Source: Candidatus Poseidoniaceae archaeon (GTDB taxonomy: Archaea; Thermoplasmatota; Poseidoniia; Poseidoniales; Poseidoniaceae). Taken from it: 64,000 nt of DNA. This document shows positions 1 through 64,000 of the stretch, piece after piece. A model generated the notes under the pieces. The model was not told the DNA's origin and did no database searches. It worked only from the letters and a program-made list of their open reading frames with translations. Position numbers and translations under genes: made by a program. Within the stretch, counting starts at the first letter, position 1, and each line of letters starts with the position of its first letter. The stretch lies in assembly GCA_965662895.1 (NCBI GenBank), contig CBFIJH010000012.1:2491-66490 (forward strand). The letters run 5' to 3'.

Positions 1-1
1 T

Positions 2-1552
2 GCTTGGACAGTTGTCGGATGGGTCAGGAACTCCGTCTCCATCCGAATCGAGAAGGTTCGCAGGGTCGAACAACCAAGCGTAGACATCTCTCAATCCACC
101 TGACGATACGGCCACACCCTTGTGCGTAAATGATCCGGAGAACGAACCTGTCGCACCGACAACATCGGTCGTGTTTGTTGCAAGGGCGAAGACATAATCG
201 TATTCAGCACCTCCAAACTTTTCAATCCAATCGACAGAACCGCTTGGCGATAAACCAACCATAAATCCGTCATGGTTCTGATTCAGAAGGGTTTTCGAAC
301 CTGCAGTGAAGGTTGCATTGATGTAACCTCCAAAAATTACAGAGCCTGTCGATGTAACCGTCATTGCTTGCGGTTCATCGGTAATTGAAGAACCGGAAAC
401 GACGGCCCAGGTGTTTGTTTGTGTACTCGAACTTCGCACGACAAAGATGTCATTTCCGCCATAGGTTGCTGTTGCAGTCCAGCCCGTTGCACCGATGGTT
501 CCGCCAAATGTCCCACTAAGGTATGTATCACCATTTGGCCCTACCTCGATTTGCAAGACGAGGGTTGATTGACCAGAAGTACCAATGCCTTCAGTTCCGA
601 GGACAATACCGAATTCATCGAGATCGACAATGACAGCGTCGAGGTTTCCGTTTGCAACATAATTGTACGTGGCCCATTGCGATACACTCGTCGTTGCAGT
701 GGCCAACTTTATCTCGCCGTTTTGTGCTAAAGCCATATCAAATACCGTATCTGCATCAATTCCACCCCCACTTGTAGCCCACAACAGACCTCCAGACTGC
801 CCGTCGTATCTTGCAACGAAGATATCTTGGCTGGTCGCATTGATTGAAAAGCCGCTACCAAAGTCTGTTTCTCCACTGAACATTCCAGCTACGATTACAT
901 CCCCAGAGGGATGCAGTTCTGCGTGCGTGGCCCGACTGAATTCGCCAGTTCCATTGACGAGCGTTGAAAGGTTGTTCGCCCACATCCACCCTTGTCCAAA
1001 ACTGTACATTGCAGTAAAGCCTTCAAAATGACCGCCAGAATTGAGATTTGAAATTTGCAGGTTCTGTCCTTGTTGACCAAAGAGAATCGTTCCGTAATAA
1101 TAGCCGGTTACAACAATCTCGTCGTTGTATCCAACAGCAACATCCGTAAGGTAAGAGATGCCCCCTCCATTGGTACCATGATCAGCGCTGATGAACCCAT
1201 TCCAAGCCCCAGAATCGGTAAGCAGAGCTAGGAAAAATTCACCTCCAAATTGTGCGAGGTTTGCAGGAACGGTGGGATTGAGCGTATATCCTCCATAATT
1301 TAGAGTCGAAGAGAATTCCGAACCAACGACCCATCCTCCGGCAGGAAATGCTTCGATGTGTTCCCCATCCTCATTGTTCGAACCACTTCCAGTTGCAAGC
1401 ATTGTCGCAACGGAACGACCCGATGTTTCGAAAACTAGATCTTCTGCTATTGAATCAAGTTCATCAAAGTTTACGGCCTTGGGAACTGCTACTGAACAGA
1501 CCATTAGGGCAATCAGGAACGTGGCTGAGAACGCTTTCAGACTCGGGCGCAT
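2..1552 (-). CDS. Secreted/surface protein with beta-propeller (SBBP-like) repeats followed by a TSP3-type Ca-binding repeat; 3' end runs off the window
   Basis: Not in the ORF track because there is no stop in the window. Manual translation from ATG 1552 gives the signal peptide MRPSLKAFSATFLIALMVCSVAVP, repeats such as DVIVAGMFSGETDFG...DIFVARYD...LLWA, and DSDGDGVPDPSDNCP at the window edge. Confidence 0.8.
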   Translation of the reverse strand, partial: MRPSLKAFSATFLIALMVCSVAVPKAVNFDELDSIAEDLVFETSGRSVATMLATGSGSNNEDGEHIEAFPAGGWVVGSEFSSTLNYGGYTLNPTVPANLAQFGGEFFLALLTDSGAWNGFISADHGTNGGGISYLTDVAVGYNDEIVVTGYYYGTILFGQQGQNLQISNLNSGGHFEGFTAMYSFGQGWMWANNLSTLVNGTGEFSRATHAELHPSGDVIVAGMFSGETDFGSGFSINATSQDIFVARYDGQSGGLLWATSGGGIDADTVFDMALAQNGEIKLATATTSVSQWATYNYVANGNLDAVIVDLDEFGIVLGTEGIGTSGQSTLVLQIEVGPNGDTYLSGTFGGTIGATGWTATATYGGNDIFVVRSSSTQTNTWAVVSGSSITDEPQAMTVTSTGSVIFGGYINATFTAGSKTLLNQNHDGFMVGLSPSGSVDWIEKFGGAEYDYVFALATNTTDVVGATGSFSGSFTHKGVAVSSGGLRDVYAWLFDPANLLDSDGDGVPDPSDNCPS

Positions 1553-1606
1553 AGCCGTGCTATACCCTTTACAGACATCAAGCCTTTCATCGAATGTGCT
1601 GTTTTT

Positions 1607-1906
1607 TCAAGCGATGTTATCATCGAGTTGCAGCAAATCACTGTCACCCGCATCGAGGATGCAAATGGTTGAGATGCTGAACGGTTTACCGCACGCAACA
1701 CCAAGTTCACGGTTTACGACAGGTGCTTGGTGAACCGTCACTTCTGGGTGACGGGCTCGAAGATCATCGATGTAATCACTCGGGCAGTTTGCAGCAAGGA
1801 GAACCAGTCGTGCATCTCCTTTCGCACACGCATCGAGCGTCTGTCGTTGTCCAAAAAGTAGGCTTCCTGTTGCAATCGCAAGTTTTAGTTGTCGGCTTAA
1901 ATCCAT
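1607..1906 (-). CDS. rpl30e: 50S ribosomal protein L30e
   Basis: MDLSRQLKLAIATGSLLFGQRQT...LVLLAANCP...ELGVACGKPF...ILDAGDSD. Canonical position after rpoA''. GGAGG lies upstream of ATG 1906. Confidence 0.95.
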   Translation of the reverse strand: MDLSRQLKLAIATGSLLFGQRQTLDACAKGDARLVLLAANCPSDYIDDLRARHPEVTVHQAPVVNRELGVACGKPFSISTICILDAGDSDLLQLDDNIA

Positions 1907-1948
1907 TTTCTTTCCTCCATTCTCCACGTGTGTTTCTCATGGTTGGAA

Positions 1949-3517
1949 TCATTCCTCAGGGATGTAGAACAACTCGACGCTACCTGTTCCAAGGGAAATC
2001 GGTTGTCCAACAATAATGTTCTCTGCAACACCAGTGAGACGGTCTGTCTCACCAATGATACCTGCCTTGAGCAGATGGTTAACGGTAACCTCGAAGGCAG
2101 CTCGTGCAAGAATACTGTGTTTTGTTCCTGAGACACCGTGTCGACCAATCGCTCGTACTTCACCTTCAGAAGTCATGACGTCGGCAACCATCAACAGGTG
2201 TCGAACGTCTACTTCGAGGCGCGCACTGAGCAGCGTTGACTCAAGTTCGTTGATGATTGCTTGACGTGCTGCTTCAATACCGAGGTAGTTGTAAATCTCG
2301 ATGATGTTGTTGGTGTAGGTTCGTGATCGGTCAATGGTTTCAATTTCACTAACTCTTGATAGGTTTGAACCGATGGTTGAGAGGTAGTATTCTCCATTTT
2401 TATCATCAAACTGAACGTTGGCTCGTTCAATGCCCGGTATACCCTTGAGTCGTAAATCTCGAATCTTTTCCTCAAGTTGGAGGAGCATGGTATACGAAGG
2501 TGGATTTTCTTGCAAATCAGCCAATTCTTCTTCACTCGAGATACCCGGAATGATTGTCAAGACTCCAGGATTCTTCTCTTTGTCGGTTTGTACGAGAGTT
2601 CGCAGTGCTCGTTCAAGTTTGTCCTTGACTTCCAAACCGGTCATATTCTTCTGCTTCAGTTGGCCTTTGTTGAGTTTCAAGACCAAACGGCGTTGCGCGA
2701 CGTCTGTTTCGATGTTGGCGATGTTGAAAGTTGTTGTTACTTCAAGCGCTGCAGCAAGTTTCTGAGCCTCATCGCTTGAATTCTTTTTCTCACCCTTCAA
2801 ACGGATGATCATCGTCGGCGTACTCGGAACCTTTCGAGCATCAACAATTTCGATGATACGTGGCAAACCTTGGGTTACGTTGACGGTTGCAACACCAGCA
2901 TAGTGAAACGTACGCATGGTCATTTGTGTTCCTGGTTCACCAATGGATTGAGCGGTGATGATTCCTGCCGCTTCGAACGGGTCAATGCTCGCTTTGTCAA
3001 GTGCAGCATAAGCATCAGCAACAACTGTTGCTGCTTGCTTCTTGGTCAACTTCTTCAAGTTACGTTCGTGGATAGCCAGCGTCATGTCGTGAAGGATTTT
3101 ACCACTGAACCTGTTGGTGCCCAAATCATCGACTGCTGCTTTGAGCGATTTGTAAACAGGATCATCAGCGAATTCGTCATCGTACGAACGAAGTTTCTTT
3201 TCAACATTGTATGCATCCAAATCTGCAGCGGTTTTCGCACGAGAACGGGTTCTGGAACCAACACGGCGCTTGAGGCGAACGTTTGTGGTTGGGCCAGTTG
3301 CCTCTGAACCAGCGGCTCGATTCTTTTTCAGTGCACCTTCAATGGTTTCACGAATTTTACCTGCAGTCTCGGAATCGGTTTCACAAACTTGAGCAATGTC
3401 TTGTGCTGAAAGCACTTTGACGTCGTCCCACTTTCGGTCGTTGGCCAACGTATGTGCAAAATTTTCTGCAATACCCAAGTCCATGAGTTTCTTCTTTGTT
3501 GCACTCTTAACAACCAT
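1949..3517 (-). CDS. rpoA2: DNA-directed RNA polymerase subunit A'' (Rpo1C) with an N-terminal extension
   Basis: [22 protein letters not shown] (trigger loop), [42 protein letters not shown]...GTG. Confidence 0.97.
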
Positions 3518-6500
3518 CAGAGGTCACCTCCATCGTGGAATTCTTCAACATCATCCCAAGCACCAAGGTCCTCCTCGGTTTCTTCACGCTCGATGCTTTC
3601 ACGAGTAATCTTTGAACCACCATCGGTTCCAAGAGCACCGTCAATGACGACGTCAATGTTGAAAGCTGCACCGTGAACACCTCGGCTTGGATCAATACCA
3701 TCTTCTCCATAGGAGAATTGGATGATTCGATTTGCTGTGTTACGAACGGAGAGCATATCATCGTTGAAGACCTTCAAATCATCCATTGCGTTGATCAAAC
3801 GTCGTTGCATGTACCCGGACTTCGAGGTACGAACAGCGGTATCGACAAGTGATTCTCTTCCTGAAACTGAGAGCATAAAGAACTCCGTCGGCTCAAGTCC
3901 ACGTTTGAATGAACCTGAAATGAAGCCTCGATCTTGAGCGCCACGTCCACCACGCTTGAAGTGCGGAAGAACACGGTCATCGTAACCACGCTCGAGACGC
4001 TTTCCACGGACTTTTGCTTGTCCAATGGAACCTGCCATCATGTTGAGGTTGTCCATCGATCCACGTGCACCTGAAATTGCCATGTTGACCGCAGCATTTG
4101 TTGAACCTGATTGATTCAGTTCATCCTTTGCAACGTCACCAGCGGCTTGCTTTCCTTCGTCGAGCATGACCATGATGTTCTCCTCGAGGGTCTCACGCAT
4201 GGTTCGACCTGGACGAGGCTCATACTTTCGAGGGTCGCCTTTCGCAGTTTCAAAACGCTCGAGTTCTTCTTCAACGAGTGTGCGTGCAGCAGCATTGGCT
4301 TCATCAATAGCGTCGAGAGCCTCGCGGCTTAGATCTTCATCATCAATACCTGTCGTAAATCCAAGGGATGTGCATGCTGCGATGGAGAGTCGTGTGAATT
4401 CGTTGAGGAACTGTGCACCCTTCTCGGAACCGTTGCTCTGTACGATGGCGTCGAGAAGACGACCGTCTTCAGCACCAATTGCACGCTTATCGAGGGTTCC
4501 GACAACATTTCCATCCTTGACGTGAACTTCATCACGGCTTCGTGACATAAAGTGAAGGTTGATGTTGTCAGGAACAATCAATGAAATCAAATCTTGTCCA
4601 CGGAAAGCATCGTTCCCGTTTTCATCCTTAACGACTTCAGGAAGGTCACCAGTGTAAGCGATGCTTCCAAGCATTTCCAAACCATGGGCCTTGGAAACCA
4701 AGGTTCCTGGACGAGAAAGCAGGTAAGCACCAGAGATGTGATCGTGGATTCCACCGATGACTGCTCCACCATAACGAGGTGTCAGGATGTGCTCTTGCAC
4801 ACGCATCAGAATCTTAGCTTCAGCACGGGCTTCTTCAGATTGAATAACGTGCAAGTTCATTTCGTCACCATCAAAATCAGCGTTGTACGGTGTACAAACG
4901 GCGAGGTTGAAACGGAAAGTGTGACCTTCCATGACTCGAACTTCGTGAACCATCATCGACATTCGGTGAAGCGAAGGTTGTCGGTTGAAGATGGCAACGT
5001 CACCATCGATGAGGTGGCGCTCAACTTGCATACCGGGCTTCGGATTCCCGCGGATATCCACAGTCGAAAGTCGGTCTTCGACGGGTGTTGGCATCTCGTA
5101 ATCATCTTCTGGGCTGCCACAGTGTGGGCAACGAATCTCAAGATGCTCTGGGAATGGCTCAGGGTCCGGGTTGTCGGCTTGGGCAAGTTCATGCATCCAA
5201 CGGTAGTGAAGAACCGCTCGTGGGTCATCCTCTGGCAGAGGGTGCCCATGCTCGTCTTCGCCACGAAGGTTTCGTAGCGTTTCTTCATCATCGACGATGT
5301 AACTGGATTCGGTCAAATCGCTACCCTCGACACGGTTGATGAGAGGACGAACAACCAGTCCAGGCAAGAAGTTTGGTGCTGGAAGTACAGAATCCAAGTC
5401 GAAACGCAGTGTGTGTTCCGATTCACATTCAGGGTTGTGGCATCGGAATCCTGCGTTGATCAAGCGGCTTCGTGGGTTGATTCGAACACGTCGACCATCT
5501 CCACGAACGATGTAGTTGACACCAGGATGTACTTCTGGTCCGCGTAGAATCATTTGACGCATTTGTTCACGATTTCGCAGCGTTACGCGGATGGGAACGG
5601 TCAATTCCTTGGCCACTTTCACAGGGACACCGACTTCGTTAACACCGAGATAGGGATCCGGAGAAATAACGGAACGTGCACAGAAATTAACACGCTTTCC
5701 GGAGAGGTTCGAACGGAAACGACCTTCCTTACCCTTCAATCGCTGGGTCAACGTTTTGAGGGTACGACCTGAACGGTGTCGAGCAGGAGGTACACCGGAA
5801 GTTTGGTTGTCAAAGTAGGTTGTAACGTGGTATTGCAACAACTCCCACAAGTCTTCAACAATCAGTTGCGGAGCACCCGAATCACGATTTTCTTGAAGGC
5901 GTTGGTTGATACGTAGAACGTCGACGAGTTTGTGCGTGAGGTCGTCTTCCGAACGGTCACCACTGTCAAGGGTAATCGATGGACGTACGGTGATAGGTGG
6001 AACTGGAAGGACTTTGAGAACCGTCCACTCAGGGCGGTTTTGCTTGTCCATTCCAATGAAGATGAGGTGCTCATCAGGGATACTCGCGAGCCACTCTCGA
6101 ACGTCTCGAGGATTCATCTTGCGCTCTGTTTCCTTTCCACCGGTTCCGACGTTCTCAGTACGCTCTTTGAATGTGGTCGGTTTGTCGAGTCGAATCTCGC
6201 CTTGGGTTTCACCACAGTGCATACATGTTCGTCGGTTCTTGCTTGAAGCTACCTTTTCGACTTCCTTGATGATGCTTGAGAATTCTGTCGAACCTACGCC
6301 GTGTTTGGTGATAATGTCCTTGATTCGCGAGCGGTAGTAATCTTGCTCGGAAAGTTCCGGATTTGATGGGTGTGTTTCTTTCGCAGAGTGAAGAAGAACT
6401 TGGCTGCAGGATTTGCATGTGGACTTGAGTGCAGTCTTGATCAGGTTAACGAACCCGATGTGAATAACAGGCAGTTCAAGTTGAATGTGTCCAAAGTGGC

Positions 6501-6726
6501 CAGGTGATTCATCGTACTTGCAGTTGTCCGTTGGACAAACCAAACCAGGTTCAATGACACCCATGTGCGGATCCATTAGGCCTTGACGGTAGGCGTGACC
6601 ATCGTCCTTGTAAGTGTCAGGAGTCTTTACTTCAACAGAGGACATCTTACGGATTTCAACAGGGTCCATCAGGCCGAAACGGATTTGTGCAATTCGCTTT
6701 GGTATCAATGTGGTTTTTCGGCTCAT
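3517..6726 (-). CDS. rpoA1: DNA-directed RNA polymerase subunit A' (Rpo1N)
   Basis: Catalytic [49 protein letters not shown]. Confidence 0.98.
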
Positions 6727-9700
6727 CTTCGGTCCTCCAGTTCAAGTCGCATGGCTACCCCAAGACTCTTCATTTCGTCGAGCAGGAGTTTGAATGCATA
6801 GGATGTTTGTACCTTGTAGACTTCAGCACCGTCACCGTGGACAGGGCTGACGTACGTGCGACGTTTTGGATCGTACCAGGCGATGTGACCCGATTGGGCA
6901 CACACGTACATGTCAATACCATCGGATTCGTCGAGGAGACGATCTTTGATGACCATGGACGCTCCATGAGCAATCAAGCAGTCACGTTCCATCTCACCGA
7001 ATCGTAGACCACCTTGACGGGCACGTCCTTCGGTTGGTTGGCGGGTGAGAATCTGAACTCGTCCTCGGGAACGAGCGTGAATCTTCGAACTGACGAGGTG
7101 GTGGAGTCGTTGGTAATAGATACAGCCGACGAAGATTTCTGCAGGGTAAGCTTCACCTGTTTCACCGTTAATCATTGTTTCTCGACCTGTGTGGGCAAGC
7201 CCATTGCGTACGAGTCCGTCACGAAGACTGCTTTCCTTTTCACCACGGAATGCGGTACCATCGATTCGACGGCCTTCCATTGCTCCGACCTTCCCACCAA
7301 TCATTTCCAGAACGTGGGCAACGGTCATCCGGGACGGAATAGCGTGAGGGTTGATGATCAAATCAGGGACGACACCGTCTTGTGTAAACGGCATATCTTC
7401 GGGCTCGACAAGTCGGCCAATGACACCTTTTTGTCCGTGACGTGATGCAAATTTGTCACCAACTTCTGGAACTTTGTGGCTTCGCACCATCACTCGAACA
7501 AGACGTCCGGAGTTGTCGGACTCTGTAACGTAGACGTTGTCAACCCATCCTTTCTCTCCATGACGAACAAGCATCGAAGATTCTCGGCGTTCTTGCGCCA
7601 TGAGGAAGGCTCCGCTGTTTGATTCCTCAAGGAATCGAGGCGGGCTCGTCTTTCCAACAAGAACATCGCCACCTTCAAGGTAAGTTTCAGGGAGAGGCAG
7701 GCCGTCATCTTCGAGATGGAAGTATGCTTCAGCGGGCTTCAATCCCTTCACTTCCGTCAACTTGTTTCCTGGCTTTTCGATTTCTTCTACTTGACCACCT
7801 GGGAATCGTCGTCGCTCAGCATTGTACGTCCGGTTGAACGTTGACCGTCCAAGGCCACGATCAACAGATGCACGATTCATGATAACTGCATCTTGCATGT
7901 TGTAGCCGTGTAGAGACATGATTGCAACGATGAAGTTTTGTCCTCCTGGCCGCTCATCGAAATTTGTAGTTCGCATGGCATCCGTGCGGACGATTGAACG
8001 GTGCGGATAATGCAGGATGTGCGCACGTGTGTCAGGTCGCATACGGTAATTTGCACTTGGCAATCCGAGAGATTGCTTGACCATTGCAGTACCACCGGTA
8101 ACACGTGGCGTTGAGTTGTGTTCTGGATACGGAATGAGAGAAGCACATACACCGAGAACGAGCTGTGGATCGATTTCGACGTGTGTGTGCTCTGCAGTGT
8201 AGAGAAGCGGCACATCAAACTTGGCGACTTCGATGCTACCATTTGGCATTCGAACCTCAGCCTCAATCGAAGCAAATTCTACACCAGGTTCTCCAAGATT
8301 TGTCCAACGGATTTTCTCGTGCGTTACAGGTCGACCTTCGAGAGGTCCTTGTGGTACGGTTTCAGGAAGGACGAACGGGCGTGGTGCGATGTAGAGATCT
8401 TCTTCTTCCTCAGCGTCGACCCATTCGACGATTCCATCAATGACCAAGTCACGGAACGTGATGGTACCATCTGCGAGACCGACGAGATGACTGTTTTCGA
8501 GTCGAGGCGTTCCGTCGTAAAGAATCAGCAGCGGACGAAGGATTCGACCCTTATCGGTGTTGATGAAGATATCTCGATTTTCTGTGTCGTGACGAATGGA
8601 GACCTCGGATGGAATCGTTCCTCGTCGGCGGCTGTTTTTGAACTGAGAAAGCAAGTTCTTTCCGTTCTTGTGCATTCCATAAATGTCACCGTTTACGTGA
8701 ATTCGGTCTCCGTCAGTCCAGTCTTTCGGCTGGTATACGTCCAATTCATCGAGGCGTTCGCGGACTTCCTGGGGGTCAACCTCTTCGGAAATATCGACCA
8801 TCTGCGCTGCGTTCTTTACCAGTCCACAGTTTTGTCCTTCTGGCGTCTCGTTCGGACACAAACGTCCCCATTGCGTTGGGTGAAGGTCACGGGCCTCGAA
8901 ATGCGGTTGACTTCGAACCAATGGCGATGTGACACGGCGCATGTGCGAGAGCGAAGCGAGGTAGGTTGTTCGGTCAAGGAGTTGGCTTACTCCCGATCGT
9001 CCGCCGACCCAGTTACCGGTTGCAAGGGCGTGGAGAATTTTCGAAGAAAGAACGTCCGGACGAAGGCACGATGTAATCTTCAACTCTCGCTTTCGGTTAT
9101 GATGGCGTTCAAGTTGGTATTTGAGGTCACGTGCGAGCTGTCCGGATGAAACGCGGAACAAATCTTCGATGAGGTCCCCTGCGAGACGTACACGCTTGTT
9201 TGCATAGTGGTCCTTGTCGTTTGGTTCGCTATCGTTGAGCGCCATTTCGAGAACTTGACGAACAATGCGGCCAAGGAAAATTGCTTTCTTCTTTCTGTCT
9301 TCAACCTGGTCGCCCAAGTGAGGCAACAACTCACGGTCGAGAAGTTGATTGACACGAGCCTCGCGGTACTCCTTTTGCTGACCGGCTGCAAATTTCTTCT
9401 GCAACCACTCGTATGCTTCAGGTTCGCTCTTGACGAAGAACTCCTCGTTGTCGTTCACTTCGTTGATGTTCGCAACGATGTACTTGAACGTCTCTTGAGG
9501 ACCCGAAATTGCGGTGAAGATTTCTTGGTCATTCTCAATACCGAGAGCACGCATCAACAAAACAACTGGAATTGGTGTGGTTCCAGCTGTGCTTACCTTC
9601 ACCATCAGCATACCGTCACGGCGCTTTTCAACAGTAAGTGGTTTGCGCATTCCGTTTTTCTGGGAGAAAATCTTTGCAACCTCAGTTCGCTTCGCAGTTC

Positions 9701-10331
9701 GCTTGTTGATTTCAACCGTAACTCGGTTTGGTGCAAGATCTTCCATGGAAATGAGAACACGTTCTGTTCCATTGATGATGAAATAGCCACCTGGGTCAAG
9801 CGGGTCCTCGCCCTTGTCACGTAGGAGGTTCGCAAGTAATGCTGCATCTTCAGGGGATTTGGATGGCTCGAGGGTTCGGCCATCGGCGATGTGACTTGGG
9901 TGGAGATGGCACCGGCGTGATCGAACCATGATCGGTATCGCTCCGACTTGGACACCTTCTTCGGGGAATGAAGCGACTCCGTTTCGGTAAATTGTGAAGT
10001 CAATGGTGACTGGGGATTGGTAGGTTAACTTGCGCAGACGGCATTCCATCGGCGATGCGTTGTGATACGAACCATTTGCTTCACGGATGTTTGGAGCGCC
10101 CAGTGTGATGTTTTTCATACGAATGACAATGTCTTGGTCAGCGACGTCGAGCTTGATGTAGCCGCCAAGTTCATCGATGATTTCTTCATCCGTACCAACG
10201 CGGATGTTCTGGATGATTCGCTCCATTCGGGACAACTGGTTATCGGTTGAAGGTATGCAATCGTTGTACGATGCGAGCTGATGGTTGACAAGGCTACGTT
10301 CTCGGAAAAAGGATTCAATTATTTCTTGCAT
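6723..10331 (-). CDS. rpoB: DNA-directed RNA polymerase subunit B (Rpo2, unsplit)
   Basis: GGYFIINGTERV, ETPEGQNCGLVKN, GDKFASRHGQKG, RFGEMERD. Start reassigned to MQEIIESFF at 10331; the longer ORF overlaps rpoH. Confidence 0.97.
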   Translation of the reverse strand: MQEIIESFFRERSLVNHQLASYNDCIPSTDNQLSRMERIIQNIRVGTDEEIIDELGGYIKLDVADQDIVIRMKNITLGAPNIREANGSYHNASPMECRLRKLTYQSPVTIDFTIYRNGVASFPEEGVQVGAIPIMVRSRRCHLHPSHIADGRTLEPSKSPEDAALLANLLRDKGEDPLDPGGYFIINGTERVLISMEDLAPNRVTVEINKRTAKRTEVAKIFSQKNGMRKPLTVEKRRDGMLMVKVSTAGTTPIPVVLLMRALGIENDQEIFTAISGPQETFKYIVANINEVNDNEEFFVKSEPEAYEWLQKKFAAGQQKEYREARVNQLLDRELLPHLGDQVEDRKKKAIFLGRIVRQVLEMALNDSEPNDKDHYANKRVRLAGDLIEDLFRVSSGQLARDLKYQLERHHNRKRELKITSCLRPDVLSSKILHALATGNWVGGRSGVSQLLDRTTYLASLSHMRRVTSPLVRSQPHFEARDLHPTQWGRLCPNETPEGQNCGLVKNAAQMVDISEEVDPQEVRERLDELDVYQPKDWTDGDRIHVNGDIYGMHKNGKNLLSQFKNSRRRGTIPSEVSIRHDTENRDIFINTDKGRILRPLLILYDGTPRLENSHLVGLADGTITFRDLVIDGIVEWVDAEEEEDLYIAPRPFVLPETVPQGPLEGRPVTHEKIRWTNLGEPGVEFASIEAEVRMPNGSIEVAKFDVPLLYTAEHTHVEIDPQLVLGVCASLIPYPEHNSTPRVTGGTAMVKQSLGLPSANYRMRPDTRAHILHYPHRSIVRTDAMRTTNFDERPGGQNFIVAIMSLHGYNMQDAVIMNRASVDRGLGRSTFNRTYNAERRRFPGGQVEEIEKPGNKLTEVKGLKPAEAYFHLEDDGLPLPETYLEGGDVLVGKTSPPRFLEESNSGAFLMAQERRESSMLVRHGEKGWVDNVYVTESDNSGRLVRVMVRSHKVPEVGDKFASRHGQKGVIGRLVEPEDMPFTQDGVVPDLIINPHAIPSRMTVAHVLEMIGGKVGAMEGRRIDGTAFRGEKESSLRDGLVRNGLAHTGRETMINGETGEAYPAEIFVGCIYYQRLHHLVSSKIHARSRGRVQILTRQPTEGRARQGGLRFGEMERDCLIAHGASMVIKDRLLDESDGIDMYVCAQSGHIAWYDPKRRTYVSPVHGDGAEVYKVQTSYAFKLLLDEMKSLGVAMRLELEDRR

Positions 10332-10347
10332 GGTATCAACTCCAGGT

Positions 10348-10995
10348 TCAACTGCCCTCCACGATGAGGCGGTAGGCAACTGCGGTACCTGCGGATTTTG
10401 ATCGGCGTATGACCTTGAGGACACGATCTGCAATCCATCCTGCAGCCAACGGCCTGTGGTCTGGATTAGCGGCAAGTGCAGCGTTATCGATGGTTTCTGC
10501 CGCTTCCTTGATCGCTTGAACAACCGGATCCGAAATCAAAACTTTCGGAAGAATCTCCTTTGCGAGACGAAGGTTGCCGTCTTCGTCAACTTCTTCCAAA
10601 CCCCATGGTTCAAGCTCGTCACGTTCGATGTTGTATTGCTCTACAGGCGAGATGTTCGCAGCGCCGAGCAGTTCTTGATGAGGAACTAGTTCGTGATTGA
10701 GCGGGTTGAATCGAATGCTTATCTCTGGTCGATCGAATTCATCGATGGCCTTGGATGAGATGGTGATTTTCTTGCTCTTTTTGATGCGGGAGCGGCGGTT
10801 GCCCTGGTCGGCAATAATCTGCATGATTTTGGTGAAGGTTTCGCTGTCTTTTCCAATTCCGAGAATCTTTGCGATTTCATCGGCAGGCATACTTTTGATG
10901 TCGGCCATGTTTCGGTCCGTGGCAAGTTTGTGGGCGTGTTCGTCGGAGACTCCGAGTTCAATTAACCGTTTTTTCGTTGCGCTCTTTACTACCAT
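10348..10995 (-). CDS. rpoH: RNA polymerase subunit H (Rpo5), enlarged to 215 aa
   Basis: C-terminal HELVPHQELL...LPKVLISDPVV...VLKVIRRSKSAG...YRLIVE matches Rpo5/RPB5-C. First gene of the rpo operon. Confidence 0.9.
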   Translation of the reverse strand: MVVKSATKKRLIELGVSDEHAHKLATDRNMADIKSMPADEIAKILGIGKDSETFTKIMQIIADQGNRRSRIKKSKKITISSKAIDEFDRPEISIRFNPLNHELVPHQELLGAANISPVEQYNIERDELEPWGLEEVDEDGNLRLAKEILPKVLISDPVVQAIKEAAETIDNAALAANPDHRPLAAGWIADRVLKVIRRSKSAGTAVAYRLIVEGS

Positions 10996-11043
10996 CCAAC
11001 TTCACCCCGCAAAGCCCTCAACGTTGTGCTGCGGCGCAGTAGG

Positions 11044-11117
11044 CGGGCCCGACGGGGTTCGAACCCGCGACCATCGGGTTAAAAGCCCGACGCTCTACCT
11101 GACTGAGCTACAGGCCC
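11044..11117 (-). tRNA. tRNA-Lys (anticodon UUU)
   Basis: Reverse complement GGGCCTGTAGCTCAGTCAGGTAGAGCGTCGGGCTTTTAACCCGATGGTCGCGGGTTCGAACCCCGTCGGGCCCG forms a cloverleaf with anticodon loop CT-TTT-AA. Confidence 0.96.
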
Positions 11118-11246
11118 AACGTTGCATCTTGGGCTTTCATTCCGAACTACCCCCCATTCTTATACTTTACCGATTCCAACACTCACATCGTTCGATAGAA
11201 GAAACGCTCATTTAGGTTCGGGTGTCAAGCAATTTTGAGCGTTGCT

Positions 11247-12665
11247 ATGTTCAATTCAGAAGATGCACTCAACGAGATCAAATTTCTTGACAGAAAAGAG
11301 TCGAACATCCACCAATGGAATTCGCTGAAACTAACTGTCCCTCCGACAGTCTATCCTCCAAGAGAAGATACACAACTTCTCTATGATGTTCTCAAATCCT
11401 TGAAACCATTTGGCTCAAACAGACTTTTGGAAATCGGGTCAGGTTCAGGTGCCCTTGCTCTATCCGCTGCGAAGCGTGGGTGGTCGGTTGATGCTTGCGA
11501 CGTGAACCCATATGCTGTTGCCGCGACGCGTTTGAATGCTCGTGAAGCCCAACTCGAAGTTCATGTCATCGAAGGAGGAGTCGGTCCTGAACACGAGAAC
11601 TGGATGAATGACGGATTAAGCTTCGGTGCGTACGACATGGTCATCTGGAACATGCCCTACATTCCTGCAAATGAGATCAAGGAGCACCATTTGGGCCCGA
11701 TGGAGGAAGCTGCGCTCATCGATACTCATCCTGAAGGATTGCTCAGCGTCTTTGCAAAACGTATGGCATCAAACCGTATGTGCAAATTGGACGGAATTGC
11801 GTTGCTCGTCTGCCGGGGACATGTTGGATGGAAACGTAGTGTGGATGTTCTGCGCCAACACGGTCTTGCTGCACGAATTGTTTCGTCCGAAACGTTTGGT
11901 GATCAAGAAACGATTAATGTCATCGCAACATGGATGCCCTTTGTTTCCTCAAAGCATCATATCATGGCTGAGATTGACTCAACAAACAAGGAAATGTTGC
12001 TAGGCTCTTACAACGTGGGTGATTCCCTCATGGCTCGAAGACAGACGGACGGTCGAGGACGTCACGGGAACGATTGGGAAGACCATCCTGGCGCCTTCAA
12101 GTGCTCATGGCTTCTTGACCCAAAGTTTCTGACCGAAATCAACCCGCTACGCCAACTCCAAGTTGCTCAGGAGGTTCACGCAGTTTTCCAACTAAAGGAG
12201 AATCATGCAAACCAAACGATTGTCAAATGGCCGAACGATCTCTTAATCCGTTCACAGCAGGAGGAGAAATGGAGGAAGTACGGAGGCCTTCTGTTCCAAT
12301 CTTATTCCAAAGGAAAGATACAGAAACTGGTTCTTGGTGTTGGAATCAATACCCAGATGGAAACACTCAGCCTTGGCCAAGGGGCGCTTGAAGAAACCGG
12401 CATTCGACACACAAGCACAGAACTTTTCCCGATTCTCAATGCAGTCGTGGCCTCAATCTTTGAACAGAAACACCCATCATTGAGAAAACGTTTCGATGAG
12501 ACCTATACCTCTAAATTCTTACTCAATTCATGCATCTATAGAGGGGAAAGTTACACAGTAATCGATGTTTTACCGAACGCGTTGGTGCTCCAAAACAGGG
12601 TAGGCGTGAATGTGACTGTTGAAGACGATGAACATATTGAATGGGTCAATCTTCATCCGCAATAA
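11247..12665 (+). CDS. Fusion of a HemK/PrmC-like SAM methyltransferase and a biotin-protein ligase (BPL) domain
   Basis: N-half: VYPPREDTQLL, LLEIGSGSG, VIWNMPY. C-half: IDSTN, QTDGRGRHGNDW, KWPNDLL, KYGGLL, LGVGIN. Confidence 0.85.
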   Translation: MFNSEDALNEIKFLDRKESNIHQWNSLKLTVPPTVYPPREDTQLLYDVLKSLKPFGSNRLLEIGSGSGALALSAAKRGWSVDACDVNPYAVAATRLNAREAQLEVHVIEGGVGPEHENWMNDGLSFGAYDMVIWNMPYIPANEIKEHHLGPMEEAALIDTHPEGLLSVFAKRMASNRMCKLDGIALLVCRGHVGWKRSVDVLRQHGLAARIVSSETFGDQETINVIATWMPFVSSKHHIMAEIDSTNKEMLLGSYNVGDSLMARRQTDGRGRHGNDWEDHPGAFKCSWLLDPKFLTEINPLRQLQVAQEVHAVFQLKENHANQTIVKWPNDLLIRSQQEEKWRKYGGLLFQSYSKGKIQKLVLGVGINTQMETLSLGQGALEETGIRHTSTELFPILNAVVASIFEQKHPSLRKRFDETYTSKFLLNSCIYRGESYTVIDVLPNALVLQNRVGVNVTVEDDEHIEWVNLHPQ

Positions 12666-13152
12666 TCGCATCGAGGACACCAGAATCCTTGGGCGATTCA
12701 TCGGCGTTTTTCTTGACAACACCGGCAGCAGTAATGAGGGCACCTAGAATGTAAGGCAGGTAATTGAGAAAGTACGCTCGTTGCAAATCGATGTCAATCT
12801 CTCCACCTGTATCCTCAGAAAGGGTGATCTTCCAGGACAATTGTCCACCTTGCGATTTGTACGTCACCTCTGCAGGGGTCGAATCGTCGGAAAGACGGTT
12901 TTCATCAAGAACCTCGACTCCGTCTTCGAACACTTCAATGCGGACGTCGGATTGATTGTCTGTCGTGACGGCTATTTCAAGAAGGTCGCCTGAAAATGTT
13001 CGAGAGTTTCCCTCCATAGGAGCATCGCCAGCATCAACCTTGGTTGGAAGATCCCACTCCTGGATAAACAACGTTCCAATTAACAGCGAAACTCCGATGA
13101 GTAATAGAACGTCTTCCAACTTCAACGGGGGCGCTGTCCCTCCACCGGCCAT
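12646..13152 (-). CDS. Hypothetical membrane protein (two TM helices flanking a soluble beta-rich domain)
   Basis: Hydrophobic LLLIGVSLLIGTLFI and YLPYILGALITAAGVV. Start taken at ATG 13152. Confidence 0.7.
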   Translation of the reverse strand: MAGGGTAPPLKLEDVLLLIGVSLLIGTLFIQEWDLPTKVDAGDAPMEGNSRTFSGDLLEIAVTTDNQSDVRIEVFEDGVEVLDENRLSDDSTPAEVTYKSQGGQLSWKITLSEDTGGEIDIDLQRAYFLNYLPYILGALITAAGVVKKNADESPKDSGVLDAIIADED

Positions 13153-13187
13153 GGAGCATCCAATTGAGCGAGGGTCAAAAGCGTGTC

Positions 13188-13553
13188 TTACCTTCTCGAA
13201 GGTTTTGGTAGGCACATTCGTTCACGAACGAGTCGTATCTTCCCTGAGGATGAGATTGAGGACAATCCCATGTCGTTCTCGGATTGAAGAATTGAGCGTA
13301 CTTCGTCGTAATCACGCAAAAGAACACATAGGATTGCAACGCCAACATCATCTGAGAGTTGACAGAAATCGCGTGATTTTTGAGCCTCTTGACTACCAGC
13401 GAGGTGGCAATCGTACACCTTTACACCGAACGTGGAAAGGTTGGATGAAGCTATGTAATCAAGCAGTTCTGATCTTGAACCAAGCGTTGAAGGGACAGTA
13501 ACGCCAATCCAGCGGCGTTTGGGCCGTTTGGCTTTGGAAACCTTTCCTCCCAT
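13188..13553 (-). CDS. RNase P protein, Rpp14/Pop5 family
   Basis: N-terminal RPKRRWI and C-terminal SSSGKIRLVRER resemble the Pop5 R-x-K-x-R-Y-I and SGTIK motifs. Confidence 0.7.
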   Translation of the reverse strand: MGGKVSKAKRPKRRWIGVTVPSTLGSRSELLDYIASSNLSTFGVKVYDCHLAGSQEAQKSRDFCQLSDDVGVAILCVLLRDYDEVRSILQSENDMGLSSISSSGKIRLVRERMCLPKPSRR

Positions 13554-13635
13554 GGTTCTCCATCCCACACTACCTCATGTAGGTATGGCATCAAATTTTG
13601 AACAGCCTTTAGAACCCAAGCCTCGACAGGCGGTC

Positions 13636-14928
13636 ATGGAGGAAACCAAGCCGTTGACCAAAATGTCACTGCTGAAGAGTTTGCTTTCACCTTCAACGTT
13701 TCCTCATTTGCTGATGTTGGCTGCAATCTCTGTGACATTTTTTGTTCTCGCAAGATTGGAAGCAGAAGTGTGGTCCGCGTATGGTTTCATTGCCTTCAGT
13801 CTTGCATACTTGCTTCTCGCACCTCTCTCAAAGAACGAACGCATGGGTGACATCCTTCGCTACAAGAACGAATCCAACGCAACGATGAAACAATCCATCC
13901 CCGCTCGATTGAAAGTCCTCCTATTACCACTCATCATTGGGTTTGTGTTGATTCTGTTTATTTTCCTCGTTTTTGGTGAAAATGGAGTTCTGTCTCAAGT
14001 AGGTTCGTTCTTACCGACCCTCCTCGGAAGTCTGTTTGTTGTCTGGGCAATCGCTCAAGGCCGTTTCTTTGGACTCGCTTCGATGAACGCCATCGTCGTG
14101 CCCGAAGAAGGCGAAGGCAATGCAGAAGGGTACTCTCCTTTGCCTTCGCTCATCATGACATCGACACTTGTGATCGTCATGACTTTCGCAGTAACGGAGG
14201 GTCTTCGATTCTTTTTAGGTAACACATCCTTCAACATCTGGCCTTACCTCTTTTCGTTTGCAGTGTACGGAATTTGCATCTATGTCACATGGGGTCAGCG
14301 AAAGCAAGCATCGATGCATTCTGCCACGCATTCCGTGGCAAGAAAGTGGTTTTGGGCAACCCAATTGTTCATCACTTGGCACGTTTTGAGCATATACCGT
14401 AGTATCGATAGTGCATCGACCGACACGCTGATTTTCATCGAAGAATTGCTCCTGATGATCGTGACCGTCTTCCTCGCAATTTGGGCACTTACAAGCAAAG
14501 GAGAGGGGTCGGAGTCGACACTCTTCACCCGAGAGAACGCACTCTTTTGGGGCGTAGCGTTTGGGTATGCGTATGCTGGAAGTGTCGCAATGATCACGTC
14601 CGTCATGGACGATGTTCGAACCGTTCTCATCGGTGGCCACATCCTCGTTGTTGTAACGGTCATCTGGTCGCAGCGAACCATGCTTGAGGATAAGACACAA
14701 CGCATCAACAGCGATCGAGAAATCGTCGAATCCGTCGGGAAATTACCGATTTATGACGAACCCCCATCCGAACAACAAATCGATGCTGACACCATTTCAG
14801 ATTCATCGCCTCCTGAAGAAGCAAAGAGTTCAGAATCGAGCATCGGCGATCCCGTTGATTGGAATCAAACACCAGAAGCGCTTGGTGATGAAACCGAATG
14901 GGACGATGAAATCGAATTGCTTGATTAA
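13636..14928 (+). CDS. Multi-pass membrane protein with an acidic C-terminal tail
   Basis: About 10 hydrophobic segments and the tail EWDDEIELLD. No family recognised. Confidence 0.75.
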   Translation: MEETKPLTKMSLLKSLLSPSTFPHLLMLAAISVTFFVLARLEAEVWSAYGFIAFSLAYLLLAPLSKNERMGDILRYKNESNATMKQSIPARLKVLLLPLIIGFVLILFIFLVFGENGVLSQVGSFLPTLLGSLFVVWAIAQGRFFGLASMNAIVVPEEGEGNAEGYSPLPSLIMTSTLVIVMTFAVTEGLRFFLGNTSFNIWPYLFSFAVYGICIYVTWGQRKQASMHSATHSVARKWFWATQLFITWHVLSIYRSIDSASTDTLIFIEELLLMIVTVFLAIWALTSKGEGSESTLFTRENALFWGVAFGYAYAGSVAMITSVMDDVRTVLIGGHILVVVTVIWSQRTMLEDKTQRINSDREIVESVGKLPIYDEPPSEQQIDADTISDSSPPEEAKSSESSIGDPVDWNQTPEALGDETEWDDEIELLD

Positions 14929-15833
14929 TCCTCATCGATGCCGGACAGAAGCATCACAATTCGAATGGTTCCTTCCAAATCCGGAGAAACACGTGCCCCG
15001 AGAATGACTTGAGCATCGGCATCGACTGCGGATGTCAACGCTGTTGCAATTTCATCAACTTGGCCGATGGTCAGCCCCATTCCGCCCTCGATTTGAAGCA
15101 GGCATCCCTTCGCTCCTGCGACGTTCATGGGTGCCAAAGGTGCTTTTATTGTAGCTTCGTACAATTCTTGCAATTGGTCATGCCGTCCTGTACCAACCAA
15201 CATTGTCGATGCGCCTTGATGTTGAAGAATCGCTCGCAAATCCATGAGATCAAGATTGATGAGTCCCATCGAAAGAAGGGTGCGAACCAATCCATCGATG
15301 AGGTCCTCAACCCATTCCGAGCCCATATTCCAATCCTTTCCACGATCTCGGGCTTGTCGAGCAAGTCGTTCAAGAGAAAGTTGTACGCAAACGTCGGAGT
15401 GGTGATCAAGTCGTTGGATTTCGGCCTCAGCGATTCGCTTCCTCGCAGGTTGATGCCCAAACGGTAGGGCTGCTATTGAGAGGACTGTTGCCCCGTGAAG
15501 TTTGGCTTGTCGAGCAAATTCATGCGATGCACCTGTTCCTGTACCGCCACCAAGGCCTGCGACAATAATAACCAATTCAGCCTGTTCAAGAAATGGTCGA
15601 GTTCGAGTGCTCAGACTCCGCATTCTTTGTTCGGCTAGGGGGGGTAGAGCAGCACACCCCAACGCATCCAAAGTGTGACCAAGTCGAATGATGTTCGCCC
15701 CGTCGACCTCTGGAAATCGGTCATCTGCATCGAGCATTAGCAACGACGCACCACCGCCGCGTTGGTGAGCCCTGGCTGCCCAAGTACAACCAAGCCCACC
15801 GATTCCGGTGACGAGGATTTGGGTTGACTCCAT
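14925..15833 (-). CDS. Divergent FtsZ/tubulin-family GTPase
   Basis: GIGGLG, signature AGLGGGTGTG, ALPF, LINLDLMDL (T7), VILGA, IRIVMLLSGI. Confidence 0.85.
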   Translation of the reverse strand: MESTQILVTGIGGLGCTWAARAHQRGGGASLLMLDADDRFPEVDGANIIRLGHTLDALGCAALPPLAEQRMRSLSTRTRPFLEQAELVIIVAGLGGGTGTGASHEFARQAKLHGATVLSIAALPFGHQPARKRIAEAEIQRLDHHSDVCVQLSLERLARQARDRGKDWNMGSEWVEDLIDGLVRTLLSMGLINLDLMDLRAILQHQGASTMLVGTGRHDQLQELYEATIKAPLAPMNVAGAKGCLLQIEGGMGLTIGQVDEIATALTSAVDADAQVILGARVSPDLEGTIRIVMLLSGIDED

Positions 15834-15868
15834 GAAAGGCCCTTTGTCAGAACGCCCTTGAACTTACC

Positions 15869-16171
15869 TTACTTTTCTACAAAGCGCATGTAACGCCGGC
15901 GGGCGTCTCGGGCCCAAGCGTTGTCGGGTTCGAGATACAAAACCTTGTCATAATACGAAACGGCTGTTTCAAATTCAGAGAGATGTCGGCCGTAAAGATG
16001 TCCAAGATTCGACAACACGGGTATGCATTCCTCGTCTTCTTCGAGCATACTCAGCAGCAGGCGTTCAGCTGCACCGAGATCATTTCTGAGCATCAAATCC
16101 TCGGCTTCATCCAAGCGTTCGAGTTGCGATGTTGAGAGGTCGTAGATGTTGTCGAACGGTGTTTCCGCCAT
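15869..16171 (-). CDS. Small TPR-repeat protein
   Basis: VLSNLGHLY...AVSYYDKVLYLEPDNAWA matches the TPR consensus. Confidence 0.75.
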   Translation of the reverse strand: MAETPFDNIYDLSTSQLERLDEAEDLMLRNDLGAAERLLLSMLEEDEECIPVLSNLGHLYGRHLSEFETAVSYYDKVLYLEPDNAWARDARRRYMRFVEK

Positions 16172-16314
16172 GGAGTTGCTACACAGGGAAATCAAATGAA
16201 TTCTTGCCTTGTTAGTTTTTGGGCGGAAAACGGTACACTGCAAAGCATTATTCTTGCGTTTGACTGACAATGTTTAAGGGGTCCTTCTAAGTCGAAAGCC
16301 CATAGGGTGTAGCC

Positions 16315-17127
16315 ATGCTGACAACCTCGTCCACAAAACGCCGCACCATTGTCGTTGCAGTGTTGCTTCTTTTGCTGTTGCCCGGCCTCGCGACATCGCT
16401 CCCTACTGGAATCGGTGGCCAACAGAACGACATCGATGATGTTGCCAAAGAAGGATGTCTTTGCCATAATGCTGCGCCCTCCAACAACGTCCAGGTCATT
16501 TTGGACAGCGTTCCGTACGCCTGGACACCAGGTGAAACCTACGATTTGCAACTGCACATTATCGGTGGACCCGCTGCTGGCGGCCAATACTCTGCTGGAT
16601 TTTCAATGCGCGTCTCAGGCGGTGAACTCGGCGGAATCGGGGTCGACAATTGGGAAGGAGATCTCGAATCCCTCACGCACACCTCCGCATCCGCCGCCGA
16701 ATCCGACCGAATGTGGGATATCACATGGACTGCACCATCCGAAGGAGAGGGAACCGTCACGTTCTGGATCACAGGGAACAGCGTCAACGGAGACGGTGGC
16801 CTCGGCAACGTCATCGAAGACATGTGGAATCAACTCACCTTCGCTCTCGTTGAAGGCGATGAAGACAGTCTTGCAAGAGGGACACGAACCGTCTTTGCGG
16901 GCGACGGCGATGTCGCCCCCCCAGAACCTGAATCACATGGTGCTGATTTGCACCACATGGGTGCAAAGTTGCGTGCCCACTGGCTCGGCCTGTTAGGCTT
17001 CGGAGCCGTCATCATGTGCGTTGTTTTTGCAGGATTGATGCTCCGCTATGGATTCTCAACATCTTACGAAGGACGGAGCAATCAATTGCGACTCCGCTAC
17101 AAACTCATGCGAAGAGGTGATCAATGA
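16315..17127 (+). CDS. Exported Reeler/choice-of-anchor-V-like beta-sandwich protein with a CxCH motif and a C-terminal TM anchor; first gene of the Rieske/cyt b operon
   Basis: Signal peptide, GCLCH, WTPGETYDL, WDITWTAP...VTFWITGNSVNGDG, TM helix WLGLLGFGAVIMCVVFAGLML. Confidence 0.75.
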   Translation: MLTTSSTKRRTIVVAVLLLLLLPGLATSLPTGIGGQQNDIDDVAKEGCLCHNAAPSNNVQVILDSVPYAWTPGETYDLQLHIIGGPAAGGQYSAGFSMRVSGGELGGIGVDNWEGDLESLTHTSASAAESDRMWDITWTAPSEGEGTVTFWITGNSVNGDGGLGNVIEDMWNQLTFALVEGDEDSLARGTRTVFAGDGDVAPPEPESHGADLHHMGAKLRAHWLGLLGFGAVIMCVVFAGLMLRYGFSTSYEGRSNQLRLRYKLMRRGDQ

Positions 17128-17573
17128 TGTACGATGACACAATCAACAATTTGCTCAAGGGCGTTGCAGATGGTTCGATCTCCGTCAAAGACGCACGCAA
17201 TGCGCTCGAAGGCGTTGAGTTAACCGAAGCACAGATGGACGAAGCAATCAATCACGGCGTTCACGATGTTGCCGAATCTGGAACCATTGTAAGCGCAAGC
17301 CTCGCTCCTTCCGGAGGCTCCTATCTCACGATGTTCTTCTTTGCTTGGGGCATCTTCTGGGCATGCTATTGGGCTTTTTCTCTCATCTATGGGCTCGCCA
17401 AGAGCTGGGACCAGCAGCAACTGGCCTTCCACCTTGCTATGACGCTAACAACGCTCATTCTCATGGGTGTCATCTACCTCAAATACATCCTACCAGACAC
17501 CATCATCGTCAAACATTCTCAAAACAAATACGTCCCTGAGCATGCCAAGGATTGGAAGGAGTACAAGTGGTGA
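17124..17573 (+). CDS. Two-TM membrane protein, putative accessory subunit of the Rieske/cyt b complex
   Basis: ATGA-coupled to the upstream gene. Two hydrophobic helices. Confidence 0.7.
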   Translation: MMYDDTINNLLKGVADGSISVKDARNALEGVELTEAQMDEAINHGVHDVAESGTIVSASLAPSGGSYLTMFFFAWGIFWACYWAFSLIYGLAKSWDQQQLAFHLAMTLTTLILMGVIYLKYILPDTIIVKHSQNKYVPEHAKDWKEYKW

Positions 17574-17578
17574 TACCA

Positions 17579-18421
17579 ATGGCGAAAGATTACAACCTCT
17601 TTGTTCCCGAAGTAAAAGACAGCAAGGCGAATGCTGGTGAAACTGTCATCAATCGACGACAATTCCTACGCTATGGTTTCAATACCACTGCAGGTGTTCT
17701 GGCTGCTTCACTCGGGGTGCTTGGCTTTGCAGCAATTCTTCTCCCTCCAGGAGGAGGTTCAGCAGGAGACCTGTCTGTGAAATTCTGGGCCAAAGGGCGA
17801 GAAGACACAGCGTGGTACGGTGCAAAGCACCTCCAAACGATGACAAAAGCAGACTTCGTTGCTGAGGCAGCGAATTCCAACACAGGAACAGCAGGTGCCT
17901 CAGGCGTATGGAACGGTGTTCCAGTTGTTGTCACCTATGTTGAAGATTCAAAATGGCAAGGCTCCCCTAGCGACAACAACAAGGCGCGATTCCAGATGAT
18001 GGAGGGTTACGACGAATCTGGAAAATACATTGGTCACTTTGAAGACATGGTTGCAATGGATGAGCGAATTTACCCCTCTGATGATTTGATCATGGTTTTC
18101 GGGCGATGCACGCACCTTTGCTGCATTCCTGGGTGGCAACTCGTATCCAATTCCTACACCGACGATTCGTGGACTCCTGGAGGAACCGACGATGGAGGAA
18201 CCAAATTGTTCTGCATCTGCCACTCTTCTCGTTTCGATACGACTGCTTTGGAGATGAACACCAATCGTAACCGTTCAAACGGTGCGACGTTTACCTATGC
18301 CGGTGTCCGCAAAGCCGGAGGACCTGCACCTGTAGGACTCCCGCTCATCCCTATCGTACTGAACAATGATGTGGTTGAAGGCATAACCGACTACGTCGAT
18401 TGGTTGACGTATTGTGACTGA
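17579..18421 (+). CDS. Rieske [2Fe-2S] protein with a Tat-type anchor (PetC/QcrA-like)
   Basis: NRRQFLRYG plus a TM helix; box 1 CTHLCC; box 2 CICHSSRFD; GGPAPVGL. Confidence 0.92.
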   Translation: MAKDYNLFVPEVKDSKANAGETVINRRQFLRYGFNTTAGVLAASLGVLGFAAILLPPGGGSAGDLSVKFWAKGREDTAWYGAKHLQTMTKADFVAEAANSNTGTAGASGVWNGVPVVVTYVEDSKWQGSPSDNNKARFQMMEGYDESGKYIGHFEDMVAMDERIYPSDDLIMVFGRCTHLCCIPGWQLVSNSYTDDSWTPGGTDDGGTKLFCICHSSRFDTTALEMNTNRNRSNGATFTYAGVRKAGGPAPVGLPLIPIVLNNDVVEGITDYVDWLTYCD

Positions 18422-18430
18422 GGTGATGAA

Positions 18431-19297
18431 ATGACGACAATGTTCTGGATTCTTTGGTTTTTCATTGCCTTCATTATCGTTCTCGTGGCTTTCACACTCC
18501 GTAAGGAGACTGAGGAAATGCCTCGCCGTGAAATTCTTCGTGCTGTTGAATCAACGGGTGGGATGGGCATCTCGGAACGTGCCTTCTTGTGGGTGTTTTC
18601 GTGGATGGATACGCGATTCCGTATCCAAGACTATTGGAACATGTCCAAAGGAGCATACTACAACATGCACCGTCAGATGCCGCTAACGCACGCTGAAAAG
18701 TACAAACTGCGCATCATTTGGTATTGGTATCCATTGTACTGCTTGGGCGGCATCTCGTTCCTAAGTTTCATCATTCTTGTCTTGACGGGCACAATTCTTG
18801 GCATCTATTACGTTCCAGGGGGCGAAGGTGATCCTTCTCCTGCGTATGCCTCAATGGAATTTATCATGTTGGAATTACCGTTTGGTTACATCATTCGTGC
18901 TGTGCATCATTGGGGAACTCACTTCATGGTTGCATCTGTGTTTTTGCACATGTGCCGGGTATATTTCACGGGCGCTTATCGAAACCCTCGAGAACTGAAC
19001 TGGCTTATTGGTGTCGCATTGATGGCATTAACCATCGTCTTCGGTTACTCCGGCTATCTTCTGCCTTGGGACAGTCTGGCTTACGGTGCAGCGGTTATTG
19101 GAATCAACCTCGCCAATTCCTCACCACTGATTGGAAAGTACATCGCTACGCTCTTGTTCGGTGGTTCATCTCTCACACCTCGAACGGTTACACGGATGTA
19201 CTTCATCCACGTCTTTATCTTACCAGTGATTGTGACAACATTGATCATCATTCACTTGTTTATTGTTTGGGTACAAGGAATCGCGGAGCCGCATTGA
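18431..19297 (+). CDS. petB: Cytochrome b6-type subunit (split cytochrome b, N-terminal part)
   Basis: YCLGGISF; heme ligands in RAVHHW...FLHMCRVY and FIHVF...IIHL; PRELNW, GYLLPWD; C-terminal QGIAEPH. Confidence 0.92.
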   Translation: MTTMFWILWFFIAFIIVLVAFTLRKETEEMPRREILRAVESTGGMGISERAFLWVFSWMDTRFRIQDYWNMSKGAYYNMHRQMPLTHAEKYKLRIIWYWYPLYCLGGISFLSFIILVLTGTILGIYYVPGGEGDPSPAYASMEFIMLELPFGYIIRAVHHWGTHFMVASVFLHMCRVYFTGAYRNPRELNWLIGVALMALTIVFGYSGYLLPWDSLAYGAAVIGINLANSSPLIGKYIATLLFGGSSLTPRTVTRMYFIHVFILPVIVTTLIIIHLFIVWVQGIAEPH

Positions 19298-19311
19298 TCG
19301 GAGGAATTTGA

Positions 19312-22098
19312 ATGGGATTAATGGAGAATTTAGGACGAGTTGCAACCTCGTACATGGATGAAAAAGCCAAACTGCAAGAAGCAGGAGAAAAGCGCAAGCG
19401 CACTCGGATGGGTCACGGTTTCTGGCCGCACGAGGTGCTACGTGACACCATTCTCTTTGCTTTCATGGCTGCAGTTCTTCTGTTCTACGCGTGGCTCATT
19501 CCACCGCCATTGCACGGTGCAGCTGACCCGTATGCGCAAGCAGGGTTTGTTTTCCCGGACTGGTACGTATTGTTCTCGTACGGATATTTGCGTTGGGGAG
19601 AATATCTTCCTCAATTTACCGTTCCGACCGGATTTATTGGCGATATTGTTGGGCAACCCGTCTTTGCTTGGAACGCTGCATGGTGGGGCGCTGCGCTCAC
19701 AGGTATCCCTGTCGGCATCCTCGCTCTTCCACCTTTCCTCGGCGGACGTGAGAAGCGACCCGTCGAAGACCCGTGGTTTGCTGCAGCAGGTGCAGTTTAC
19801 CTTGCACACGTTTGGTTCATCTCGGTCTTTTCGATCAACATCTTCCTTGAGTTGTACGGGAAAAATCGTTCCGATTATTGCAAACTTGATTCGCACGGCG
19901 ATCTGTTGTGTGGGACTAGGGCCCCATGGATTGCGGAAATTTTCAATGCAGTGCCGTGGATTTTAACCGGCTTGTTGCTGTGGATTGTCATCTATTTCAT
20001 CGGCAGAAATGTGCTGGTTAAAGCATGGGGTGCAGGATTTACTCCGGAACATGGTAAGCGCTTGATTATTGGAGCACTCGTTGTATCGGCTGGTGCCTCT
20101 GTTGCAACCTTTGACACCTACGACAACGGTTTCTGGGAAGCAGGTGGTTTGTTAACCATCAAAGGTCTAACGCACGACTATTACCCTGAACTTGAGGCCA
20201 TGCGTACACAACCTTCGGATGTCCACGTTCATGAAACGAACGAATTCACGGATGACCGTGGATACACCGATGGGGTCGTACCGGCAGCAGCGTGGCTGGA
20301 TTGGCAAATCTTCCAACCTGCCCGAGAGACAATCATTGATTTTAGTGATGCCAACAACCATCAGATTCCTGAGATTGGGGAAAATGCAGCTGGAGAAACC
20401 GTGACCTTTACTGGAGGGGAAGGCTACACCAAAAGTGGAACATTCACGGTCACAGATGACTACACAAGCGAAGCCCTACCAACCGATGTGACCTGCGAAT
20501 ACCGAGCAAGCGAGCGGAAGATCGACGGCGTCAACACTGCAACCATGCTTACAAGCACCATGTCTGTAACGGATAGCAATGGAAAGGTCCTCACATCCTT
20601 TACTGATTGTGCAGGTTCTGAAATCAACCTCGAACCCGGAACATACGGTTACGAATTTACGCTCACAGTATCAGGTGCTCTTGCGCTCAACGATTCCATT
20701 ACAACGGAAACAACCTTTGCCGTACAGACGTACCAACCACTCCTTCTTTGGGACGATAATGCTGGTGCCCATGCTGGCAAAATCGTGAACCTGAGCGACA
20801 CTGCGATGATTGCTGCCTCTTCCGGAACCTACAGCGATGTCACAAACCCATCCTATCACGTCAACCCGAAGGCACTCGATGCCAAGTTGACCTATGCCAT
20901 GTTCATCCCATGTCTCACCTTTGGTGCAGTTGTCATCGTCCTGTTGCGATCGATGGCACGTGGCTACGAATTTGAGATGAACAAGTGCTACGGCTGTGAC
21001 CTCTGTGACGATGCATGTCCTGTGCGATTGTTCAATGGAGGAGACAAACTCAACATCATTTACAATTCGTGGAACAACGAGGACGATGGCGTTCCGCTGT
21101 ATTCGTGTCTGACCTGTACAGCTTGTACCAACGCTTGTCCGCAATTGGTGAACTACGACTCCTACGTCGACATACGTCGCAGCTTGATCGTCGGTGGTCC
21201 AGCAGCAGAAATCCCTCACACAGTACTTCAGGCCGTTCTTGCTGCTGAAGCTGAAGAAGCGTCCAATGACGACTTCATCCCTGTCGAGGAATACCCAATT
21301 TCCTCAAATGTCGGCTACTACCCTGGTTGTGTTGACTACCTTGACCAAGAGATGGTCTTCTCACACGTCAACGAGGGTGAGATGAACCTCGGTGATTCAA
21401 CCACGGCGGCCTTTACGTTGTTCGAAGAAATGGGACACGACGTTTCATACCTCGGCCGTGACTTCCTCAAGTGCTGTGGTCATGACCAGAAGTGGCAAGG
21501 TCTTACTGAAGTCTTTGACAAGCTCAAGGCATACAACCAGAAAAAGATCGAAGCATCCGGAATCGACACACTCGTTTCTTCATGTGCCGAGTGTTTCCGA
21601 ACCTTTGCCCGTGATTACGAATTGGACGGCGTCAAAGTCATGCACACAACAGAATATCTCATCGAGAACGGTTTCGATATGCAACTTTCAACCGATGCAA
21701 CCACAGTGACCTATCACGACCCGTGTCGACTTGGACGACAGATGGGTATCTATGATGAGCCTCGTGAACTGATCAACGCCGTTGAAGGAGTCGATCTTGT
21801 TGAGATGGAACACCATGGTGAGGATGCCATGTGCTGTGGTGTCTCGAGCATGATGTCCTGCAATGAGAACGCCCGAGCACTCCGTGTCGCTCGAATGGAA
21901 GAAATCAAGTCGACAGGAGCCGATACCATGTTGACTTCATGTCCAAAGTGTGTTTCTCACTTTGAGTGTCTCAAGTTCGAAGGTGATGAGCGCTACGAAG
22001 ATATCGAAATCCTCGACGTTGTTTCCTTCCTTGCACGTGAAGTCAACGCAAAGAAAGGCGAGATCTCCGCCTCTTCTCAAACCGAAGTCGAAGCTTGA
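19312..22098 (+). CDS. Cytochrome b6/f subunit IV (PetD-like) fused to an extracellular domain and an HdrD/GlpC-like 2x[4Fe-4S] + 2xCCG module
   Basis: FWPHEVLRD, PPPLHGAADP, PDWY. Then CYGCDLCDDACP, CLTCTACTNACP, YYPGC..KCCG..SCAEC and TYHDPC..MCCG..SCPKC. Confidence 0.9.
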   Translation: MGLMENLGRVATSYMDEKAKLQEAGEKRKRTRMGHGFWPHEVLRDTILFAFMAAVLLFYAWLIPPPLHGAADPYAQAGFVFPDWYVLFSYGYLRWGEYLPQFTVPTGFIGDIVGQPVFAWNAAWWGAALTGIPVGILALPPFLGGREKRPVEDPWFAAAGAVYLAHVWFISVFSINIFLELYGKNRSDYCKLDSHGDLLCGTRAPWIAEIFNAVPWILTGLLLWIVIYFIGRNVLVKAWGAGFTPEHGKRLIIGALVVSAGASVATFDTYDNGFWEAGGLLTIKGLTHDYYPELEAMRTQPSDVHVHETNEFTDDRGYTDGVVPAAAWLDWQIFQPARETIIDFSDANNHQIPEIGENAAGETVTFTGGEGYTKSGTFTVTDDYTSEALPTDVTCEYRASERKIDGVNTATMLTSTMSVTDSNGKVLTSFTDCAGSEINLEPGTYGYEFTLTVSGALALNDSITTETTFAVQTYQPLLLWDDNAGAHAGKIVNLSDTAMIAASSGTYSDVTNPSYHVNPKALDAKLTYAMFIPCLTFGAVVIVLLRSMARGYEFEMNKCYGCDLCDDACPVRLFNGGDKLNIIYNSWNNEDDGVPLYSCLTCTACTNACPQLVNYDSYVDIRRSLIVGGPAAEIPHTVLQAVLAAEAEEASNDDFIPVEEYPISSNVGYYPGCVDYLDQEMVFSHVNEGEMNLGDSTTAAFTLFEEMGHDVSYLGRDFLKCCGHDQKWQGLTEVFDKLKAYNQKKIEASGIDTLVSSCAECFRTFARDYELDGVKVMHTTEYLIENGFDMQLSTDATTVTYHDPCRLGRQMGIYDEPRELINAVEGVDLVEMEHHGEDAMCCGVSSMMSCNENARALRVARMEEIKSTGADTMLTSCPKCVSHFECLKFEGDERYEDIEILDVVSFLAREVNAKKGEISASSQTEVEA

Positions 22099-22100
22099 AC

Positions 22101-22385
22101 CTACTCTTGAGGTGGAGCGTCATCTTCCATCCCGACGATTTCATAGTTTGATGGAAAGAGTGCGATGAGGACACCTGCGATAAGACTGAACAGCCCCCAA
22201 GCGAATTCCTGTTGAACAAAAAGGAGTTCAAGTGCAATCACACAAAGCACAAGCCCTCCAATGTTGGAAGTCCATACAAGTGTTTTGAACGTGCCGAGCG
22301 ATACACCGGTCGTTCCTTCTTTTCGATAGGGTCCAAATTCTCCACCGAATCGTTGTGCAGTTGGTTGTTTTCCTTTTTTTGACAT
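22101..22385 (-). CDS. Small two-TM membrane protein
   Basis: Two hydrophobic segments; GGTGA SD upstream. Last gene of the minus-strand run. Confidence 0.65.
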   Translation of the reverse strand: MSKKGKQPTAQRFGGEFGPYRKEGTTGVSLGTFKTLVWTSNIGGLVLCVIALELLFVQQEFAWGLFSLIAGVLIALFPSNYEIVGMEDDAPPQE

Positions 22386-22394
22386 TCAATCACC

Positions 22395-22727
22395 TCATCG
22401 GTCAATCATACTGATTGCATCGGTTGGACAAGCGAGAACACAAAGGCGGCACCCAGTGCACGCATCTCGAACAATCTTGGCCTTCTGGTTGCTTTCAACG
22501 TTGATGAGAGGGCTTCGCATCGCAACCTTGTACATTTCAATCGCATCATCGTCACAGACAATGGTGCACTGATCGCAGCCAATGCACAACTCTTCTTTGA
22601 CGAAGGCAACCGCTGATTCCCCTCCTTTCAGGGATGCGTGTTGAACACCCCGTTGACGATTCAGACTGGTACGAATGCGTTTCGCCTCTTCTTCGCGGCG
22701 ACGCTTCAACTCATCCGAGGACGTCAT
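22395..22727 (-). CDS. 2x[4Fe-4S] ferredoxin-like protein with a charged N-terminal helix
   Basis: CIGCDQCTIVCD and CTGCRLCVLACP. Confidence 0.9.
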   Translation of the reverse strand: MTSSDELKRRREEEAKRIRTSLNRQRGVQHASLKGGESAVAFVKEELCIGCDQCTIVCDDDAIEMYKVAMRSPLINVESNQKAKIVRDACTGCRLCVLACPTDAISMIDR

Positions 22728-23370
22728 GGTTCACCACAGACATGGGTTGGCCTTCAAACTTAGCAACGCTCAAGTTAACAAGTAAATCTCCAAAACAATA
22801 GAATGCACCTACCAGAAGCGGTGGATTCCACGCAGTCAATCCAGTGTAAGGAACTGCAGCAGCCCACTCCCAATTTCCAAGATAGGTGCCCCACAATTCC
22901 ATCAATAAGGCAAGCCAAACCATTGATGCATAAAGGCGGGGTTCAGGCCCCCATTGCGTGAATCCAAGCGTCAAAAGGACAAGGAGAACCGCAGACGTGT
23001 CTGTCCCTTTGACTGCGCCATAAACAACCAGGGGAACCAACAGTAGGATCAAGAACATCGGTGATCCTTCAGGTATGTGCTTTGCGATACGACGCCCAAG
23101 ATCAAAGAGAAAGTAATGTCCAACAGGGACAAACAATGGCATGATTCCCCGTTGATATTCATAAATGAGCCAAACCTCACTAAAGAACAACTCCATCGGT
23201 GTTGCAAACGCCAAGACTGCAATCATTTCAATTCGTTCTTTTCGATTGGTTCTGAAAAAAATGTAAGAAAACACACCGAGGCACCAGATGTTCACAGGCC
23301 ATTCTGCGTATTCCGCTGATACGAGAAGACCAATCGCAATCGTCAGGACATACAGGGCCTCACGACGCAT
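22711..23370 (-). CDS. Multi-pass membrane protein of unknown function
   Basis: About 7 TM segments, with repeated ELF...W.Y / ELWGT...W half-motifs. Confidence 0.75.
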   Translation of the reverse strand: MRREALYVLTIAIGLLVSAEYAEWPVNIWCLGVFSYIFFRTNRKERIEMIAVLAFATPMELFFSEVWLIYEYQRGIMPLFVPVGHYFLFDLGRRIAKHIPEGSPMFLILLLVPLVVYGAVKGTDTSAVLLVLLTLGFTQWGPEPRLYASMVWLALLMELWGTYLGNWEWAAAVPYTGLTAWNPPLLVGAFYCFGDLLVNLSVAKFEGQPMSVVNHDVLG

Positions 23371-23405
23371 AACATCGCTAAGCGTTCAATGTTTAAATCA
23401 AACAG

Positions 23406-24611
23406 TCAGTCGTTGGGCAATTCTGCAGCCTCTAGCCCCATGGCAAGCATGGACAATTCCGATAACAGTGCATGCCAACTGTGGGCATGCGTCATAAATG
23501 TGGAATCTTCTTCTGCTGTAACGAAACGAGCACTCGGTGAATTAAGGTTCCCAATTTCGTCCTTTTTTGGATTTATTCTGTAAAACCAAGAAGATGCATC
23601 CCCATCAATGAGGTAGACAACAGGTTCGACCGGATCCCCACTTTCAGTCTTCATCAAAGTTGGAACGCCTTCCTGAATTAAGAAATCCTCCGTTTCTGAA
23701 CCTCCTTTTCCGTACATGAGTTTCTTCATCTTACGATTTGAAAGGTTCAACAGTTGTTCACCTGATGTTACCGTCATAATCCCCAAGCCGTACGTCCCAC
23801 GGTTGTTCTTGACGTATGCAACGGGGTCGCGGTCGATACCCAATGCGTCATAGCGTTGGGAAAGTTTCGCCAAAAAAGTATCAACATCGCTTGCGAGCTG
23901 AATCCGGCAACCTTCTTTCTCCAGGCACTTTTCTTCAGAAACAAACGAGTCGCAAAGGAGATGCCAAGGATCGATTCCAATGATTTCACTTATTTCTTCA
24001 ACCAACGGCCGCAAGAAATCGAAATGCTGTGATTTCTTACGTTGGTACCAACCCATCTGCGGATTTGGTAAAACGCTCTTCGTTGAAAGCCCTTCCAACC
24101 CACCATCAGTAAGATCATTGTTGAGTAAAATAAAATCGGGTTGTTGACCTTGAACGAGGAGAACGTCCTCCAAGAGTTCAACATGATCCAACGGTAGTGG
24201 CCCGTGTATCCCATTCAGTGCATCAAAACCATCCAAGTCGGGATTTCCTATCGTGCATCGATAACCAGCGCGCTCGACCAACGTACAAAGCGTTCGTAGA
24301 TTCTCAACATATCCTTGATTCCGGGTATGTGACTCCGGATAGATGTGCACCCATTTGCAACCGGGTTGATGACGCTCAATGTGATCCGTCATTCGTTCGA
24401 CCAAGTGAGGGAAATCTGCTTCTGCAGTGTTGTTGAATCCTGCAGGAAATTGGTTTGCGTCCACGACTGCTATTTTCCATCCAGCGTCACGAATGTCAAC
24501 GCTTCCATAAATCGGTACATCGATTTCAGAGCGTTTCGATTTCATCCAAGCAACAATTTCATCATGCTTTTGGGTGAGGACATCGGTTAAGTTATGGACC
24601 AAGGACATCAA
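23406..24611 (-). CDS. gshA: Glutamate--cysteine ligase (GshA, PF08886-type)
   Basis: PIYGSVDIRDAGWKIAVVDANQFPAGFNN, PESHTRN, LLNNDLTDG, VKNNRGTYGLGI, IQEGV, EPVVYLI. Confidence 0.85.
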   Translation of the reverse strand: MMSLVHNLTDVLTQKHDEIVAWMKSKRSEIDVPIYGSVDIRDAGWKIAVVDANQFPAGFNNTAEADFPHLVERMTDHIERHQPGCKWVHIYPESHTRNQGYVENLRTLCTLVERAGYRCTIGNPDLDGFDALNGIHGPLPLDHVELLEDVLLVQGQQPDFILLNNDLTDGGLEGLSTKSVLPNPQMGWYQRKKSQHFDFLRPLVEEISEIIGIDPWHLLCDSFVSEEKCLEKEGCRIQLASDVDTFLAKLSQRYDALGIDRDPVAYVKNNRGTYGLGIMTVTSGEQLLNLSNRKMKKLMYGKGGSETEDFLIQEGVPTLMKTESGDPVEPVVYLIDGDASSWFYRINPKKDEIGNLNSPSARFVTAEEDSTFMTHAHSWHALLSELSMLAMGLEAAELPND

Positions 24612-26386
24612 ATCACCTCTGCAAGCAAGTCATCAATCGACCGATTTATCCGGATACCATCGTATTCGATAAGATGGAGCGATTCAAAGAGACCTAACCC
24701 CAGTGCAATTTCAGGTTGTCGCCGAAGCAATGGTTCACAGAAGTTCCATCGAGATGCGACTTCTTCGATTTGTGCTGAGTATTCGTCCAGACAACGAGTG
24801 AGCAGTGTTGGAGAAGTCGCAGTTCCTGCAGGGAGTTTTTTGCGAGAAACAACGCTCTCTGGTAGCGAAGTCTGACTTGCTGCCATTCGAAGTGCCTTTT
24901 TCTCCAAACCATCTGTTGGCAATCGCTGATTCATCGGTAGATGAAGGGCGTGGCGAAAGTGAGAGCGACCCAAAAAAGGAACACGAACTTCGAGAGAATG
25001 AGCCATTGAGTGACGATCAACCAATCGGAGTTGAAAATTGCTCAACTGACCGTGATCAAGTTCAAACTGCAAGGTTTCTTGTAAGGAATTCAAGTGTGCT
25101 TTAGGCGTATGGTTTTCAGTCCACCATCGCCCATCGTCGAGAGCAAGTTGCCCATTCTCAAACTGTCGTGCAAATGGATGATTCAACATCTCAATCCGTG
25201 CTTCAAGCTCGTGTTTGTGGGCTGCAAGATCTGTATACCGTGGATAGCCGGCGTGAATTTCGTCCGCACCTTGACCACATAACCCAACCCGAACAGATTG
25301 AGCCATGGTCTTGAACAGCGGCTGGAAGAACAGAACAGATACATCCAAGTCTTCACCATGCCAAGAAAGTGAGGGAAGATGTTTTGCGAATGCGTCCGCT
25401 TCCATGATGTGTTGATGATGATGAAGATCCAGTTCAGATGCGACAAGTTCTGCTGCCATCCAATCAGGATTTTCTTCACTTTCAGCAACCGTCCAGCATT
25501 CAGGTATTGGGCGATTGTATCGCTGAGCAGCATCGTTTGCAACGGCAGCAACAAGAGACGAATCAAGTCCACCGGAAAGAACGATTCCAACGGGCACATC
25601 TGCCATCAATCTCTGGCCGACGCTGTCCACAAACCCATCGAGAAGTTTCTGAGCACCATGAAGTTCATCGTAATCATTGAAGGGAGCAATCCGTGGATTC
25701 GAGAAACGATGGGAATCAATCAAAACTGCCTGTTCGCCAACAAGTGACCAAACCTCAACTGTACCCGGTCGTACCTGGTGAACATCGAGAAAGAGTGTGG
25801 TTGCATCAAGTGAATATTCCCAGACCAGACGAGCCATTAGTGCGTGCTCGTCCAATTGTGGGTAAAAGTCAGAATGCGCACGCAAGGCTTTGACTTCGCT
25901 TGAGAAAACCAGCGAAGAGCCAATCTTTGAGCGAACCAAGGGCTTGATTCCCATCTCATCTCGTGCCAATACCAAATGGTTTTGCTTTGCATCCCATAAC
26001 GCAAAAGCAAACATTCCGTCCAATTGACGGATCCATTCAGCGTGATCACGTGCGCTGCATGAAGAATTTGTGGATGTGGTCTTCTCATGCAGTGCGAGGA
26101 TGGTCTCACTGTCGCCAAACGTTGTCCAAGGATAGTCGGTTAAAGATTTTCGAATCGATTCAAAATTGTAAATTTCTCCGTTCGCAATGAGAACGTTTCC
26201 TTCCTGTGATTGAATCGGTTGAGGACTTCCTTCAAGATCGACAATGGCTAGACGTGCATGTCCAAGGCAGACGGATGCATCACTCCAAATTCCAGAACCG
26301 TCTGGTCCTCGGTGGTGTTGCAGTTGAATCATATTTTTGACGATGCTTGGCTCAGGTGCACCAAGCATGCCTGATATGCCACACAT
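24608..26386 (-). CDS. asnB: Asparagine synthetase B-family glutamine amidotransferase
   Basis: MCGI N-terminus (start 26386), HRGPDG, NGEIYN, LSGGLDSS, GQGADEIHAGY, LEVRVPFL. Confidence 0.9.
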   Translation of the reverse strand: MCGISGMLGAPEPSIVKNMIQLQHHRGPDGSGIWSDASVCLGHARLAIVDLEGSPQPIQSQEGNVLIANGEIYNFESIRKSLTDYPWTTFGDSETILALHEKTTSTNSSCSARDHAEWIRQLDGMFAFALWDAKQNHLVLARDEMGIKPLVRSKIGSSLVFSSEVKALRAHSDFYPQLDEHALMARLVWEYSLDATTLFLDVHQVRPGTVEVWSLVGEQAVLIDSHRFSNPRIAPFNDYDELHGAQKLLDGFVDSVGQRLMADVPVGIVLSGGLDSSLVAAVANDAAQRYNRPIPECWTVAESEENPDWMAAELVASELDLHHHQHIMEADAFAKHLPSLSWHGEDLDVSVLFFQPLFKTMAQSVRVGLCGQGADEIHAGYPRYTDLAAHKHELEARIEMLNHPFARQFENGQLALDDGRWWTENHTPKAHLNSLQETLQFELDHGQLSNFQLRLVDRHSMAHSLEVRVPFLGRSHFRHALHLPMNQRLPTDGLEKKALRMAASQTSLPESVVSRKKLPAGTATSPTLLTRCLDEYSAQIEEVASRWNFCEPLLRRQPEIALGLGLFESLHLIEYDGIRINRSIDDLLAEVI

Positions 26387-26601
26387 ACAACGACAACCCG
26401 GCTCTCGCCTATATACCGTTGCTTTTGATTGAATCACCAAAGTGGATACCTGAATGCCGTTACTGCAAGCAGGATGACTGCAATTCCGAAGAATGTGTAG
26501 TAAATTGATTGAGGTGGCTCTTTGGAATCATTGTCGCCGTACATGGGTACCAACGGTCGCTCCTAGAGCAACCGATTCTAAAATATGGCGGCGAAAACGT
26601 C

Positions 26602-27225
26602 TCACATTACACCCAAAAATGGCTCGAGCACAAGCACCACGGCGAGCGGAATCAACAACATCGTTGCATTATCGTCAATATAGGTCAATCGAGGCCACTC
26701 AGCTGCGACACAAATTGGTGCGATGAACAAAACCAGAAGCCAAGGTGTTTCGAACCAGAATGCACATGCTGACCAAATTACCGCAATTCCAAGCATTCCT
26801 AGAATGATGACGTTGTTGGTTGTCATACCTTTCCGGCGTAGTTCTCCAAGCAAAGGATCACCCAATGATAGGCTGAGAATGAGCGGATAAGCATACGCTG
26901 GATTCGGCGTTAACAAGAACACCAGCCCAACAGCAAATGCACCCCAAGCGAGAGCAGAGACTTGCCTGGCCTCATAAGTGCGCTGACCAAAAATTGTCCA
27001 GCCCATCCGCAATCGAAGTGTTTCTCCCAAAACTGCAACGATAATGAACGCTGAAACAATCTCATCAAGGGTTAATGAGACAAAATCGGCAACATCTTCC
27101 CCGTACTGAAAATAAAGCCACGGCAAAAACGACATACCAAGGTGTATGAATCGACGAAGAACATGCCCACTCATTCCCCCGACGGAGAGGTCAACAGGAT
27201 TTGTTAGTTCAACCTGCTCACTCAT
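26602..27225 (-). CDS. CTP-dependent polyprenol/phytol/dolichol kinase-like membrane protein
   Basis: RRFIH, RTYE, LSLGDP, IDDN motifs; multiple TM helices. Confidence 0.7.
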   Translation of the reverse strand: MSEQVELTNPVDLSVGGMSGHVLRRFIHLGMSFLPWLYFQYGEDVADFVSLTLDEIVSAFIIVAVLGETLRLRMGWTIFGQRTYEARQVSALAWGAFAVGLVFLLTPNPAYAYPLILSLSLGDPLLGELRRKGMTTNNVIILGMLGIAVIWSACAFWFETPWLLVLFIAPICVAAEWPRLTYIDDNATMLLIPLAVVLVLEPFLGVM

Positions 27226-28100
27226 TTTCTTTTCCTCAGTTGCGCGTATGCGTCTTCAAAGGACATCAAACCTTCCTCAATATTCGACAAGACCGTGTCG
27301 AATTCGGGATGGTCCAACAGAAGCCGCTCATGATGGGAAAGCAATCGTTCACGCCATCGCGCCCTACCTGCTCGTAGGGATTGTCCAAGCGTCAAAACCA
27401 TCGCAGATGCTTCTGCAATCCCATTACCATGAAGCGCGCTAACGAGAAGGACTTCTGGAGCTTGTTCGAGACCAAGATTTAGCGACTCTCTCAATTCATT
27501 GGCATGGCGTTGAGCACCATCGAGATCGGCCTTGTTGACAATAACGGCATCGGCTAATTCCAGCAATCCTGCTTTTTCTGCCTGAACGCCATCGCCTCGG
27601 GCAGGTCCTTCCACCAGAACAATACGGTCTGCAACGGCTGCGCAGCGGACTTCGGATTGGCCTGCTCCGACCGTTTCAATAACAACCTTGTCCCATCCAA
27701 CCTCGAGGAGACAAAATGCCATGTCTCGAACAACGAGCGGTACGGAGCCACTGGTTTTCCTGGTCGCTACAGAACGTACGAAAACGTAATCCTTCTTCGC
27801 ATCATCATCAACAACGCTCATTCGAACTCGGTCTCCAAGCAAGGCTCCACCTGAGCGCGGTGATGAGGGGTCGACAGCCAAAACCGCAATTCGAAGGCCT
27901 TGGTCAACCCATTCATGGAGCAGCCGATCAAGCAAGCACGATTTTCCTACACCGGGTGGACCCGTCAGCGCGAGAATCCTCCAATCCGAATCATCGTTTT
28001 GAGGTTCTCGAAACCGAAGATTGCCACTTTCAATGGAAGTCAGAAGACGAGCAAGGGCGCGTCGATCTCCTGCTTTTGCAGCGTTGAGCCTCTCATCCAA
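27222..28100 (-). CDS. meaB: MeaB/ArgK GTPase (methylmalonyl-CoA mutase chaperone)
   Basis: GDRRALARL, TGPPGVGKS, AVDPSSPRSGGALLGDRVRM, IETVGAGQSE, NKAD. Probable TTG start at 28100 behind GGTGA. Confidence 0.92.
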   Translation of the reverse strand: MDERLNAAKAGDRRALARLLTSIESGNLRFREPQNDDSDWRILALTGPPGVGKSCLLDRLLHEWVDQGLRIAVLAVDPSSPRSGGALLGDRVRMSVVDDDAKKDYVFVRSVATRKTSGSVPLVVRDMAFCLLEVGWDKVVIETVGAGQSEVRCAAVADRIVLVEGPARGDGVQAEKAGLLELADAVIVNKADLDGAQRHANELRESLNLGLEQAPEVLLVSALHGNGIAEASAMVLTLGQSLRAGRARWRERLLSHHERLLLDHPEFDTVLSNIEEGLMSFEDAYAQLRKRK

Positions 28101-28110
28101 GTTCTCACCT

Positions 28111-28557
28111 TCATTGGGCTGGATTCCAAAACCATCCAGCGCCATGACCCACTCCAGCATCGTCCCTCTGGACAGCTGTTGCGATGAATTCTACCATCTC
28201 TTCAGAACTTGTTCCCGGACCGAAGAGTGCGCGCACGCCCGCTTCAAACAACGGTGGCCAATCGTCTTCTGGGATGATTCCGCCCCCGAACACAATGACA
28301 TCACCCATGCCATGCTCACGGAGTGTATCGCAAATCTTCGGAAACAAATGGCCATGGGCTCCAGATAATGAGGAGAGACCAAGAAGAATTGCATCCTCGT
28401 CGCGTACTGTCTCGATAATCTGCTGAGGCGTTCGCCTCAATCCCGTGTATATGACTTCATGGCCAGCGTCTCGAAGTGCACGGGCAACAACCTTTGCACC
28501 CCGGTCGTGACCGTCGAGGCCGGGTTTAGCAATCACAATACGCAGTGGCTGGTCCAT
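28111..28557 (-). CDS. Methylmalonyl-CoA mutase, stand-alone cobalamin-binding subunit
   Basis: AKPGLDGHDRGAKVVARALRDAG, GLSSLSGAH, GGIIP, FGPGT. Confidence 0.93.
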   Translation of the reverse strand: MDQPLRIVIAKPGLDGHDRGAKVVARALRDAGHEVIYTGLRRTPQQIIETVRDEDAILLGLSSLSGAHGHLFPKICDTLREHGMGDVIVFGGGIIPEDDWPPLFEAGVRALFGPGTSSEEMVEFIATAVQRDDAGVGHGAGWFWNPAQ

Positions 28558-28659
28558 GTCAGGTGGACTGGATTGAAGGTTATGAAAGAGTCGTTGAAAA
28601 TCTTCTCTGCACCTCCCGTTCGGGGATGATATCAAATGCCAGTCTGATTCTGCAACACC

Positions 28660-30261
28660 ATGACCTGGGAGAAGGACCCACTTCACGTCAAACCCAGCAA
28701 GGCGTATCTTCGGGTTCGCAGAGTCAATCGTGCCATCATGGATACGTGGTTTAGAGAAATATCAACTGTGGACGTCGACACACTACCTGAAGAGGGCGGC
28801 ATCATCTACACTGCATGGCATCCGGGTGGCTTGATTGACCCGATGTTAATGATGGCTGCACTTCCCGGAGGACTGACGTTTGCTGCAAAATCAACCTTGT
28901 TCAAAATACCTGTACTCTCGAGGATTATGAAATGGATAAATGTCCAACCCGTTCAACGAGAGCAGGATTCGGACCAATCTCCTGAGGAACGAAAAAAATC
29001 CAACTCAAAACTGATCGATACACTCGCTGATTTGGTTGCTAATGGGGAGCGTATCGCTATTTTCCCAGAGGGTATGAGCCACACAGAATCGTATGCAGTC
29101 GAACTCAAAACAGGCGCTGCACGAATTTATCTCGAGGCCCACAGAAGGGCTGTTGAAGCGGGAAAACCAACTCCGAATCTCGTACCAATTGGCCTCCACT
29201 ACAGTGACCAGCACAAATTCAGGGAACGAGTCAGTTTGCAAATTAATCGTGCTGTTGAGACCCCTCCGATGCCAAAAGAGAACGGAGCACCAGAACCGAC
29301 CACGGAGGAGCTTGACCAATACGACGACCAAGCACATGACCGGGCATGGTGCCACGAAGTTACCTCGATGCTGCAAACAGAAATCAATCGCATCAGTCAT
29401 GCACAAGAGTCATGGGAAGACCGTGAATTGGTGTGGCGTGCTCGTCGGATGATTCACACGATACGAAGCGGTGAAAACGTTTCAAAGATCAACTACAATG
29501 AGGCTGTTCTCGGCTCGAGGCGTGTACGGGCTGCTTGGCAGTATCTTTCAGTCCATGATCCAGAGCGTACGCAAGAAATTGAATCCAAGTTCCGTTCCCA
29601 TCACGATGAGATGGAACGGATTCAACTCCGGTCATGGGAACTTAAAGATCGCAAAAAGAAGATTTCAAAGAAAGCCTTTGCCAAAAATTTCGCCTTTTGG
29701 GTTTGGTCTGCATCATGGATGCTTGGTTTCGTAACCTGGTCGGCTATGATTGCAACAGGCGTCCCTTATCTCATCGTTCGTTTCTTAGTACGCATGAAAG
29801 CAAGCAAAGGAGAAAACAAAGCGGGAATTGGGTCAATGAAACTTCTCTATTCCATCGGCTTGTATCCGATATGGTGGATGTTCTGTGCGGTTTGTCTTGG
29901 TTGGTTTATTGCATCAGCATCATCGCCTCTTCAAGATTTCAAGTTGCCAGGTTTGATTCTTCCCGTACTTGCAGCGATTCCTTGGCCACTTGTATCGGTG
30001 ATTTTGCTGGTGTGGTGGCCAGTTTCAGCACGCCTGCATCTCAAATTGTTTCAGCGTCTTAGTAAATCATGGCGAAATCTCCGATTGTGGTTCAAACTAC
30101 GTAGCGGACAAATCGAATGGGACCATCTCATTGCCTCCCATCAAAATTTAGCCTCCCAAATGGCTTCAATTGGAAACGGGTTGATCTTACCAGGCGACCC
30201 AGATTGGAGAGATCCCCCGACGGGTAAGGATGATTGGGAAGCGGTTCAATTTCGTCCATAA
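28660..30261 (+). CDS. Glycerolipid acyltransferase (PlsC/GPAT superfamily) with C-terminal TM helices
   Basis: WHPGGLIDP, FAAKSTLF, PVQR, IFPEG.SH, LKTGAARI, VPIGLHY. Confidence 0.85.
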   Translation: MTWEKDPLHVKPSKAYLRVRRVNRAIMDTWFREISTVDVDTLPEEGGIIYTAWHPGGLIDPMLMMAALPGGLTFAAKSTLFKIPVLSRIMKWINVQPVQREQDSDQSPEERKKSNSKLIDTLADLVANGERIAIFPEGMSHTESYAVELKTGAARIYLEAHRRAVEAGKPTPNLVPIGLHYSDQHKFRERVSLQINRAVETPPMPKENGAPEPTTEELDQYDDQAHDRAWCHEVTSMLQTEINRISHAQESWEDRELVWRARRMIHTIRSGENVSKINYNEAVLGSRRVRAAWQYLSVHDPERTQEIESKFRSHHDEMERIQLRSWELKDRKKKISKKAFAKNFAFWVWSASWMLGFVTWSAMIATGVPYLIVRFLVRMKASKGENKAGIGSMKLLYSIGLYPIWWMFCAVCLGWFIASASSPLQDFKLPGLILPVLAAIPWPLVSVILLVWWPVSARLHLKLFQRLSKSWRNLRLWFKLRSGQIEWDHLIASHQNLASQMASIGNGLILPGDPDWRDPPTGKDDWEAVQFRP

Positions 30262-30335
30262 GAAGTCACCACTTTTCGGTTCGATGAAGGGTAACGAATA
30301 AGGGCGTCATGCACAACCGAGTATTGGTGAGAAGG

Positions 30336-31889
30336 GTGTCGTCAACAGAACAACGTCTCAATGACTTGCGTGCTCGAAAGGCTCGAAGCGAGGCTGGAGG
30401 AGGCCAAGCACGAATTGACGCACAACACAATCGTGGGAAAATGACCGCTCGAGAGCGACTGGACATGTTGCTTGATGAGGGAACCTTCCAAGAAATTGAT
30501 GCGCTCGTTGAACATCGATGTCGCGACTTTGACATGGACAAAAATGTGATTCCTGGTGATGGGGTCGTGACCGGACATGGTAAAATCAACGGCCGGGAAG
30601 TGTTTGCCTTCGCCCAAGATTTCACAGTATACGGTGGTTCTCTCGGGGAAATGCACGGGCTTAAAATCTGCAAAGTGCTTGATATGGCACTCAAAACGGG
30701 CCGCCCAGTCATCGGTTTGAACGATTCTGGGGGCGCTCGGATTCAGGAAGGTGTTGCATCGCTCGGTTCGTATGCTGAAATTTTCTTCCGTAATGTTCGC
30801 GCTTCTGGCGTCATTCCTCAGATTAGCGTAATCATGGGACCATGCGCAGGAGGTGCAGTCTACAGCCCAGCTATCACTGATTTTGTCATCATGGTCGATA
30901 AGACCGCTCACATGTTCATCACTGGTCCAGAAGTCATCAAGACGGTAACAAACGAAGTTGTCTCATTTGAGGATCTTGGCGGCGCCATGACGCATGCATC
31001 GAAATCCGGTGTATCTCATTTCACAGCGGACAGTGATGATGCAGCCATTCAACTTGCTCGAGACCTTTGCGATATGTTCCCATCAAACAACATGGATCGA
31101 GCCCCGCTACGCAAAACGTCCGACAGTCCAGATCGGATTTGTGAAGCCTTGGACACCATGATCCCACAAGATGCGAACAAACCGTACGATGTTACCGATG
31201 TCATTCGAGAAGTCCTTGACGATGGTGGCTTTTTGGAAGTTCAAGCCGATTATGCAATGAACATTGTTTGTGGATTTGGTCACCTTGCAGGACATACAGT
31301 CGGCGTGGTTGCCAACCAACCAAAGGTTCTAGCAGGATGTTTGGATATTGATGCAAGCGACAAGGCTGCACGATTCGTTCGATTTTGTGATGCATTCAAC
31401 ATTCCAATCCTCACGTTTGAAGACGTTCCTGGCTTCCTGCCTGGGACCAATCAAGAATGGGGTGGAATCATACGTCACGGTGCAAAATTACTCTACGCAT
31501 ATGCTGAAGCAACAGTGCCTAAACTTACGGTTATTCTTCGAAAGGCCTACGGTGGAGCATACGATGTGATGTCATCCAAGCACATTCGCGGCGATTACAA
31601 TGTTGCTTGGCCGAGTGCTGAATTGGCGGTTATGGGTGCAGATGGTGCCGTTGAGATTATCCATCGGCGTCGCATCAAAAACGCTCGCAACCAAGAACAA
31701 GAACGCCAACGCTTGGTCCAAGACTTTACAGACACATTCGCAAATCCATACAAGGCAGCAGCAATGGGGTACATCGATGATGTCATCGAACCGAGTGAAA
31801 CACGGACCCGTTTGTGCCGTGCGCTACTGATGCTCTTGGAAAAAGAAGAAATCCGGCCAGCAAAAAAGCACGGAAACATACCACTGTGA
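30336..31889 (+). CDS. pccB: Acyl-CoA (propionyl-CoA) carboxylase carboxyltransferase subunit / methylmalonyl-CoA decarboxylase alpha
   Basis: [54 protein letters not shown]. Probable GTG start at 30336 after GGTGA. Confidence 0.92.
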
Positions 31890-32083
31890 TGATGAATATG
31901 GCTGATGAAGCGACACGAAGAATGGCTGCAATTGCGGCAGTGCTTAGCCTCATCGAGAGCGGTGAAGATGCATCGCAACGAGGAAGACAACGTGGTGAAG
32001 CATGGTCGCAAGATCATCGAAGAATCAACATGGGTCAGTCCTCGCTCATGCATTACAGAAGCAACAGAAGCCCTTGGAGATGA
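31889..32083 (+). CDS. Small acyl-CoA carboxylase epsilon-like subunit
   Basis: TGATG-coupled to pccB; AAIAAVL...AW...R pattern; lies between the carboxyltransferase and BCCP genes. Confidence 0.6.
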   Translation: MMNMADEATRRMAAIAAVLSLIESGEDASQRGRQRGEAWSQDHRRINMGQSSLMHYRSNRSPWR

Positions 32084-32087
32084 TACG

Positions 32088-32498
32088 ATGACAGAAAAGC
32101 GTACAGTCAAGATCAACGGTGAAGAATTCGAAGTTGAGATGACGCTCAACGACGATGGGAGTTACGATGCAACGGTTGAAGGCCAGACGTTTACCATCGA
32201 AATCCCAAATGCGCAAGCAGCGCCTCGTGCACGTAGAGGAGGCGGTTCAAAGAAGAAGAAGTCTGGAACAGTTTCTGCGAACATTCCGGGCAAAGTCGTC
32301 ACAGTCGAAGTTAACGAAGGCGATGTTGTCAAGGAAGGTCAAGTCATTTTGATCCTCGAAGCAATGAAGATGCAAAACGAGATTCAAGCGCCAATTGATG
32401 GAACAGTCATCAGCGTTGCTTGTGAAGAGGGACAAGCGATTGAAGCCAACGTTCCACTCGTTGTCATCGAGCCAGAACCAACCCCAGGTGAGGATTGA
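32088..32498 (+). CDS. Biotin carboxyl carrier protein
   Basis: ILEAMKMQNEIQAP biotinylation motif; IPGKVV. Start MTEKRT at 32088. Confidence 0.92.
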   Translation: MTEKRTVKINGEEFEVEMTLNDDGSYDATVEGQTFTIEIPNAQAAPRARRGGGSKKKKSGTVSANIPGKVVTVEVNEGDVVKEGQVILILEAMKMQNEIQAPIDGTVISVACEEGQAIEANVPLVVIEPEPTPGED

Positions 32499-32531
32499 GA
32501 AGCAACAGTTCAAGATGTATGAAGGCGAGGT

Positions 32532-32777
32532 ATGTGTATGAGCGACGGACCGGCGTGTGATTTTCCTGGTTGTGGAGAAGTGGGTGTTGTCATCTCACGG
32601 CTCTCTCCAGAAGGATATCTCGTCGCCACAGGCAAGAAAGCCTATTCATTCCGAGAAGCCTATCGGCGCTTCCACTACTGCAACAATCATCATGATGAGT
32701 TGATGAATGGGGTATGGTCTCGTGTCCGAAAACCGGACGACAAAAGCGATGGCCACGTTGCACCTACTGCAATTTGA
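32532..32777 (+). CDS. Small putative zinc-binding protein
   Basis: CDFPGC...HYCNNHH; fills the intergenic gap. Confidence 0.55.
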   Translation: MCMSDGPACDFPGCGEVGVVISRLSPEGYLVATGKKAYSFREAYRRFHYCNNHHDELMNGVWSRVRKPDDKSDGHVAPTAI

Positions 32778-32828
32778 AACCATTCAATCCGGCGCAGTCG
32801 TCATATACTTCCAACGTTTGGTCAACAT

Positions 32829-35800
32829 ATGTACGTTGCAAGAAAGAAGATTTCGTCAAAAACAAGTTCCGTTCTCTTGACGCTGATGATGGTACTCGCA
32901 TCGCTCTTGGTCACCGTTGCTCCTGCAGCTCAAGCAGTCGGAGCCAATCAAAACGATCTCAACTCTGGTGGAGACCTTCCAGACAACACAAGCGTTGGAA
33001 TCACCAATTACATTTTCTCAGGCAGTTACAGTGGTTCTGGCGAATTGGATTATGGCGATGACAACGACATCATCCGTGTTGCGCTCAATGCGAACCAAGG
33101 CCTTGCAGCGACCCTCTCCTTCCCTTCTTCAACCACATTCAGTAACGGAACGACCGTCAACAATCAATTCCAACTCGGCTTTTACAACAACACACAATCG
33201 TTCATGGGTCTTGCAGGAGCAACCAACCCAGTCATGCTTACCACCAACGGCTCAATTTCTGTCCCGCATGACGGCATGGTTTACGTCAACATCTCACGTG
33301 CTACTGGATCTGGAAGTTGGTCGCTGACGCTCTACAAATTCACCGTCTCAAGTACGGGTGGCGGTGGAACTGGTGGATCCTCAACCAACGGACCTCCCGG
33401 TGCTGGGACAACGAACCTCACTGTACTGAATACAACCTATCTCAATGGTTCTCATTCCTATGATGACCTTTACATCGGTTGCGGAGTATCATCGTGCGGA
33501 TCCATTGTCACCACGGGTGATCTCATCCTCAGCGTCAACACACTCACAGTCACGAATGGAGCATCCATCATCGCTTACGATCAGCCGACCAATACACAAG
33601 GTGTGGGAGGATCAACCCAAATGTCTGCAAGTTACCTCGGTGATGGTGGAGGCGGTGCTGGCCACAGCGCATCTGGTGGTAATGGAGGCACTTCTTCTGG
33701 AACAAGCAGCAACGGAGGTTCAAGCTTTGGAATTGGAAATGAGACCGGTTCAAATGGCGGTAGCGTTTCTGACAACAACGGCAACACCGTTTCTGCAGGA
33801 GGAAATGGAGGGGGACGAGTCGTCATTTATGCCGATACGATTGAAATTTACGGAACGGTTGATGCATCTGGACAAGATGGTGAACAAGGTTATCGATATC
33901 AAAATGGGTCAGGGAACGGTGGCTCTGGAGCTGGTGGTGGTTCTGCTGGAAGCATCATCATGCGAGCAAATGAACTCACAATCGGAGCATCAAGTGGCGG
34001 TTCCATCCTTGCCCAAGGTGGCGACGGTGGCGACGGAGCAGACGGAGATTGTTTACCGGGTAATCCATGTGTTGGCCTTCTTCACGGCGGCCAAGGTGGC
34101 GGAGGTGGTGCTGGCGGAAGCATCGACATTCGAGCCAATAGCGCTTCGAACCTCAATATCTCACCGAGTGCGACCATCTCTTCAAGCGGTGGAAGCGGTG
34201 GTGCTGGAGGTTCACCCTATGGAACGGGATCGGCTGGAAACTCAGGATCTTCTGGTGGTAATGGAAACGCAAACAGCGGTACATGGACGGGTTGGAGTTC
34301 CTCGAACCCACCCACTCCTCCAACTTCTGGCATACCCAATCCATGCATCGGAGGCGGTACGAACGCAGCTGGAAACATCGTTGCAGATACGCTCGAAGTC
34401 AACGATGCCCAATCGACAGCGTCCCCAGCAAGCATCCTTCCGATTTCGTGTACCGATCTCTCACTCCATACAGCAACGGATTCAGACTATTTCGAAGTTC
34501 AGTTGGTTACCGGTGTCACCTATTACGTCAATGTCACATTCATTGATGCAATCCAGGACGTCGACGTTGAATGGGATGACATCAATGGCACATTTTTGGC
34601 CTCCGGTGCTTCAACCACCGATAACGAATTCCTAACGGTCACATCAACACAAAACGTTACCTCCTACGTGAGAGTTTACCCCTACACGTTTAGCGGAACG
34701 TCAAATCCTATCTCTTACAACATCACCATCGAAACCGACAATCCGGGTGGTGGTCAAAGCCTTGAACTGGCATATGTCAACATTCTCAACAGCACGAACG
34801 CTGGAGTTTCGTTTGCTGGACTACAATCGAACACCACCTACAATTACACAACTGTGTTGACGCAAAACATGATTGGAAACACCTCAGTTTCGTACAACCT
34901 TGGAAATGGAACCTTCAATTCTTCCAATTCATCAACGTACGCATTTGGTGTGAATTACACATCGGAAAACAACCAATCTACCCTCGAGGTCCTTGTTCTG
35001 TTGTACGATGCAAACGGGAACCTGATTGCCACTGGATTTGATGAATTTGATATTGACCTCATGGAACTTGAGGCAACATCCTCAACTACGGGGGAAATCA
35101 ATCTCACAAACCTGAGCATTGGAACAAATTACGATCTTGTGTGGATGGTCTATGATTACACCAATTTCTCAAATGCGATTTTCTCCAACAACAGCGTCTA
35201 CGATGCACTCAATGTTTCGGTTATCGATAAGAACACAACAACGTTTACTGCGCTTTCGAATACCCGAGATTTTAACGTAACCTGGGCTGGTCCAACCACA
35301 ACAAACTTGCACGTGTTCTTCGCCGTACTCAGTCTGAACGGAACCACAATTAATCTCGAGAACAACGAAAACTTCTCTGCATTCCAAGATGACTTGTTCA
35401 TCCCAAGATTACCATCGATTGTCATTAGCAGTGTATCATCAAGCGTGAATTCAACAACCAATGATGTGACAACCCGAGGACTTGATCTTGTTGTTGGAGA
35501 TACCTACAACTACAGAATCAAGATTTTGGATTCAGGGAATGCAACGATTGCTCAATCACCTTTGACGACTGTTAACGCAACCTACCAAGGAATGAGTTTC
35601 GGCACATGGAGCTACACCACGCCTACAACCTCGGGACGCTACTGTGCCTTTGCCGAGTTGTACGAAGCGGATGGCACACAGCGGATTGGCGATATCTCGT
35701 GCTTTACACTCACCTTCGATTCTGACTTTGACGGCGTGGCCAATGAACTCGATCAATGCCCATCCAGTCCAGCAGGTGCCATCGTTGACCAATTTGGATG

Positions 35801-37898
35801 CGCTGCGAATCAGCGCGACACCGATGGCGATGGCGTCAATGACGACATGGATGATTTTGTCAACGATTCATCCCAGTGGTCGGACCAAGATGGTGACGGT
35901 TACGGAGATAATCCAAACGGAAACAACTCCGATGATTTCCCGAGCGATGCTACACAATGGTCGGACCAAGATGGTGACGGTTATGGTGACAACCAAAACG
36001 GTTCATTCCCAGATGCATTTCCAACCGATGGTACGCAATGGAGTGACATGGATGGCGACGGTTATGGTGACAATCCAAGCGGAAATAATCCGGACCTCTG
36101 GACCAACGACAGTTCACAATGGTTTGATTCCGACGGCGATGGGTATGGAGACAATCCTACTGGAACAAATGGGGATGAATTCCCAACCGATGGCACACAA
36201 TGGTCCGATCAAGACGGTGACGGCTTTGGGGACAACCAATCTGGTAACAACCCTGACGCATTCCCTGCTGATGCAACACAGTGGGCTGATTCCGATGGCG
36301 ATGGATATGGTGATAATCGAAATGGAAACAACGGTGATCGATTCCCAACCGATGGTACACAATGGTCCGACCAGGACAACGATGGATACGGAGACAATCA
36401 AGCAGGAAACGAACCTGATGCCTTCCCAACCGATGGCACACAATGGTCGGATGCTGATGGTGACGGGTACGGCGATAACCAAGGCGGTGCCAATGCCGAC
36501 AAGTTCCCGAACGACAACACGCAATGGAGCGACTTGGATGGAGATGGATACGGAGACAACGCCAACGGCAATAATCCAGACCTCTGTCCGAACACGCCGT
36601 TTGGTCAGTCCGTCGATTCAACGGGATGTTCTGATGCGCAACTCGATGATGATGGCGATGGTGTTTCCAACAACCTCGACATTTGTCCGAACACCCCTGG
36701 AGGCGAGCTTGTGGATTACAACGGCTGTTCTTCGACCGAACTTGATGGTGACCTCGATGGAATCAAGGACGCTTACGACAACTGCAAATCAACGCCTCTA
36801 GGAGCAACTGTTGATGCAAGCGGTTGTGCTGATTCAGAAAAAGACAGTGACTCTGACGGAATAACAGACGACATTGATCAATGTCCAACCACGCCTACGG
36901 GAAGCACACCGAACATCTTCGGTTGCTCTGCTGAAGAACGTGACCAAGATAACGACCAAGTTGCTGACAGTGACGATCTTTGTTTCAATACTGCCGATGG
37001 TGCAACTGTTGACAGCGATGGTTGTGCAGAAAGTCAGAAAGACAGCGATACCGATGGTGTATCGGATGACCTTGATACCTGTGTGGGAACACCTCCTCTT
37101 TCCCTTGTTGATGAAAACGGCTGCAGCGACTCACAACTTGACGATGACAACGACCAGATTTTCAATGACGAAGACATTTGTCCTGCCACCCCTCAAGGAG
37201 AGGCTCCGGATTCACAAGGATGCTCTGCAAGTCAACTCGACGATGATGGTGACACCATCAGCAACGCAGATGATCTCTGTCCAATGACCAGCCCCGACCC
37301 TTCACTGGATGCGAATGGATGTGTGTCGAGTCAACGTGACACTGACATGGATGGTCTCTTTGACAATCAAGATGATTGTCCTGCAACAAACCTGACCAGT
37401 GTTGCTGATGACGATGGATGTGCACCGGAGCAGTTGGATGCGGATGGAGATGGTTACAACGATCTCATCGATGCATTCCCTCTTGACCCTCTGGAATGGG
37501 AGGACTCCGATGGAGACGGTGTACCAAACCGCCAGGATGCGTTCCCTGATGACCCGACCCAAACAAAAGCTGAAGCGGAAAGCGGCGGTTCTGGATTCTT
37601 GATCTATACGCTGGTTGCAATACTCGTTTTGGGAGCACTCGCAGGACTCGGCGTCATGCGTCGAAACTCGATGATGGACGCTGAGAAGGTGAGTCCTTTC
37701 ACGCAAGAACCCGTCGTACAAGGCCAGATGGAAACGCAAATGCTTGAACAGCAAACAACCATCGAGACGAACGATGCAATGAGTGGGAATCAAGAATGGG
37801 AAGAAAATGGTGTTCGCTGGCTACGTCAAGAGGATGGTTCCTTGTTCTACCTTGACGGTCAATCGAACCAATGGGTTGCATTCGAACAATCGCAATAA
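32829..37898 (+). CDS. Large surface protein: PPC-like domains, Gly-rich region, TSP3 Ca-binding repeats, TM anchor and a short Trp-rich cytoplasmic tail
   Basis: Signal peptide, DSDYFEV (PPC-like), many DxDGDG repeats, TM FLIYTLVAILVLGALAGLGVM, many N-x-S/T sequons. Confidence 0.9.
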   Translation: MYVARKKISSKTSSVLLTLMMVLASLLVTVAPAAQAVGANQNDLNSGGDLPDNTSVGITNYIFSGSYSGSGELDYGDDNDIIRVALNANQGLAATLSFPSSTTFSNGTTVNNQFQLGFYNNTQSFMGLAGATNPVMLTTNGSISVPHDGMVYVNISRATGSGSWSLTLYKFTVSSTGGGGTGGSSTNGPPGAGTTNLTVLNTTYLNGSHSYDDLYIGCGVSSCGSIVTTGDLILSVNTLTVTNGASIIAYDQPTNTQGVGGSTQMSASYLGDGGGGAGHSASGGNGGTSSGTSSNGGSSFGIGNETGSNGGSVSDNNGNTVSAGGNGGGRVVIYADTIEIYGTVDASGQDGEQGYRYQNGSGNGGSGAGGGSAGSIIMRANELTIGASSGGSILAQGGDGGDGADGDCLPGNPCVGLLHGGQGGGGGAGGSIDIRANSASNLNISPSATISSSGGSGGAGGSPYGTGSAGNSGSSGGNGNANSGTWTGWSSSNPPTPPTSGIPNPCIGGGTNAAGNIVADTLEVNDAQSTASPASILPISCTDLSLHTATDSDYFEVQLVTGVTYYVNVTFIDAIQDVDVEWDDINGTFLASGASTTDNEFLTVTSTQNVTSYVRVYPYTFSGTSNPISYNITIETDNPGGGQSLELAYVNILNSTNAGVSFAGLQSNTTYNYTTVLTQNMIGNTSVSYNLGNGTFNSSNSSTYAFGVNYTSENNQSTLEVLVLLYDANGNLIATGFDEFDIDLMELEATSSTTGEINLTNLSIGTNYDLVWMVYDYTNFSNAIFSNNSVYDALNVSVIDKNTTTFTALSNTRDFNVTWAGPTTTNLHVFFAVLSLNGTTINLENNENFSAFQDDLFIPRLPSIVISSVSSSVNSTTNDVTTRGLDLVVGDTYNYRIKILDSGNATIAQSPLTTVNATYQGMSFGTWSYTTPTTSGRYCAFAELYEADGTQRIGDISCFTLTFDSDFDGVANELDQCPSSPAGAIVDQFGCAANQRDTDGDGVNDDMDDFVNDSSQWSDQDGDGYGDNPNGNNSDDFPSDATQWSDQDGDGYGDNQNGSFPDAFPTDGTQWSDMDGDGYGDNPSGNNPDLWTNDSSQWFDSDGDGYGDNPTGTNGDEFPTDGTQWSDQDGDGFGDNQSGNNPDAFPADATQWADSDGDGYGDNRNGNNGDRFPTDGTQWSDQDNDGYGDNQAGNEPDAFPTDGTQWSDADGDGYGDNQGGANADKFPNDNTQWSDLDGDGYGDNANGNNPDLCPNTPFGQSVDSTGCSDAQLDDDGDGVSNNLDICPNTPGGELVDYNGCSSTELDGDLDGIKDAYDNCKSTPLGATVDASGCADSEKDSDSDGITDDIDQCPTTPTGSTPNIFGCSAEERDQDNDQVADSDDLCFNTADGATVDSDGCAESQKDSDTDGVSDDLDTCVGTPPLSLVDENGCSDSQLDDDNDQIFNDEDICPATPQGEAPDSQGCSASQLDDDGDTISNADDLCPMTSPDPSLDANGCVSSQRDTDMDGLFDNQDDCPATNLTSVADDDGCAPEQLDADGDGYNDLIDAFPLDPLEWEDSDGDGVPNRQDAFPDDPTQTKAEAESGGSGFLIYTLVAILVLGALAGLGVMRRNSMMDAEKVSPFTQEPVVQGQMETQMLEQQTTIETNDAMSGNQEWEENGVRWLRQEDGSLFYLDGQSNQWVAFEQSQ
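35874..37470 (+). repeat. Intragenic tandem repeats: 9 x 81 bp (27 aa, QWSDxDGDGYGDN...) followed by about 9 x 99 bp (33 aa, DxCPxT...GC...DxDxDG)
   Basis: QW codons recur at exactly 81-bp spacing from 35874 to 36522; Cys-pair repeats follow. Confidence 0.85.
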
Positions 37899-37949
37899 TG
37901 TGATTCTTCTCGGGCAAGGATTTACTTTCCTCCGATTGTTCAGACAACC

Positions 37950-38591
37950 ATGGAGGAGAGACTTCAGCGAGACAACCTCGCTGAAATAGCGCTAAGCGCC
38001 ATGGTCAGCATGATCATGATTCTCCTCTTTTCTGCCATTGTAGCAGGGATGGCTTTGATGATGATTGAACAAGCATTCATGCAATCCAAATCACAATCTG
38101 TGGAGCAATCTGAAACATTGAATTCAATACCTATGGTCCTCGTATTTGAGGTCGAAACGTTCGATGAAATTGATAATACGGATGATCAACTCTACATGAT
38201 GTTCAAGTTTCCTTATGCTGGTAGCGACATACCCGATGTCAATGTCAAGTGGGCGATGATGTGTGATATCATGGACATCGATCCCGGTTCTGTCAACAGC
38301 AAAGTTGCTCATACACTGGTCTACTCGAGCGGAGATTTTGATGCTGCAACGGAATTATCAGGAAATGCACAAGATGATGCTGCGATTGATTCATTCGTTC
38401 CAGGCACCTACTATCACATCATTATCGATGTTGACGACCCCACAAGAGTTCCACAAGGCCCTCCTGTTGAGTGCGATCTTGTTGAGGATATGTCGGCAAC
38501 CTTGGTTCTTGCAGTCGAAAACGGCCGAACGACTGAATTGGATTTCTATATTCCAACGGATGTTCGTCCAGGCCATGATCTTATGAGTTGA
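37950..38591 (+). CDS. Archaellin/type IV pilin-like protein
   Basis: Short charged leader, then A-EIALSAMVSMIMILLFSAIVAGMAL hydrophobic helix; paralogous layout to the next gene. Confidence 0.6.
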   Translation: MEERLQRDNLAEIALSAMVSMIMILLFSAIVAGMALMMIEQAFMQSKSQSVEQSETLNSIPMVLVFEVETFDEIDNTDDQLYMMFKFPYAGSDIPDVNVKWAMMCDIMDIDPGSVNSKVAHTLVYSSGDFDAATELSGNAQDDAAIDSFVPGTYYHIIIDVDDPTRVPQGPPVECDLVEDMSATLVLAVENGRTTELDFYIPTDVRPGHDLMS

Positions 38592-38595
38592 TTTT

Positions 38596-39219
38596 ATGCG
38601 AGAAGAAAATGACATCCTCGCACAAGTTGGCATCGGTGCAATGATTGTGTTTATTGGGTCGCTCATTGCAGTTATTTCTTCGTCATACGTTATGCTCAAT
38701 CAACTCGAGCGAATTGCCGAAACAACGGAAAAAACAGTGAGTATTGCGACAAAAGATGCTCATACGCAGATTATTTTTGTTGGAGGTTGGATTGATGACG
38801 ATTTTGATGATTATCTTTTCATGATTGAATACCAAAGCCTGGGCAAAGAAGTCATCACCAACGAGATCGGATATGTCCTTTGGTGTGAACTCAACGATGT
38901 AATTCATCGACGGTATGGATATCTTGGTGACTTTTTAGCATCTGCGCCAGATGACACGACAATCTGGCCAGTTGGAGATGATCCAGAAGATGGTATCCCA
39001 GAAACATTGGAATCTGGAAATCGCTACTTCGTCATCGCTGATGGAGGCAGAGGAGGAGGTTCAACAGGCGATGGAGGCAATCCTGGCAACGCCTGCGGGC
39101 CGGAGTTCATTTATGAGAATGGGATTACGGCGTATTATTCCATTTACTTACCGAATGGTGGCCATACCACACAAGAATTGAAGATCACGAATTATGCTGT
39201 TGGAGAATCTGTGACGTGA
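38596..39219 (+). CDS. Archaellin/type IV pilin-like protein
   Basis: A-QVGIGAMIVFIG closely resembles the archaellin N-terminal consensus QVGIGTLIVFIA. Confidence 0.75.
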   Translation: MREENDILAQVGIGAMIVFIGSLIAVISSSYVMLNQLERIAETTEKTVSIATKDAHTQIIFVGGWIDDDFDDYLFMIEYQSLGKEVITNEIGYVLWCELNDVIHRRYGYLGDFLASAPDDTTIWPVGDDPEDGIPETLESGNRYFVIADGGRGGGSTGDGGNPGNACGPEFIYENGITAYYSIYLPNGGHTTQELKITNYAVGESVT

Positions 39220-39293
39220 TTCGATCTCTCAATGAATGAGAGGGACCATCAACCACAAGGCCAGTATGTGACAATGATTGCTGATGGTTAAAA

Positions 39294-40679
<1,386 letters not shown>

Positions 40680-40737
40680 TCAAAGTGTTTCTAATGGTTG
40701 CCATCGATTGACTAGCCTTCAAGGCGATTCATGCAGG

Positions 40738-41175
40738 TTACAAGGGACAAACAGTCATGAATCGCTCAAGCCTCTGGATTCGTCGCTGACCTTGTTCATC
40801 AACTTCCGCCATTGCATGGATTGCTTCCTCAATCATCGCATGTTGGTCAGGCTGAATGGAGAGTAAGCGACGAAGATGATCAAGCAGAGCCCACTCGTCC
40901 TCGGTAATGATTTCATCATCGAGAGCTGCAATCAATGCAGACTGGTATGTTGAGACGGTTCCCATTGTCAATTCGACCTCTTGAGATTCATCAAATGGAT
41001 TCAATTCTTCACCTCTTGCAATCGAAAGGCAAAGAGCTGTATCGCTAGGTTGGACTCCAAGTGTTGCACCAAGAACTCTGAGGATTGCTGCCTCATCATC
41101 GGTGACGATTGAATCTTCGAGAGCGGTCTCGACCAGTTGTAGGTAAAGTCGGTTTGCGGTGGTGTCTGCGAGCAT
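40738..41175 (-). CDS. TerB-like helical protein (two internal repeats)
   Basis: ALEDSIVTDDEAAIL...LGV and ALDDEIITEDEWALL...LSI. Confidence 0.65.
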   Translation of the reverse strand: MLADTTANRLYLQLVETALEDSIVTDDEAAILRVLGATLGVQPSDTALCLSIARGEELNPFDESQEVELTMGTVSTYQSALIAALDDEIITEDEWALLDHLRRLLSIQPDQHAMIEEAIHAMAEVDEQGQRRIQRLERFMTVCPL

Positions 41176-41223
41176 AAACGCAGGACTGTGCGTTAGGTTT
41201 TAGTATTACTCGTCCAAACTTAC

Positions 41224-41262
41224 TGTCATACAATTGTCATACAATTTGCAATACGGTTATAT
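41224..41262 (+). promoter_or_regulatory. Tandem TGTCATACAAT repeats plus a TATA box (TTATAT, 41257-41262) upstream of the RHH gene
   Basis: TGTCATACAAT x2 (41224-41245) followed by TTGCAATAC, in the divergent intergenic region. Confidence 0.6.
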
Positions 41263-41298
41263 GCTGGTTTGTTCTACCACTGACAACAGGGGAGCAAG

Positions 41299-41673
41299 AT
41301 GAGCGGCCAAAGCACACTCACATCGATTCGTCTCGATGCAGATACGTTGCAAGGTTTGGACATGCTCATCGGCCAGAGTGGATTGAACAATCGCTCGGAT
41401 GTCATACGACTTGCAATACAGCAACTCCTCAATGGTCAAGCAAAACTGCCAGGAATGAAAAGCGTCCGAATTCCAATCGGCCGACATATGGAGCGTCATC
41501 TCGCATCGTTGTACGAGATGTACGGCGTTTCTCACGAGCAAGCCGCTTCTGAAGGTTTGCTCCTTTACACACAGAAGAAATTGGCTGATGCCAAGATGCT
41601 TCAAAATGAACTCGATGAAGTCGTCACCGAATCACTTGGTGCGACTCAAAAAAGCAAGGAATACCACGAATGA
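41299..41673 (+). CDS. Ribbon-helix-helix (CopG/NikR-like) DNA-binding protein
   Basis: TSIRLDADTLQGLDMLI...NRSDVIRLAIQQLL; possible second RHH unit SVRIPI. Confidence 0.85.
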   Translation: MSGQSTLTSIRLDADTLQGLDMLIGQSGLNNRSDVIRLAIQQLLNGQAKLPGMKSVRIPIGRHMERHLASLYEMYGVSHEQAASEGLLLYTQKKLADAKMLQNELDEVVTESLGATQKSKEYHE

Positions 41674-41677
41674 AAAG

Positions 41678-41942
41678 CGGTGAGAGCAGAGAGGGGATGG
41701 GATGATTTGGCCAAATGAAGACAAAACGCTTCCTGAGGCCACCTTCAATGCTGTGCAAGATCGGTCCAACTTGCACGGCTTAGCAACCTTGCGGATACGT
41801 GCCCGTCGTGCACAACGTGACCATTGTGGCCCCCAACACCACAACCCCCACAGCCCCCCGGATGACGGTCGGGGGGACTCTGATTCCACACCCGTCTCTT
41901 GACGGTGGAAACCCCACACGTGTCGCGGCCCCCACTCCACGG
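41678..41942. ncRNA. Putative structured non-coding RNA of unknown class (strand uncertain)
   Basis: GC-rich intergenic region with several stems: GTGCAAG/CTTGCAC, CCCCCCG/CGGGGGG, TTCCAC/GTGGAA enclosing CGTC/GACG, GGCCAC/GTGGCC. No credible protein. Confidence 0.5.
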
Positions 41943-42012
41943 CACACTTGACACCAAACTGCGAATGCTTTCGACACGAATCCTTTAGAGGGGTCGTCAT
42001 TGCTCTCTCATT

Positions 42013-44121
42013 ATGTCAGGTGACGAATCCCCCGTTTTTTCGGATGAGATTCGTTATCTTGCGCATGAAGAGGCACGACCAGGTCAACTGGAAATGATTC
42101 ATGATTGTCTCGGCGCACTTCGTGCCGGAGGCCACCACCTTGCCGCCGCACCGACCGGTATCGGCAAAACAGCTGCAGCCTTGGCCGCAGCCATCGATGC
42201 TGCACGGACTGCAAATGGTCCGAGAACTATTTTCTTTCTGACATCTCGACAAAGCCAGCACAAGATCGTCGTCGATACCGTCCGACGAATTAATGCTCGA
42301 GGACCTGCTCAGGAGAAAGTTCGCCTGGTGGACATGGTCGGTCAGTCGAGTATGTGTGTTCAGCCCTTCGCCAAGGAATCTCCACCTCTGTTCTCTCTGC
42401 TTTGCAATCAGGCACGCTCGTCTCGTTCCTGCAAACCGTATCTGACGCAAGCCCCGGGGTTACGTCAACGAATTCTATCGGATCCGTTGCATGTCGATGA
42501 ACTTGTTCAAATGGCACAAACGCATTCTGAACACGGAGTTCCAACACTTACATGCCCTTGGAAAGCGGCACGAGAAGCAGTATCTTCTGCAGATGTCTTC
42601 GTTGGCGATTACAATCACTTGTTTGTGGATGCAGTTCGGGAAGCATCACTCAATGCGATGGAAGTGGATTTGTCCGATTTGATCGTCATTGTCGATGAAG
42701 CGCACAATCTACCTGACCGGATTCGAATGGGTATGGAGAGACGATTTACGCCGACCGTGGTTCGGAATGCAGTAATCGACCTTGAAGAGTACACGGAAAG
42801 GATGGCTGAATCCGCTGCTGCACTCGGAACCGATGGCCTGGTCCTTCAATCATCGCTCGCATCATGGGCACTTGATGTGATGAAAGTTTGTCGGGGTCGA
42901 ATGGCTGATTTGTTCAGAGACCTTCTCAGCGAACCCGCTGAATTTGAAGAACGACGTGTCGAAGTCGAGCGATTGAGGAACATATTCTTAGCCGCATGCG
43001 ATGAAGTAGAAGGGAAAATTGGTCAGCAACAACTGCAGCCCGAATCAACGCGTGTCATCGAATCACCTGGTGAGGGACTTGATCGCTTGAAGATCTTGCG
43101 TGATGTGCTGCTCGATGTTGAAATCAAAGTCGACACTGATGATGAGAATGCGAACATCGACATCGATGCGCACCGAATCGGGCACCTACTTGAGGATATG
43201 CTTCGCTTTGGGAAAAGCACTGCCCTCGTTTATGTTCATGATGCAAAAGGGAAGGAGGGGCGCATCACATCACACCTCCTCGACCCAGGTCTAGTCTCTG
43301 GGCCTGTTCTGAAGAAGTGTGCTGGCAGCATTTTGATGTCGGGTACGCTCTATCCTCCGAAGATGTATGCCGATCTCTTAGGAATTGGACAGCTGAAAAC
43401 AACCACTCGTCAATACGAATCTCCTTTTGCAAGTCAGCGTCGCCCAATCATCGTTGCAAAAGATGTAACGACTCGATACAAAGACCGCACCTATGCAAAT
43501 ACACAGCGAATTCGAAATCATATCCAAGCCCTGTGTGACTCATCCCCTGGCCATATAGCAGTTTTTACGCCATCCTATTCAATGCTCAATGAATACATCG
43601 GCGAAGGCCAATTCCATGGAGTCGTTGTTCGAATGGAAGACAGAACGTGGTCAAAACAAGATGTTGACCAGTTGCTCGATGTTTTGGAGGATGCGAAACA
43701 AGCAGGCCGACGTATTCTTCTTGCAGGTGTTTTTGGTGGTCGTCTCTCCGAAGGTATTGACTACCACAATGGACTCTTGGATGCTGTAGCGTGCATTGGG
43801 ATTCCAAACCCGCCTCCTTCAATCCACCAAAAGGCATTGCGCACCTACATTGAAGAACGATTTGGACGGGCAAATGCTTGGCGTTATGCCTCAACTCAGC
43901 CCGCAATTAACTCCATTCTTCAAGCAATGGGCAGGCCAATTCGAAGTATTGCCGATCGTGCACTCGTACTGCTCTTGGACAAGAGGAATACCGATCGTAC
44001 GTACATTGAATGCTATCCAAAAGACATACGGATGAACACAACGACAGAACCAGAAACAACGAAATCCTTCGCCCGTCGATTCTTCTCAAGGGTTCATCGG
44101 CAATCCGAAGGTTCATCATAA
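42013..44121 (+). CDS. XPD/Rad3/DinG-family Fe-S DNA helicase
   Basis: APTGIGKT, four Cys (MC, LC, SC, TCPW), DYNHLF, VDEAHNL, MSGTL, GRLSEGID, QAMGRPIR. Confidence 0.92.
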   Translation: MSGDESPVFSDEIRYLAHEEARPGQLEMIHDCLGALRAGGHHLAAAPTGIGKTAAALAAAIDAARTANGPRTIFFLTSRQSQHKIVVDTVRRINARGPAQEKVRLVDMVGQSSMCVQPFAKESPPLFSLLCNQARSSRSCKPYLTQAPGLRQRILSDPLHVDELVQMAQTHSEHGVPTLTCPWKAAREAVSSADVFVGDYNHLFVDAVREASLNAMEVDLSDLIVIVDEAHNLPDRIRMGMERRFTPTVVRNAVIDLEEYTERMAESAAALGTDGLVLQSSLASWALDVMKVCRGRMADLFRDLLSEPAEFEERRVEVERLRNIFLAACDEVEGKIGQQQLQPESTRVIESPGEGLDRLKILRDVLLDVEIKVDTDDENANIDIDAHRIGHLLEDMLRFGKSTALVYVHDAKGKEGRITSHLLDPGLVSGPVLKKCAGSILMSGTLYPPKMYADLLGIGQLKTTTRQYESPFASQRRPIIVAKDVTTRYKDRTYANTQRIRNHIQALCDSSPGHIAVFTPSYSMLNEYIGEGQFHGVVVRMEDRTWSKQDVDQLLDVLEDAKQAGRRILLAGVFGGRLSEGIDYHNGLLDAVACIGIPNPPPSIHQKALRTYIEERFGRANAWRYASTQPAINSILQAMGRPIRSIADRALVLLLDKRNTDRTYIECYPKDIRMNTTTEPETTKSFARRFFSRVHRQSEGSS

Positions 44122-44140
44122 TCAAGCAGGAGGAGAGAAC

Positions 44141-44593
44141 ATGAGCGAGTGGAAGCGCCTTGCATTGACTGATGATAACGAAGAGAGGATAAATGAAAAA
44201 GACCTGTCTTCAACACCACAATCCTTGCACGAAGAATTCCAACAAGAAGCCCATCATCTTCATGAAGTCCAAGCAATGCATACCCATGTTCTGGTTCAAG
44301 CAGGAATGCTGCCGGAAACTCACGTCGCTGAAGTTGAGCCATCCCAGAGGTTGGATTGGATTTTGCACGAATTGCACGGTATGCGAGATCCTGATGGACT
44401 CACAATTCCTTTGAAGGGTGTTTCATCACAAGACGTTGAAATCAGCATTCAGAACAACGATTCTGAAACCAGTGTGAAGATAACCATCCACGAAGAAGGC
44501 CATCAACCTCTTGAGCGCATCCTACCAATATTAGGTGAAAACCTTGACGTTCGGGCTCATTTTGTTAACGGCCAATTGCGTCTTCGCTGGTGA
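44141..44593 (+). CDS. Hypothetical protein (weak alpha-crystallin-like C-terminus)
   Basis: GGAGG SD upstream; ends AHFVNGQLRLRW. Confidence 0.6.
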   Translation: MSEWKRLALTDDNEERINEKDLSSTPQSLHEEFQQEAHHLHEVQAMHTHVLVQAGMLPETHVAEVEPSQRLDWILHELHGMRDPDGLTIPLKGVSSQDVEISIQNNDSETSVKITIHEEGHQPLERILPILGENLDVRAHFVNGQLRLRW

Positions 44594-44597
44594 TTCT

Positions 44598-47500
44598 TCA
44601 GTACTTTTTGTAACTGAGTTCAGTAATCATCTTGTCCAATGCACCTTGTGCGGATTGCTGATGCGAAGGACCCAACTCTTCACGACTGTATCGAGCCATT
44701 TCGAACATATTGTCCAGTGATTCAAGTGCTTCATCGCTAATGCCTGGTGTTGCCTGACGGATAGCAACCTCAAACTCACGAACCGTCTCGAAATCACGTC
44801 GGAGAAGTCCACGGGTTTGCAGTGTCGAACAGAGGTTCTGATAACAATTGAAAATTGATTCACGAATGGCATCACCCGCTGCAAGAAGTTCCGCGGTGTA
44901 TTCAAACACTTCAGCCATCTCCGAAAGCAATTCATTCTGACGTCGTTGTCGATAAAGCACTGTACCGAGTGCAATTGCGGCTGCAACAAACACCAGTGCA
45001 ACGTAGGTCCAAGGGCTCACTTCAGAGGCCTCTGCCTCGAATTGGTAATTTGGAGTGAATCCAGCATCGCGTTGACTCTCAAAGATGTCAAGTGTTTGGT
45101 CGGAAAGTCTTGGATCAGTAATCAGAATATCCAAACGAACTTGACCAAACACGGAAGCGTCACCATACGGAGGATCACTGTTGAAGGCAAAGCTAGCAAT
45201 TCCCTCTTCATCCGAGAGTGATGTCATTGCAGCGAGCTGCGTGCCGTTCTCAGCATAGAGATAGAATTCAACCGCAATGCCTGCGAGACCGGTTTGGGTA
45301 TCAACCGCAGTGATTGTAACACGACCATCGACTTTTTCATCGACATTTTCTTCAATTGTATCAACGAAGATTTCGATGTCAGCATTGACTTTAATGTAGA
45401 TTGGATGTGATTCTGATGCGGCGTTGAAGTAAAGCGAAGAATCTCGAGGAACATCAAGGCTGATGAATTGAGCGCCCGGCAGCAGTGTTTTCGGTGAAGT
45501 TGCACGTATCGAGAAGTTGCCAATATCCCAATCAACAGTCACTTCTTCGAAGCAAACAGCACCTTCGAAATTGTTGACACAGTTTGAGCCGTTTCCGACA
45601 TACACAACAATATCTTCGAACACCTCACCGATACCACCAATTTCTGCAACGCTACCGGTTAGACGGATTTGGTTGCTCGGGTCTGAACGAACAGATTGAG
45701 ACGACGATGTTGAATCGATGGTAATGACAATGTCCGACCAAACAGTTACTGTTCCATTCGTCGTTGTACTCAAGTGTTCTTGGGTACCCTCGAACACGAG
45801 TTGGATGGTATGACCATTTCCTCGCTCAAGTTCCATGTTTGCATAGACCTGGCCAGAGAACGAACCGTCGCTTCCTGTTGTCAAGGTTGAGATGTAGGTT
45901 CCATCAAGGTAGACGAGGACACTCTCTCCATCAATACCATCCTGATCAACAGAATCGATGTCGTACAGGCGACCACTAAATGTCCAGAAATCACCACGTG
46001 TTGCATCGACTCCATCATCGAAATCAAGATTCATTGCGGACCGATGAGCCAAGAAGAAGGTCTGATTTGCTGACCCTTCTCGGTAGTAACCTTGTGCGAG
46101 AACATTCGCCTCGAGCAGGTTATCACCGAAATTGAAGAATTCTTGCACTGTCCAATCGTAACTGAACGTTCCGTCTGCTCCAGTCGTAACTTGAGTGAGA
46201 ATGAATCCATCAACGGTGAGTTCGACAACATGCCCTTCGATTGGTTGCAACTGGTTGTCTGAAACGCTTCCAGTAATCAAAGTCGTATCGGTCACAGCAA
46301 GTGGAGATGGGACGGATACTGTCACGAGAATTTGACTGTAAACCGTCCATGTTCCACTGGCCTCACTTGGTAGATAGAACACCGATCCATTAAATCGGGT
46401 TTCCAGTGAAAGAGGACCCAAATCTGCGTCCGCTGGTATTGGAATGATGGCGGTGAACAAACCTGTTTCATTGGTCGTCACATCGGTCATCCAGACTCCG
46501 CCAAGATAGATGTCGATACTAAGATCTTGCAATGGGTTGTCAACCACGTCAAGTAGACGACCCTGAATCGTCATTGTGTCCTCTCGGTCGACCTCACCTG
46601 TCGCAGTGATGAGGAGGATTTGTGTAGGAACACTAACGTTGAAGTCCACTGTTGCACTACTCGGCATGTAGAATTCCGGATCGACGGAGTCACCAATTCC
46701 TACAGGATCAACCCAATCACGACCGCCCGTAAACCGCACTTCAACCATGTGTGGGCCAGAAGTTGTCGATTCTGGAACAAGGTAAGAAATCGCATAGGCA
46801 CCGGTCATCGCATCTGTCTGAACACTCGCAACAGGTACACCATCGATGAAAAGACGAGCAATTGCAACAGATTCGACACCATTGACGTAAAGAGGCATGT
46901 CGAGATCGTCCAGAAGCGTTCCATTAACGTACAACATTTCACCCGCAACCAAGGATTCAGTATGATTTAGGATGGTCATATTGGTTTGCGATAATGTCAC
47001 GAATTCAGTTGAAGTGTTGTATCCAATGAGTCCCGTCGTACCAGGTATACCATTGTAGGATGCCAAAACATCATGGATACCCACCGAAGCATTGAATGGA
47101 ACAAGAAGGCTTCCGACCGCCGTTCCGTTCGCAAGAGTGGTTACGGTTACTGAGACCTCATCGGTGGCATTCGTCGCCGGCAATGAAAGTGTGACCTGCT
47201 GTCCATCAATTGGAGCGCCGGTGTTGTCTTCAAGTAAAATTCGTACATCGAGAAGGTTCCCACGAATCGTCCTGTCATTCAACGAAGGCTGACCCAAGGC
47301 ATCGAGTGCTGGTTGAATAAAGAGAATCGATGAGAATCCTCGACTGTCGAAGGTTGAATTGTTCTTTGATCCGATGTAAAAATTGACCGTTGGAACAATG
47401 GATGCTTCGAGGATGTGCGTGCCTGCAACGAAACTCGGAGTTAGAGTGATGGTTGCATTCCACCAACCACCGTCTTGTACCGAACCATTGCTGACAGCGA

Positions 47501-50500
47501 AACCAGCCGGTAGATCATCGATTGTAAACAACACATTCGTGATGAGACGAGAACCATCTCGGTTCATCAAACCACTTCCATTGTCCGAAACAACACGACC
47601 GGAGACGTTGAAACTCGAACCGGCGACTGGATTGTCCGTTATTTGATCAACCACCATGAACGTAAGTGCACGTACCGTTACACTGCTCAAGTTCGACTGG
47701 GATGGAAGCAAATCCGAACTTCCATTGTAGTAAAAACTGACAACAATCAGTCCAAGTGGATGACTGGATGGAATTGCGAACGATGTGTTTGCAGTACCAG
47801 AACCATCGGTCTGAACTGTTGGAATCCATGTTTCGTGGAATTTTGTTGTAACATCTCGATTCGCGAGCGGTTGGAAATTAAAACTTGATTCGACCAACGT
47901 TGCACTCAAATTCACCGTCTCGCCTCGATTGATAAGAACCGGATTGCTTGGTTGAAGGCCTTCCAACTGGGTCACTCCGAACACAAAGACTGCAGAAGAT
48001 ACGTTCGAAGGCAAGTAGTACGGTGAAGAGTCTTCTACCACCTGGACAACAAGTGTACGTGGTCCACGAACCGTTCCGTTGTTTGAGGTATCTGTTGGCA
48101 CAGAAAGATTGAAACTGCCATTGGAAAGGGTTGGAACTCCACTTCTCAGCAACTCTTCTGGATTTGATTGCCAATAGACATCGAGGCGAACCCCTGAGAT
48201 GAGAGCACGTGTGTTGTCATCATCATCAAGAATTTGTCCTTCGAGAGAGAACGGGACTCCAGCGGTGATCGTTGAAGGCAAATTATCAATTCGGATATCG
48301 GTTGGAACTTGAACTGTGACATCAACGAGTGTGCTGTTCCCAGTGCGTCGGCTGTTGCCCTCGGCTAACGGGTCTGTGAGGTCATCCGCAACGAGTATTT
48401 GCAGGACATAATCGCCCGGAGCGAGATTGGAGGTTAACCATGTGAACGATGCGTTTCCTTCTGCATCGGTTACTGCAGTACCTATCGATTGGTTTGTATT
48501 CCCAAAGTCCCAGATGTATTGAACTGTAACACCTGAAATATTCGATTGGTCAGCAACATCAAACACCGTTGCATTTAACGGGACTTCTTCACCGGCTACG
48601 AAATTAATCGGGTTGCGATCGGATTTGACGACAAATTCGGATTCAATTCCAATGTTCAGCCCTGGAAGTGTTGGTGGATTCGGAGGTACTGAGCTGTCAA
48701 CCAGGCGATAATATGCGCCTCCGTCTGGTGCCATAGCATCGAAATCGAAAATCATAGCCGCAAAGTACGTATTTGAGGGCAAATTGGTCGGCATAACCAC
48801 TGAAAGATTAAATTCACCAGTTGAGTTGTTCAGCATTCCACTGGCCAAGTCCACCGGCAAACCATCGGAAGTAACCAATGTTGCAGCGATAATCGTATCG
48901 TTTCCAAGAACACGCTCGGCTGTGTATTGAGCATCAAAAATATCACCGACAATGTACGTCGTATTGCCTAAGTGTGTCCAATCTTGTACAAGGCTCAGGT
49001 TCCACCCGACTTCGGCTTGGACACGGATTGAACCTGATGCGTTCGCAGGTTGGTACAGGTTTGACCCATTGAACTGAATGTCGAAAGGATAGTCGCCTGC
49101 CCGCAGTGTAGAATCGAGTAGCCAAGACACAGAAACAAGGGAAGATGGAGGATCGGTCGTCGTATTCACCCATGTTCCATCAAATGTGAAGGAGTAGTTT
49201 CCTGGAACCGTAAGTCCAACCTCTGCGCCGAGGTGGTCCGACAACTGAACGAGGATATCAGTCGGCTCGCCCCTCAATTGCGGAATAGCAATGATTTCGA
49301 AGTTCAAAAGTCCAACAAGGGTAAACGGTTCTGATACGCTGAGATTCGCATCGTCAGTCGATTCGTAGAGGTCAGGATAGAAACGTAATCGAACTTCAAG
49401 TTCGCCTGCTGCGACGCTAATGTTCGAAGCGTTGAGATAATGTTGAATGTTGAAATTGCCATTAATTGAGCGATTGAAGACTTCAGTCCAACCTACACCC
49501 GTATTGTTTTCTCGTATTGAAAGGGACAAATCACCGCTCATCCCTGTTGGAGACGGGCCAATGGTCAAAGCGCTACCGTTGACCCAGATCGTATCATTGA
49601 GGAGCAGAAGACTTGAGTTTGTACCAGGCCCTTCCAGCGTTGCAGTTAGATTTGGCGCATCACGCACATCAAGAACAAACGGCTGATCTGATGGAAGTAG
49701 GTGATGAGCAGGACTAGGAATACCGTCTGCAGTTTGAACCCATCCAGCGTATCCCAATGTAGCGCTGAGGTTGGTTTTGGTTTCCAATTCATCCAATGAG
49801 ACTTCAAGTGACCATGTTCCTGCAGAAGATACCTGCGCAGTGAGATTTTGGGCTCCATCAACAGAGGATACAAACGAAAGCCAAACCGTTGAATTTTCAA
49901 GGAGTGGAGAGCCGAAGTATGGTTCATTTTCAAGGCCGATGAAACCTTCGATAATCGTGGTCGCTCCTGCTCCAACGATCGGTGCATCAACAGCACCAGG
50001 TGACGTATGGTTGAGTGTAGAGTCATCGGTGACATTGAACCACCACGAATTCGATGGACCTGTTGCGGTTGAATTCGGAGTAAGAATCGTCTGACTTGAG
50101 ACGTACCCGCGTTCTTCCAATTGCAGCAAGATAGCACCAAATCCGGGTTGGATAATTTCATCAGGCGCACCTTCAATCGAGAAAAATCCGTTCGGATCTG
50201 TGGAGTTAATCTCGATCAGACGTTCCGGAGTTCCCAAGCCGGAAACCCCTTCAAATGCATCAACTAATGGAACGAGGTAAGCACGTACAATGTGGTCTTC
50301 GATAGCGGTTTGGTTTTCCAAGAAGACGAGATTACCAGCGATTGTTATGTTCCCATCCGTTCCATCCCTATCGTAGTTTGTCGGCGTGTAAACAACATTT
50401 CGCACGTCGATTTCTTCAGCATCTGGGCAGGGGTCAAAGGGGACCCATCCAAAGTCCAAGCCACCTGAGGAAGCGGATTGTTGCAAACGGACTTCACCCC

Positions 50501-53500
50501 ATGTTCGAAGGTGCTCTGCTCCGACTGCGTAGCCGCTTCCTGTCCAATCTCCACCCTTGAATCCACTGACAAAGCGAGCCGGAAGGCCAGCAGCACGAGC
50601 CATTGTGACGAAGGTTGTCGTAAACTCAGAGCAGGTTCCTTCCTTTGCAATTCCAAGCATGTGCGATGAGAGGTCGTCATCAAGAGGAAGATTGGAACCG
50701 GCAAAATTGAGTTTGAATTCTGTTGTTGAGTTTCCATCTCGCAAGAATGTCTGCAAGGCAAGCGCTTGGTCGTAAGCGTTGACTGCTGATGCCTCATTGA
50801 TGACGGCATTGGTGATGTTGAAGACATTGGATCGTGGGTCGGATAAGTTCGTGTAGTAATCCGGAAGAATCGTTTCGTAATCGTGTCCTTGGCCTGCGAT
50901 ACTCGTACTTGCAAGGGTCGCCCAATCAAAGTAATACTCGGGTTGTTGAACAATGATTTCTTCCACGAAACTTCCCTCAACATCGTAACGATGTGTATCG
51001 TTTGTACGGTACATTTCAGCGCTTGGATCGGCCCAGAAAGAAATATTCGTTGCATAAGCTGGCATTGTTGCGGTACTTTCGTCAATTGGAAGATTGTACT
51101 TTACTTGCCAAACAATCGTTGTGTTGGCAAAACTCGTGCTCGCCATGTGTGTTGAATTCGAATACGGTGCAGTGATCTCTTCTCGTGGGTGAATCGAATC
51201 GTCATGTGCATAGGCGTTTCCTGTGGGGATGTCGTTGGTGTAGGTTCGCCAATATTTTTCTAGACCGAAATCAACGGCCCCTGTTGTATTGTTTGCCCAA
51301 AAGATGACCTCGTCCTGCGGTATGTCATCGGTGGGGTCAAACAAGTTGAAAGGTGCTCCAACACAGTCAAAAATCCAGAACTGAGATGGACACTCAGCAC
51401 CGTCAAGCATGCCTCCTCCATCGGTATCTGGATTTCTCCAGTCCGAACCCGTCGCATTCTCAATTGCATCAGGAAGACCGTCATTATCGAAATCTTCTGG
51501 GAGAAGGTCATCGGACGGATTGTTTTCAGGGTTGGTATTGTCGAAGTATTCAGTTCGATCGTCGACACCCCCGTTATCGGTATCAAAAATCTGGTAATCT
51601 GTAACCCAGACGTCGCTTGAACCGTTTCCTATACCAATGAACGCTAGATTACAGCCCGTCGTGTTTTCGAAATAGGAGTTGAGGCCATCACCATCAGGGT
51701 CCAGCGTGTTGAAACAGGGCTCATTGGGGTCCGTGTTGTCAAAGACCTCATCGAAATCATTGACGCCATCACCATCGGAGTCAACGAGAGTTGGATTTGA
51801 AAACCAACCGTAGGTTCCGAGCAGTTCTTCCCAATCAGCAAGGCCATCACCATCGGTATCCCTGTAATCATCGTCGCAATAGTTGCGAGTTGTCGTAATG
51901 GTTCCATCCTGAGTTGCGGATGTGTGACAGAAGGACCCATTTCTGTTCTCGATGGTTGTCGGTGTGCCGGTAGGCGCTGGGGCTACGCCTTGAAGCGCGT
52001 TGTTCGCAACAGAAATGGATTGATAGGTGAACGTCACAAAGGTTCCCGAAGTGTTGTAGTATCCGATTCCACCGTTTGGATTAAAACCGCTTGCATCCAA
52101 AACAAAGAGTTGGTTGGCAGAACTGAACGAGACATAGCCAGTTGCGAAGTTCACGAGTGAATCGCACGGGTCAGTGCCGTGACTGACGTTGCGTTCATCA
52201 CCATCGTTTACGCCACCAAAGTCCGTGTCAGCGACGTTCCATTCAGTGCACGACAAGTTCTCTTCCCAATTTTGCAAACCATCATTGTCTTCGTCACCAG
52301 AATCCTCTCTTCGTGTTGGATCTGTTTCACCAGGATCGACAACACCGTTTCCGTTTGTATCCTCATCGCCGTCATCGAATGCATCACCATCGGTGTTGTT
52401 GTTTCGAGGGTCAGATGCTTGGGCAGGGTTGCCGTAAGCGCTGTTTATTTCGACACCGTCTGGAATGCCATCGTTGTCGGTGTCACGACTTGTTGGATCG
52501 GTTAACAATGTGAGAGCTTCATAAGAATCATTCAGTCCGTCGCCATCTGAGTCGCTGTTTTGAGGGTTTGTGGAAGTAATGCCATCGACTTCTGCAGTCA
52601 GTGTGGCACATGCACCTGGGCCGATGCCCTGAACCGGGTCACAAGGCGAAACTGTTTCTGTTGGAACGCCATCTGGACCTTGTCGGAAACAAGGGACTCC
52701 GGCACAATTTGTTGTCCATGAAGGGTTCACATACTCCATGAGATTGATGAGCCCATCGCCGTCTGGATCGCCATTGGCTCCGTCAGCATTTGATGGACTG
52801 GTCGCATTGAGACCATTGGCGGCCTCCCAGCCATCAGGCATTCCATCACCATCGGTATCCCAACCGTTTGGATCTTCGTCGACGAGGCCATCACCATCAT
52901 CGTCATCAGAGGAGCAGTCAGCATCTCCATCGTTGTCAGAGTCTGCAGAATCCAGTTGACCATCCTTGTCATCATCAAACCCGTTCGCACAAACGTTTCC
53001 GACTGGATCTTCGTCACATAGAATGGTGTTTCCTGTGCCATCTGAGCCGGTATCGCCACATTTTGGTTGATTGAATTGCATGGAATCTTCTTCGTTCCAA
53101 TCGTTGACAGGGATGGTGCCGTTCCACCAAACGCCGTTGTCGAGAACACCAGTTGTGGCAGGGTTGTCCCAATTCGAAGGTTGGAGATAGGAGTATTCTT
53201 GCAGATTCGACATACCGTCGCCATCAGGATCACCAACTGCTCCATCACCACCTGAAGCAGAGAGGGGATCAAGCCCGTACTTCCATTCCCATCCATCGGG
53301 TAGACCATCATTATCGGAATCCCAATCCGTCGCCGCAGTGTTGATGAGGTATTCGAGACCATACGTCAGGCCATCGCCGTCCAAATCGGATGCCGCACTG
53401 ACCTCCTCAGTTACAAAATCGATTGCAGTCAATGTTGAAAGAATCATCAGTGCGACCAAAAAGACAGACTGCGCCACTGTTCGGCGTTGCGAACGGTCGG

Positions 53501-53549
53501 TTTTGACCACGGCAATGGAGCCGGTTTTCAGCGTGCCCGCTTCAATCAT
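44598..53549 (-). CDS. Giant surface protein: TSP3-like Ca-binding repeats, transglutaminase-like domain, Ig-like repeats, TM helix and a DUF4129-like cytoplasmic domain
   Basis: DxDxDG repeats; GTCSEF...ARAAGLPARFVSGF...WGEV...GWVPFDP; TM WTYVALVFVAAAIALGTVLY; ETVREF...FEMARYS. Confidence 0.9.
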   Translation of the reverse strand: MIEAGTLKTGSIAVVKTDRSQRRTVAQSVFLVALMILSTLTAIDFVTEEVSAASDLDGDGLTYGLEYLINTAATDWDSDNDGLPDGWEWKYGLDPLSASGGDGAVGDPDGDGMSNLQEYSYLQPSNWDNPATTGVLDNGVWWNGTIPVNDWNEEDSMQFNQPKCGDTGSDGTGNTILCDEDPVGNVCANGFDDDKDGQLDSADSDNDGDADCSSDDDDGDGLVDEDPNGWDTDGDGMPDGWEAANGLNATSPSNADGANGDPDGDGLINLMEYVNPSWTTNCAGVPCFRQGPDGVPTETVSPCDPVQGIGPGACATLTAEVDGITSTNPQNSDSDGDGLNDSYEALTLLTDPTSRDTDNDGIPDGVEINSAYGNPAQASDPRNNNTDGDAFDDGDEDTNGNGVVDPGETDPTRREDSGDEDNDGLQNWEENLSCTEWNVADTDFGGVNDGDERNVSHGTDPCDSLVNFATGYVSFSSANQLFVLDASGFNPNGGIGYYNTSGTFVTFTYQSISVANNALQGVAPAPTGTPTTIENRNGSFCHTSATQDGTITTTRNYCDDDYRDTDGDGLADWEELLGTYGWFSNPTLVDSDGDGVNDFDEVFDNTDPNEPCFNTLDPDGDGLNSYFENTTGCNLAFIGIGNGSSDVWVTDYQIFDTDNGGVDDRTEYFDNTNPENNPSDDLLPEDFDNDGLPDAIENATGSDWRNPDTDGGGMLDGAECPSQFWIFDCVGAPFNLFDPTDDIPQDEVIFWANNTTGAVDFGLEKYWRTYTNDIPTGNAYAHDDSIHPREEITAPYSNSTHMASTSFANTTIVWQVKYNLPIDESTATMPAYATNISFWADPSAEMYRTNDTHRYDVEGSFVEEIIVQQPEYYFDWATLASTSIAGQGHDYETILPDYYTNLSDPRSNVFNITNAVINEASAVNAYDQALALQTFLRDGNSTTEFKLNFAGSNLPLDDDLSSHMLGIAKEGTCSEFTTTFVTMARAAGLPARFVSGFKGGDWTGSGYAVGAEHLRTWGEVRLQQSASSGGLDFGWVPFDPCPDAEEIDVRNVVYTPTNYDRDGTDGNITIAGNLVFLENQTAIEDHIVRAYLVPLVDAFEGVSGLGTPERLIEINSTDPNGFFSIEGAPDEIIQPGFGAILLQLEERGYVSSQTILTPNSTATGPSNSWWFNVTDDSTLNHTSPGAVDAPIVGAGATTIIEGFIGLENEPYFGSPLLENSTVWLSFVSSVDGAQNLTAQVSSAGTWSLEVSLDELETKTNLSATLGYAGWVQTADGIPSPAHHLLPSDQPFVLDVRDAPNLTATLEGPGTNSSLLLLNDTIWVNGSALTIGPSPTGMSGDLSLSIRENNTGVGWTEVFNRSINGNFNIQHYLNASNISVAAGELEVRLRFYPDLYESTDDANLSVSEPFTLVGLLNFEIIAIPQLRGEPTDILVQLSDHLGAEVGLTVPGNYSFTFDGTWVNTTTDPPSSLVSVSWLLDSTLRAGDYPFDIQFNGSNLYQPANASGSIRVQAEVGWNLSLVQDWTHLGNTTYIVGDIFDAQYTAERVLGNDTIIAATLVTSDGLPVDLASGMLNNSTGEFNLSVVMPTNLPSNTYFAAMIFDFDAMAPDGGAYYRLVDSSVPPNPPTLPGLNIGIESEFVVKSDRNPINFVAGEEVPLNATVFDVADQSNISGVTVQYIWDFGNTNQSIGTAVTDAEGNASFTWLTSNLAPGDYVLQILVADDLTDPLAEGNSRRTGNSTLVDVTVQVPTDIRIDNLPSTITAGVPFSLEGQILDDDDNTRALISGVRLDVYWQSNPEELLRSGVPTLSNGSFNLSVPTDTSNNGTVRGPRTLVVQVVEDSSPYYLPSNVSSAVFVFGVTQLEGLQPSNPVLINRGETVNLSATLVESSFNFQPLANRDVTTKFHETWIPTVQTDGSGTANTSFAIPSSHPLGLIVVSFYYNGSSDLLPSQSNLSSVTVRALTFMVVDQITDNPVAGSSFNVSGRVVSDNGSGLMNRDGSRLITNVLFTIDDLPAGFAVSNGSVQDGGWWNATITLTPSFVAGTHILEASIVPTVNFYIGSKNNSTFDSRGFSSILFIQPALDALGQPSLNDRTIRGNLLDVRILLEDNTGAPIDGQQVTLSLPATNATDEVSVTVTTLANGTAVGSLLVPFNASVGIHDVLASYNGIPGTTGLIGYNTSTEFVTLSQTNMTILNHTESLVAGEMLYVNGTLLDDLDMPLYVNGVESVAIARLFIDGVPVASVQTDAMTGAYAISYLVPESTTSGPHMVEVRFTGGRDWVDPVGIGDSVDPEFYMPSSATVDFNVSVPTQILLITATGEVDREDTMTIQGRLLDVVDNPLQDLSIDIYLGGVWMTDVTTNETGLFTAIIPIPADADLGPLSLETRFNGSVFYLPSEASGTWTVYSQILVTVSVPSPLAVTDTTLITGSVSDNQLQPIEGHVVELTVDGFILTQVTTGADGTFSYDWTVQEFFNFGDNLLEANVLAQGYYREGSANQTFFLAHRSAMNLDFDDGVDATRGDFWTFSGRLYDIDSVDQDGIDGESVLVYLDGTYISTLTTGSDGSFSGQVYANMELERGNGHTIQLVFEGTQEHLSTTTNGTVTVWSDIVITIDSTSSSQSVRSDPSNQIRLTGSVAEIGGIGEVFEDIVVYVGNGSNCVNNFEGAVCFEEVTVDWDIGNFSIRATSPKTLLPGAQFISLDVPRDSSLYFNAASESHPIYIKVNADIEIFVDTIEENVDEKVDGRVTITAVDTQTGLAGIAVEFYLYAENGTQLAAMTSLSDEEGIASFAFNSDPPYGDASVFGQVRLDILITDPRLSDQTLDIFESQRDAGFTPNYQFEAEASEVSPWTYVALVFVAAAIALGTVLYRQRRQNELLSEMAEVFEYTAELLAAGDAIRESIFNCYQNLCSTLQTRGLLRRDFETVREFEVAIRQATPGISDEALESLDNMFEMARYSREELGPSHQQSAQGALDKMITELSYKKY

Positions 53550-53603
53550 AGACTACGGTCTTCATAATAGCACATAAGGGAAATGGTACGTTGTTCATAC
53601 AAA

Positions 53604-56474
53604 CTACGATTCGCCTTCAGCCGTTTCGATGTCAATAAGTTCCAACTCAAGGTCATCAAATTCCTCTTCTTGGGGTTCTTCGCCAAGATCTTCAATCTCG
53701 AGCTCTTCCGTACCGACAGATTCGACCAAACCAGGTTCAACCATTGCTGCATACATCTGTGCCTTGACTTTGTACTGTCCTCGACGGTACAGGCCAAATC
53801 CTGCAAGGACAAGAACCGAGACAAACAGAACGATTGTTGTTGGCTCAGGATCTTCGATTTCGCTCATGACCGAATTTAGGAGACCTGAACTCTCAGTCTT
53901 AAACTCAAAGGTTGGCTTTTGAATGTAACACAGACTTGCTGTACATTCTTGATAACTTGTGGGTGTAACTGTGAGTTCAAACTCAACAATTTCACCGCTC
54001 TTTACTTTGTCAGGAGCAGTGATTTGCATCGTAAAGTCATCCGAAGAAAACGCATCGAGAGTGAACGATATGATTTCACCATCATCAAGCGTTGCATCCC
54101 AACCATCAGGAGCTTTGACTGAAACAACAACGTCGACTTCGACGTTGTTGAGATTATCAATTCGATAGTCGAGATCAATGGTCTGTCCAGAGCCAACGAG
54201 TGAGGTTTGCGATTTTTGTTCAATGACGAGGTTCCCCGGGATGACTTCCTCATCGACTTCAATCGTCAGCGGCAAATCGAAGTATCGAGGGTCCTCCTCA
54301 CCATCGGATTCTTCGGCAACTTGCAAGTAGACAACATGAACCCCCGCCTCAACCTGTTGACGGATGGTTACTTCAACTTCGATGTCGAAGTATTGACCTC
54401 CTGTTAGCGGAGCGACGAGAGCGATGTTGCCTTCGATGTCCGTGATTTCATACAACCATGTCGCATATCCCGGGTCGTTGTCGATGTTTCGTTGCAACGC
54501 AGCAGGGTTTTTGATCACCCAATTCGTTGTTCCAGCATCATCAGAAGAATCCGTAATCCGCACGTTGTAGGTGACGGTTGAACCTGGTGAAACTGGACCA
54601 ATTTGACCCAGAACACCGCCATCCGAATCTGAGATTACCTCGCCAACGATTCCGAACGTCCGGTGGACAGTCCAAGCAACCGACGTGGTAAACACCTCCT
54701 CAGCGCTGTTATCGGACGTGACGCTCAATCGAAGCAATCCTATGTCGACAGCATCGCGTTCAAACGGAGGGTAAATCTCGACCTTCACAACAAGTTTCTC
54801 GCCCTGACCAATGGTTGGTGTTAGCGAATCAATACCCTGCTCTGTGAGTTCTGCCCCGGTTCCGTTGATCAGGAATTTCACGCTCCAAGCAACCGGAATT
54901 TCCTGAATACGAATACGATAACTGTCGTCATCAAATCCGACGTTGTTGATGTTCATGTAGAAATCGCCAACTTTGTCATAGTCAATGTAATGGGATAGGT
55001 TTTCGTTGTACAACTCTGGCCGGTCGGATGAAAAGATCTGTTTTTGTTGTTCAACATCTTCAAAGACATCAATCGACGGTGGTCCAAATTGGTTCACTTT
55101 CTCAACGTCGATTGCAATGGATTTGAGACGAACCTGTGACCCGCTGTCCGCTCCGGTTGTTGCGTATGCATAGGCTTCGACAACGATTTGATAGGAATCT
55201 GAAAGAGAACTCAAATCTTCGGGTGCCTGAACTGTCAGAAGTGGACGGGCAGATGAACCTCCTCCACTCAGCGTGTAACCGCCAGGATTATCCCAATTTG
55301 GATCGGACCATCCAGAAGGAAGCGATTGTTGCAGTTCCATTTCGACTCTCAGGTCGGAGGTCAAGGAGCCCGTGTGCAACAACGAAAGTTCGATTGCAGA
55401 AGTCTGTCCTGGTGCGACCAGCAGTTTCGGTATTTGAGTCGCTGGGAATTCAATATAAATGTCGTATTCAAGGAAGGTTATGCCTTCGGGATGCAGATAT
55501 TCGATGACGTGACCTTGTACATCCGTAATCAACAACCGTAGAGGATATTCTCCGTGCGTGATTCCTGATTCATAGGTGTACGTATAGGTTCCAACCAACC
55601 CGTCGTTATCCAATTTCAATTCCTCAGATTTGTCCGGGTCAAATTCCTTTTCAAAAACTGCAGATGCTTCGTTTGGGGTTGAGAGAATTAATTCGACAGA
55701 TTCGATATCATCTCGTCCGAATGCGTCGCGTATGTCGACTGTAAACTGCATCTCTCGCTTCTCGGAGCGATGCGTCGGTGACCATTCAGTAACTTCTGTC
55801 TCACTCCAGCCATCGCCAACTTCGTGAACCTTCACCTGAGATCCCTCGAGTGCGTTTGCACGGAATTCCATGCGAGAAAAGCCATTTCCGACCTCACCTC
55901 CATGTGCCAGTATTACGTCACAATTTGAACCAAATCCTCCTTGGCCTTCGCACGAGGCAGTCGCTTCAATGTCGATTTTCAATCGATCTCCGCTCTCGAT
56001 GTCGTAGCCTTCTCCAACGTCGAGGTTAATCTGATAAGGGAGCCAGGAACACGAATTAAAAAATCCACCGCAAGGATTGTCCAGCGTCTCCGTAAATTGT
56101 TTTATCAAATTTGAGCCAGCATACAGCTTGAAAGTTACATCAGCCGTTGCATTGGCTGTTGTGCTTTCGAATTGCATGTAGGCAAACACTCGCACCTCAG
56201 AAGATGATTTTCCTTCAATGGTCAAATCTGAAATCAATTCAATTGTTTGAAAAACAACTCCCGAACCAAGCAATGTGGTTTCTTCATAAGACCCCTCAGG
56301 CTCTGTTGTCGTCAGTGTAGTGCCGGTTCCGAGAAACAACTCATAATCCTCAAGCGACCCACCAACCGGCATGACTTCATCGTCGATAGCAAGAACATCC
56401 ACCGGGTTGCTCAACGGCAGAAGTGAGAATAGTAACGCAATCAAAACTGCAGGTACGAAGCGATTCGAAGACAT
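53604..56474 (-). CDS. Large surface protein with Ig-like/CARDB-type domains, C-terminal TM and an acidic tail
   Basis: Signal peptide, beta-rich repeats (LPSGW, APDGW), TM IVLFVSVLVLAGFGLY. Confidence 0.8.
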   Translation of the reverse strand: MSSNRFVPAVLIALLFSLLPLSNPVDVLAIDDEVMPVGGSLEDYELFLGTGTTLTTTEPEGSYEETTLLGSGVVFQTIELISDLTIEGKSSSEVRVFAYMQFESTTANATADVTFKLYAGSNLIKQFTETLDNPCGGFFNSCSWLPYQINLDVGEGYDIESGDRLKIDIEATASCEGQGGFGSNCDVILAHGGEVGNGFSRMEFRANALEGSQVKVHEVGDGWSETEVTEWSPTHRSEKREMQFTVDIRDAFGRDDIESVELILSTPNEASAVFEKEFDPDKSEELKLDNDGLVGTYTYTYESGITHGEYPLRLLITDVQGHVIEYLHPEGITFLEYDIYIEFPATQIPKLLVAPGQTSAIELSLLHTGSLTSDLRVEMELQQSLPSGWSDPNWDNPGGYTLSGGGSSARPLLTVQAPEDLSSLSDSYQIVVEAYAYATTGADSGSQVRLKSIAIDVEKVNQFGPPSIDVFEDVEQQKQIFSSDRPELYNENLSHYIDYDKVGDFYMNINNVGFDDDSYRIRIQEIPVAWSVKFLINGTGAELTEQGIDSLTPTIGQGEKLVVKVEIYPPFERDAVDIGLLRLSVTSDNSAEEVFTTSVAWTVHRTFGIVGEVISDSDGGVLGQIGPVSPGSTVTYNVRITDSSDDAGTTNWVIKNPAALQRNIDNDPGYATWLYEITDIEGNIALVAPLTGGQYFDIEVEVTIRQQVEAGVHVVYLQVAEESDGEEDPRYFDLPLTIEVDEEVIPGNLVIEQKSQTSLVGSGQTIDLDYRIDNLNNVEVDVVVSVKAPDGWDATLDDGEIISFTLDAFSSDDFTMQITAPDKVKSGEIVEFELTVTPTSYQECTASLCYIQKPTFEFKTESSGLLNSVMSEIEDPEPTTIVLFVSVLVLAGFGLYRRGQYKVKAQMYAAMVEPGLVESVGTEELEIEDLGEEPQEEEFDDLELELIDIETAEGES

Positions 56475-56567
56475 AGTCATGACATCCCTCATCACGTGGG
56501 AAGCGAGCAGGCGTTAAACGGTTTTGCATAAAATGTTCAGACAATCGGTGTTCAATCACACCGAATT

Positions 56568-56654
56568 TGGTATCGAGGGAGGGATTTGAACCCTCGAACC
56601 CATCTGGGACCGGATCTTAAGCCCGGCGCCTTTGACCACCTCAGCCACCTCGAT
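56568..56654 (-). tRNA. tRNA-Leu (anticodon UAA), CCA encoded
   Basis: ATCGAGGTGGCTGAGGTGGTCAAAGGCGCCGGGCTTAAGATCCGGTCCCAGATGGGTTCGAGGGTTCAAATCCCTCCCTCGATACCA; long variable arm. Confidence 0.93.
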
Positions 56655-56685
56655 GGTGCGGGGACTGGTAACCTGTATGAAACCC

Positions 56686-57426
56686 TTACGAAGAATTGAG
56701 GGCCCAACCGCCATCAACGAACAATTCTTGACCAGTGAGGTAAGGTGAGGTTGCAAAGAAAAACACGGCCCCTGCAACATCTTCAACGTCACCTGAACGC
56801 TTCAAAGGGATGGATTGTATGATTTTTGCAAAGTGTTCATGCTCCCAATCGGCGGACAACACGGCGCCTGGTGCAACGCAATTGACGCGAACGCTCGGCG
56901 CATATTCCCCAGCGAGGTTGACCATCAATTGGCGAAGACCTGCCTTGCTTGAGGTGTAGTGAGAGAGTTGTTCCCATGCCTTTCCTGCTGAAGTATCGGT
57001 CATTCCGATAATCGAACCATTGACTGACGTCAACAAATGAACCAATCCTTGTGAGATTTGCAACGGTGCTTCAACGTGCAGCCGATTGAGAAACCGCATC
57101 GTTTCCAAAGTTAATGCTTCGATGGGTGTTTGCGTATACACCGAAGCGTTGTGGACAAGAACGTCCAACCCGTTACGTTCTTTGACAAATGGATGACCGA
57201 CAACCAAATCGATGAATTGTTGCGTGTCACTTTCACTCGACAAATCAGCCTTGAGAAGATCTGCTTGGTATCCCTGTTGAAGGAGCTCTGATTTGAGGGA
57301 CTCACCAGCTTCAACCGACGTTGCGACGTGAATGAGGACTGCGTATCCTTCGGCGGCGAATTTTCTGATAATTGCTGCACCGATACGTCGACCACTTCCA
57401 GTCACGAGACACACTTTCGCTGGCAT
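56686..57426 (-). CDS. Pteridine reductase-like SDR oxidoreductase (FolM/PTR1 type)
   Basis: TGSGRRIG, HNAS, YTSSK, VNCVAPG, YLTGQELFVDGG. Confidence 0.85.
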   Translation of the reverse strand: MPAKVCLVTGSGRRIGAAIIRKFAAEGYAVLIHVATSVEAGESLKSELLQQGYQADLLKADLSSESDTQQFIDLVVGHPFVKERNGLDVLVHNASVYTQTPIEALTLETMRFLNRLHVEAPLQISQGLVHLLTSVNGSIIGMTDTSAGKAWEQLSHYTSSKAGLRQLMVNLAGEYAPSVRVNCVAPGAVLSADWEHEHFAKIIQSIPLKRSGDVEDVAGAVFFFATSPYLTGQELFVDGGWALNSS

Positions 57427-57542
57427 AGAAATGCCTCATCTTCATCACACATATAGGCTCGTATCCCCGCAAAACCTTGTTCTGCTCGCCAGCGCACCTT
57501 TTTGATGTTCATTCATGTCGCTTGCAACAGGGGGAGCAGAGG

Positions 57543-58556
57543 ATGGCCAGGAATCTCAAAATGGCGAGCCAAAAACCTGCACGTGCAAGGCTCCCTCCAT
57601 GGTTTCGAACGAAACTCCCTTCTGGCGATCAACAAACGATGTTCAATGATACAATGGACGCTGTCAAAGACAACCAACTCCATACTGTTTGCCAAGAAGC
57701 AAAATGTCCCAACATTCACGAATGCTGGTCAAGTGGCGATGCAACCTTCATGATTGCTGGGAAAGAGTGCACACGAGGCTGTCGATTTTGTGCAGTCGGG
57801 ACTCGAAAAACGCCTCCTCCACTTGACGAGAATGAGCCGAAACATCTCGCTGATGCTGTCGCATCAATGAATCTCCGTCATGCAGTCATTACAGTGGTTA
57901 ATCGCGATGATTTGGAGGATTCAGCTGCAGACCATTACAAAAAGTGTCTTGCCGAGGTATCAGAGCGATGTCCAGAGGTGAGTTTGGAATTGCTCTGCTC
58001 GGACTTGGCAGGTGACCTTGATGACCTAGCACACCTCCTTGAGGACAGTCCGTTGTTGGTGTTTGCCCATAATGTCGAATGTGTTCCTCGGCTCGATTCG
58101 GTCGTTCGAGACCCAAGGGCATCGTTTGAGCAATCGCTCTCTATTCTTCGAGAAGCAAAACGGCTGCGTCCGGATATGTTAACAAAATCATCGCTCATGG
58201 TCGGCGTTGGTGAAACCGATGAGGAAATCGTTGAAGCCATGCAACTTCTCCGTGATGCTGGTGTCGATTTGCTGACCATCGGGCAGTATCTTGCTCCATC
58301 GAAAAATCATCTCGCAATCGATCGATTCCCTGACCCTGAACTTTACGATATCTGGGCTCAGAAAGCAATTGAAATGGGTTTTTCCGGTGTGGCAAGTGGG
58401 CCTTTGGTTCGCTCCTCCTACAAAGCAGGCTTGTTGACGAGAAAAACTCTTGATGAAAACAATACAGAAGAAATGCCCGGAGCCTATGTGTTGGTTGGGC
58501 CCAAACCCGCGAACCGTCATGCCTTAATGCCGAGTCATGGTGAGGTGGAACAATGA
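57543..58556 (+). CDS. lipA: Lipoyl synthase
   Basis: TVCQEAKCPNIHEC, CTRGCRFC, HNVE, GQYL, PLVRSSY. Confidence 0.95.
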   Translation: MARNLKMASQKPARARLPPWFRTKLPSGDQQTMFNDTMDAVKDNQLHTVCQEAKCPNIHECWSSGDATFMIAGKECTRGCRFCAVGTRKTPPPLDENEPKHLADAVASMNLRHAVITVVNRDDLEDSAADHYKKCLAEVSERCPEVSLELLCSDLAGDLDDLAHLLEDSPLLVFAHNVECVPRLDSVVRDPRASFEQSLSILREAKRLRPDMLTKSSLMVGVGETDEEIVEAMQLLRDAGVDLLTIGQYLAPSKNHLAIDRFPDPELYDIWAQKAIEMGFSGVASGPLVRSSYKAGLLTRKTLDENNTEEMPGAYVLVGPKPANRHALMPSHGEVEQ

Positions 58557-59794
58557 CGGAACGATTAACGGCTACAACTGCCCCGTATACCATCGGTATT
58601 CCGCCGTTCCGGCCAGGGGAAGAAGCAGACTTTGGCGGCTCTTTCAAGGAACAACCGGGCGACCTTTGGCGGCCGGACCCTGCAAGCTGTTCATCCGACG
58701 ATACTGCACCTCACGCTCGTGGGCTTCTTCGCGTCTTGAACGACAAAGGGGAAGCAAAAGGAGAATGGAATCCCAATCTCGATGCAAGCGAACTAATTCA
58801 AGGCCTGGAGTACATGATGCGCCTACGAATCTTCGACGACCGCATGATCAAGATGCAACGAACCGGAAAACTCTCCTTTTACATGCGATCGTTTGGCGAG
58901 GAAGCTGTTGCAATCGCTCAAACCATGGCTCTTGAAACCCAAGATTGGGTTTTCCCTTCCTATCGCCAACCAGGCGCTCAATTTGTTCGTGGACGTGACA
59001 TGGTCAGCATGATTTGCCATTGCATTGGCAATACGGAAGACAACGTCCGAGGACGTCAAATGCCCGTTCACTACACATACAAAGAAGGACGATTTATCTC
59101 GATCTCATCGCCTGTCGGCACCCAATTCTCACAAGCGGTTGGGGTTGCTATGGCAAGTGCGTACCAAAACAAGGATGAGGTCTGCATCTCTTGGCTCGGC
59201 GATGGAACCTCTGCCCAAGGTGACTACCATTACGCGTTGAACTTTGCTTCAACATTCAAGCCACCTGTGATTCTCAACGTCGTCAACAACCAGTGGGCCA
59301 TATCGACACACGCAAACCTCGCAACAGGCGGTCGAACCTTCGCAGAACGCGGACTCGCCTACGACATTCCTTCGTTCCGAGTCGATGGAAACGATTTCCT
59401 TGCCCTCTACAGCATAACGAAATGGGCTCGCGACCGAGCAAGCGCTGGAATGGGTCCAACACACATCGAAGTGTACACATACCGTGCAGGAGCCCACTCC
59501 TCCTCGGACGACCCATCCGCATACCGGCCAAACGATGAAGCATCCTGCTGGCCTGGTGGCGATCCAATTCAAAGGCTGAAAGACCATCTCGTGCTCATTG
59601 GCGAATGGGATGAAGACAAACACGAAGCCCTCGCACAAAAAATCGATGACGAGGTCATGGCCGCGTACAAAGAAGCATGCGAATTCGGCGATCTTGCATC
59701 AGGACCATACCCGCCTGCATCAACCATCTTCACAGAAGTCTACGAGACTGTACCTTGGCACATCCAAGAGCAGCGAGAGGAGCTAGGGAAGTGA
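58553..59794 (+). CDS. bkdA1: Branched-chain 2-oxoacid dehydrogenase E1 alpha
   Basis: QRTGKLSFY, GRQMPVHY, TPP motif GDG...NNQWAIST, HSSSDDPSAYR. Confidence 0.92.
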   Translation: MTERLTATTAPYTIGIPPFRPGEEADFGGSFKEQPGDLWRPDPASCSSDDTAPHARGLLRVLNDKGEAKGEWNPNLDASELIQGLEYMMRLRIFDDRMIKMQRTGKLSFYMRSFGEEAVAIAQTMALETQDWVFPSYRQPGAQFVRGRDMVSMICHCIGNTEDNVRGRQMPVHYTYKEGRFISISSPVGTQFSQAVGVAMASAYQNKDEVCISWLGDGTSAQGDYHYALNFASTFKPPVILNVVNNQWAISTHANLATGGRTFAERGLAYDIPSFRVDGNDFLALYSITKWARDRASAGMGPTHIEVYTYRAGAHSSSDDPSAYRPNDEASCWPGGDPIQRLKDHLVLIGEWDEDKHEALAQKIDDEVMAAYKEACEFGDLASGPYPPASTIFTEVYETVPWHIQEQREELGK

Positions 59795-59798
59795 GATC

Positions 59799-60809
59799 AT
59801 GCCGGACATGAACATGATTAAATCGCTGAATTCAGCCCTTTCTCTTTCCCTCAAAAACGACCCAAACGTCGTAATCTTTGGGGAGGATGTCGGTTACTTT
59901 GGCGGTGTATTCCGTGTCACTGAAGGCCTCCAGGAAGAATACGGAGCACACCGTGTGTTCGATTCACCCCTTGCTGAAGGCGGTATTGCCGCCATTGCTA
60001 TGGGCATGGGCTTAAACGGTCTTCGCCCTGTAGCAGAAATCCAATTCGCCGATTACATCTTCCCTGCTTACGACCAAATCGTCAATGAAATTGCGAAGTT
60101 GCGTCATCGTTCAGGAGGAGAATTTTCATCTCCAGTTACATTCCGAACACCTGCAGGTGGAGGAATTAAGGGTGGCCACCACCATTCGCAATCTCCAGAA
60201 GCACAATTCACACACACGCCTGGACTGAAGGTCGTTTACTGTTCAACACCATACAATGCCAAGGGCTTGTTGCTTGCATCAATAGAATGCAACGACCCAG
60301 TCATCTTCTTCGAGCCAAAGCGATGTTATCGCGGACCGTTCTACGGTGACCCGCACAACGTCCCTACTTGGAACGGTCATCCCGATGCAGACGTTCCTGA
60401 GGACCATTACATCGTACCTCTCGAACAAGCCAGAGTTGTTCGTGAAGGTTCTGCCTGTACTGTGATTGCGTACGGGACCATGGTTCACGTTGCCGAACAG
60501 GCCATCAAGGATTCAGGTATTGACTGTGAGTTAATCGACCTACAAACATTGGTACCATGGGACCGAGACATGGTTGTCAACTCCGTCAAGAAAACAGGAC
60601 GTTGCGTGATCGTTCACGAAGCGCCAAAGACGAGCGGATTCGGTGCAGAAATGAGCGCATCCGTCCAAGAACGATGTTTTTACCATCTTGAAGCACCAAT
60701 TCAACGTGTCACCGGTTGGGACACACCATTCCCTCACACAACGGAATGGGATTATTTACCAAGTCCTCAGCGTATCGCTGAAGCCATAAAGAAAACACAA
60801 GAGGAATAA
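59799..60809 (+). CDS. bkdA2: Branched-chain 2-oxoacid dehydrogenase E1 beta
   Basis: GEDVGYFGGVFR, EIQFADY, HSQSPE, FFEPKR, TGWDTPFP. Confidence 0.92.
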   Translation: MPDMNMIKSLNSALSLSLKNDPNVVIFGEDVGYFGGVFRVTEGLQEEYGAHRVFDSPLAEGGIAAIAMGMGLNGLRPVAEIQFADYIFPAYDQIVNEIAKLRHRSGGEFSSPVTFRTPAGGGIKGGHHHSQSPEAQFTHTPGLKVVYCSTPYNAKGLLLASIECNDPVIFFEPKRCYRGPFYGDPHNVPTWNGHPDADVPEDHYIVPLEQARVVREGSACTVIAYGTMVHVAEQAIKDSGIDCELIDLQTLVPWDRDMVVNSVKKTGRCVIVHEAPKTSGFGAEMSASVQERCFYHLEAPIQRVTGWDTPFPHTTEWDYLPSPQRIAEAIKKTQEE

Positions 60810-60811
60810 CC

Positions 60812-62095
60812 ATGGGAACATTTGCATTCAAACTACCAGATATCGGAGAAGGCGTTGTTGAAGGTGAAGTCGTCGAATGGATGGTCGCCGTTGGTGATAC
60901 CGTCAAGGAAGACGATCCAATTCTTTCGGTCATGACCGATAAGGCGACTGTCGAAATCCCAGCGCCATGCGATGGAACCGTCACGAAAATTATTGGTGAA
61001 GCAGGAGATATCCTGCCTGTTGGTGTTGTCTGCATTGAATTCGAGGTCGATGGCGATGGAAACGCATCGGCAAGTGAACCTGAACCTGCTGCACCAGCTG
61101 TCGAAGAGGCACCTGAACCCGTAGCAGAGCCAGAACCAGCACCTGCGCCTGCACCAACATCTGCCCCAGCACCAGTTGCTACTGCAGGACCAGTGGTCGA
61201 GCGTGCACCTGGCACCAAGCCACTCGCCGCCCCTGCTGTTCGACAGCGAGCTCGTGATGCTGGTGTCGATTTGTACCATGTTGCAGGATCAGGTCCTGCT
61301 GGTCGAATCACGCACGCCGACCTTGATGTTCACCTCAGTGGAGGAGCAACACGTGCTTCATCTGCAATGCCGATGGGTAGTTCTGCGAAGGTTGCTAAGA
61401 CTGGAACTGAGGAGATCAAGGTCATTGGTCTACGACGAAAGATTGCTGACTCAATGATGGCATCCTACAGCACAATTCCACACTTCTCCTACTTCGAGGA
61501 AGTCGATGTGACCGAACTCGAATCGCTCCGACAACACCTCAATGCAACACGACCAGAGGGTGCACCAAAACTCACCTACCTTCCGTTCATCATGCTCGCT
61601 CTCGTCAAGGGACTTGGGCAACGTCCAGAATGCAATGCACTGTTTGATGACGAAGCTGGCGTTGTTACTCGACACGAAGCCATTCACTTGGGAATCGCAA
61701 CACAAACCGACCGTGGACTCTACGTTCCTGTTGTCAAGCATGTCGAAGCCATGGACATTTGGTCTGCTGCGGCTGAAATGGGCCGTGTCACCCAAGCAAC
61801 ACGAGACGGCAAGGCTGGCGTTGACGACCTTTCTGGCTCGACTTTCACAATCACAAGCCTTGGCCGTATGGGTGGTCTAGGAGCAACACCCATCATTAAC
61901 AAACCAGAAGTCGGAATCCTTGGTGTTCACAATGCTAAGGATCGTGCTGTGGTCATCGATGGACGAGTTGAAGTTCGTCGAATCATGAACCTCTCATCGT
62001 CATGGGATCATCGTGTCGTAGATGGCCATGATGGCGCAAGTCTCGTTCAACTGCTCAAGTCGATGCTGGAACACCCAGCAACCATCTTCATGTGA
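60812..62095 (+). CDS. bkdB: Dihydrolipoamide acyltransferase E2
   Basis: Lipoyl domain MTDKATVE, Pro/Ala linker, GSGPAGRI, DHRVVDG. Confidence 0.93.
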   Translation: MGTFAFKLPDIGEGVVEGEVVEWMVAVGDTVKEDDPILSVMTDKATVEIPAPCDGTVTKIIGEAGDILPVGVVCIEFEVDGDGNASASEPEPAAPAVEEAPEPVAEPEPAPAPAPTSAPAPVATAGPVVERAPGTKPLAAPAVRQRARDAGVDLYHVAGSGPAGRITHADLDVHLSGGATRASSAMPMGSSAKVAKTGTEEIKVIGLRRKIADSMMASYSTIPHFSYFEEVDVTELESLRQHLNATRPEGAPKLTYLPFIMLALVKGLGQRPECNALFDDEAGVVTRHEAIHLGIATQTDRGLYVPVVKHVEAMDIWSAAAEMGRVTQATRDGKAGVDDLSGSTFTITSLGRMGGLGATPIINKPEVGILGVHNAKDRAVVIDGRVEVRRIMNLSSSWDHRVVDGHDGASLVQLLKSMLEHPATIFM

Positions 62096-62104
62096 GGTGT
62101 TTGA

Positions 62105-63535
62105 ATGAAGACGAGAAATTGCAAAGTTTTGGTTATTGGCGCAGGTCCTGGTGGATACGTTGCAGCCATCCGTGCTGGTCAACTCGGCATGGATACGGTC
62201 ATCGTTGAAGGGCAACGAGCTGGAGGAACCTGTCTGATTCGTGGATGTATTCCCTCGAAAGCACTCATTCACGCGGCTCATTCATTCCACAAACTTGCAG
62301 ACCATGCAAAGAAAGGTGGACACATGGGCATCAGCATCCCCGGCCCTGCTGAACTCAAGATGGCAGACACTGTTGCCTGGAAAGACGGGATTGTTGACCG
62401 CCTCAACAAAGGTGTTGAAGCCTTGTTAAAGAACGCAGGTGTTGAACTCATCAATGGATGGGCGGAGTTCCAAGATGCAAAGACTGTCAAGGTCGGAAAA
62501 GGCAAGGACGCACTCCTCATTCAAGCAGAAAACGTCATTCTTGCGAACGGTTCGATTCCTATTGAACTCCCGTTCATGAAGTATGGGGAGCATGTCATCT
62601 CTTCCAAAGAGGCACTTTCGCTCCAAGAACTACCAAAGCGAATCGCAGTCGTTGGAGGCGGTTACATTGGACTCGAACTTGGCATTACCTTCCGCATGCT
62701 TGGTAGTGAAGTGACCGTTGTTGAAGCGATGGATTCAGTCCTCCCAATCTTCGATAAGGAACTTCGACGGCCTCTTGAAATCGCTATCAAGAAACAGAAG
62801 ATCAAAGTTCATACCAAGGTCTTTGCAAAAGGCATTGAAGAAAATAAGGATGGAAGTGTTGATCTCCTTTACACTCCAAAAGATGCAAAGGAAGGCACGG
62901 AACCAGAACGACTCACGGTTGACAAGGTTCTGGTTACTGTTGGTCGCCGACCAATGAGTGCTGCACTTGCACCTACAGGTGTTGCTCTCGATGAGCGTGG
63001 ATTCGTCAAAGTCAACAACAAGTGTGAAACCAACATGAAAGGTGTCTATGCAATTGGAGATGTTTGTGATTTGGGCGAAATGCTTGCACACGTAGCATCG
63101 TTCCAAGGCGAAATGGTTGCTGAAATTCTTGCAGGCCAGAACCGAGCGTACGAGCCAGCAGCAGTTCCTGCTATTGTCTTTACAGAACCAGAAGTTGTCT
63201 CAGTCGGCCTTTCACCAGATGAAGCAAAGGCTGCTGGCCACCCAGTCATTACCGGAAAGTTCCCATTGGCTGCAAACGGTCGTGCACTGACCCAAGAAGC
63301 AGAGAAAACAGCAGGTTTCATTCGTGTCACAGCCCGTGAAGACGATCATCGAATTCTTGGGATTCAAGGTGTTGGAACACACATCAGCGAACTTGTTGGA
63401 GAATGGACACTCGCCATCGAAATGGGTGCACTTCTCGAAGACATTGCACACACCATCCACGCTCATCCAACGATGACAGAGATGACGCATGAAGGTGTTC
63501 TCGCAACGCTTGGGCACGCAATTCACTCCATGTAA
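62105..63535 (+). CDS. lpdA: Dihydrolipoamide dehydrogenase E3
   Basis: GAGPGGY, GGTCLIRGCIPSK, GGGYIGLE, HAHPT. Confidence 0.95.
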   Translation: MKTRNCKVLVIGAGPGGYVAAIRAGQLGMDTVIVEGQRAGGTCLIRGCIPSKALIHAAHSFHKLADHAKKGGHMGISIPGPAELKMADTVAWKDGIVDRLNKGVEALLKNAGVELINGWAEFQDAKTVKVGKGKDALLIQAENVILANGSIPIELPFMKYGEHVISSKEALSLQELPKRIAVVGGGYIGLELGITFRMLGSEVTVVEAMDSVLPIFDKELRRPLEIAIKKQKIKVHTKVFAKGIEENKDGSVDLLYTPKDAKEGTEPERLTVDKVLVTVGRRPMSAALAPTGVALDERGFVKVNNKCETNMKGVYAIGDVCDLGEMLAHVASFQGEMVAEILAGQNRAYEPAAVPAIVFTEPEVVSVGLSPDEAKAAGHPVITGKFPLAANGRALTQEAEKTAGFIRVTAREDDHRILGIQGVGTHISELVGEWTLAIEMGALLEDIAHTIHAHPTMTEMTHEGVLATLGHAIHSM

Positions 63536-63616
63536 ACAAGCAATTCCATTTTAGGGGTTCAGACGCACAAGTTCTATGAAGAAATCTTGATATTCTCCCT
63601 TTGTCTGTAATTAATC

Positions 63617-64000
63617 ATGAAGAAAAACTTGGCCGCTCTCTTCCTTTGCCTGCTGATGGTTGTAAGTTCCCTTGCTGGATGTATGGGTACTGATGATTCA
63701 ACTGATAATTCTGCAGTTACAGAATTGGAGAATGACATCACGATGCAAGATGAAAAAATTACAGAACTTGAAGCCGAAGTTGCAACATTAACGACACAGC
63801 ATCAAGATGCGGTTGCCGAATTGGCCACTGTTCAATCCACCTTGCAAACCACGCAAACAAGTTTGGATTCCGCAGAAGGCAATACATCCATGCACAAAGA
63901 AGAGATTTCTTCACTTGAAGCGGAGCGAGACGTGGCCCAAGCTGAAATCAGTATGCTCTATGAATTGATGAGCAACATGAGCGATCAATCGAACGAGACC
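63617..64000 (+). CDS. Lipoprotein with a coiled-coil region (partial)
   Basis: MKKNLAALFLCLLMVVSSLAGC lipobox followed by heptad-like sequence; open to the window end. Confidence 0.75.
   Translation, partial: MKKNLAALFLCLLMVVSSLAGCMGTDDSTDNSAVTELENDITMQDEKITELEAEVATLTTQHQDAVAELATVQSTLQTTQTSLDSAEGNTSMHKEEISSLEAERDVAQAEISMLYELMSNMSDQSNET

Follow-up and report, generated by a model that had tools for sequence, protein, structure and literature searches.

Twin N-Terminal Domains on RpoH and RpoA'' Are a Lineage-Wide Addition to RNA Polymerase in the Marine Archaeal Order Poseidoniales

The C-terminal domain of the bacterial RNA polymerase alpha subunit (alpha-CTD) is a small helical domain of the helix-hairpin-helix (HhH) type; each enzyme has two, which hang on flexible linkers and contact DNA and factors. 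A five-helix, two-hairpin architecture characterizes the N-terminus of RadA/Rad51, XPF-ERCC1, FANCM-FAAP24, Hef and the NusA acidic repeats, and several (HhH)2 domains of the RadA/XPF/FANCM/NusA group work as heterodimers. In marine Poseidoniales archaea the RNA polymerase carries a lineage-wide addition, a twin N-terminal domain (NTD) found on RpoH (Rpo5) and on RpoA'' (Rpo1C). PMC2847245 describes subunit H as lying close to downstream DNA and as having an important part in open complex formation. PMC2675907 describes archaeal Rpo5 as lacking the first ~130 residues (the jaw) of Rpb5, and PMC3906176 likewise gives the Rpb5 N-terminal jaw as normally missing from archaeal Rpo5. An exposed groove on Rpo5 is the docking site of Rpo13, the basic tail of which is found near downstream DNA (PMC2675907). 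In Sulfolobales/Desulfurococcales this subunit has a lysine-rich tail and adjoins the N-terminal side of Rpo5, towards downstream DNA (PMC2675907 and PMC13257274).

The locus was analyzed in a 64,000-nucleotide stretch of DNA (the window) from a Candidatus Poseidoniaceae archaeon (GCA_965662895.1, CBFIJH010000012.1:2491-66490), and coordinates are counted from its first letter. The gene order, rpoH-rpoB-rpoA'-rpoA'', is syntenic, and all features described here are on the minus strand. A tRNA-Lys(UUU) gene detected by ARAGORN (11042..11117) lies 46 nt upstream of rpoH (10348..10995 including the stop codon, 215 aa), and the rpoH ATG is preceded, at a distance of 6 nt, by the Shine-Dalgarno-like sequence GGGGTGA (11002..11008). 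The rpoB (Rpo2) gene is unsplit (6723..10331); its orthologues start at the Met of MQEII, at position 10331, and the ORF as listed extends beyond it to 10523. It is followed by rpoA' (Rpo1N; 3517..6726, 1069 aa), with Pfam Rpb1 domains 1-5, and by rpoA'' (1949..3517 including the stop codon, 522 aa). The rpoA'' ATG (3515-3517) overlaps the rpoA' stop codon (3517-3519) in the sequence TGATG, and a Shine-Dalgarno-like GGAGGTGA was read upstream of it (3524..3531).

Both ORFs were found as the earlier note on this DNA had described them, and the N-terminal residues it quoted are exact. The rpoA'' product matched TIGR02389 (rpoA2) in full over aa 140-517 (E 7.9e-129; 429.8 bits against an equivalog cut-off of 420.65) and PF04998 over aa 141-468. 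RpoH was assigned to subunit H by the Rpb5 C-terminal assembly domain, PF01191, at aa 142-211 (E 7.7e-9; 35.6 bits, cut-off 23.5). NF007129 covered aa 141-213 with 42 bits, a score that is under the equivalog cut-off of 83 because of insertions. The canonical subunit models begin only at aa 140 (TIGR02389) and aa 141 (NF007129). Alignment with plain RpoH proteins from the sister order, which are 80-81 aa long in all three loci compared, placed the canonical RpoH start at about aa 95. This length agrees with the ~80 aa that the earlier note had taken as typical of Rpo5. The canonical body of RpoH (aa 95-215, 10351..10713) contains lineage-specific insertions with respect to these proteins.

Ahead of the canonical regions, both proteins begin with a 64-65-residue domain (type-1 NTD) and a basic linker, as the earlier note had proposed. 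In A'' the NTD occupies aa 1-65 (3323..3517) and is followed by a linker of net charge +8 (aa 66-98, 3224..3322) and by the acidic remainder of the extension (aa 99-139, 3101..3223), which precedes the rpoA2 model. In RpoH the NTD spans aa 1-64 (10804..10995) and the linker aa 65-94 (10714..10803), of which aa 65-84 are basic, also with a net charge of +8, and the rest is a short acidic stretch. The shared domain consists of a basic tail, MVVKS[AS]TKK[KR] (aa 1-10 in A''), and a predicted five-helix bundle, with a poorly conserved basic linker of 20-35 residues behind it. In both copies the helical core has a net charge of -4 and the flanks of +4 and +8. A BLASTP comparison of the two subunits over their first 80 aa gave 30/61 identities (49%), 42/61 positives and one 2-residue gap, with an E of 1e-17 for this single comparison, and therefore the match is far beyond chance. 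Within the first 46 codons there are 23 identical residues, 15 of which are encoded by different codons, 79/138 nucleotides agree, and the copies have diverged to saturated dS; thus, neither recent gene conversion nor an assembly repeat accounts for the resemblance. On this sequence evidence the two domains are paralogues. Among 10 diverse A'' orthologues, aa 1-13 are invariant in all, aa 1-49 include 27 invariant columns and the linker is variable; the NTD was present in all 11 aligned RpoH orthologues.

The order Poseidoniales (Marine Group II archaea) keeps exactly two NTDs per genome. An HMM scan of 25,644 six-frame ORFs of the genome of origin found only these two copies there. The earlier note had made its reading depend on conservation of the extension in relatives, and the NTD was found in 40 of 41 relatives and in 164 of 166 Poseidoniales genomes at least 85% complete. 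Of the latter, exactly two copies were counted in 152, a single copy in 11 and three in one genome, where the third comes from a duplicate A'' contig. In the class sample, HMMER detected the domain in all members of families f1 (49/49) and f3 (26/26) and in none of the sister-order families f4 (0/43) and f5 (0/2). All 53 Poseidoniales in a phylum sample of 251 genomes were positive, and outside the order there were three matches, all marginal (E 0.0035-0.01), with f4 at 0/8. The lineage-specific character surmised in the earlier note is therefore supported; the note missed the NTDs that head other proteins and the distantly similar domain of the sister order, both described below.

In the sister order (families f4 and f5, same class) RpoA'' also has an N-terminal extension, and it is headed by a distantly similar five-helix domain, which in the same genome heads a 363-aa conserved protein as well. 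The subunit, the end and the helix pattern of the first domain are the same as in Poseidoniales. Profile-profile similarity is weak (probability 65-68%, E ~5e-5) and HMMER found no link between the two domain types. The sister-order extension is also much larger, ~390 aa, and includes a PUA-like (YTH/EVE/ASCH-like) middle domain and a second HhH-like bundle, and RpoH is plain in that order whereas it bears an NTD in Poseidoniales.

The AF2 model of the A'' NTD (pLDDT 80.3) has helices at residues 6-13, 18-25, 30-34, 38-45 and 49-65, and the predicted fold is a five-helix (HhH)2/SAM-like bundle, two HhH units and a connector helix, in keeping with the HhH-like module suspected at first. The best matches were (HhH)2 and SAM domains (59-66 residues aligned, rmsd 2.0-3.3 in the top 16). 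Foldseek, with all E values at or above 0.3, had among its top hits the RadA N-domain and FANCM/FAAP24 (TMq 0.74-0.77, rmsd 2.6-3.8), together with NusA C-terminal repeats, the HhH domains of Hef/XPF, UvrC and LigA, and some unrelated helical proteins. An independent VIA search reached Z 8.1 with both FANCM-FAAP24 and a SAM domain, and 6.4-7.7 with DisA, NusA, XPF and NusA-AR2. For a small helical domain the scores of both searches are middling, and the tool describes the VIA range, up to Z 8.1, as one that helical models commonly reach. SAM domains serve protein-protein contacts, and they scored on par with HhH domains. For aa 1-65 of either protein, Pfam HhH models such as PF14520 (HHH_5) gave no match at E<=1, and NCBIfam HhH families gave none at E<=0.1 save a sub-threshold RadA N-domain (E 0.082, 12 bits, cut-off 259). 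The sole match in a PDB sequence-profile search was a designed repeat protein (E 0.019). The G-h-G hairpin consensus is matched in part only: hairpin 1 reads L-G-[IV]-x, with Gly15 at least 90% conserved, and hairpin 2 reads G-[ILT]-[DSG] in most copies, the A'' of the window having Glu where its orthologues have Gly. The acidic core suits protein binding by an HhH domain no less than DNA binding, and in this it is closer to protein-binding members such as the NusA acidic repeats than to typical DNA-binding ones. The module may dimerize or bind DNA, as the earlier note suggested.

The NTD shares with the alpha-CTD a small size, a probable HhH-like fold, two copies per enzyme and a linker tether. 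However, the alpha-CTD is C-terminal on a single kind of subunit that occurs twice in the enzyme and works at the upstream face, whereas the NTD is the N-terminus of RpoH and RpoA'' and is probably at the downstream face. There is no sequence relationship between them, and of the folds named for comparison in the earlier note, HhH, RadA-N and NusA-AR were matched while the alpha-CTD was absent among the matches listed. NusA-AR2 solved in complex with the alpha-CTD was one of the matches (2jzb, Z 6.8). Rpo13 is, like the NTD, a lineage-specific small helical module with a basic tail, but by inspection it is a separate subunit rather than a fusion to RpoH and RpoA'', it has a helix-turn-helix where the NTD has a predicted five-helix (HhH)2 fold, and it is found in a different phylum. 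The eukaryotic Rpb5 jaw is another extra N-terminal domain on the Rpo5/Rpb5 subunit; the Rpb5 N-domain family had no match to RpoH (Pfam, E<=1), and the jaw has ~130 residues compared to ~65 and a different fold, so that the two are convergent at most. Although the RadA, XPF-ERCC1, FANCM-FAAP24, Hef and NusA domains have the architecture predicted for the NTD, no profile match to solved chains or Pfam HhH families was significant, the protein context differs and a conserved basic N-terminal tail is not known from those families.

The polymerase is not the only bearer of the domain. When 1.84 billion proteins were searched with a profile built from 21 NTDs, 204 matched at E<=1e-3. In the 150 that were listed, the tails were A''-like in 22, RpoH-like in 17, too short to judge in 41 and of other kinds in 70; 38 proteins of the last group fall into 12 multi-member families whose tails have no relation to the polymerase. 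Hence at least 12 unrelated families of small metagenomic proteins other than polymerase subunits begin with the NTD. It starts at residue 1 or 2 in 49 of 52 examined carriers; the A''-NTD model gave the higher score for 41 of the 52 and the RpoH-NTD model for 11. Non-polymerase carriers were found neither in the 166 Poseidoniales genomes nor in IMG/VR, GenBank phages or GTDB genome contigs. One carrier, with a TTG start codon and GGAGGT ahead of it, is on a 7-kb virus-like contig of co-directional genes, and two of its neighbors match DUF5754 and DUF5872/phrog_14910, with homologues in Pelagibacter and Roseobacter phages. A carrier cluster was found on 157-162 kb contigs from several assemblies, and another carrier is a defense-type ATPase (NsnB E 2e-38, AriA E 7e-17). 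The viral nature of the carriers is read from the one short contig and from cluster metadata.

These data led us to propose, with a probability of roughly 55%, that the NTDs are tethered (HhH)2 appendages at the downstream face of the polymerase that bind nucleic acid, a partner or both, and that mobile elements have repeatedly copied them. By analogy, the RpoH copy would begin at the site of the eukaryotic Rpb5 jaw and of Rpo13 docking in Sulfolobales, and so would hang at the downstream-DNA face, and the A'' copy would begin at the A'/A'' junction. The pair would be tethered modules that hold duplex DNA through the basic tail, the linker and the hairpins; alternatively, or also, they would recruit a common partner. 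Such modules would act in open-complex formation and elongation and could be functionally comparable to two tethered alpha-CTDs, to Rpo13 or to the Rpb5 jaw. Since the same module is present on many unrelated virus-like proteins, it appears to have been copied repeatedly by mobile elements from both host genes, and the copies would reach the same site or partner as the host NTDs.

It is possible, if doubtful, that the NTD is chiefly a protein-protein docking module, similar to SAM domains or NusA acidic repeats, and that any contact with DNA comes from the tail and linker only. The polymerase copies would then pair with each other or each recruit a copy of the same factor, and the virus-like proteins would plug effector domains onto the host polymerase or compete for the factor. 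The acidic core between basic segments, the scores of SAM domains and of NusA-AR2, equal to those of DNA-binding HhH domains, and the position of the NTD at the very start of the carriers are all consistent with docking. The extreme conservation at the surface level, with the start of A'' invariant and retained in the unrelated carrier families, is better explained by a specific partner than by DNA contacts with the backbone only, and the defense-type ATPase would suit a decoy or guard role. On the other hand, the similar domain of the sister order stands beside a PUA-like fold and a second HhH-like bundle, a context suggestive of nucleic acid. Binding of both protein and nucleic acid is common among (HhH)2 domains, and docking therefore overlaps with the tethered appendage that we favor.

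A further, tentative proposal is that the NTD is a docking handle on the polymerase, a "polymerase address tag", common to host and virus and at the center of an arms race. The unrelated effectors, of at least 12 kinds, would have received the first 45-65 codons of rpoA'' or rpoH through repeated copying from the host by uncultured viruses or other mobile elements of these archaea, which are abundant in the ocean. With the copy, the effectors would attach to the polymerase or displace the NTDs from a shared partner, and at least one host defense-type ATPase would bear the NTD as a decoy or sensor. Because the domain also heads many virus-like proteins, the handle may serve both transcription and virus-host conflict. 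If the arms race is real, the PUA-like reader fold of the sister order would suggest a polymerase that itself senses modified nucleic acid.

We consider it very unlikely that the pair only aids assembly or stoichiometry, joining RpoH and RpoA'' or marking both for a common chaperone with no role in transcription. Exactly one copy on each of two subunits that end in the same region of the enzyme would fit, as would the account in PMC13556214 that, in Methanococcus maripaludis, Rpo1'/1'' and Rpo5/6 enter the growing enzyme during one shared late window of assembly. However, the other archaea sampled, including the sister order with its plain RpoH, assemble their enzyme without such domains, and neither the many virus-like carriers nor the long basic linkers are accounted for.

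Codon-level comparisons showed that both NTD copies are translated and under purifying selection. Exclusion of pairs with dS undefined or >=3 left 14 of 45 pairs for A'' and 25 of 55 for RpoH, with median dN/dS values of 0.159 and 0.210, respectively. The suggestion that the extensions are annotation artefacts, with true starts downstream and an untranslated leader or recent repeat as the shared sequence, found no support and can be set aside as extremely improbable, since it conflicts with these ratios at saturated dS, with amino acids kept while codons differ, with the Shine-Dalgarno-like sequences ahead of both ATGs, with the confident predicted fold and with a conserved Met that opens the frame in 21 of 21 aligned orthologues. 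The old duplication kept by selection, deduced in the earlier note from the differing synonymous codons, is borne out by dN/dS of 0.16-0.21 and by the retention of both copies throughout the order.

The extra N-terminal domain of two RNA polymerase subunits of the window is an old paralogous pair that is translated and selected. The genes concerned are rpoH (10348-10995, minus strand; 215 aa) and rpoA'' (1949-3517, minus strand; 522 aa), both recognized by Pfam and NCBIfam. The N-termini that the earlier note quoted for RpoA'' and RpoH matched these open reading frames exactly, and its estimate of about 30 identities in 60 amino acids held, as alignment of residues 1-80 of both proteins gave 30/61 identities (E 1e-17). 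Within the first 46 codons, 15 of the 23 identical residues are specified by different codons, as had been noticed, and dS between the copies is saturated. The pair is therefore the product of an old duplication and neither a repeat nor a conversion tract. After removal of pairs whose dS was undefined or very large, the median dN/dS over codons 2-63 was 0.159 for RpoA'' (14/45 pairs usable) and 0.210 for RpoH (25/55), in agreement with the proposal that selection has kept both copies. A conserved Met opens the frame in 10 RpoA'' and 11 RpoH orthologues from three families, Shine-Dalgarno-like sequences precede both ATGs, and that of rpoA'' overlaps the rpoA' stop codon.

The curated rpoA2 model begins at aa 140 of RpoA'', and alignment with plain RpoH places the canonical start of that protein at about aa 95; this gives extensions of about 139 aa for RpoA'' and about 94 aa for RpoH. 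The former consists of the domain (aa 1-65), a basic linker (aa 66-98) and an acidic stretch (aa 99-139), and the latter of the domain (aa 1-64) and a linker (aa 65-94) that is again basic, as the earlier note described for both proteins. Among 10 RpoA'' orthologues, residues 1-13 are invariant in all sequences, 27 of the first 49 columns are invariant, and the linker sequence varies freely.

Exactly two copies of the domain occur in the window's own genome, which is 1.86 Mb in size and 92% complete. Conservation in relatives, on which the first description had been made to depend, was found in 40 of 41 relatives' genomes. In a sample of the class, all genomes of two Poseidoniales families had the domain (f1, 49/49; f3, 26/26), and it was not found in two families of the sister order (f4, 0/43; f5, 0/2). 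Among 166 Poseidoniales genomes that are at least 85% complete, 152 carry two copies, 11 one, 2 none and 1 three, the extra copy of the last being a duplicated A'' contig. A profile search of 251 genomes of the phylum matched 53/53 Poseidoniales and gave only three matches outside the order, all marginal (E 0.0035-0.01). These counts therefore define a fixed, order-specific feature with one copy per subunit, and the lineage-specific appendage first suggested is indeed a lineage-specific accessory domain of a multisubunit polymerase. Archaeal RpoH is described as lacking an N-terminal extension in the accessible text of two papers (PMC3906176, PMC2675907), and no word that starts with Poseidoni or Thermoplasmat occurs in the accessible text of a 2026 survey on the domains of archaeal small subunits (PMC13257274). 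Our literature search found no published description of the RpoH/RpoA'' domain; supplements, which it did not cover, might mention it. The Poseidoniales (Marine Group II), marine archaea of great abundance, have throughout the order a tethered domain, predicted to be folded, on RpoH and a paralogue of it on RpoA''.

An AlphaFold2 model built from a 21-sequence alignment predicted a five-helix bundle (pLDDT 80.3, pTM 0.58) with helices at residues 6-13, 18-25, 30-34, 38-45 and 49-65 and low confidence at residues 1-3 (pLDDT below 50). The leading Foldseek matches in the PDB included the (HhH)2 domains of RadA (N-domain) and of FANCM and FAAP24 (TMq 0.74-0.77), together with NusA C-terminal repeats, Hef/XPF, UvrC, LigA and DisA, as well as some unrelated helical proteins; all E values were weak (0.3 or above), as expected at 66 residues. 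In a search of 48,161 chains that was independent of Foldseek, SAM and (HhH)2 domains ranked side by side, at Z 6-8 with 59-66 residues aligned. Helical models often reach Z values of this size, so a fold class is claimed and no family. The helix-hairpin-helix-like module proposed in the earlier note is supported by both searches as a predicted five-helix bundle, and the modelled domain belongs to the (HhH)2/SAM-like fold class. The sequence pattern fits two hairpins loosely, and no HhH model of Pfam or NCBIfam matched. As judged from these libraries, the domain lies outside all curated families and is an easily recognized sequence family that no curated library holds. The sole match in a PDB sequence-profile search with the domain alignment, a designed repeat protein (E 0.019, 17 residues), is meaningless.

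The statement that a typical Rpo5 is about 80 aa long proved correct for the sister order, where RpoH has 80-81 aa in 3/3 loci and, in the one locus tested, matches PF01191 (E 1e-17). RpoA'' of the sister order is 758-860 aa long and has an N-terminal extension of about 390 aa, present in 21/22 genomes of f4 and 2/2 of f5; the loci (L125-L146, for example L125:367-2640, minus strand) lie outside the window. A model of the first 330 residues of this extension (15 sequences, pLDDT 82.6, pTM 0.74) begins with a five-helix domain at the N-terminus, continues with a beta-rich middle domain and a long helix, and has a second HhH-like bundle as its fourth part. The modelled five-helix domain, here called type 2, has the same helix pattern as the domain of the window (type 1). 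The two types were connected only by profile-profile comparison (probability 68% and 65%, E about 5e-5), with HMMER giving no link, and they are likely to have a common origin on this comparison. No specific kinship is claimed for the second HhH-like bundle, because its probability against the type-1 profile was 3.8%; a PDB profile search with this bundle gave nothing below E 0.35. The middle domain weakly resembles YTH, EVE/THYN1 and ASCH (E 0.01-0.05, probability up to 0.98), folds that are PUA-like readers of modified bases, and in the ESM Atlas it matched unnamed clusters only, plus a 13% "Pua-like" lead. It is possible from these model comparisons that a modified-base reader is fused to a polymerase subunit in the sister order.

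A type-2 domain also heads a 363-aa protein of the window's genome (MAKKDT...RRG...), encoded on another contig (C6:26608-27696, plus strand; equivalent to L151:1501-2592). A coiled coil and a zinc ribbon come after this head, the protein matches no Pfam family, and its gene adjoins DUF655 and KsgA-like genes. This protein was found in 70/70 Poseidoniales sampled and 0/20 genomes of the sister order, in which the same domain type is located on RpoA'' rather than on a free-standing protein.

The type-1 domain is not confined to polymerase subunits. At a threshold of E ≤ 1e-3, its profile retrieved 204 of 1.84 billion representative proteins, and the best 150 of the 204 comprised 22 with A''-like tails, 17 with RpoH-like tails, 41 that were too short and 70 with different tails. 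The last group includes frameshifted or chimeric polymerase fragments and one protein treated as a false positive (P0059, 2474 aa, repetitive, matched in 18 short stretches over only 18 profile positions). Also in it, among the matches listed, are at least 12 families with more than one member, comprising 38 proteins of 116-1292 aa, as well as further singletons. Beyond the domain, these carriers show no similarity to polymerase and in most cases match neither Pfam nor PHROG, and the domain starts at residue 1-2 in 49 of the 52 examined. The A''-type model gave the better score for 41 carriers and the RpoH-type model for 11. The tree of the domain (82 rows, 62 columns) has too few columns to resolve most forks, and apart from the split of type 1 from type 2 just a few small groups have support; in this weakly resolved tree some carriers adjoin particular RpoH sequences, as P0048 does with one RpoH at 100/86. 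From the model scores and tree placements, both host types of the domain seem to have been copied into carriers; beyond this, the tree is not taken to show a donor or a sequence of events.

No carrier was found in the 166 Poseidoniales genomes. According to cluster metadata, contigs of 157-162 kb from several assemblies carry one of the families and a contig of 116 kb carries another, and the source names point to small size fractions. A 7-kb carrier locus outside the window (L124) contains co-directional genes only, and two neighbours of the carrier match DUF5754 and DUF5872/phrog_14910, the latter with homologues in Pelagibacter, Roseobacter and other marine phages. The carrier gene of this locus has a TTG start behind GGAGGT, which yields the same N-terminal motif. 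A search of JGI metagenome contigs with the carrier P0157 returned one locus only. IMG/VR viral contigs yielded no relative of the domain or of two carriers, GenBank phages gave no match, and GTDB genome contigs gave none to the carrier P0111; these negative results leave the viral nature of the carriers a reasonable inference rather than an observation. A link with the magrovirus "group D" elements, which are said in the accessible text of PMC5434244 to encode an RNA polymerase A gene, is possible. In the metagenomic protein P0094 (851 aa), N-terminal C2H2-like zinc fingers, the domain (aa 93-146) and a defence-type ABC ATPase are combined; the ATPase matches PADLOC NsnB (2e-38), AriA (7e-17), PDC-M55A and GajA, and, for any factor that targets the polymerase domain, this protein may act as a decoy or guard. 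A module common to a polymerase and many virus-like proteins is an unusual added feature. Being absent from host genomes and viral in appearance, the carriers provide a rare computational link of viruses or mobile elements to the uncultured Poseidoniales and a list of candidate modulators of host transcription.

As far as the accessible text of the structural papers goes, archaeal Rpo5 corresponds to the C-terminal assembly domain of Rpb5 only (PMC2675907). The missing N-terminal jaw leaves a groove by the clamp head in which Rpo13 of Sulfolobales docks, with its lysine-rich tail near downstream DNA (PMC2675907, PMC13257274), and subunit H is itself near downstream DNA and matters for open complexes (PMC2847245, likewise in part). 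The RpoH domain would then sit at the downstream face of the polymerase, and that of RpoA'' would emerge at the A'/A'' junction. In the Pfam model of Rpb1 domain 5, the boundary between rpoA' and rpoA'' falls at position 66. On domain maps, this junction presumably lies close to what is the foot region in eukaryotes and shares a mobile part of the polymerase with Rpb5. The Poseidoniales polymerase is predicted to have two mobile HhH-type modules. In both proteins, the tail (aa 1-10) has a charge of +4, the helical core -4 and the linker +8. That the acidic core is purely a docking module, mimicked by viruses, is a reading we consider rather unlikely. Instead, we favor, with a probability of roughly 0.55, a composite reading in which the (HhH)2-like pair would act as two tethered modules that bind nucleic acid or a partner. 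A complex prediction for aa 1-66 of RpoA'' and of RpoH with their own alignments scored 0.00 against a mark of 0.32, without controls, and speaks neither for nor against binding between the two domains. The closest functional analogues of the tethered pair are the bacterial alpha-CTD pair, Rpo13 and the Rpb5 jaw. The alpha-CTDs also provide two mobile modules per polymerase, although the archaeal arrangement arose independently. The closest by fold are the RadA/Rad51 N-domain, (HhH)2 domains of the XPF-ERCC1 and FANCM-FAAP24 type, the NusA acidic repeats and SAM domains; by sequence the domain is in none of these analogue families.

The polymerase operon has the order tRNA-Lys(UUU), rpoH, rpoB, rpoA', rpoA'', all on the minus strand. 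Because the tRNA gene (11042-11117) lies 46 nt upstream of the rpoH start and a tRNA-like stretch, judged from the look of the translated frames, also stands ahead of rpoH in sister-order loci, the tRNA and the operon may be co-transcribed. The unsplit rpoB (Pfam and NCBIfam) occupies 6723-10523 as a mechanical open reading frame, whose TTG start at 10523 overlaps the end of rpoH. In orthologues the first residue is the Met of MQEII/MKEI, equivalent to 10331 and thereby 17 nt past the rpoH stop codon, and the longer form is probably not real. RpoA' (3517-6726; Pfam and NCBIfam) is longer (1069 aa) than its sister-order counterpart (888-893 aa). An insertion at about 5046-5436 (minus strand; aa about 430-560) with CxxC-type motifs splits Pfam Rpb1 domain 2 into two stretches, with weak zinc-ribbon/DUF7577 matches at aa 530-542, and is a second lineage-specific elaboration of the polymerase. 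The body of RpoH (aa 95-215; 10351-10713, minus strand) also has insertions relative to the 80-81-aa form, one at about aa 112-120 in two of three f1 sequences aligned and a longer one at about aa 166-186 with a conserved AGW motif; because of them, the NF007129 score falls under the cut-off. Unrelated to the N-terminal domains, a large open-ended reading frame at 2-1552 (minus strand; 517 aa seen) codes for many Gly, Ser and Thr residues, for beta-propeller-like motifs that recur and for a signal-like segment at the N-terminus, and its product is probably a secreted or surface protein.

What the first reader, a model, noticed from the sequence alone, without database searches (positions are those of the whole stretch)
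16315..17127. Candidate cytochrome f analogue heading the Rieske/b6 operon
Seen: the operon encodes no canonical CxxCH cytochrome c1/f. Its first gene is an exported beta-sandwich (Reeler-like) protein with a C-terminal TM anchor. After predicted cleavage (ATS|LP) it begins Leu1-Pro2 and has C-L-C-H at mature positions 20-23. Known: cytochrome f is beta-rich and C-terminally anchored, begins Tyr1-Pro2, has CxxCH at 21-25, and uses the N-terminal amine as heme ligand. Inference: this is the high-potential acceptor, with a contracted CxCH heme motif.
Basis: inference. Interest (0 to 1): 0.75.

Follow-up and report, generated by a model that had tools for sequence, protein, structure and literature searches.

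The report
Cytochrome f-like subunit with CxCH motif
The first gene of this marine archaeon's Rieske/cytochrome b6 operon encodes a membrane-anchored beta-sandwich protein that looks most like cytochrome f and probably carries heme on an unprecedented C-x-C-H motif, which would fill the long-missing "cytochrome c" slot in one of the ocean's most abundant archaea.

Summary
The ORF (16315-17127, +, 270 aa) is real. It heads a five-gene operon of ORF1, a small membrane protein, Rieske, cytochrome b6 and subunit IV fused to an HdrD-like module. The host is a Poseidoniales (Marine Group II) archaeon.

ORF1 belongs to the uncharacterised NCBIfam "choice-of-anchor V" family. G-C-x-C-H is invariant in its orthologues and nearly universal across the family. 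Rare relatives have Cx3-10CH, a single Cys, or canonical CxxCH, always keeping "CH". That is how heme c sites vary.

The best predicted structure matches cytochrome f first (Z 10.1-10.9). Reeler domains follow (Z 8.0-8.4), then generic sandwiches (Z up to 8.2).

The genome has the streamlined archaeal maturation set CcmA/B, C, E and F, but no credible exported CxxCH protein. Its six exported CxCH proteins are all family members. One is fused to heme-copper oxidase subunit I, a fusion found in 57 of 61 sampled Poseidoniales genomes.

In a phylum sample, 60 of 61 genomes with the domain also have CcmC/F. One genome (G226) does not.

Heme binding itself remains untested. I found no paper on it. 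Confidence about 0.6; interest high.

The parts
16315..17127 (+). ORF1, 270 aa: choice-of-anchor V / Reeler-like beta-sandwich protein with a C-terminal membrane anchor. It is the candidate cytochrome f-like electron-acceptor subunit.
   Evidence: ORF listed. NCBIfam NF041895 E 3.3e-26, 92.1 bits against a cut-off of 42. Best fold match is cytochrome f, Z 10.1-10.9.
16315..16398 (+). Predicted signal peptide (residues 1-28, ...LLPGLATS|LP).
   Evidence: Read from the sequence. The -3/-1 pattern A/V-x-S is kept in the orthologues. No predictor was run.
16456..16467 (+). C-L-C-H (residues 48-51), preceded by invariant Gly47: the proposed heme c attachment site, with His51 as the proximal ligand.
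   Evidence: Invariant in 18 of 18 orthologues. Of 150 listed family representatives, 123 have [GA]CxCH, 8 have Cx3-10CH, 2 have a single CH, and 17 are fragments that lack the N-terminus.
16483..16899 (+). Beta-sandwich core (about residues 57-195).
   Evidence: AF2 model m8fe80b18475a, block pLDDT mostly 74-95 over the core, dropping to 65-70 in two loop blocks. Fold matches.
16675..16683 (+). T-H-T (residues 121-123). His122 is the only other widely conserved His and is a candidate distal heme ligand.
   Evidence: His in 111 of 124 aligned family sequences, Gln in 6, Tyr in 2. At least 90% conserved in A2. Gln in 2 of 18 operon orthologues.
16978..17049 (+). C-terminal transmembrane helix (about residues 222-245), preceded by the conserved segment D-L-H-H-M-G-A-K-L-R-A-H.
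   Evidence: Hydrophobic stretch in the sequence. AF2 helix 213-266. H222 and M215 are invariant in orthologues.
17050..17124 (+). Cytoplasmic tail, nearly invariant (…FSTSY.GR.N.LRLRYK…RRGDQ).
   Evidence: invariant columns 247-270.
17124..17573 (+). ORF2, 149 aa, a small membrane protein. Its start overlaps the ORF1 stop. It is a conserved operon member of unknown role.
   Evidence: Conserved next to ORF1 in 8 of 9 fetched loci. Only a weak DUF7318 hit, E 0.0067.
17552..18421 (+). Rieske iron-sulfur protein (C-I-C-H-S-S-R-F box).
   Evidence: TIGR01416 E 3.8e-10. Sequence.
18431..19297 (+). Cytochrome b6-type cytochrome b. Cys104 in 'YCLGG' aligns to Cys35 of solved cytochrome b6.
   Evidence: PF00033 E 2e-42. 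NF002990 cytochrome b6 E 5.3e-59. The closest solved chains are cytochrome b6, E 1.5e-43, and the printed alignment is.
19312..22098 (+). 928-aa fusion: a subunit IV-like N-terminus with a P-D-W-Y motif, an extracytoplasmic insert, a TM helix, then an HdrD-like 4Fe-4S + 2x CCG module.
   Evidence: PF02754 CCG E 3.2e-23 and Fer4 families. Conserved at 59-62% identity in other Poseidoniales.

Best explanation
ORF1 is the extracytoplasmic electron-acceptor subunit of a b6f-like Rieske/cytochrome b6 complex in Marine Group II archaea. It does the job that cytochrome f or c1 does elsewhere.

Proposed steps (all inferred unless marked):
- It is exported by a signal peptide and held in the membrane by one C-terminal helix.
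- Its beta-sandwich of the Reeler / choice-of-anchor V family resembles the large domain of cytochrome f (shown on a predicted model).
- The streamlined archaeal Ccm machinery (CcmA/B, C, E with CxxxY, F) attaches heme covalently to Cys48 and Cys50 of the contracted C-x-C-H motif. His51 is the proximal iron ligand.
- The distal ligand is His122 of the T-H-T motif or, as in cytochrome f, the new N-terminal amine.
- The reduced Rieske cluster passes one electron to this heme.
- The electron then goes to the CuA heme-copper oxidase, whose subunit I carries its own N-terminal copy of the same domain. Transfer may be direct, or via a small anchored paralogue or a plastocyanin-like cupredoxin.
For: **Shown by tools**
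1. ORF1 is the first gene of the operon, with a 4-base overlap to the next gene. The order ORF1-ORF2-Rieske-b6-subunit IV/HdrD is kept in 8 of 9 loci fetched from other Poseidoniales. The ninth locus was a different paralogue.
2. A CxCH-bearing family member also heads the Rieske/b6 operon in G256, G126 and G116, which lie in other families of the phylum. That is 3 of the 3 loci where the upstream DNA exists; the other 2 of 5 are cut by contig ends.
3. The motif is invariant in 18 of 18 orthologues. Of 150 listed representatives (from 1361 hits), 123 have [GA]CxCH, 8 have Cx3-10CH, 2 have a single CH, and the remaining 17 are fragments without the N-terminus. Weak relatives in 6 genomes (G136, G214, G128, G153, G186, G115) carry canonical CxxCH at the same place after the signal peptide. 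So 'CH' is fixed while the upstream Cys moves, as in CXnCH heme c sites (passage in PMC5541062).
4. Fold: in an all-against-all search of 48,161 PDB representatives the two top hits are cytochrome f (Z 10.8 and 10.4, rmsd 3.1, 146 and 145 residues aligned); the next hit is Z 8.2. In the second look the top 15 entries are all cytochrome f, Z 10.1-10.9, model 32..181-185 (to 254 in the one entry that also aligns the membrane helix) against chain 1..246-254 (to 292 in that entry). Reeler domains score Z 8.0-8.4.
5. The genome has CcmF, CcmC, CcmA fused to a membrane part, and CcmE ending ...C-P-S-K-Y. CcmABCEF suffices in archaea (passages of PMC9084895).
6. No credible exported CxxCH protein is present. 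Of 1555 non-shadowed ORFs, 12 have CxxCH, and the 3 with an N-terminal hydrophobic stretch are a doubtful ORF, an Fe-S protein and a CxxC (thioredoxin-like, read by eye; no family match) membrane protein. CxCH occurs in 8 ORFs, and the 6 with an N-terminal hydrophobic stretch are exactly the six family members.
7. In 101 sampled Poseidoniales genomes the domain is found in 101, CcmE in 87, PF13442 in 0 and PF00034 in 1.
8. In 201 Thermoplasmatota genomes, 61 have the domain over its cut-off, and 60 of these have PF01578. Of the other 140 genomes, 47 have PF01578 (my comparison of the tables).
9. The domain recurs in respiratory contexts.
   - It is fused to COX1 (PF00115 E 2.6e-143). One match spans both parts in 57 of 61 genomes, and the fusion is also present in G126 and G151.
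   - The neighbouring COX2 has a CuA motif.
   - In G116 the gene order is Fe-S protein, NrfD, family member, two unknown genes, then ccmA-ccmB-ccmC.
10. The cytochrome b is of the b6 type, with the Cys35 equivalent.

**From the literature**
- MGII was noted to have cytochrome b and Rieske but to lack a canonical bc1 complex (passage of PMC6336850).
Against: - No tool shows heme. I know of no natural heme c site with one residue between the cysteines (recalled; the paper read says n is usually two), and the geometry is untested.
- One genome, G226 (a single 3.6-Mb contig, 78% complete by markers), has two family members just over the cut-off (44.8 and 43.2 bits) with C-V-N-S-C-H and C-I-C-H. 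It has no PF01578 or PF03100 match even at E up to 1.
- HMMER finds no link to cytochrome f. The family profile against all PDB sequences at E up to 10 gives only Reeler domains, a Flo11 chain and short local hits on class I cytochromes c. Pfam at E up to 10 gives Reeler in 20 of 51 members and no Apocytochr_F.
- Foldseek ranks Reeler above cytochrome f. The first, low-confidence model (motif region pLDDT under 50) returned no cytochrome f.
- The model is a prediction, and cytochrome f structures were available to train the predictor.
- His122 is Gln in 2 of 18 operon orthologues and is not His in 13 of 124 family members.
- Pro2 is not conserved, and the distance from the predicted N-terminus to the motif varies among orthologues.
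- The genome also has two plastocyanin-like cupredoxins that could act as carriers.
- Kin are not independent, so the co-occurrence counts overstate the support.
Confidence: 0.6

Rival explanations
1. The domain is a redox or metal-handling module that uses a non-heme metal, most likely copper, bound by Cys48, Cys50 and His51. It would be a new kind of copper electron carrier. In the oxidase fusion it could instead be a built-in copper chaperone, comparable to the Cys-x-Cys site of the Ig-like Cox11 (recalled).
For: - Cys-x-Cys plus His is a plausible soft-metal site.
- The domain is fused to the copper-containing oxidase subunit I.
- Archaea often use copper proteins in place of cytochrome c (recalled), and this genome has cupredoxins.
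- A copper-binding YcnI sandwich appears among the fold hits at Z 6.6-6.7, within the generic range.
- G226 has family members without Ccm.
Against: - It leaves the conserved Ccm system of Poseidoniales without a substrate.
- It does not explain why His always directly follows the second Cys while the first Cys sits 1 to about 10 residues away or is missing, nor the canonical CxxCH in relatives.
- A copper chaperone has no obvious role at the head of a Rieske/b6 operon or after NrfCD.
- The best fold match is a heme protein.
Confidence: 0.15
2. ORF1 is a structural, assembly or surface-interaction subunit with a Reeler-like adhesion fold and no redox cofactor. The cysteines would form a disulfide or a structural zinc site. 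Electrons would leave the Rieske centre directly to a cupredoxin or to the oxidase.
For: - The sequence-level relatives are Reeler domains. Those I know of are extracellular binding modules without a cofactor (recalled).
- Several paralogues are large surface proteins of 768 and 839 aa.
- The family is catalogued only as a domain found with various cell-surface anchors. PGF-CTERM occurs in 3 and LPXTG in 2 of 51 members.
- Cupredoxins are present.
Against: - The Reeler alignment starts after the motif (profile position 53), so the CxCH segment is an addition specific to this family.
- One relative has a single Cys, which rules out a disulfide there.
- The domain recurs in three kinds of quinol-oxidising or oxygen-reducing gene clusters and tracks Ccm in 60 of 61 genomes.
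- Ccm would remain an orphan system.
Confidence: 0.1
3. The domain binds heme, but not as a classical two-thioether heme c. It could use a single thioether, as in the single-Cys motif of euglenozoan cytochromes c (recalled). It could instead bind heme non-covalently with Cys or His ligation, like the exported heme b subunit CbsA of the Sulfolobus SoxLN complex (recalled).
For: - The tight CxC spacing may not reach both vinyl groups.
- One relative has only the second Cys (P0147).
- The operon layout of an exported sandwich protein with a C-terminal anchor, a small hydrophobic protein, Rieske and cytochrome b recalls cbsAB-soxLN (recalled).
Against: - The first Cys is kept in 131 of the 133 listed representatives that include the N-terminus.
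- A full Ccm system is retained.
- No DOMON or CbsA-type family match was found.
Confidence: 0.05

Closest known systems
Cytochrome f (PetA) of cyanobacterial and chloroplast b6f complexes
   Same: - Exported, with a beta-sandwich head and one C-terminal membrane helix with a short tail.
- Cys...Cys-His lies about 20 residues from the mature N-terminus.
- Encoded with Rieske, cytochrome b6 (Cys35 equivalent kept) and subunit IV.
- It is the best structural match to the model: Z 10.1-10.9, rmsd 3.0-3.6, 141-148 residues aligned, starting at cytochrome f residue 1.
   Different: - No detectable sequence similarity; identity in the structural alignment is 12-16%.
- C-x-C-H instead of C-x-x-C-H.
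- No small domain (about 146 of 249 residues align).
- Pro2 is not conserved.
- The host is an archaeon, and maturation would be by system I rather than system II.
- Subunit IV is fused to an HdrD-like module.
NCBIfam NF041895, choice-of-anchor V domain (uncharacterised), and Pfam Reeler domain (F-spondin N-terminal domain, 2zou/3coo)
   Same: - ORF1 scores 92.1 bits against a cut-off of 42 for NF041895.
- 20 of 51 family members hit Pfam Reeler, best E 3.1e-7.
- Foldseek's best hits are Reeler domains; VIA gives Z 8.0-8.4.
   Different: - The Reeler match covers only the sandwich after the motif. The solved Reeler domains are eukaryotic extracellular modules, and I know of no cofactor in them (recalled).
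- No function is on record for NF041895, and no paper was found that names it.
Cytochrome c domain fused to caa3-type heme-copper oxidases (recalled)
   Same: An electron-entry domain is fused to a CuA-type oxidase on the outer face. Here the domain is fused to the N-terminus of subunit I.
   Different: - Different fold (beta-sandwich rather than the helical class I fold).
- Different motif.
- Fused to subunit I rather than subunit II.
CbsA/CbsB with SoxL/SoxN of Sulfolobus (recalled)
   Same: An archaeal Rieske/cytochrome b complex in which an exported, C-terminally anchored beta-rich hemoprotein and a small hydrophobic protein stand in for cytochrome c1.
   Different: - CbsA binds heme b non-covalently and belongs to a different family.
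- No sequence or family match was found here.

Membership tests
Cytochrome f (PetA) | Sequence membership (Pfam Apocytochr_F families) | tested here: not met
   No Pfam family for ORF1 at E up to 0.01. No Apocytochr_F among the 25 families shown (of 34 matched) for the 51 members scanned at E up to 10. No cytochrome f chain in the profile search of PDB sequences at E up to 10.
Cytochrome f (PetA) | Large-domain beta-sandwich fold with an N-terminal heme-binding segment | tested here: met
   On a predicted model only. The top 15 entries are all cytochrome f, Z 10.1-10.9, model 32..181-185 (to 254 in one entry) against chain 1..246-254 (to 292 in that entry). They are the top 2 of 48,161 representatives.
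Cytochrome f (PetA) | C-x-x-C-H heme c motif near residue 21-25 | tested here: not met
   The motif is C-L-C-H at mature positions 20-23, with one residue between the cysteines.
Cytochrome f (PetA) | N-terminal alpha-amine as sixth heme ligand (Tyr1-Pro2) | not testable with these tools
   Pro2 is not conserved. A conserved x-x-G-[G/I] motif sits right at the predicted cleavage site across the family, which fits a positioned N-terminus but does not show ligation.
Cytochrome f (PetA) | Small domain inserted in the large domain | tested here: not met
   The head is about 170 residues, and 141-148 residues align to about 250 residues of cytochrome f. No extra domain appears in the model.
Cytochrome f (PetA) | Single C-terminal membrane anchor, and genes for Rieske, b6 and subunit IV alongside | tested here: met
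   Helix 213-266. Operon.
Choice-of-anchor V domain (NF041895) | HMM score over the curated cut-off | tested here: met
   92.1 bits against a cut-off of 42, E 3.3e-26, residues 19-173.
Reeler domain (PF02014) | HMM match and fold | tested here: inconclusive
   ORF1 itself has no Pfam hit. 20 of 51 relatives hit, best E 3.1e-7. Fold match Z 8.0-8.4 and Foldseek E 6e-5.
c-type cytochromes (covalent heme) | CXnCH motif on an exported protein | tested here: inconclusive
   The protein looks exported and 'CH' is invariant, but n = 1. Relatives have n = 2, 3, 4 and more.
c-type cytochromes (covalent heme) | A maturation system in the same genome | tested here: met
   CcmF TIGR00353 E 2.7e-39, CcmC TIGR01191 E 8.5e-20, CcmA E 8.5e-22, CcmE PF03100 E 5.3e-7. 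CcmE is found in 87 of 101 genomes of the order.
c-type cytochromes (covalent heme) | Heme covalently bound through thioether bonds | not testable with these tools
   Needs heme stain, pyridine hemochrome and mass spectrometry.

The most novel reading that the evidence does not exclude
The choice-of-anchor V proteins are a large, overlooked class of beta-sandwich c-type cytochromes with the first natural C-x-C-H heme site. I saw them mainly in archaea (1361 hits at E up to 0.001 among 1.84 billion representatives; bacterial-type LPXTG anchors occur in 2 of 51 members). On this reading:
- They replace cytochrome c throughout the respiratory chain of Marine Group II archaea: in the b6f-like complex, in the oxidase fusion and in anchored carriers.
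- They are the long-sought relatives of cytochrome f, which has had no known kin.
- Cytochrome f would then be a member of this superfamily recruited to the cyanobacterial b6f complex, and eukaryotic Reeler domains would be cofactor-less descendants of the same fold.
Probability: 0.3. Interest if true: 0.95.

Novelty: new variant of a known kind. Interest (0 to 1): 0.86.

Why it matters
- **A gap in a major organism.** Marine Group II archaea are among the most abundant planktonic archaea (as the papers read say), and none is in culture. Their genomes were noted to have cytochrome b and a Rieske protein but no canonical bc1 complex (PMC6336850). This finding names the missing acceptor subunit and gives the lineage's otherwise orphan cytochrome c maturation system a substrate.
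- **A new heme c motif.** If heme binding is confirmed, it widens the rule for recognising c-type cytochromes from CXnCH with n of 2 or more to n = 1. Motif-based surveys of electron-transfer proteins would have missed these proteins entirely.
- **Possible relatives of cytochrome f.** The fold of cytochrome f has stood alone since its structure was solved (recalled). This makes the question of where the b6f complex got its cytochrome directly testable.
- **A function for an unnamed family.** It gives a testable function to a catalogued but uncharacterised domain family.

Tried and rejected
- **Complex prediction.** I ran cytochrome b6 + subunit IV part (1-275) + 3 hemes + ORF1 (29-270). The result was no verdict: score 0.00 in both runs and the controls were not run. 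This is no evidence either way.
- **RNA evidence.** No RNA holder was listed. Four runs of one study hold the DNA, and read laying was not used.
- **The search for related loci.** I fetched regions by genome handle instead.
- **Names for distant hits.** The listing of cluster members on 10 distant hits gave no organism names. The ESM Atlas gave only 'hypothetical protein' clusters, mostly archaeal, one with Reeler in 11% of members.
- **First AF2 model.** Built from orthologues only, it had pLDDT under 50 over the motif, and its Foldseek list held no cytochrome f.
- **Thioredoxin/CcdA reading.** I read the 495-aa C4 protein (C-S-N-C-H) as a thioredoxin-CcdA fusion by eye. Pfam and NCBIfam give no match at E up to 0.001, so I do not rely on it.
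- **The 1606-aa surface protein** with one C-R-N-C-H at residue 540 was considered as a Ccm substrate. I set it aside as a single motif deep in a giant non-cytochrome protein; its conservation was not tested.
- **Weak choice-of-anchor V-like ORFs in f19 genomes** (764-783 aa) were checked as possible oxidase fusions. Two partial ORFs, from G128 and G214, were scanned and neither has a COX1 match.
- **Literature searches that found nothing relevant:**
  - 'choice-of-anchor V' (0 papers)
  - CXCH + heme + cytochrome (2 papers; the one I opened uses CxCH for the Rieske motif, the other was not opened)
  - 'reeler domain' + heme
  - 'Marine Group II' + 'cytochrome c maturation' (0 papers)
  - 'cytochrome f' + reeler (2 unrelated papers)
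  - 'origin of cytochrome f' (0 papers)
- **Profile-profile comparison with cytochrome f.** I could not obtain cytochrome f sequences from any tool, so this was not run.
Full report
**1. The observation**

The ORF at 16315-17127 (+) exists and encodes 270 residues.
- It has a basic then hydrophobic N-terminus ending ...LATS|LP, and C-L-C-H at residues 48-51.
- It is predicted to have a beta-rich body, one hydrophobic helix near the C-terminus, and a basic tail.
- Its stop overlaps the start of the next gene (ATGA).

The genes that follow are:
- a 149-aa membrane protein;
- a Rieske protein;
- a cytochrome b of the b6 type (PF00033 E 2e-42; NF002990 'cytochrome b6' E 5.3e-59);
- a 928-aa protein with a subunit IV-like N-terminus and an HdrD-like Fe-S/CCG C-terminus.

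No ORF of the operon holds CxxCH. Names attached to close homologues place the organism in Poseidoniales, i.e. Marine Group II. The cleavage site is read by eye; I had no signal-peptide predictor.

**2. Family and motif**

Pfam finds nothing in ORF1. NCBIfam places it in the uncharacterised 'choice-of-anchor V' domain family (92.1 bits, cut-off 42).

In 18 aligned orthologues, G47-C48-L49-C50-H51 is invariant. So are the membrane helix and the tail. Pro2 is not conserved: most orthologues start Y-H-G-G or L-H-G-G.

A profile search of 1.84 billion representatives gave 1361 hits at E up to 0.001. Of the 150 listed:

| Motif class | Count |
|---|---|
| [GA]-C-x-C-H | 123 |
| Cys-(3 to 10 residues)-Cys-His | 8 |
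| single Cys-His (one looks frameshifted) | 2 |
| fragments beginning after the motif | 17 |

Weakly matching relatives in six other Thermoplasmatota genomes have canonical C-x-x-C-H at the same place after the signal peptide. The fixed part is therefore Cys-His, and the first Cys moves. That is the pattern of CXnCH heme c sites (passage in PMC5541062).

Other family-wide conserved positions include T121-H122-T123. His122 is kept in 111 of 124 sequences. Several Asn, Trp and Asp residues are also conserved. A conserved x-x-G-[G/I] motif sits directly at the predicted cleavage site.

**3. Fold**

A model built from orthologues alone was poor over the motif (pLDDT under 50). It matched only Reeler domains and generic sandwiches.

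A model built from 51 diverse family members reached mean pLDDT 76.8, with 83-86 over residues 41-60.

Results with the better model:
- Foldseek still ranks F-spondin Reeler domains first (E 6e-5), and cytochrome f now appears from rank 6 (E 3e-4).
- The exhaustive aligner over 48,161 PDB representatives puts two cytochrome f chains first: Z 10.8 and 10.4, rmsd 3.1, 146 and 145 aligned. The next hit is Z 8.2.
- In the second look the top 15 entries are all cytochrome f from cyanobacteria, algae and plants: Z 10.1-10.9, 141-148 aligned, model 32..181-185 against chain residue 1..246-254. One whole-complex entry (1q90) also aligns the membrane helix: 188 residues, rmsd 17.2, chain to 292. Reeler domains follow at Z 8.0-8.4 with 113-117 aligned, starting at model residue 36-40.

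The extra match to cytochrome f is thus the N-terminal segment that holds the motif.

At the sequence level there is no link to cytochrome f. The family profile finds Reeler domains (E 0.0026) and a short local similarity to the G-C-x-x-C-H region of class I cytochromes c. The latter is not significant for single domains (E 0.49 and 1.8). Pfam gives Reeler in 20 of 51 members.

**4. Maturation system without a canonical substrate**

The genome (1.86 Mb, 92% complete) encodes the following:
- CcmF, cut by a contig end;
- CcmC;
- a CcmA fused to a membrane part;
- a CcmE ending C-P-S-K-Y.

Work in Methanosarcina showed that CcmABCEF suffices in archaea (passages of PMC9084895).

Among 1555 ORFs not shadowed by longer ones:
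- 12 have CxxCH. These are zinc-ribbon, Fe-S and CxxC-type proteins.
- The 3 of these with an N-terminal hydrophobic stretch are a doubtful ORF, an HdrD-like Fe-S protein and a CxxC (thioredoxin-like, read by eye; no family match) membrane protein.
- CxCH occurs in 8 ORFs. The 6 with an N-terminal hydrophobic stretch are exactly the six family members over the cut-off.
- A seventh, weaker paralogue has C-G-G-A-C-H.

In a sample of 101 Poseidoniales genomes:

| Feature | Genomes with a match |
|---|---|
| choice-of-anchor V domain (2-10 copies) | 101 |
| CcmE | 87 (21 of 21 genera) |
| PF13442 (class I cytochrome c) | 0 |
| PF00034 (class I cytochrome c) | 1 |

In 201 Thermoplasmatota genomes, 61 have the domain over the cut-off, and by comparing the two tables 60 of these have CcmC/F. 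Of the other 140, 47 do.

The exception is G226, a single 3.6-Mb contig. Its two members score just over the cut-off and carry C-V-N-S-C-H and C-I-C-H. No CcmC/F or CcmE match appears there even at E up to 1. Related genomes are not independent, so these counts overstate the case.

**5. Genomic contexts**

*Rieske/b6 operon.* The five-gene order is kept in 8 of 9 fetched Poseidoniales loci, with ORF1 about 50% identical. The ninth locus was another paralogue. Outside the order, a CxCH member heads the Rieske/b6 operon in G256, G126 and G116. In the other two genomes checked the contig ends before the spot.

*Oxidase fusion.*
- In G000 a 799-aa protein is domain + helix + COX1 (PF00115 E 2.6e-143). 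It follows a COX2 with a CuA motif.
- One match spans both parts in 57 of 61 Poseidoniales genomes, six of them with one in-frame TGA.
- The fusion also occurs in G126 and G151. G126 has a second oxidase locus with COX2-COX1 and then the domain.

*NrfCD-like cluster.* In G116 the gene order is a Tat-signal Fe-S protein, NrfD (E 1.3e-33), a 354-aa member with G-C-T-C-H, two unknown genes, then ccmA-ccmB-ccmC.

In all three settings the domain stands where a c-type cytochrome usually stands.

**6. The rest of the complex**

- The cytochrome b is closest to solved cytochrome b6 (E 1.5e-43, against 2.6e-29 at best for bc1 cytochromes b).
- Its 'LYCLGGI' aligns to 'FYCLGGI' of b6 at positions 33-39. 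That places Cys104 on Cys35, the residue known to bind heme cn (recalled).
- The Rieske box reads C-I-C-H-S-S-R-F. By the S-F rule quoted in PMC4122944 this is a medium-to-high potential type.
- The genome also has two plastocyanin-like cupredoxins. They could be the mobile carrier, as plastocyanin is for cytochrome f.

**7. Reading**

The best-supported explanation is that ORF1 is the acceptor subunit of a b6f-like complex. It would carry heme c on a contracted C-x-C-H site attached by the archaeal Ccm system.

- *Shown:* operon position and conservation, motif conservation and its mode of variation, fold resemblance on a predicted model, presence of Ccm, absence of canonical substrates, and recurrence in respiratory gene clusters.
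- *Inferred:* heme attachment, the ligands, the direction of electron flow, and membership of the complex.

Rivals are a non-heme metal site, a cofactor-less structural subunit, and non-classical heme binding. Each leaves the orphan Ccm system or the Cys-His adjacency unexplained, but none is excluded. G226 argues that at least some weak members can do without Ccm.

**8. Comparison and novelty**

ORF1 works like cytochrome f, but it fails three tested membership features: the sequence family, CxxCH, and the small domain. I therefore file it as a new variant, not as PetA. It is a bona fide member of NF041895, for which no function is on record.

I found no paper on the family, on a C-x-C-H heme site, on Ccm in Marine Group II, or on a link between cytochrome f and Reeler domains. 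These searches cover open-access papers and bioRxiv only. One paper notes that MGII have cytochrome b and Rieske but lack a canonical bc1 (PMC6336850, passage seen).

**9. Verdict**

Confidence that this is a heme c-bearing acceptor subunit is about 0.6. Confidence that it is a redox subunit of some kind is about 0.8. Interest is high, because the claim is unexpected, affects a globally abundant lineage, touches the origin of cytochrome f, and can be settled by one expression experiment.

Noticed in passing
window 19312-22098 (+): The subunit IV-like protein (P-D-W-Y motif) is fused to an extracytoplasmic insert of about 250 aa, a further TM helix and a cytoplasmic HdrD-like module (two 4Fe-4S motifs and two CCG domains). 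The fusion is conserved at 59-62% identity across Poseidoniales. It is split into two genes in G256 and lacks the HdrD part in G116. A Rieske/b6 complex wired to a cytoplasmic CCG module is unusual.
   Followed up: partly
window 18431-19297 (+), residue 104: The cytochrome b6 keeps the Cys that aligns to Cys35 of solved b6 ('YCLGG'). That residue binds heme cn covalently in b6f complexes (recalled). This would be a second unusual covalent heme in the same complex.
   Followed up: partly
G000 C20:272-2671 (-) = L012:275-2671: The heme-copper oxidase subunit I carries an N-terminal choice-of-anchor V domain (G-C-S-C-H) and an extra TM helix. It follows a COX2 with a CuA motif.
   Followed up: yes
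Matches in G056, G054, G052, G038, G058, G010: In six Poseidoniales genomes the domain-COX1 match contains one in-frame TGA. This could be a gene boundary, a recoding event or an assembly error.
   Followed up: no
L024 (G116:C3) 7785-16722: The gene order is a Tat-signal 4Fe-4S protein, NrfD, a choice-of-anchor V protein (G-C-T-C-H), two unknown surface proteins, then ccmA-ccmB-ccmC. It looks like a quinol-oxidising module whose usual cytochrome c partner is replaced by the domain.
   Followed up: partly
G000 C13:38416-38667 (-) and C2:177426-177686 (+): Two plastocyanin/halocyanin-like cupredoxin domains (PF00127 E 9.2e-14 and 3.1e-11). They are possible mobile carriers between the b6f-like complex and the oxidase.
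   Followed up: no
G000 C2:202571-205090, C17:21696-24002, C2:205087-206043: Large surface proteins (839, 768 and 318 aa) begin with the same domain. Two have CxCH and one has C-G-G-A-C-H. The domain is followed by long repeat regions, acidic D-x-D-type repeats in the 768-aa protein. Their role is unknown.
   Followed up: no
window 16951-16983, ORF1 residues 213-223: A segment just outside the membrane helix, H-H-M-G-A-K-L-R-A-H, is conserved in operon-type orthologues only (M215 and H222 invariant). The model is poor here. It could be a second metal or heme contact, or a docking site.
   Followed up: no
window 14925-15833 (-): A 302-aa FtsZ/tubulin-family protein (FtsZ_C E 2.1e-18) lies upstream on the opposite strand. 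It appears unrelated to the operon.
   Followed up: no
G000 C1:63786-64172 and C1:71624-72589: CcmE and a 321-aa choice-of-anchor V paralogue lie about 7.5 kb apart, with a TatC-like gene directly next to the paralogue. Similar spacing of 8-16 kb is seen in G006, G022, G024, G002 and G009, judging from the coordinate lists.
   Followed up: no

Follow-up and report, generated by a model that had tools for sequence, protein, structure and literature searches.

The stretch of DNA analysed here, 64,000 nucleotides long and called the window below, carries a gene on the forward strand (19312..22098, ATG start, a single open reading frame) whose 928-aa product is best explained, judging from its sequence, as the counterpart of subunit IV in an unusual Rieske/cytochrome b6 complex. 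The membrane part of the protein is fused to an HdrD-like module, and this module probably gives the complex (at a probability of roughly 0.8) an Fe-S electron port on the n-side, irrespective of the direction in which electrons flow. A built-in cytoplasmic electron port had been proposed in the first-pass annotation, and the idea has now gained backing from the gene context, namely a linked RnfB-like ferredoxin gene, HdrA/MvhD-like genes in relatives and a CxGG motif in the partner cytochrome b6.

The protein begins with a part resembling subunit IV and the C-terminal region of cytochrome b (19312..19860; all parts of the gene are given on the forward strand), to which helices E, F and G were assigned by profile matches and a structural model (residues 39–62, 122–137 and 154–183). 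As a single sequence, this N-terminal part gave no Pfam match at E ≤ 0.01, and its best phmmer hits, to cytochrome b and subunit IV, reached E = 0.15. A family profile built from 24 sequences, seven of them short forms (alignment A1), matched the C-terminal half of Rhodobacter cytochrome b (E = 1.5e-9, chain residues 231–359) and b6f subunit IV (E = 3.3e-7). The Qo motif PDWY (residues 82–85, 19555..19566), located on the loop after helix E, aligns with the PEWY of cytochrome b and subunit IV and is unchanged in all 24 aligned sequences. An order-specific addition follows (19861..20115), composed of an outer loop with C190 and C200, modelled as a beta hairpin (189–201), and two extra helices (206–242 and 245–265). 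Next come an acidic, Thr-rich beta-sandwich of about 255 aa, predicted to be extracellular and bearing conserved C395 and C433 (20116..20886), and a sixth helix, which would lead the chain back to the cytoplasm (20887..20955; hydrophobicity, alignment and model).

Ten residues past the sixth helix lies the first cysteine of an HdrC-like 2×[4Fe-4S] ferredoxin domain (20974..21144; Pfam Fer4_8, Fer4_9 and Fer4_10), with the motifs C559..CP570 and C599..CP610 and a 4Fe-4S dicluster match at residues 555–611 (Fer4_8, E = 2.8e-7). Two CCG domains were recognised after it (PF02754, E = 3.2e-23, best stretch 799–884). The first (21328..21594) contains C673, C721, C722, C758 and C761, i.e., the Hdr-type CC and CAEC, and the second (21724..21951) contains C805, C841, C842, C877 and C880. 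The hallmark of HdrD, two CxxCxxCxxxCP motifs and then two CCG motifs (C..CC..CxxC), is present, and the family profile matched HdrC (E = 5.7e-11) and HdrB (E = 2.5e-8). Among the 24 aligned sequences, all eight ferredoxin-domain cysteines and eight of the ten CCG cysteines are invariant; the remaining two are found in at least 90%.

Six hydrophobic segments were detected in the fusion protein (residues about 45–65, 121–145, 154–182, 207–232, 250–268 and 526–548). The layout described initially, with a subunit IV-like part, an extracellular domain, a further helix and the Fe-S/CCG module, was recovered in its four parts but not in its helix count of three plus one, in which two helices had been overlooked. 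The full-length model, calculated without cytochrome b6, is of moderate quality (pLDDT 69.8, pTM 0.45). Taken together, sequence and model predict an N-in, C-in topology. The Fe-S/CCG module is predicted to be cytoplasmic, as was first supposed, because the number of helices after the N-in start is even, the predicted inner segments are rich in Lys and Arg (18 residues, versus five in the short outer loops), the conserved cysteine pairs are confined to segments predicted to lie outside and the short relatives contain four helices.

The fusion is not an assembly artefact. The survey across the order suggested by the first-pass annotation found the reading frame unbroken in 40/41 related genomes and in 18/18 high-quality ones, and both junctions, where a chimera had been considered, are bridged without joints by contigs from four runs of four studies. 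In database searches, 652 proteins matched the fusion protein at E ≤ 0.001. Three other families of the phylum have shorter fusions that lack the insert, and a fourth has a split form. The seven short forms of alignment A1 also lack the order-specific loop and two helices; four helices precede their Fe-S module, the last of which corresponds to the sixth helix of the window protein. The fusion gene comes directly after a cytochrome b6 gene in 6/6 short- or split-form loci, with a Rieske match in two of the six.

The same position directly after the cytochrome b6 gene is found in the window and in 7/7 loci of the order's other families, each of these seven with a Rieske match. The operon with Rieske and cytochrome b6 genes, assumed at the outset, is supported. 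The gene for the probable Rieske iron–sulfur protein (17552..18421, forward strand; 289 aa) is conserved in position, and its product has the twin-arginine motif RRQFLRY as well as two boxes, CTHLCC and CICHSS. It matched TIGR01416 below the cut-off (E = 3.8e-10; 40 bits, cut-off 97.4), with no Pfam match and no PDB match by phmmer. A small protein with two hydrophobic segments (17124..17573, forward strand; 149 aa; weak DUF7318 match, E = 0.0067) is a conserved member of the cluster, syntenic in 7/7 loci.

The split cytochrome b6-type protein (18431..19297, forward strand; 288 aa with an N-terminal extension) was identified by PF00033 (E = 2e-42) and by similarity to the PDB cytochrome b6 1vf5_A (E = 1.5e-43), with which its heme-ligand histidines align. 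Its Cys104 (codon 18740..18742, forward strand) belongs to a YCLGG motif: "lyclgg" aligns with "fyclgg" of 1vf5_A residues 33–38, making Cys104 the counterpart of Cys35 in helix A. In cytochrome b6 the cysteine of this CxGG motif binds heme ci (PMC4122944, PMC5600118). YCLGG was present in 10/10 Hdr-linked loci versus 0/7 loci with a stand-alone subunit IV. In the cytochrome b6 tree the motif changes once, at a single split with 100/100 support; hence, the association of the motif with the Hdr module should be counted as one event, not 17.

A further gene of the locus encodes an RnfB-like 2×[4Fe-4S] ferredoxin of 110 aa with a basic N-terminal tail (22395..22727, reverse strand; Fer4_21, E = 3.3e-14), which is the probable cytoplasmic partner of the fusion module. 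In 7/7 loci of the order's other two families (f2 and f3), this gene comes immediately after the fusion and is read from the same strand. Within the window's family it is inverted (convergent) or more distant: in other genera of the family it was not found within 1.5 kb of the fusion in 8 of 11 loci (two of the eight were traced, to 2.4 and 14 kb; the distance in genome G075 is 14 kb). A gene for a 94-aa protein with two hydrophobic segments (22101..22385, reverse strand) travels with the ferredoxin gene, following it on the operon strand in 7/7 loci of the other two families. Polyferredoxins related to the window's ferredoxin come after the fusion in loci L038 and L040. A true RnfB, which would sit with rnfACDGE genes, was considered and rejected, as the product scored under the family cut-off (TIGR01944, E = 3.2e-13; 49.7 bits, cut-off 68.7) and RnfACDEG has been described as absent from the Poseidoniales group (PMC6336850).

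As to the use of the port, we tentatively favour, at slightly less than even odds, the entry of electrons from ferredoxin through the Fe-S wire and heme ci/bH to quinone at the Qi site. The fusion would contribute the Qo-site PDWY loop and helices E–G on the membrane side, and its cytoplasmic HdrD-like chain would hold four clusters, two cubane [4Fe-4S] and two CCG-bound. The linked ferredoxin, loaded by 2-oxoacid:ferredoxin oxidoreductase (an alpha-type gene is encoded in the genome), would dock at the distal end. From there, the four clusters would pass electrons on to heme ci/heme bH of cytochrome b6, quinone would be reduced at Qi, and the quinol so formed would be oxidised at Qo via the Rieske protein. 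With ferredoxin entering at Qi and quinol being oxidised at Qo, the proposed enzyme would therefore combine a ferredoxin:quinone reductase and a quinol oxidase. This scheme presupposes that all clusters are formed, that the proximal one is close enough to heme ci/bH for electron transfer and that ferredoxin docks; these points, like the direction of flow, are inferences. In favour of ferredoxin entry, NuoF was not found in the 92% complete genome. According to an assumption made in PMC9038741, archaeal 11-subunit complex I may already oxidise ferredoxin, which counts against ferredoxin entry, as does the inverted or distant position of the ferredoxin gene in the window's own family. The wider proposal is a natural, hard-wired ferredoxin:quinone reductase of b6f type in which the wire fused to subunit IV feeds heme ci at Qi and, in related archaea, the same adaptor bears HdrA/MvhD-like flavoproteins that would physically join quinone-based (Qo) and flavin-based bifurcation within a single membrane complex; it is somewhat unlikely.

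The opposite direction is unlikely, though it shares the architecture and linkage evidence with ferredoxin entry. Here, quinol oxidation would be bifurcated at Qo, with one electron passing through Rieske to oxygen and the other through bL, bH/ci and the Fe-S chain to a cytoplasmic acceptor, either ferredoxin or, through the HdrA-like proteins of relatives, NAD(P)+; a low-potential reductant made from quinol would replace Qi recycling. A precedent is known in anammox Rieske/cytochrome b complexes, which carry cytoplasmic NAD(P)/Fe-S oxidoreductase subunits (PMC5600118), and in families f23 and f25 the genes right behind the fusion encode HdrA-like FAD/NAD(P)-binding Fe-S proteins and MvhD/FlpD domains (E = 1.8e-29). 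However, no MvhD/FlpD domain was found in the window's genome and no HdrA-like gene beside its operon. In addition, electrons would have to travel to the negative membrane side and from there uphill to ferredoxin, with which an aerobic heterotroph is already supplied in reduced form by its 2-oxoacid:ferredoxin oxidoreductase.

With cytochrome b (C-terminal half) and PetD, the fusion protein shares helices E–G, the PxWY Qo loop and the gene position after a split four-helix cytochrome b6 and Rieske; unlike PetD, it has three additional helices, a predicted outer beta-sandwich and an Fe-S module of 380 aa, predicted to be cytoplasmic. With HdrD of HdrDE it shares the domain order, 2×[4Fe-4S] and then two complete CCG motifs, and the predicted position at a two-heme membrane cytochrome b, on its cytoplasmic side. 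Unlike in HdrDE, the module is covalently fused, and its partner is a Rieske-type cytochrome b6 plus subunit IV instead of the NarI-like HdrE. McrA (PF02249) was not found in the 92% complete genome, while controls responded, in line with the non-methanogenic host assumed from the start; judging by gene content, reduction of CoM-S-S-CoB is therefore unlikely. An assignment as HdrD proper was rejected on the partner and on McrA.

The best solved relative is the mycobacterial EtfD (9ojn_A), matched at E = 5.5e-23 by the single sequence and at E = 2.6e-39 by the profile. In EtfD, the same four cluster sites, spaced by gaps of 7–9 Å, form a wire from the cytosol to membrane heme b and menaquinone (PMC13083937). 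In both proteins a helix links an HdrD-like module to a heme-b membrane domain, and EtfD provides an example of a cytosol-to-quinone wire in an aerobe (PMC13083937). EtfD differs in its signatures, CT in place of CC and, in CCG1, CxHC, which go with a linear [3Fe-4S] and a His-completed second cluster (PMC13083937); the window protein has KCCGHD (CC) and CAEC. The N-terminus of EtfD is a five-helix heme-b domain of the HdrE/NarI type, while that of the window protein is subunit IV-like. The fusion protein was not accepted as EtfD, since it lacks the CT/CxHC signature and the five-helix domain and a true orthologue is encoded elsewhere in the genome. The full set of Hdr-type cysteines, kept in both CCG domains of the window protein and partly lost in EtfD as a pure wire (PMC13083937), is a counterpoint to the wire.

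This cysteine set, Hdr-like and not EtfD-like, is at least as compatible with catalysis as with a passive wire. The CCG domains might then act as in HdrB/HdrD, reducing or forming a low-molecular-weight or protein disulfide, e.g., bis-gamma-glutamylcystine, with the b-hemes as source or sink of electrons. The top curated family match, the thiol:fumarate reductase subunit TfrB (E = 1.9e-31, under the cut-off), is consistent with this, as is a glutamate–cysteine ligase gene (TIGR02049, E = 2.6e-82) located 1.3 kb from the fusion and still nearby in several loci. However, in a sample of the phylum the ligase was found in 21/21 genomes of family f1, in only 5/14 of f3 and in 0/12 of f23, f25, f31 and f4, all of which have the Hdr-linked subunit IV. 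Moreover, one CCG1 cysteine is missing in three of the seven short-form relatives (KCVGHD, KCTGHD and CAEGY), none of the genes conserved in the cluster across the seven other-family and six short- or split-form loci encodes a candidate disulfide carrier, and CoM-S-S-CoB is a poor candidate for the reason given above. A catalytic role of this kind, which is the thiol/disulfide option of the first-pass annotation, is quite improbable.

It is very improbable that the module accepts electrons from ETF, as EtfD does, and passes those of beta-oxidation and amino-acid catabolism to Qi. Aside from the similarity to EtfD, the genome does encode EtfA and EtfB, but the etf genes sit on a different contig, the EtfD signatures are absent from the fusion and there is a separate, much better orthologue. 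This 685-aa protein (G000:C3:106999-109056) matches both the membrane and the soluble parts of 9ojn_A (E = 6.7e-99) and has CSGD and CPHC at the signature positions. Least probable of all is a cofactor-less remnant, a purely structural module or an assembly or gene-calling artefact, in favour of which nothing was found. Against it stand the cluster-binding cysteines, kept in sequences only 34–41% identical to the window protein, the intact frame and the bridged junctions.

Parts of this arrangement have precedents. For the Angelarchaeales, which belong to the same phylum, hdrD-like and rnfB-like genes beside complex III and the idea of ferredoxin entry are mentioned in one sentence of PMC9038741; that passage concerns proximal genes and is silent on a subunit IV fusion, the CxGG motif and Poseidoniales. 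Anammox complexes and bacterial "PDWF-FeS" fusions likewise join a bc-type core to a cytoplasmic Fe-S/flavin oxidoreductase, and some bacterial fusions contain 4Fe-4S and MvhD domains resembling the genes behind the short archaeal fusions (PMC5600118, PMC4122944). Unlike the window's system, they are bacterial, no CCG/HdrD module is reported for them in the relevant sections, and the PDWF-FeS clusters are described as having no Rieske gene, which the window does have (PMC5600118, PMC4122944). No description of a fusion of subunit IV with an Hdr module was found in the literature; the gene neighbourhood had already been noted for Angelarchaeales (PMC9038741), which the first-pass annotation did not take into account. 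New here are the short and split forms, the split in the heme ci motif, the linked ferredoxin versus HdrA/MvhD-like genes and the separate EtfD orthologue.

Poseidoniales (Marine Group II) rank among the most abundant archaea of the plankton. In earlier work, their complex III figures only as cytochrome b and Rieske without canonical bc1 genes, plus an unexplained orphan "RnfB" (PMC6336850). Ferredoxin entry would unite the cytochrome b, the Rieske protein and the orphan ferredoxin into one predicted seven-gene complex. In photosynthetic b6f, the entry of ferredoxin electrons at the n-side heme is a long-debated reaction. If the wire feeds heme ci, the present complex would be a fused natural model of it, amenable to structure determination and spectroscopy because the donor module is covalently attached. 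The archaeal short cytochrome b subfamily N has no CxGG motif in the survey of PMC5600118, and archaea are not listed among the CxGG-bearing groups in the corresponding part of PMC4122944. An archaeal split cytochrome b6 with CxGG would bear on the ancestry of three-heme cytochrome b.

On the outer side of the membrane, the predicted sandwich domain (residues 270–525) contains 35 Thr per 256 residues and 39 Asp and Glu versus 12 Lys and Arg. Its model (pLDDT 77.4, pTM 0.70) retrieved generic jelly-roll/GOLD/PPC-like structures only (Foldseek TM-score ≤ 0.28 on the query, VIA Z ≤ 8.2). The domain varies between families, with an identity of 32–38%, and is 677 aa long in genome G027. The first gene of the cluster (16315..17127, forward strand) encodes a 270-aa protein with a signal peptide, a choice-of-anchor V/Reeler-like domain (NCBIfam choice_anch_V, E = 3.3e-26, above the cut-off) and a C-terminal helix; the nearest Atlas cluster, "putative Reelin domain-containing protein" (score 0.98), serves as a lead only. 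The gene is syntenic in 7/7 loci from the order's other families and is also present in L040 and L043, and its product might accept electrons from the Rieske protein on the outer side.

The gene at 19312-22098 on the forward strand starts with ATG and encodes a protein of 928 aa. The first-pass annotation had divided this protein into a part resembling subunit IV, a Thr-rich outer domain, a further helix and an HdrD-like Fe-S/CCG module. This division into four parts holds, except that the helix count had to be corrected to six, two more than had been reported. In the C-terminal module Pfam detects a 4Fe-4S dicluster domain (residues 555-611) and, as PF02754 (E 3.2e-23), a pair of CCG domains. 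The motif scan places the ferredoxin motifs at C559xxCxxCxxxCP and C599xxCxxCxxxCP and finds two complete C...CC...CxxC patterns (C673/C721-C722/C758/C761 and C805/C841-C842/C877/C880). The N-terminal part has no Pfam match at E ≤ 0.01 and gave a weak match (E 0.15) in a single-sequence search. A profile based on an alignment of 24 family members matched cytochrome b in its C-terminal half (E 1.5e-9), subunit IV of the b6f complex (E 3.3e-7), HdrC (E 5.7e-11) and HdrB (E 2.5e-8). The PDWY motif (residues 82-85) is invariant in all 24 aligned sequences.

The fusion proposed in the first pass is real and conserved. It is present in 40 of 41 related genomes, including 18/18 high-quality genomes and 11/11 genera; the single genome with no match is 66% complete. 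Database proteins matching it at E ≤ 0.001 number 652. Among the matches listed, those of full length have 915-942 aa, come from MAGs of Poseidoniaceae, Thalassarchaeaceae and 'Euryarchaeota' and, if they have a name at all, bear no other than 'Fe-S oxidoreductase', 'heterodisulfide reductase subunit D' or '4Fe-4S dicluster domain-containing protein'. Half or more of the sampled sequence words occur in each of 20 runs from 8 studies, and no RNA run stands among the 24 listed. Both domain junctions are bridged by contigs in 4 runs from 4 studies, with no joints reported. Several matches in the sister family (genomes G029, G030 and G035-G040) carry a flag for a single in-frame stop (TAA, TAG or TGA). 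The open frames behind them span 930-940 aa, and the flagged stop probably lies at match ends or in the poorly aligned insert.

The six helices (approximately residues 39-62, 122-137, 154-183, 206-242, 245-265 and 520-548) were located by hydropathy and an AlphaFold2 model (pLDDT 69.8, pTM 0.45). Because the chain is expected to start on the inner side, as in subunit IV, and to cross the membrane six times, the Fe-S/CCG module is predicted to be cytoplasmic. This side, already proposed in the first pass, agrees with the predicted helix number and with the distribution of Lys and Arg (18 in predicted inner segments, 5 in short outer loops). It also agrees with the position of two conserved Cys pairs that do not belong to the cluster motifs (C190/C200, C395/C433) and fall in predicted outer segments, and with the aligned relatives lacking the insert, where helices E, F, G and one further helix lead directly into the Fe-S module. 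The insert itself, residues 270-525, is acidic (39 Asp and Glu versus 12 Lys and Arg) and contains 35 Thr among 256 residues.

Fusions lacking the insert, 543-789 aa long, were found in a search of 1.84 billion representatives. Outside the order, a survey with the profile, covering 201 genomes of the phylum, found fusions of full span in a single frame in 5/5 genomes of family f23, 4/4 of family f25 (the fourth ends at a contig end, its match covering profile positions 7-466) and 1/1 of family f31. Both genomes of family f4 carry a split form: one gene encodes subunit IV joined to the ferredoxin domain, and the gene after it encodes the CCG part. Cytochrome b6 directly precedes the short or split form in 6/6 loci. 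Stand-alone subunit IV genes (241-307 aa) were detected in nine genomes from at least five other families. The insert-free fusions and the split form thus mark the insert, together with its two extra helices, as an order-specific addition. Between families the insert retains 32-38% identity. Its predicted fold is a generic beta-sandwich with matches at background level only (best Foldseek match E 1.9e-5, TM-score 0.26 on query; VIA best Z 8.2), and no functional identity was assigned from the fold search. In one genome of the order (G027, contig C9, locus L016, 8320-10350) the insert reaches 677 aa, compared with about 260-285 aa elsewhere, in an open frame of 1339 aa. Two matches to parts of the window's insert (query 1-476 and 375-915) suggest a domain duplication.

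The fusion is the fifth gene of a co-directional cluster. The first gene (16315-17127, +) encodes a membrane-anchored protein with a signal peptide, a choice-of-anchor V/Reeler-like domain bearing a CLCH motif, and a helix at the C-terminus. This gene is conserved with the Rieske and b6 genes also where subunit IV stands alone (locus L043), and its product could take the place of cytochrome c1/f in accepting electrons from the Rieske protein. Next come genes for a small two-helix protein (17124-17573, +) and a probable Rieske protein (17552-18421, +), the latter carrying a Tat motif and CTHLCC and CICHSS boxes (TIGR01416, E 3.8e-10, below cut-off); phmmer returned no match to solved structures for the Rieske protein at E ≤ 0.01. 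The fourth gene (18431-19297, +) encodes a split cytochrome b6 (1vf5_A, E 1.5e-43). Upstream of the cluster lies an ORF on the reverse strand (14925-15833) with GGGTGTG-type glycine-rich motifs and, by eye, a likeness to the tubulin/FtsZ family; it is kept in this position in 7/7 loci of the other families of the order.

Downstream of the five cluster genes, 7/7 loci from the order's two other families carry, in the same orientation, a gene for a 110-aa 2x[4Fe-4S] ferredoxin and one for a two-helix protein of 94 aa. Within the window's family the placement of this pair is looser. The window and 11 loci of its genus have it inverted next to the fusion; three other loci have it at a distance of 0.8 to 2.4 kb, and one genome (G075) at 14 kb. 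No pair was found within the 1.5-kb flanks of 8 further loci of the family, two of which are among these more distant cases. The co-directional placement in two families and the inverted or, in G075, distant placement in the window's family (compared over window 22101-23370, -, and loci L013-L019 and L051) point to a local rearrangement after the split of families. The ferredoxin is RnfB-like (TIGR01944, E 3.2e-13, below cut-off) and is probably the orphan 'RnfB' of Marine Group II reported by Tully (2019; PMC6336850).

Aligned to 1vf5_A, the window's cytochrome b6 has YCLGG at the position of the FYCLGG of cyanobacterial and plastid b6, the Cys of which (Cys35) binds heme ci (PMC4122944, PMC5600118). 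The CxGG Cys is present in 10/10 cytochrome b6 genes adjoining an Hdr-linked subunit IV and is replaced by Thr, Ser or Ala in 7/7 of those adjoining a stand-alone subunit IV, one further locus having been left out of the comparison. In a maximum likelihood tree of 16 of these sequences, a single branch (100/100) separates the two kinds. The association of motif and module therefore represents one evolutionary split and is counted once, not as a series of independent co-occurrences. The split does define a separate subfamily, whose members have retained both motif and module over long branches. CxGG is absent from the archaeal short-cytochrome-b subfamily N as surveyed in PMC5600118, and the CxGG-bearing groups as listed in PMC4122944 include no archaea.

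The closest solved relative of the fusion is mycobacterial EtfD (9ojn_A), where two CCG-bound and two cubane clusters, with gaps of 7-9 Å, form a wire that links the cytosol with menaquinone and a heme b in the membrane (PMC13083937). By analogy with EtfD, the fused module would connect a donor in the cytoplasm with heme ci/bH and the Qi site. That the module is an electron port of the complex, whatever the direction of flow, is quite likely. The specific route from ferredoxin through the module to heme ci/bH and the Qi quinone is given a probability of roughly 0.45. The linked RnfB-like ferredoxin is the favoured donor; the window's genome has a 2-oxoacid:ferredoxin oxidoreductase-type gene, no NuoF was found in this genome, and the same ferredoxin-entry idea was voiced for Angelarchaeales, where hdrD-like and rnfB-like genes stand beside complex III (PMC9038741). 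The strongest contextual argument for electron exchange of the module with the cytoplasm is that a soluble Fe-S or flavin electron carrier lies alongside it in every lineage examined. Behind the fusion, f23 has genes for FAD/NAD(P)-binding proteins that contain ferredoxin domains and for a protein of the MvhD/FlpD type (PF02662, E 1.8e-29), whereas f25 has a gene whose product unites a ferredoxin and an FlpD domain. The Hdr-linked gene of f31 and f4 is followed by a polyferredoxin gene (273 and 321 aa, respectively). No FlpD domain was found in the window's genome.

The fusion may work both like an HdrD/EtfD-type wire and like subunit IV. It falls outside the HdrDE and EtfD systems, because the membrane partner defining HdrDE is lacking and the EtfD signatures CT and CPHC are replaced by CC and CAEC. 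Bacteria are known to have Rieske/cytochrome b complexes that carry oxidoreductase modules on the cytoplasmic side (PMC4122944, PMC5600118), and for Angelarchaeales, another order of the same phylum, the hdrD-like/rnfB-like neighbourhood is mentioned once in PMC9038741. The literature search, on main texts, yielded no description of a covalent subunit IV-HdrD fusion, of its occurrence throughout this order of abundant marine archaea, of the order-specific outer domain, of a cytochrome b6 partner with CxGG, or of relatives bearing HdrA/MvhD. These features are apparently new, although locus drawings in supplements may show some of them.

Electrons might also run in the opposite direction, with quinol driving the reduction of a cytoplasmic acceptor via bifurcation at the Qo site. 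Such flow has a precedent in proposals for anammox complexes (PMC5600118) and agrees with the HdrA-like genes in relatives; it is considered unlikely, and less probable than the ferredoxin-to-quinone route. Less probable again is catalytic thiol/disulfide chemistry at the CCG clusters. Such chemistry is conceivable because the Hdr-type Cys sets are complete in the window protein, and a glutamate-cysteine ligase gene lies 1.3 kb from the fusion; however, one CCG1 Cys is missing in each of three short relatives, and the ligase is distributed differently from the fusion (21/21 genomes of the window's family, only 5/14 of the sister family and 0/12 of f23, f25, f31 and f4 together). A link between gamma-glutamylcysteine and the fusion was rejected on this distribution. 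The ligase gene (23406-24611, -; TIGR02049, E 2.6e-82, just below cut-off) adjoins a gene for a 610-aa protein (24608-26440, -) resembling, by eye, asparagine-synthase-type amidotransferases, and together the two could synthesise a low-molecular-weight thiol. The idea that the phylum's closest stand-alone HdrD-like proteins are methanogen HdrDs was discarded, as McrA was found in 0/5 genomes carrying such proteins.

A role of the fused module as ETF acceptor is very improbable because the genome has a separate, true EtfD orthologue, and this reading was set aside. The orthologue (G000:C3:106999-109056, +; 685 aa) matches M. smegmatis EtfD at E 6.7e-99 and bears the CSGD and CPHC signatures. 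The EtfA and EtfB genes are located on another contig (G000:C8:65202-66921, -), and the set suggests a mycobacterial-type ETF:quinone link in these archaea.
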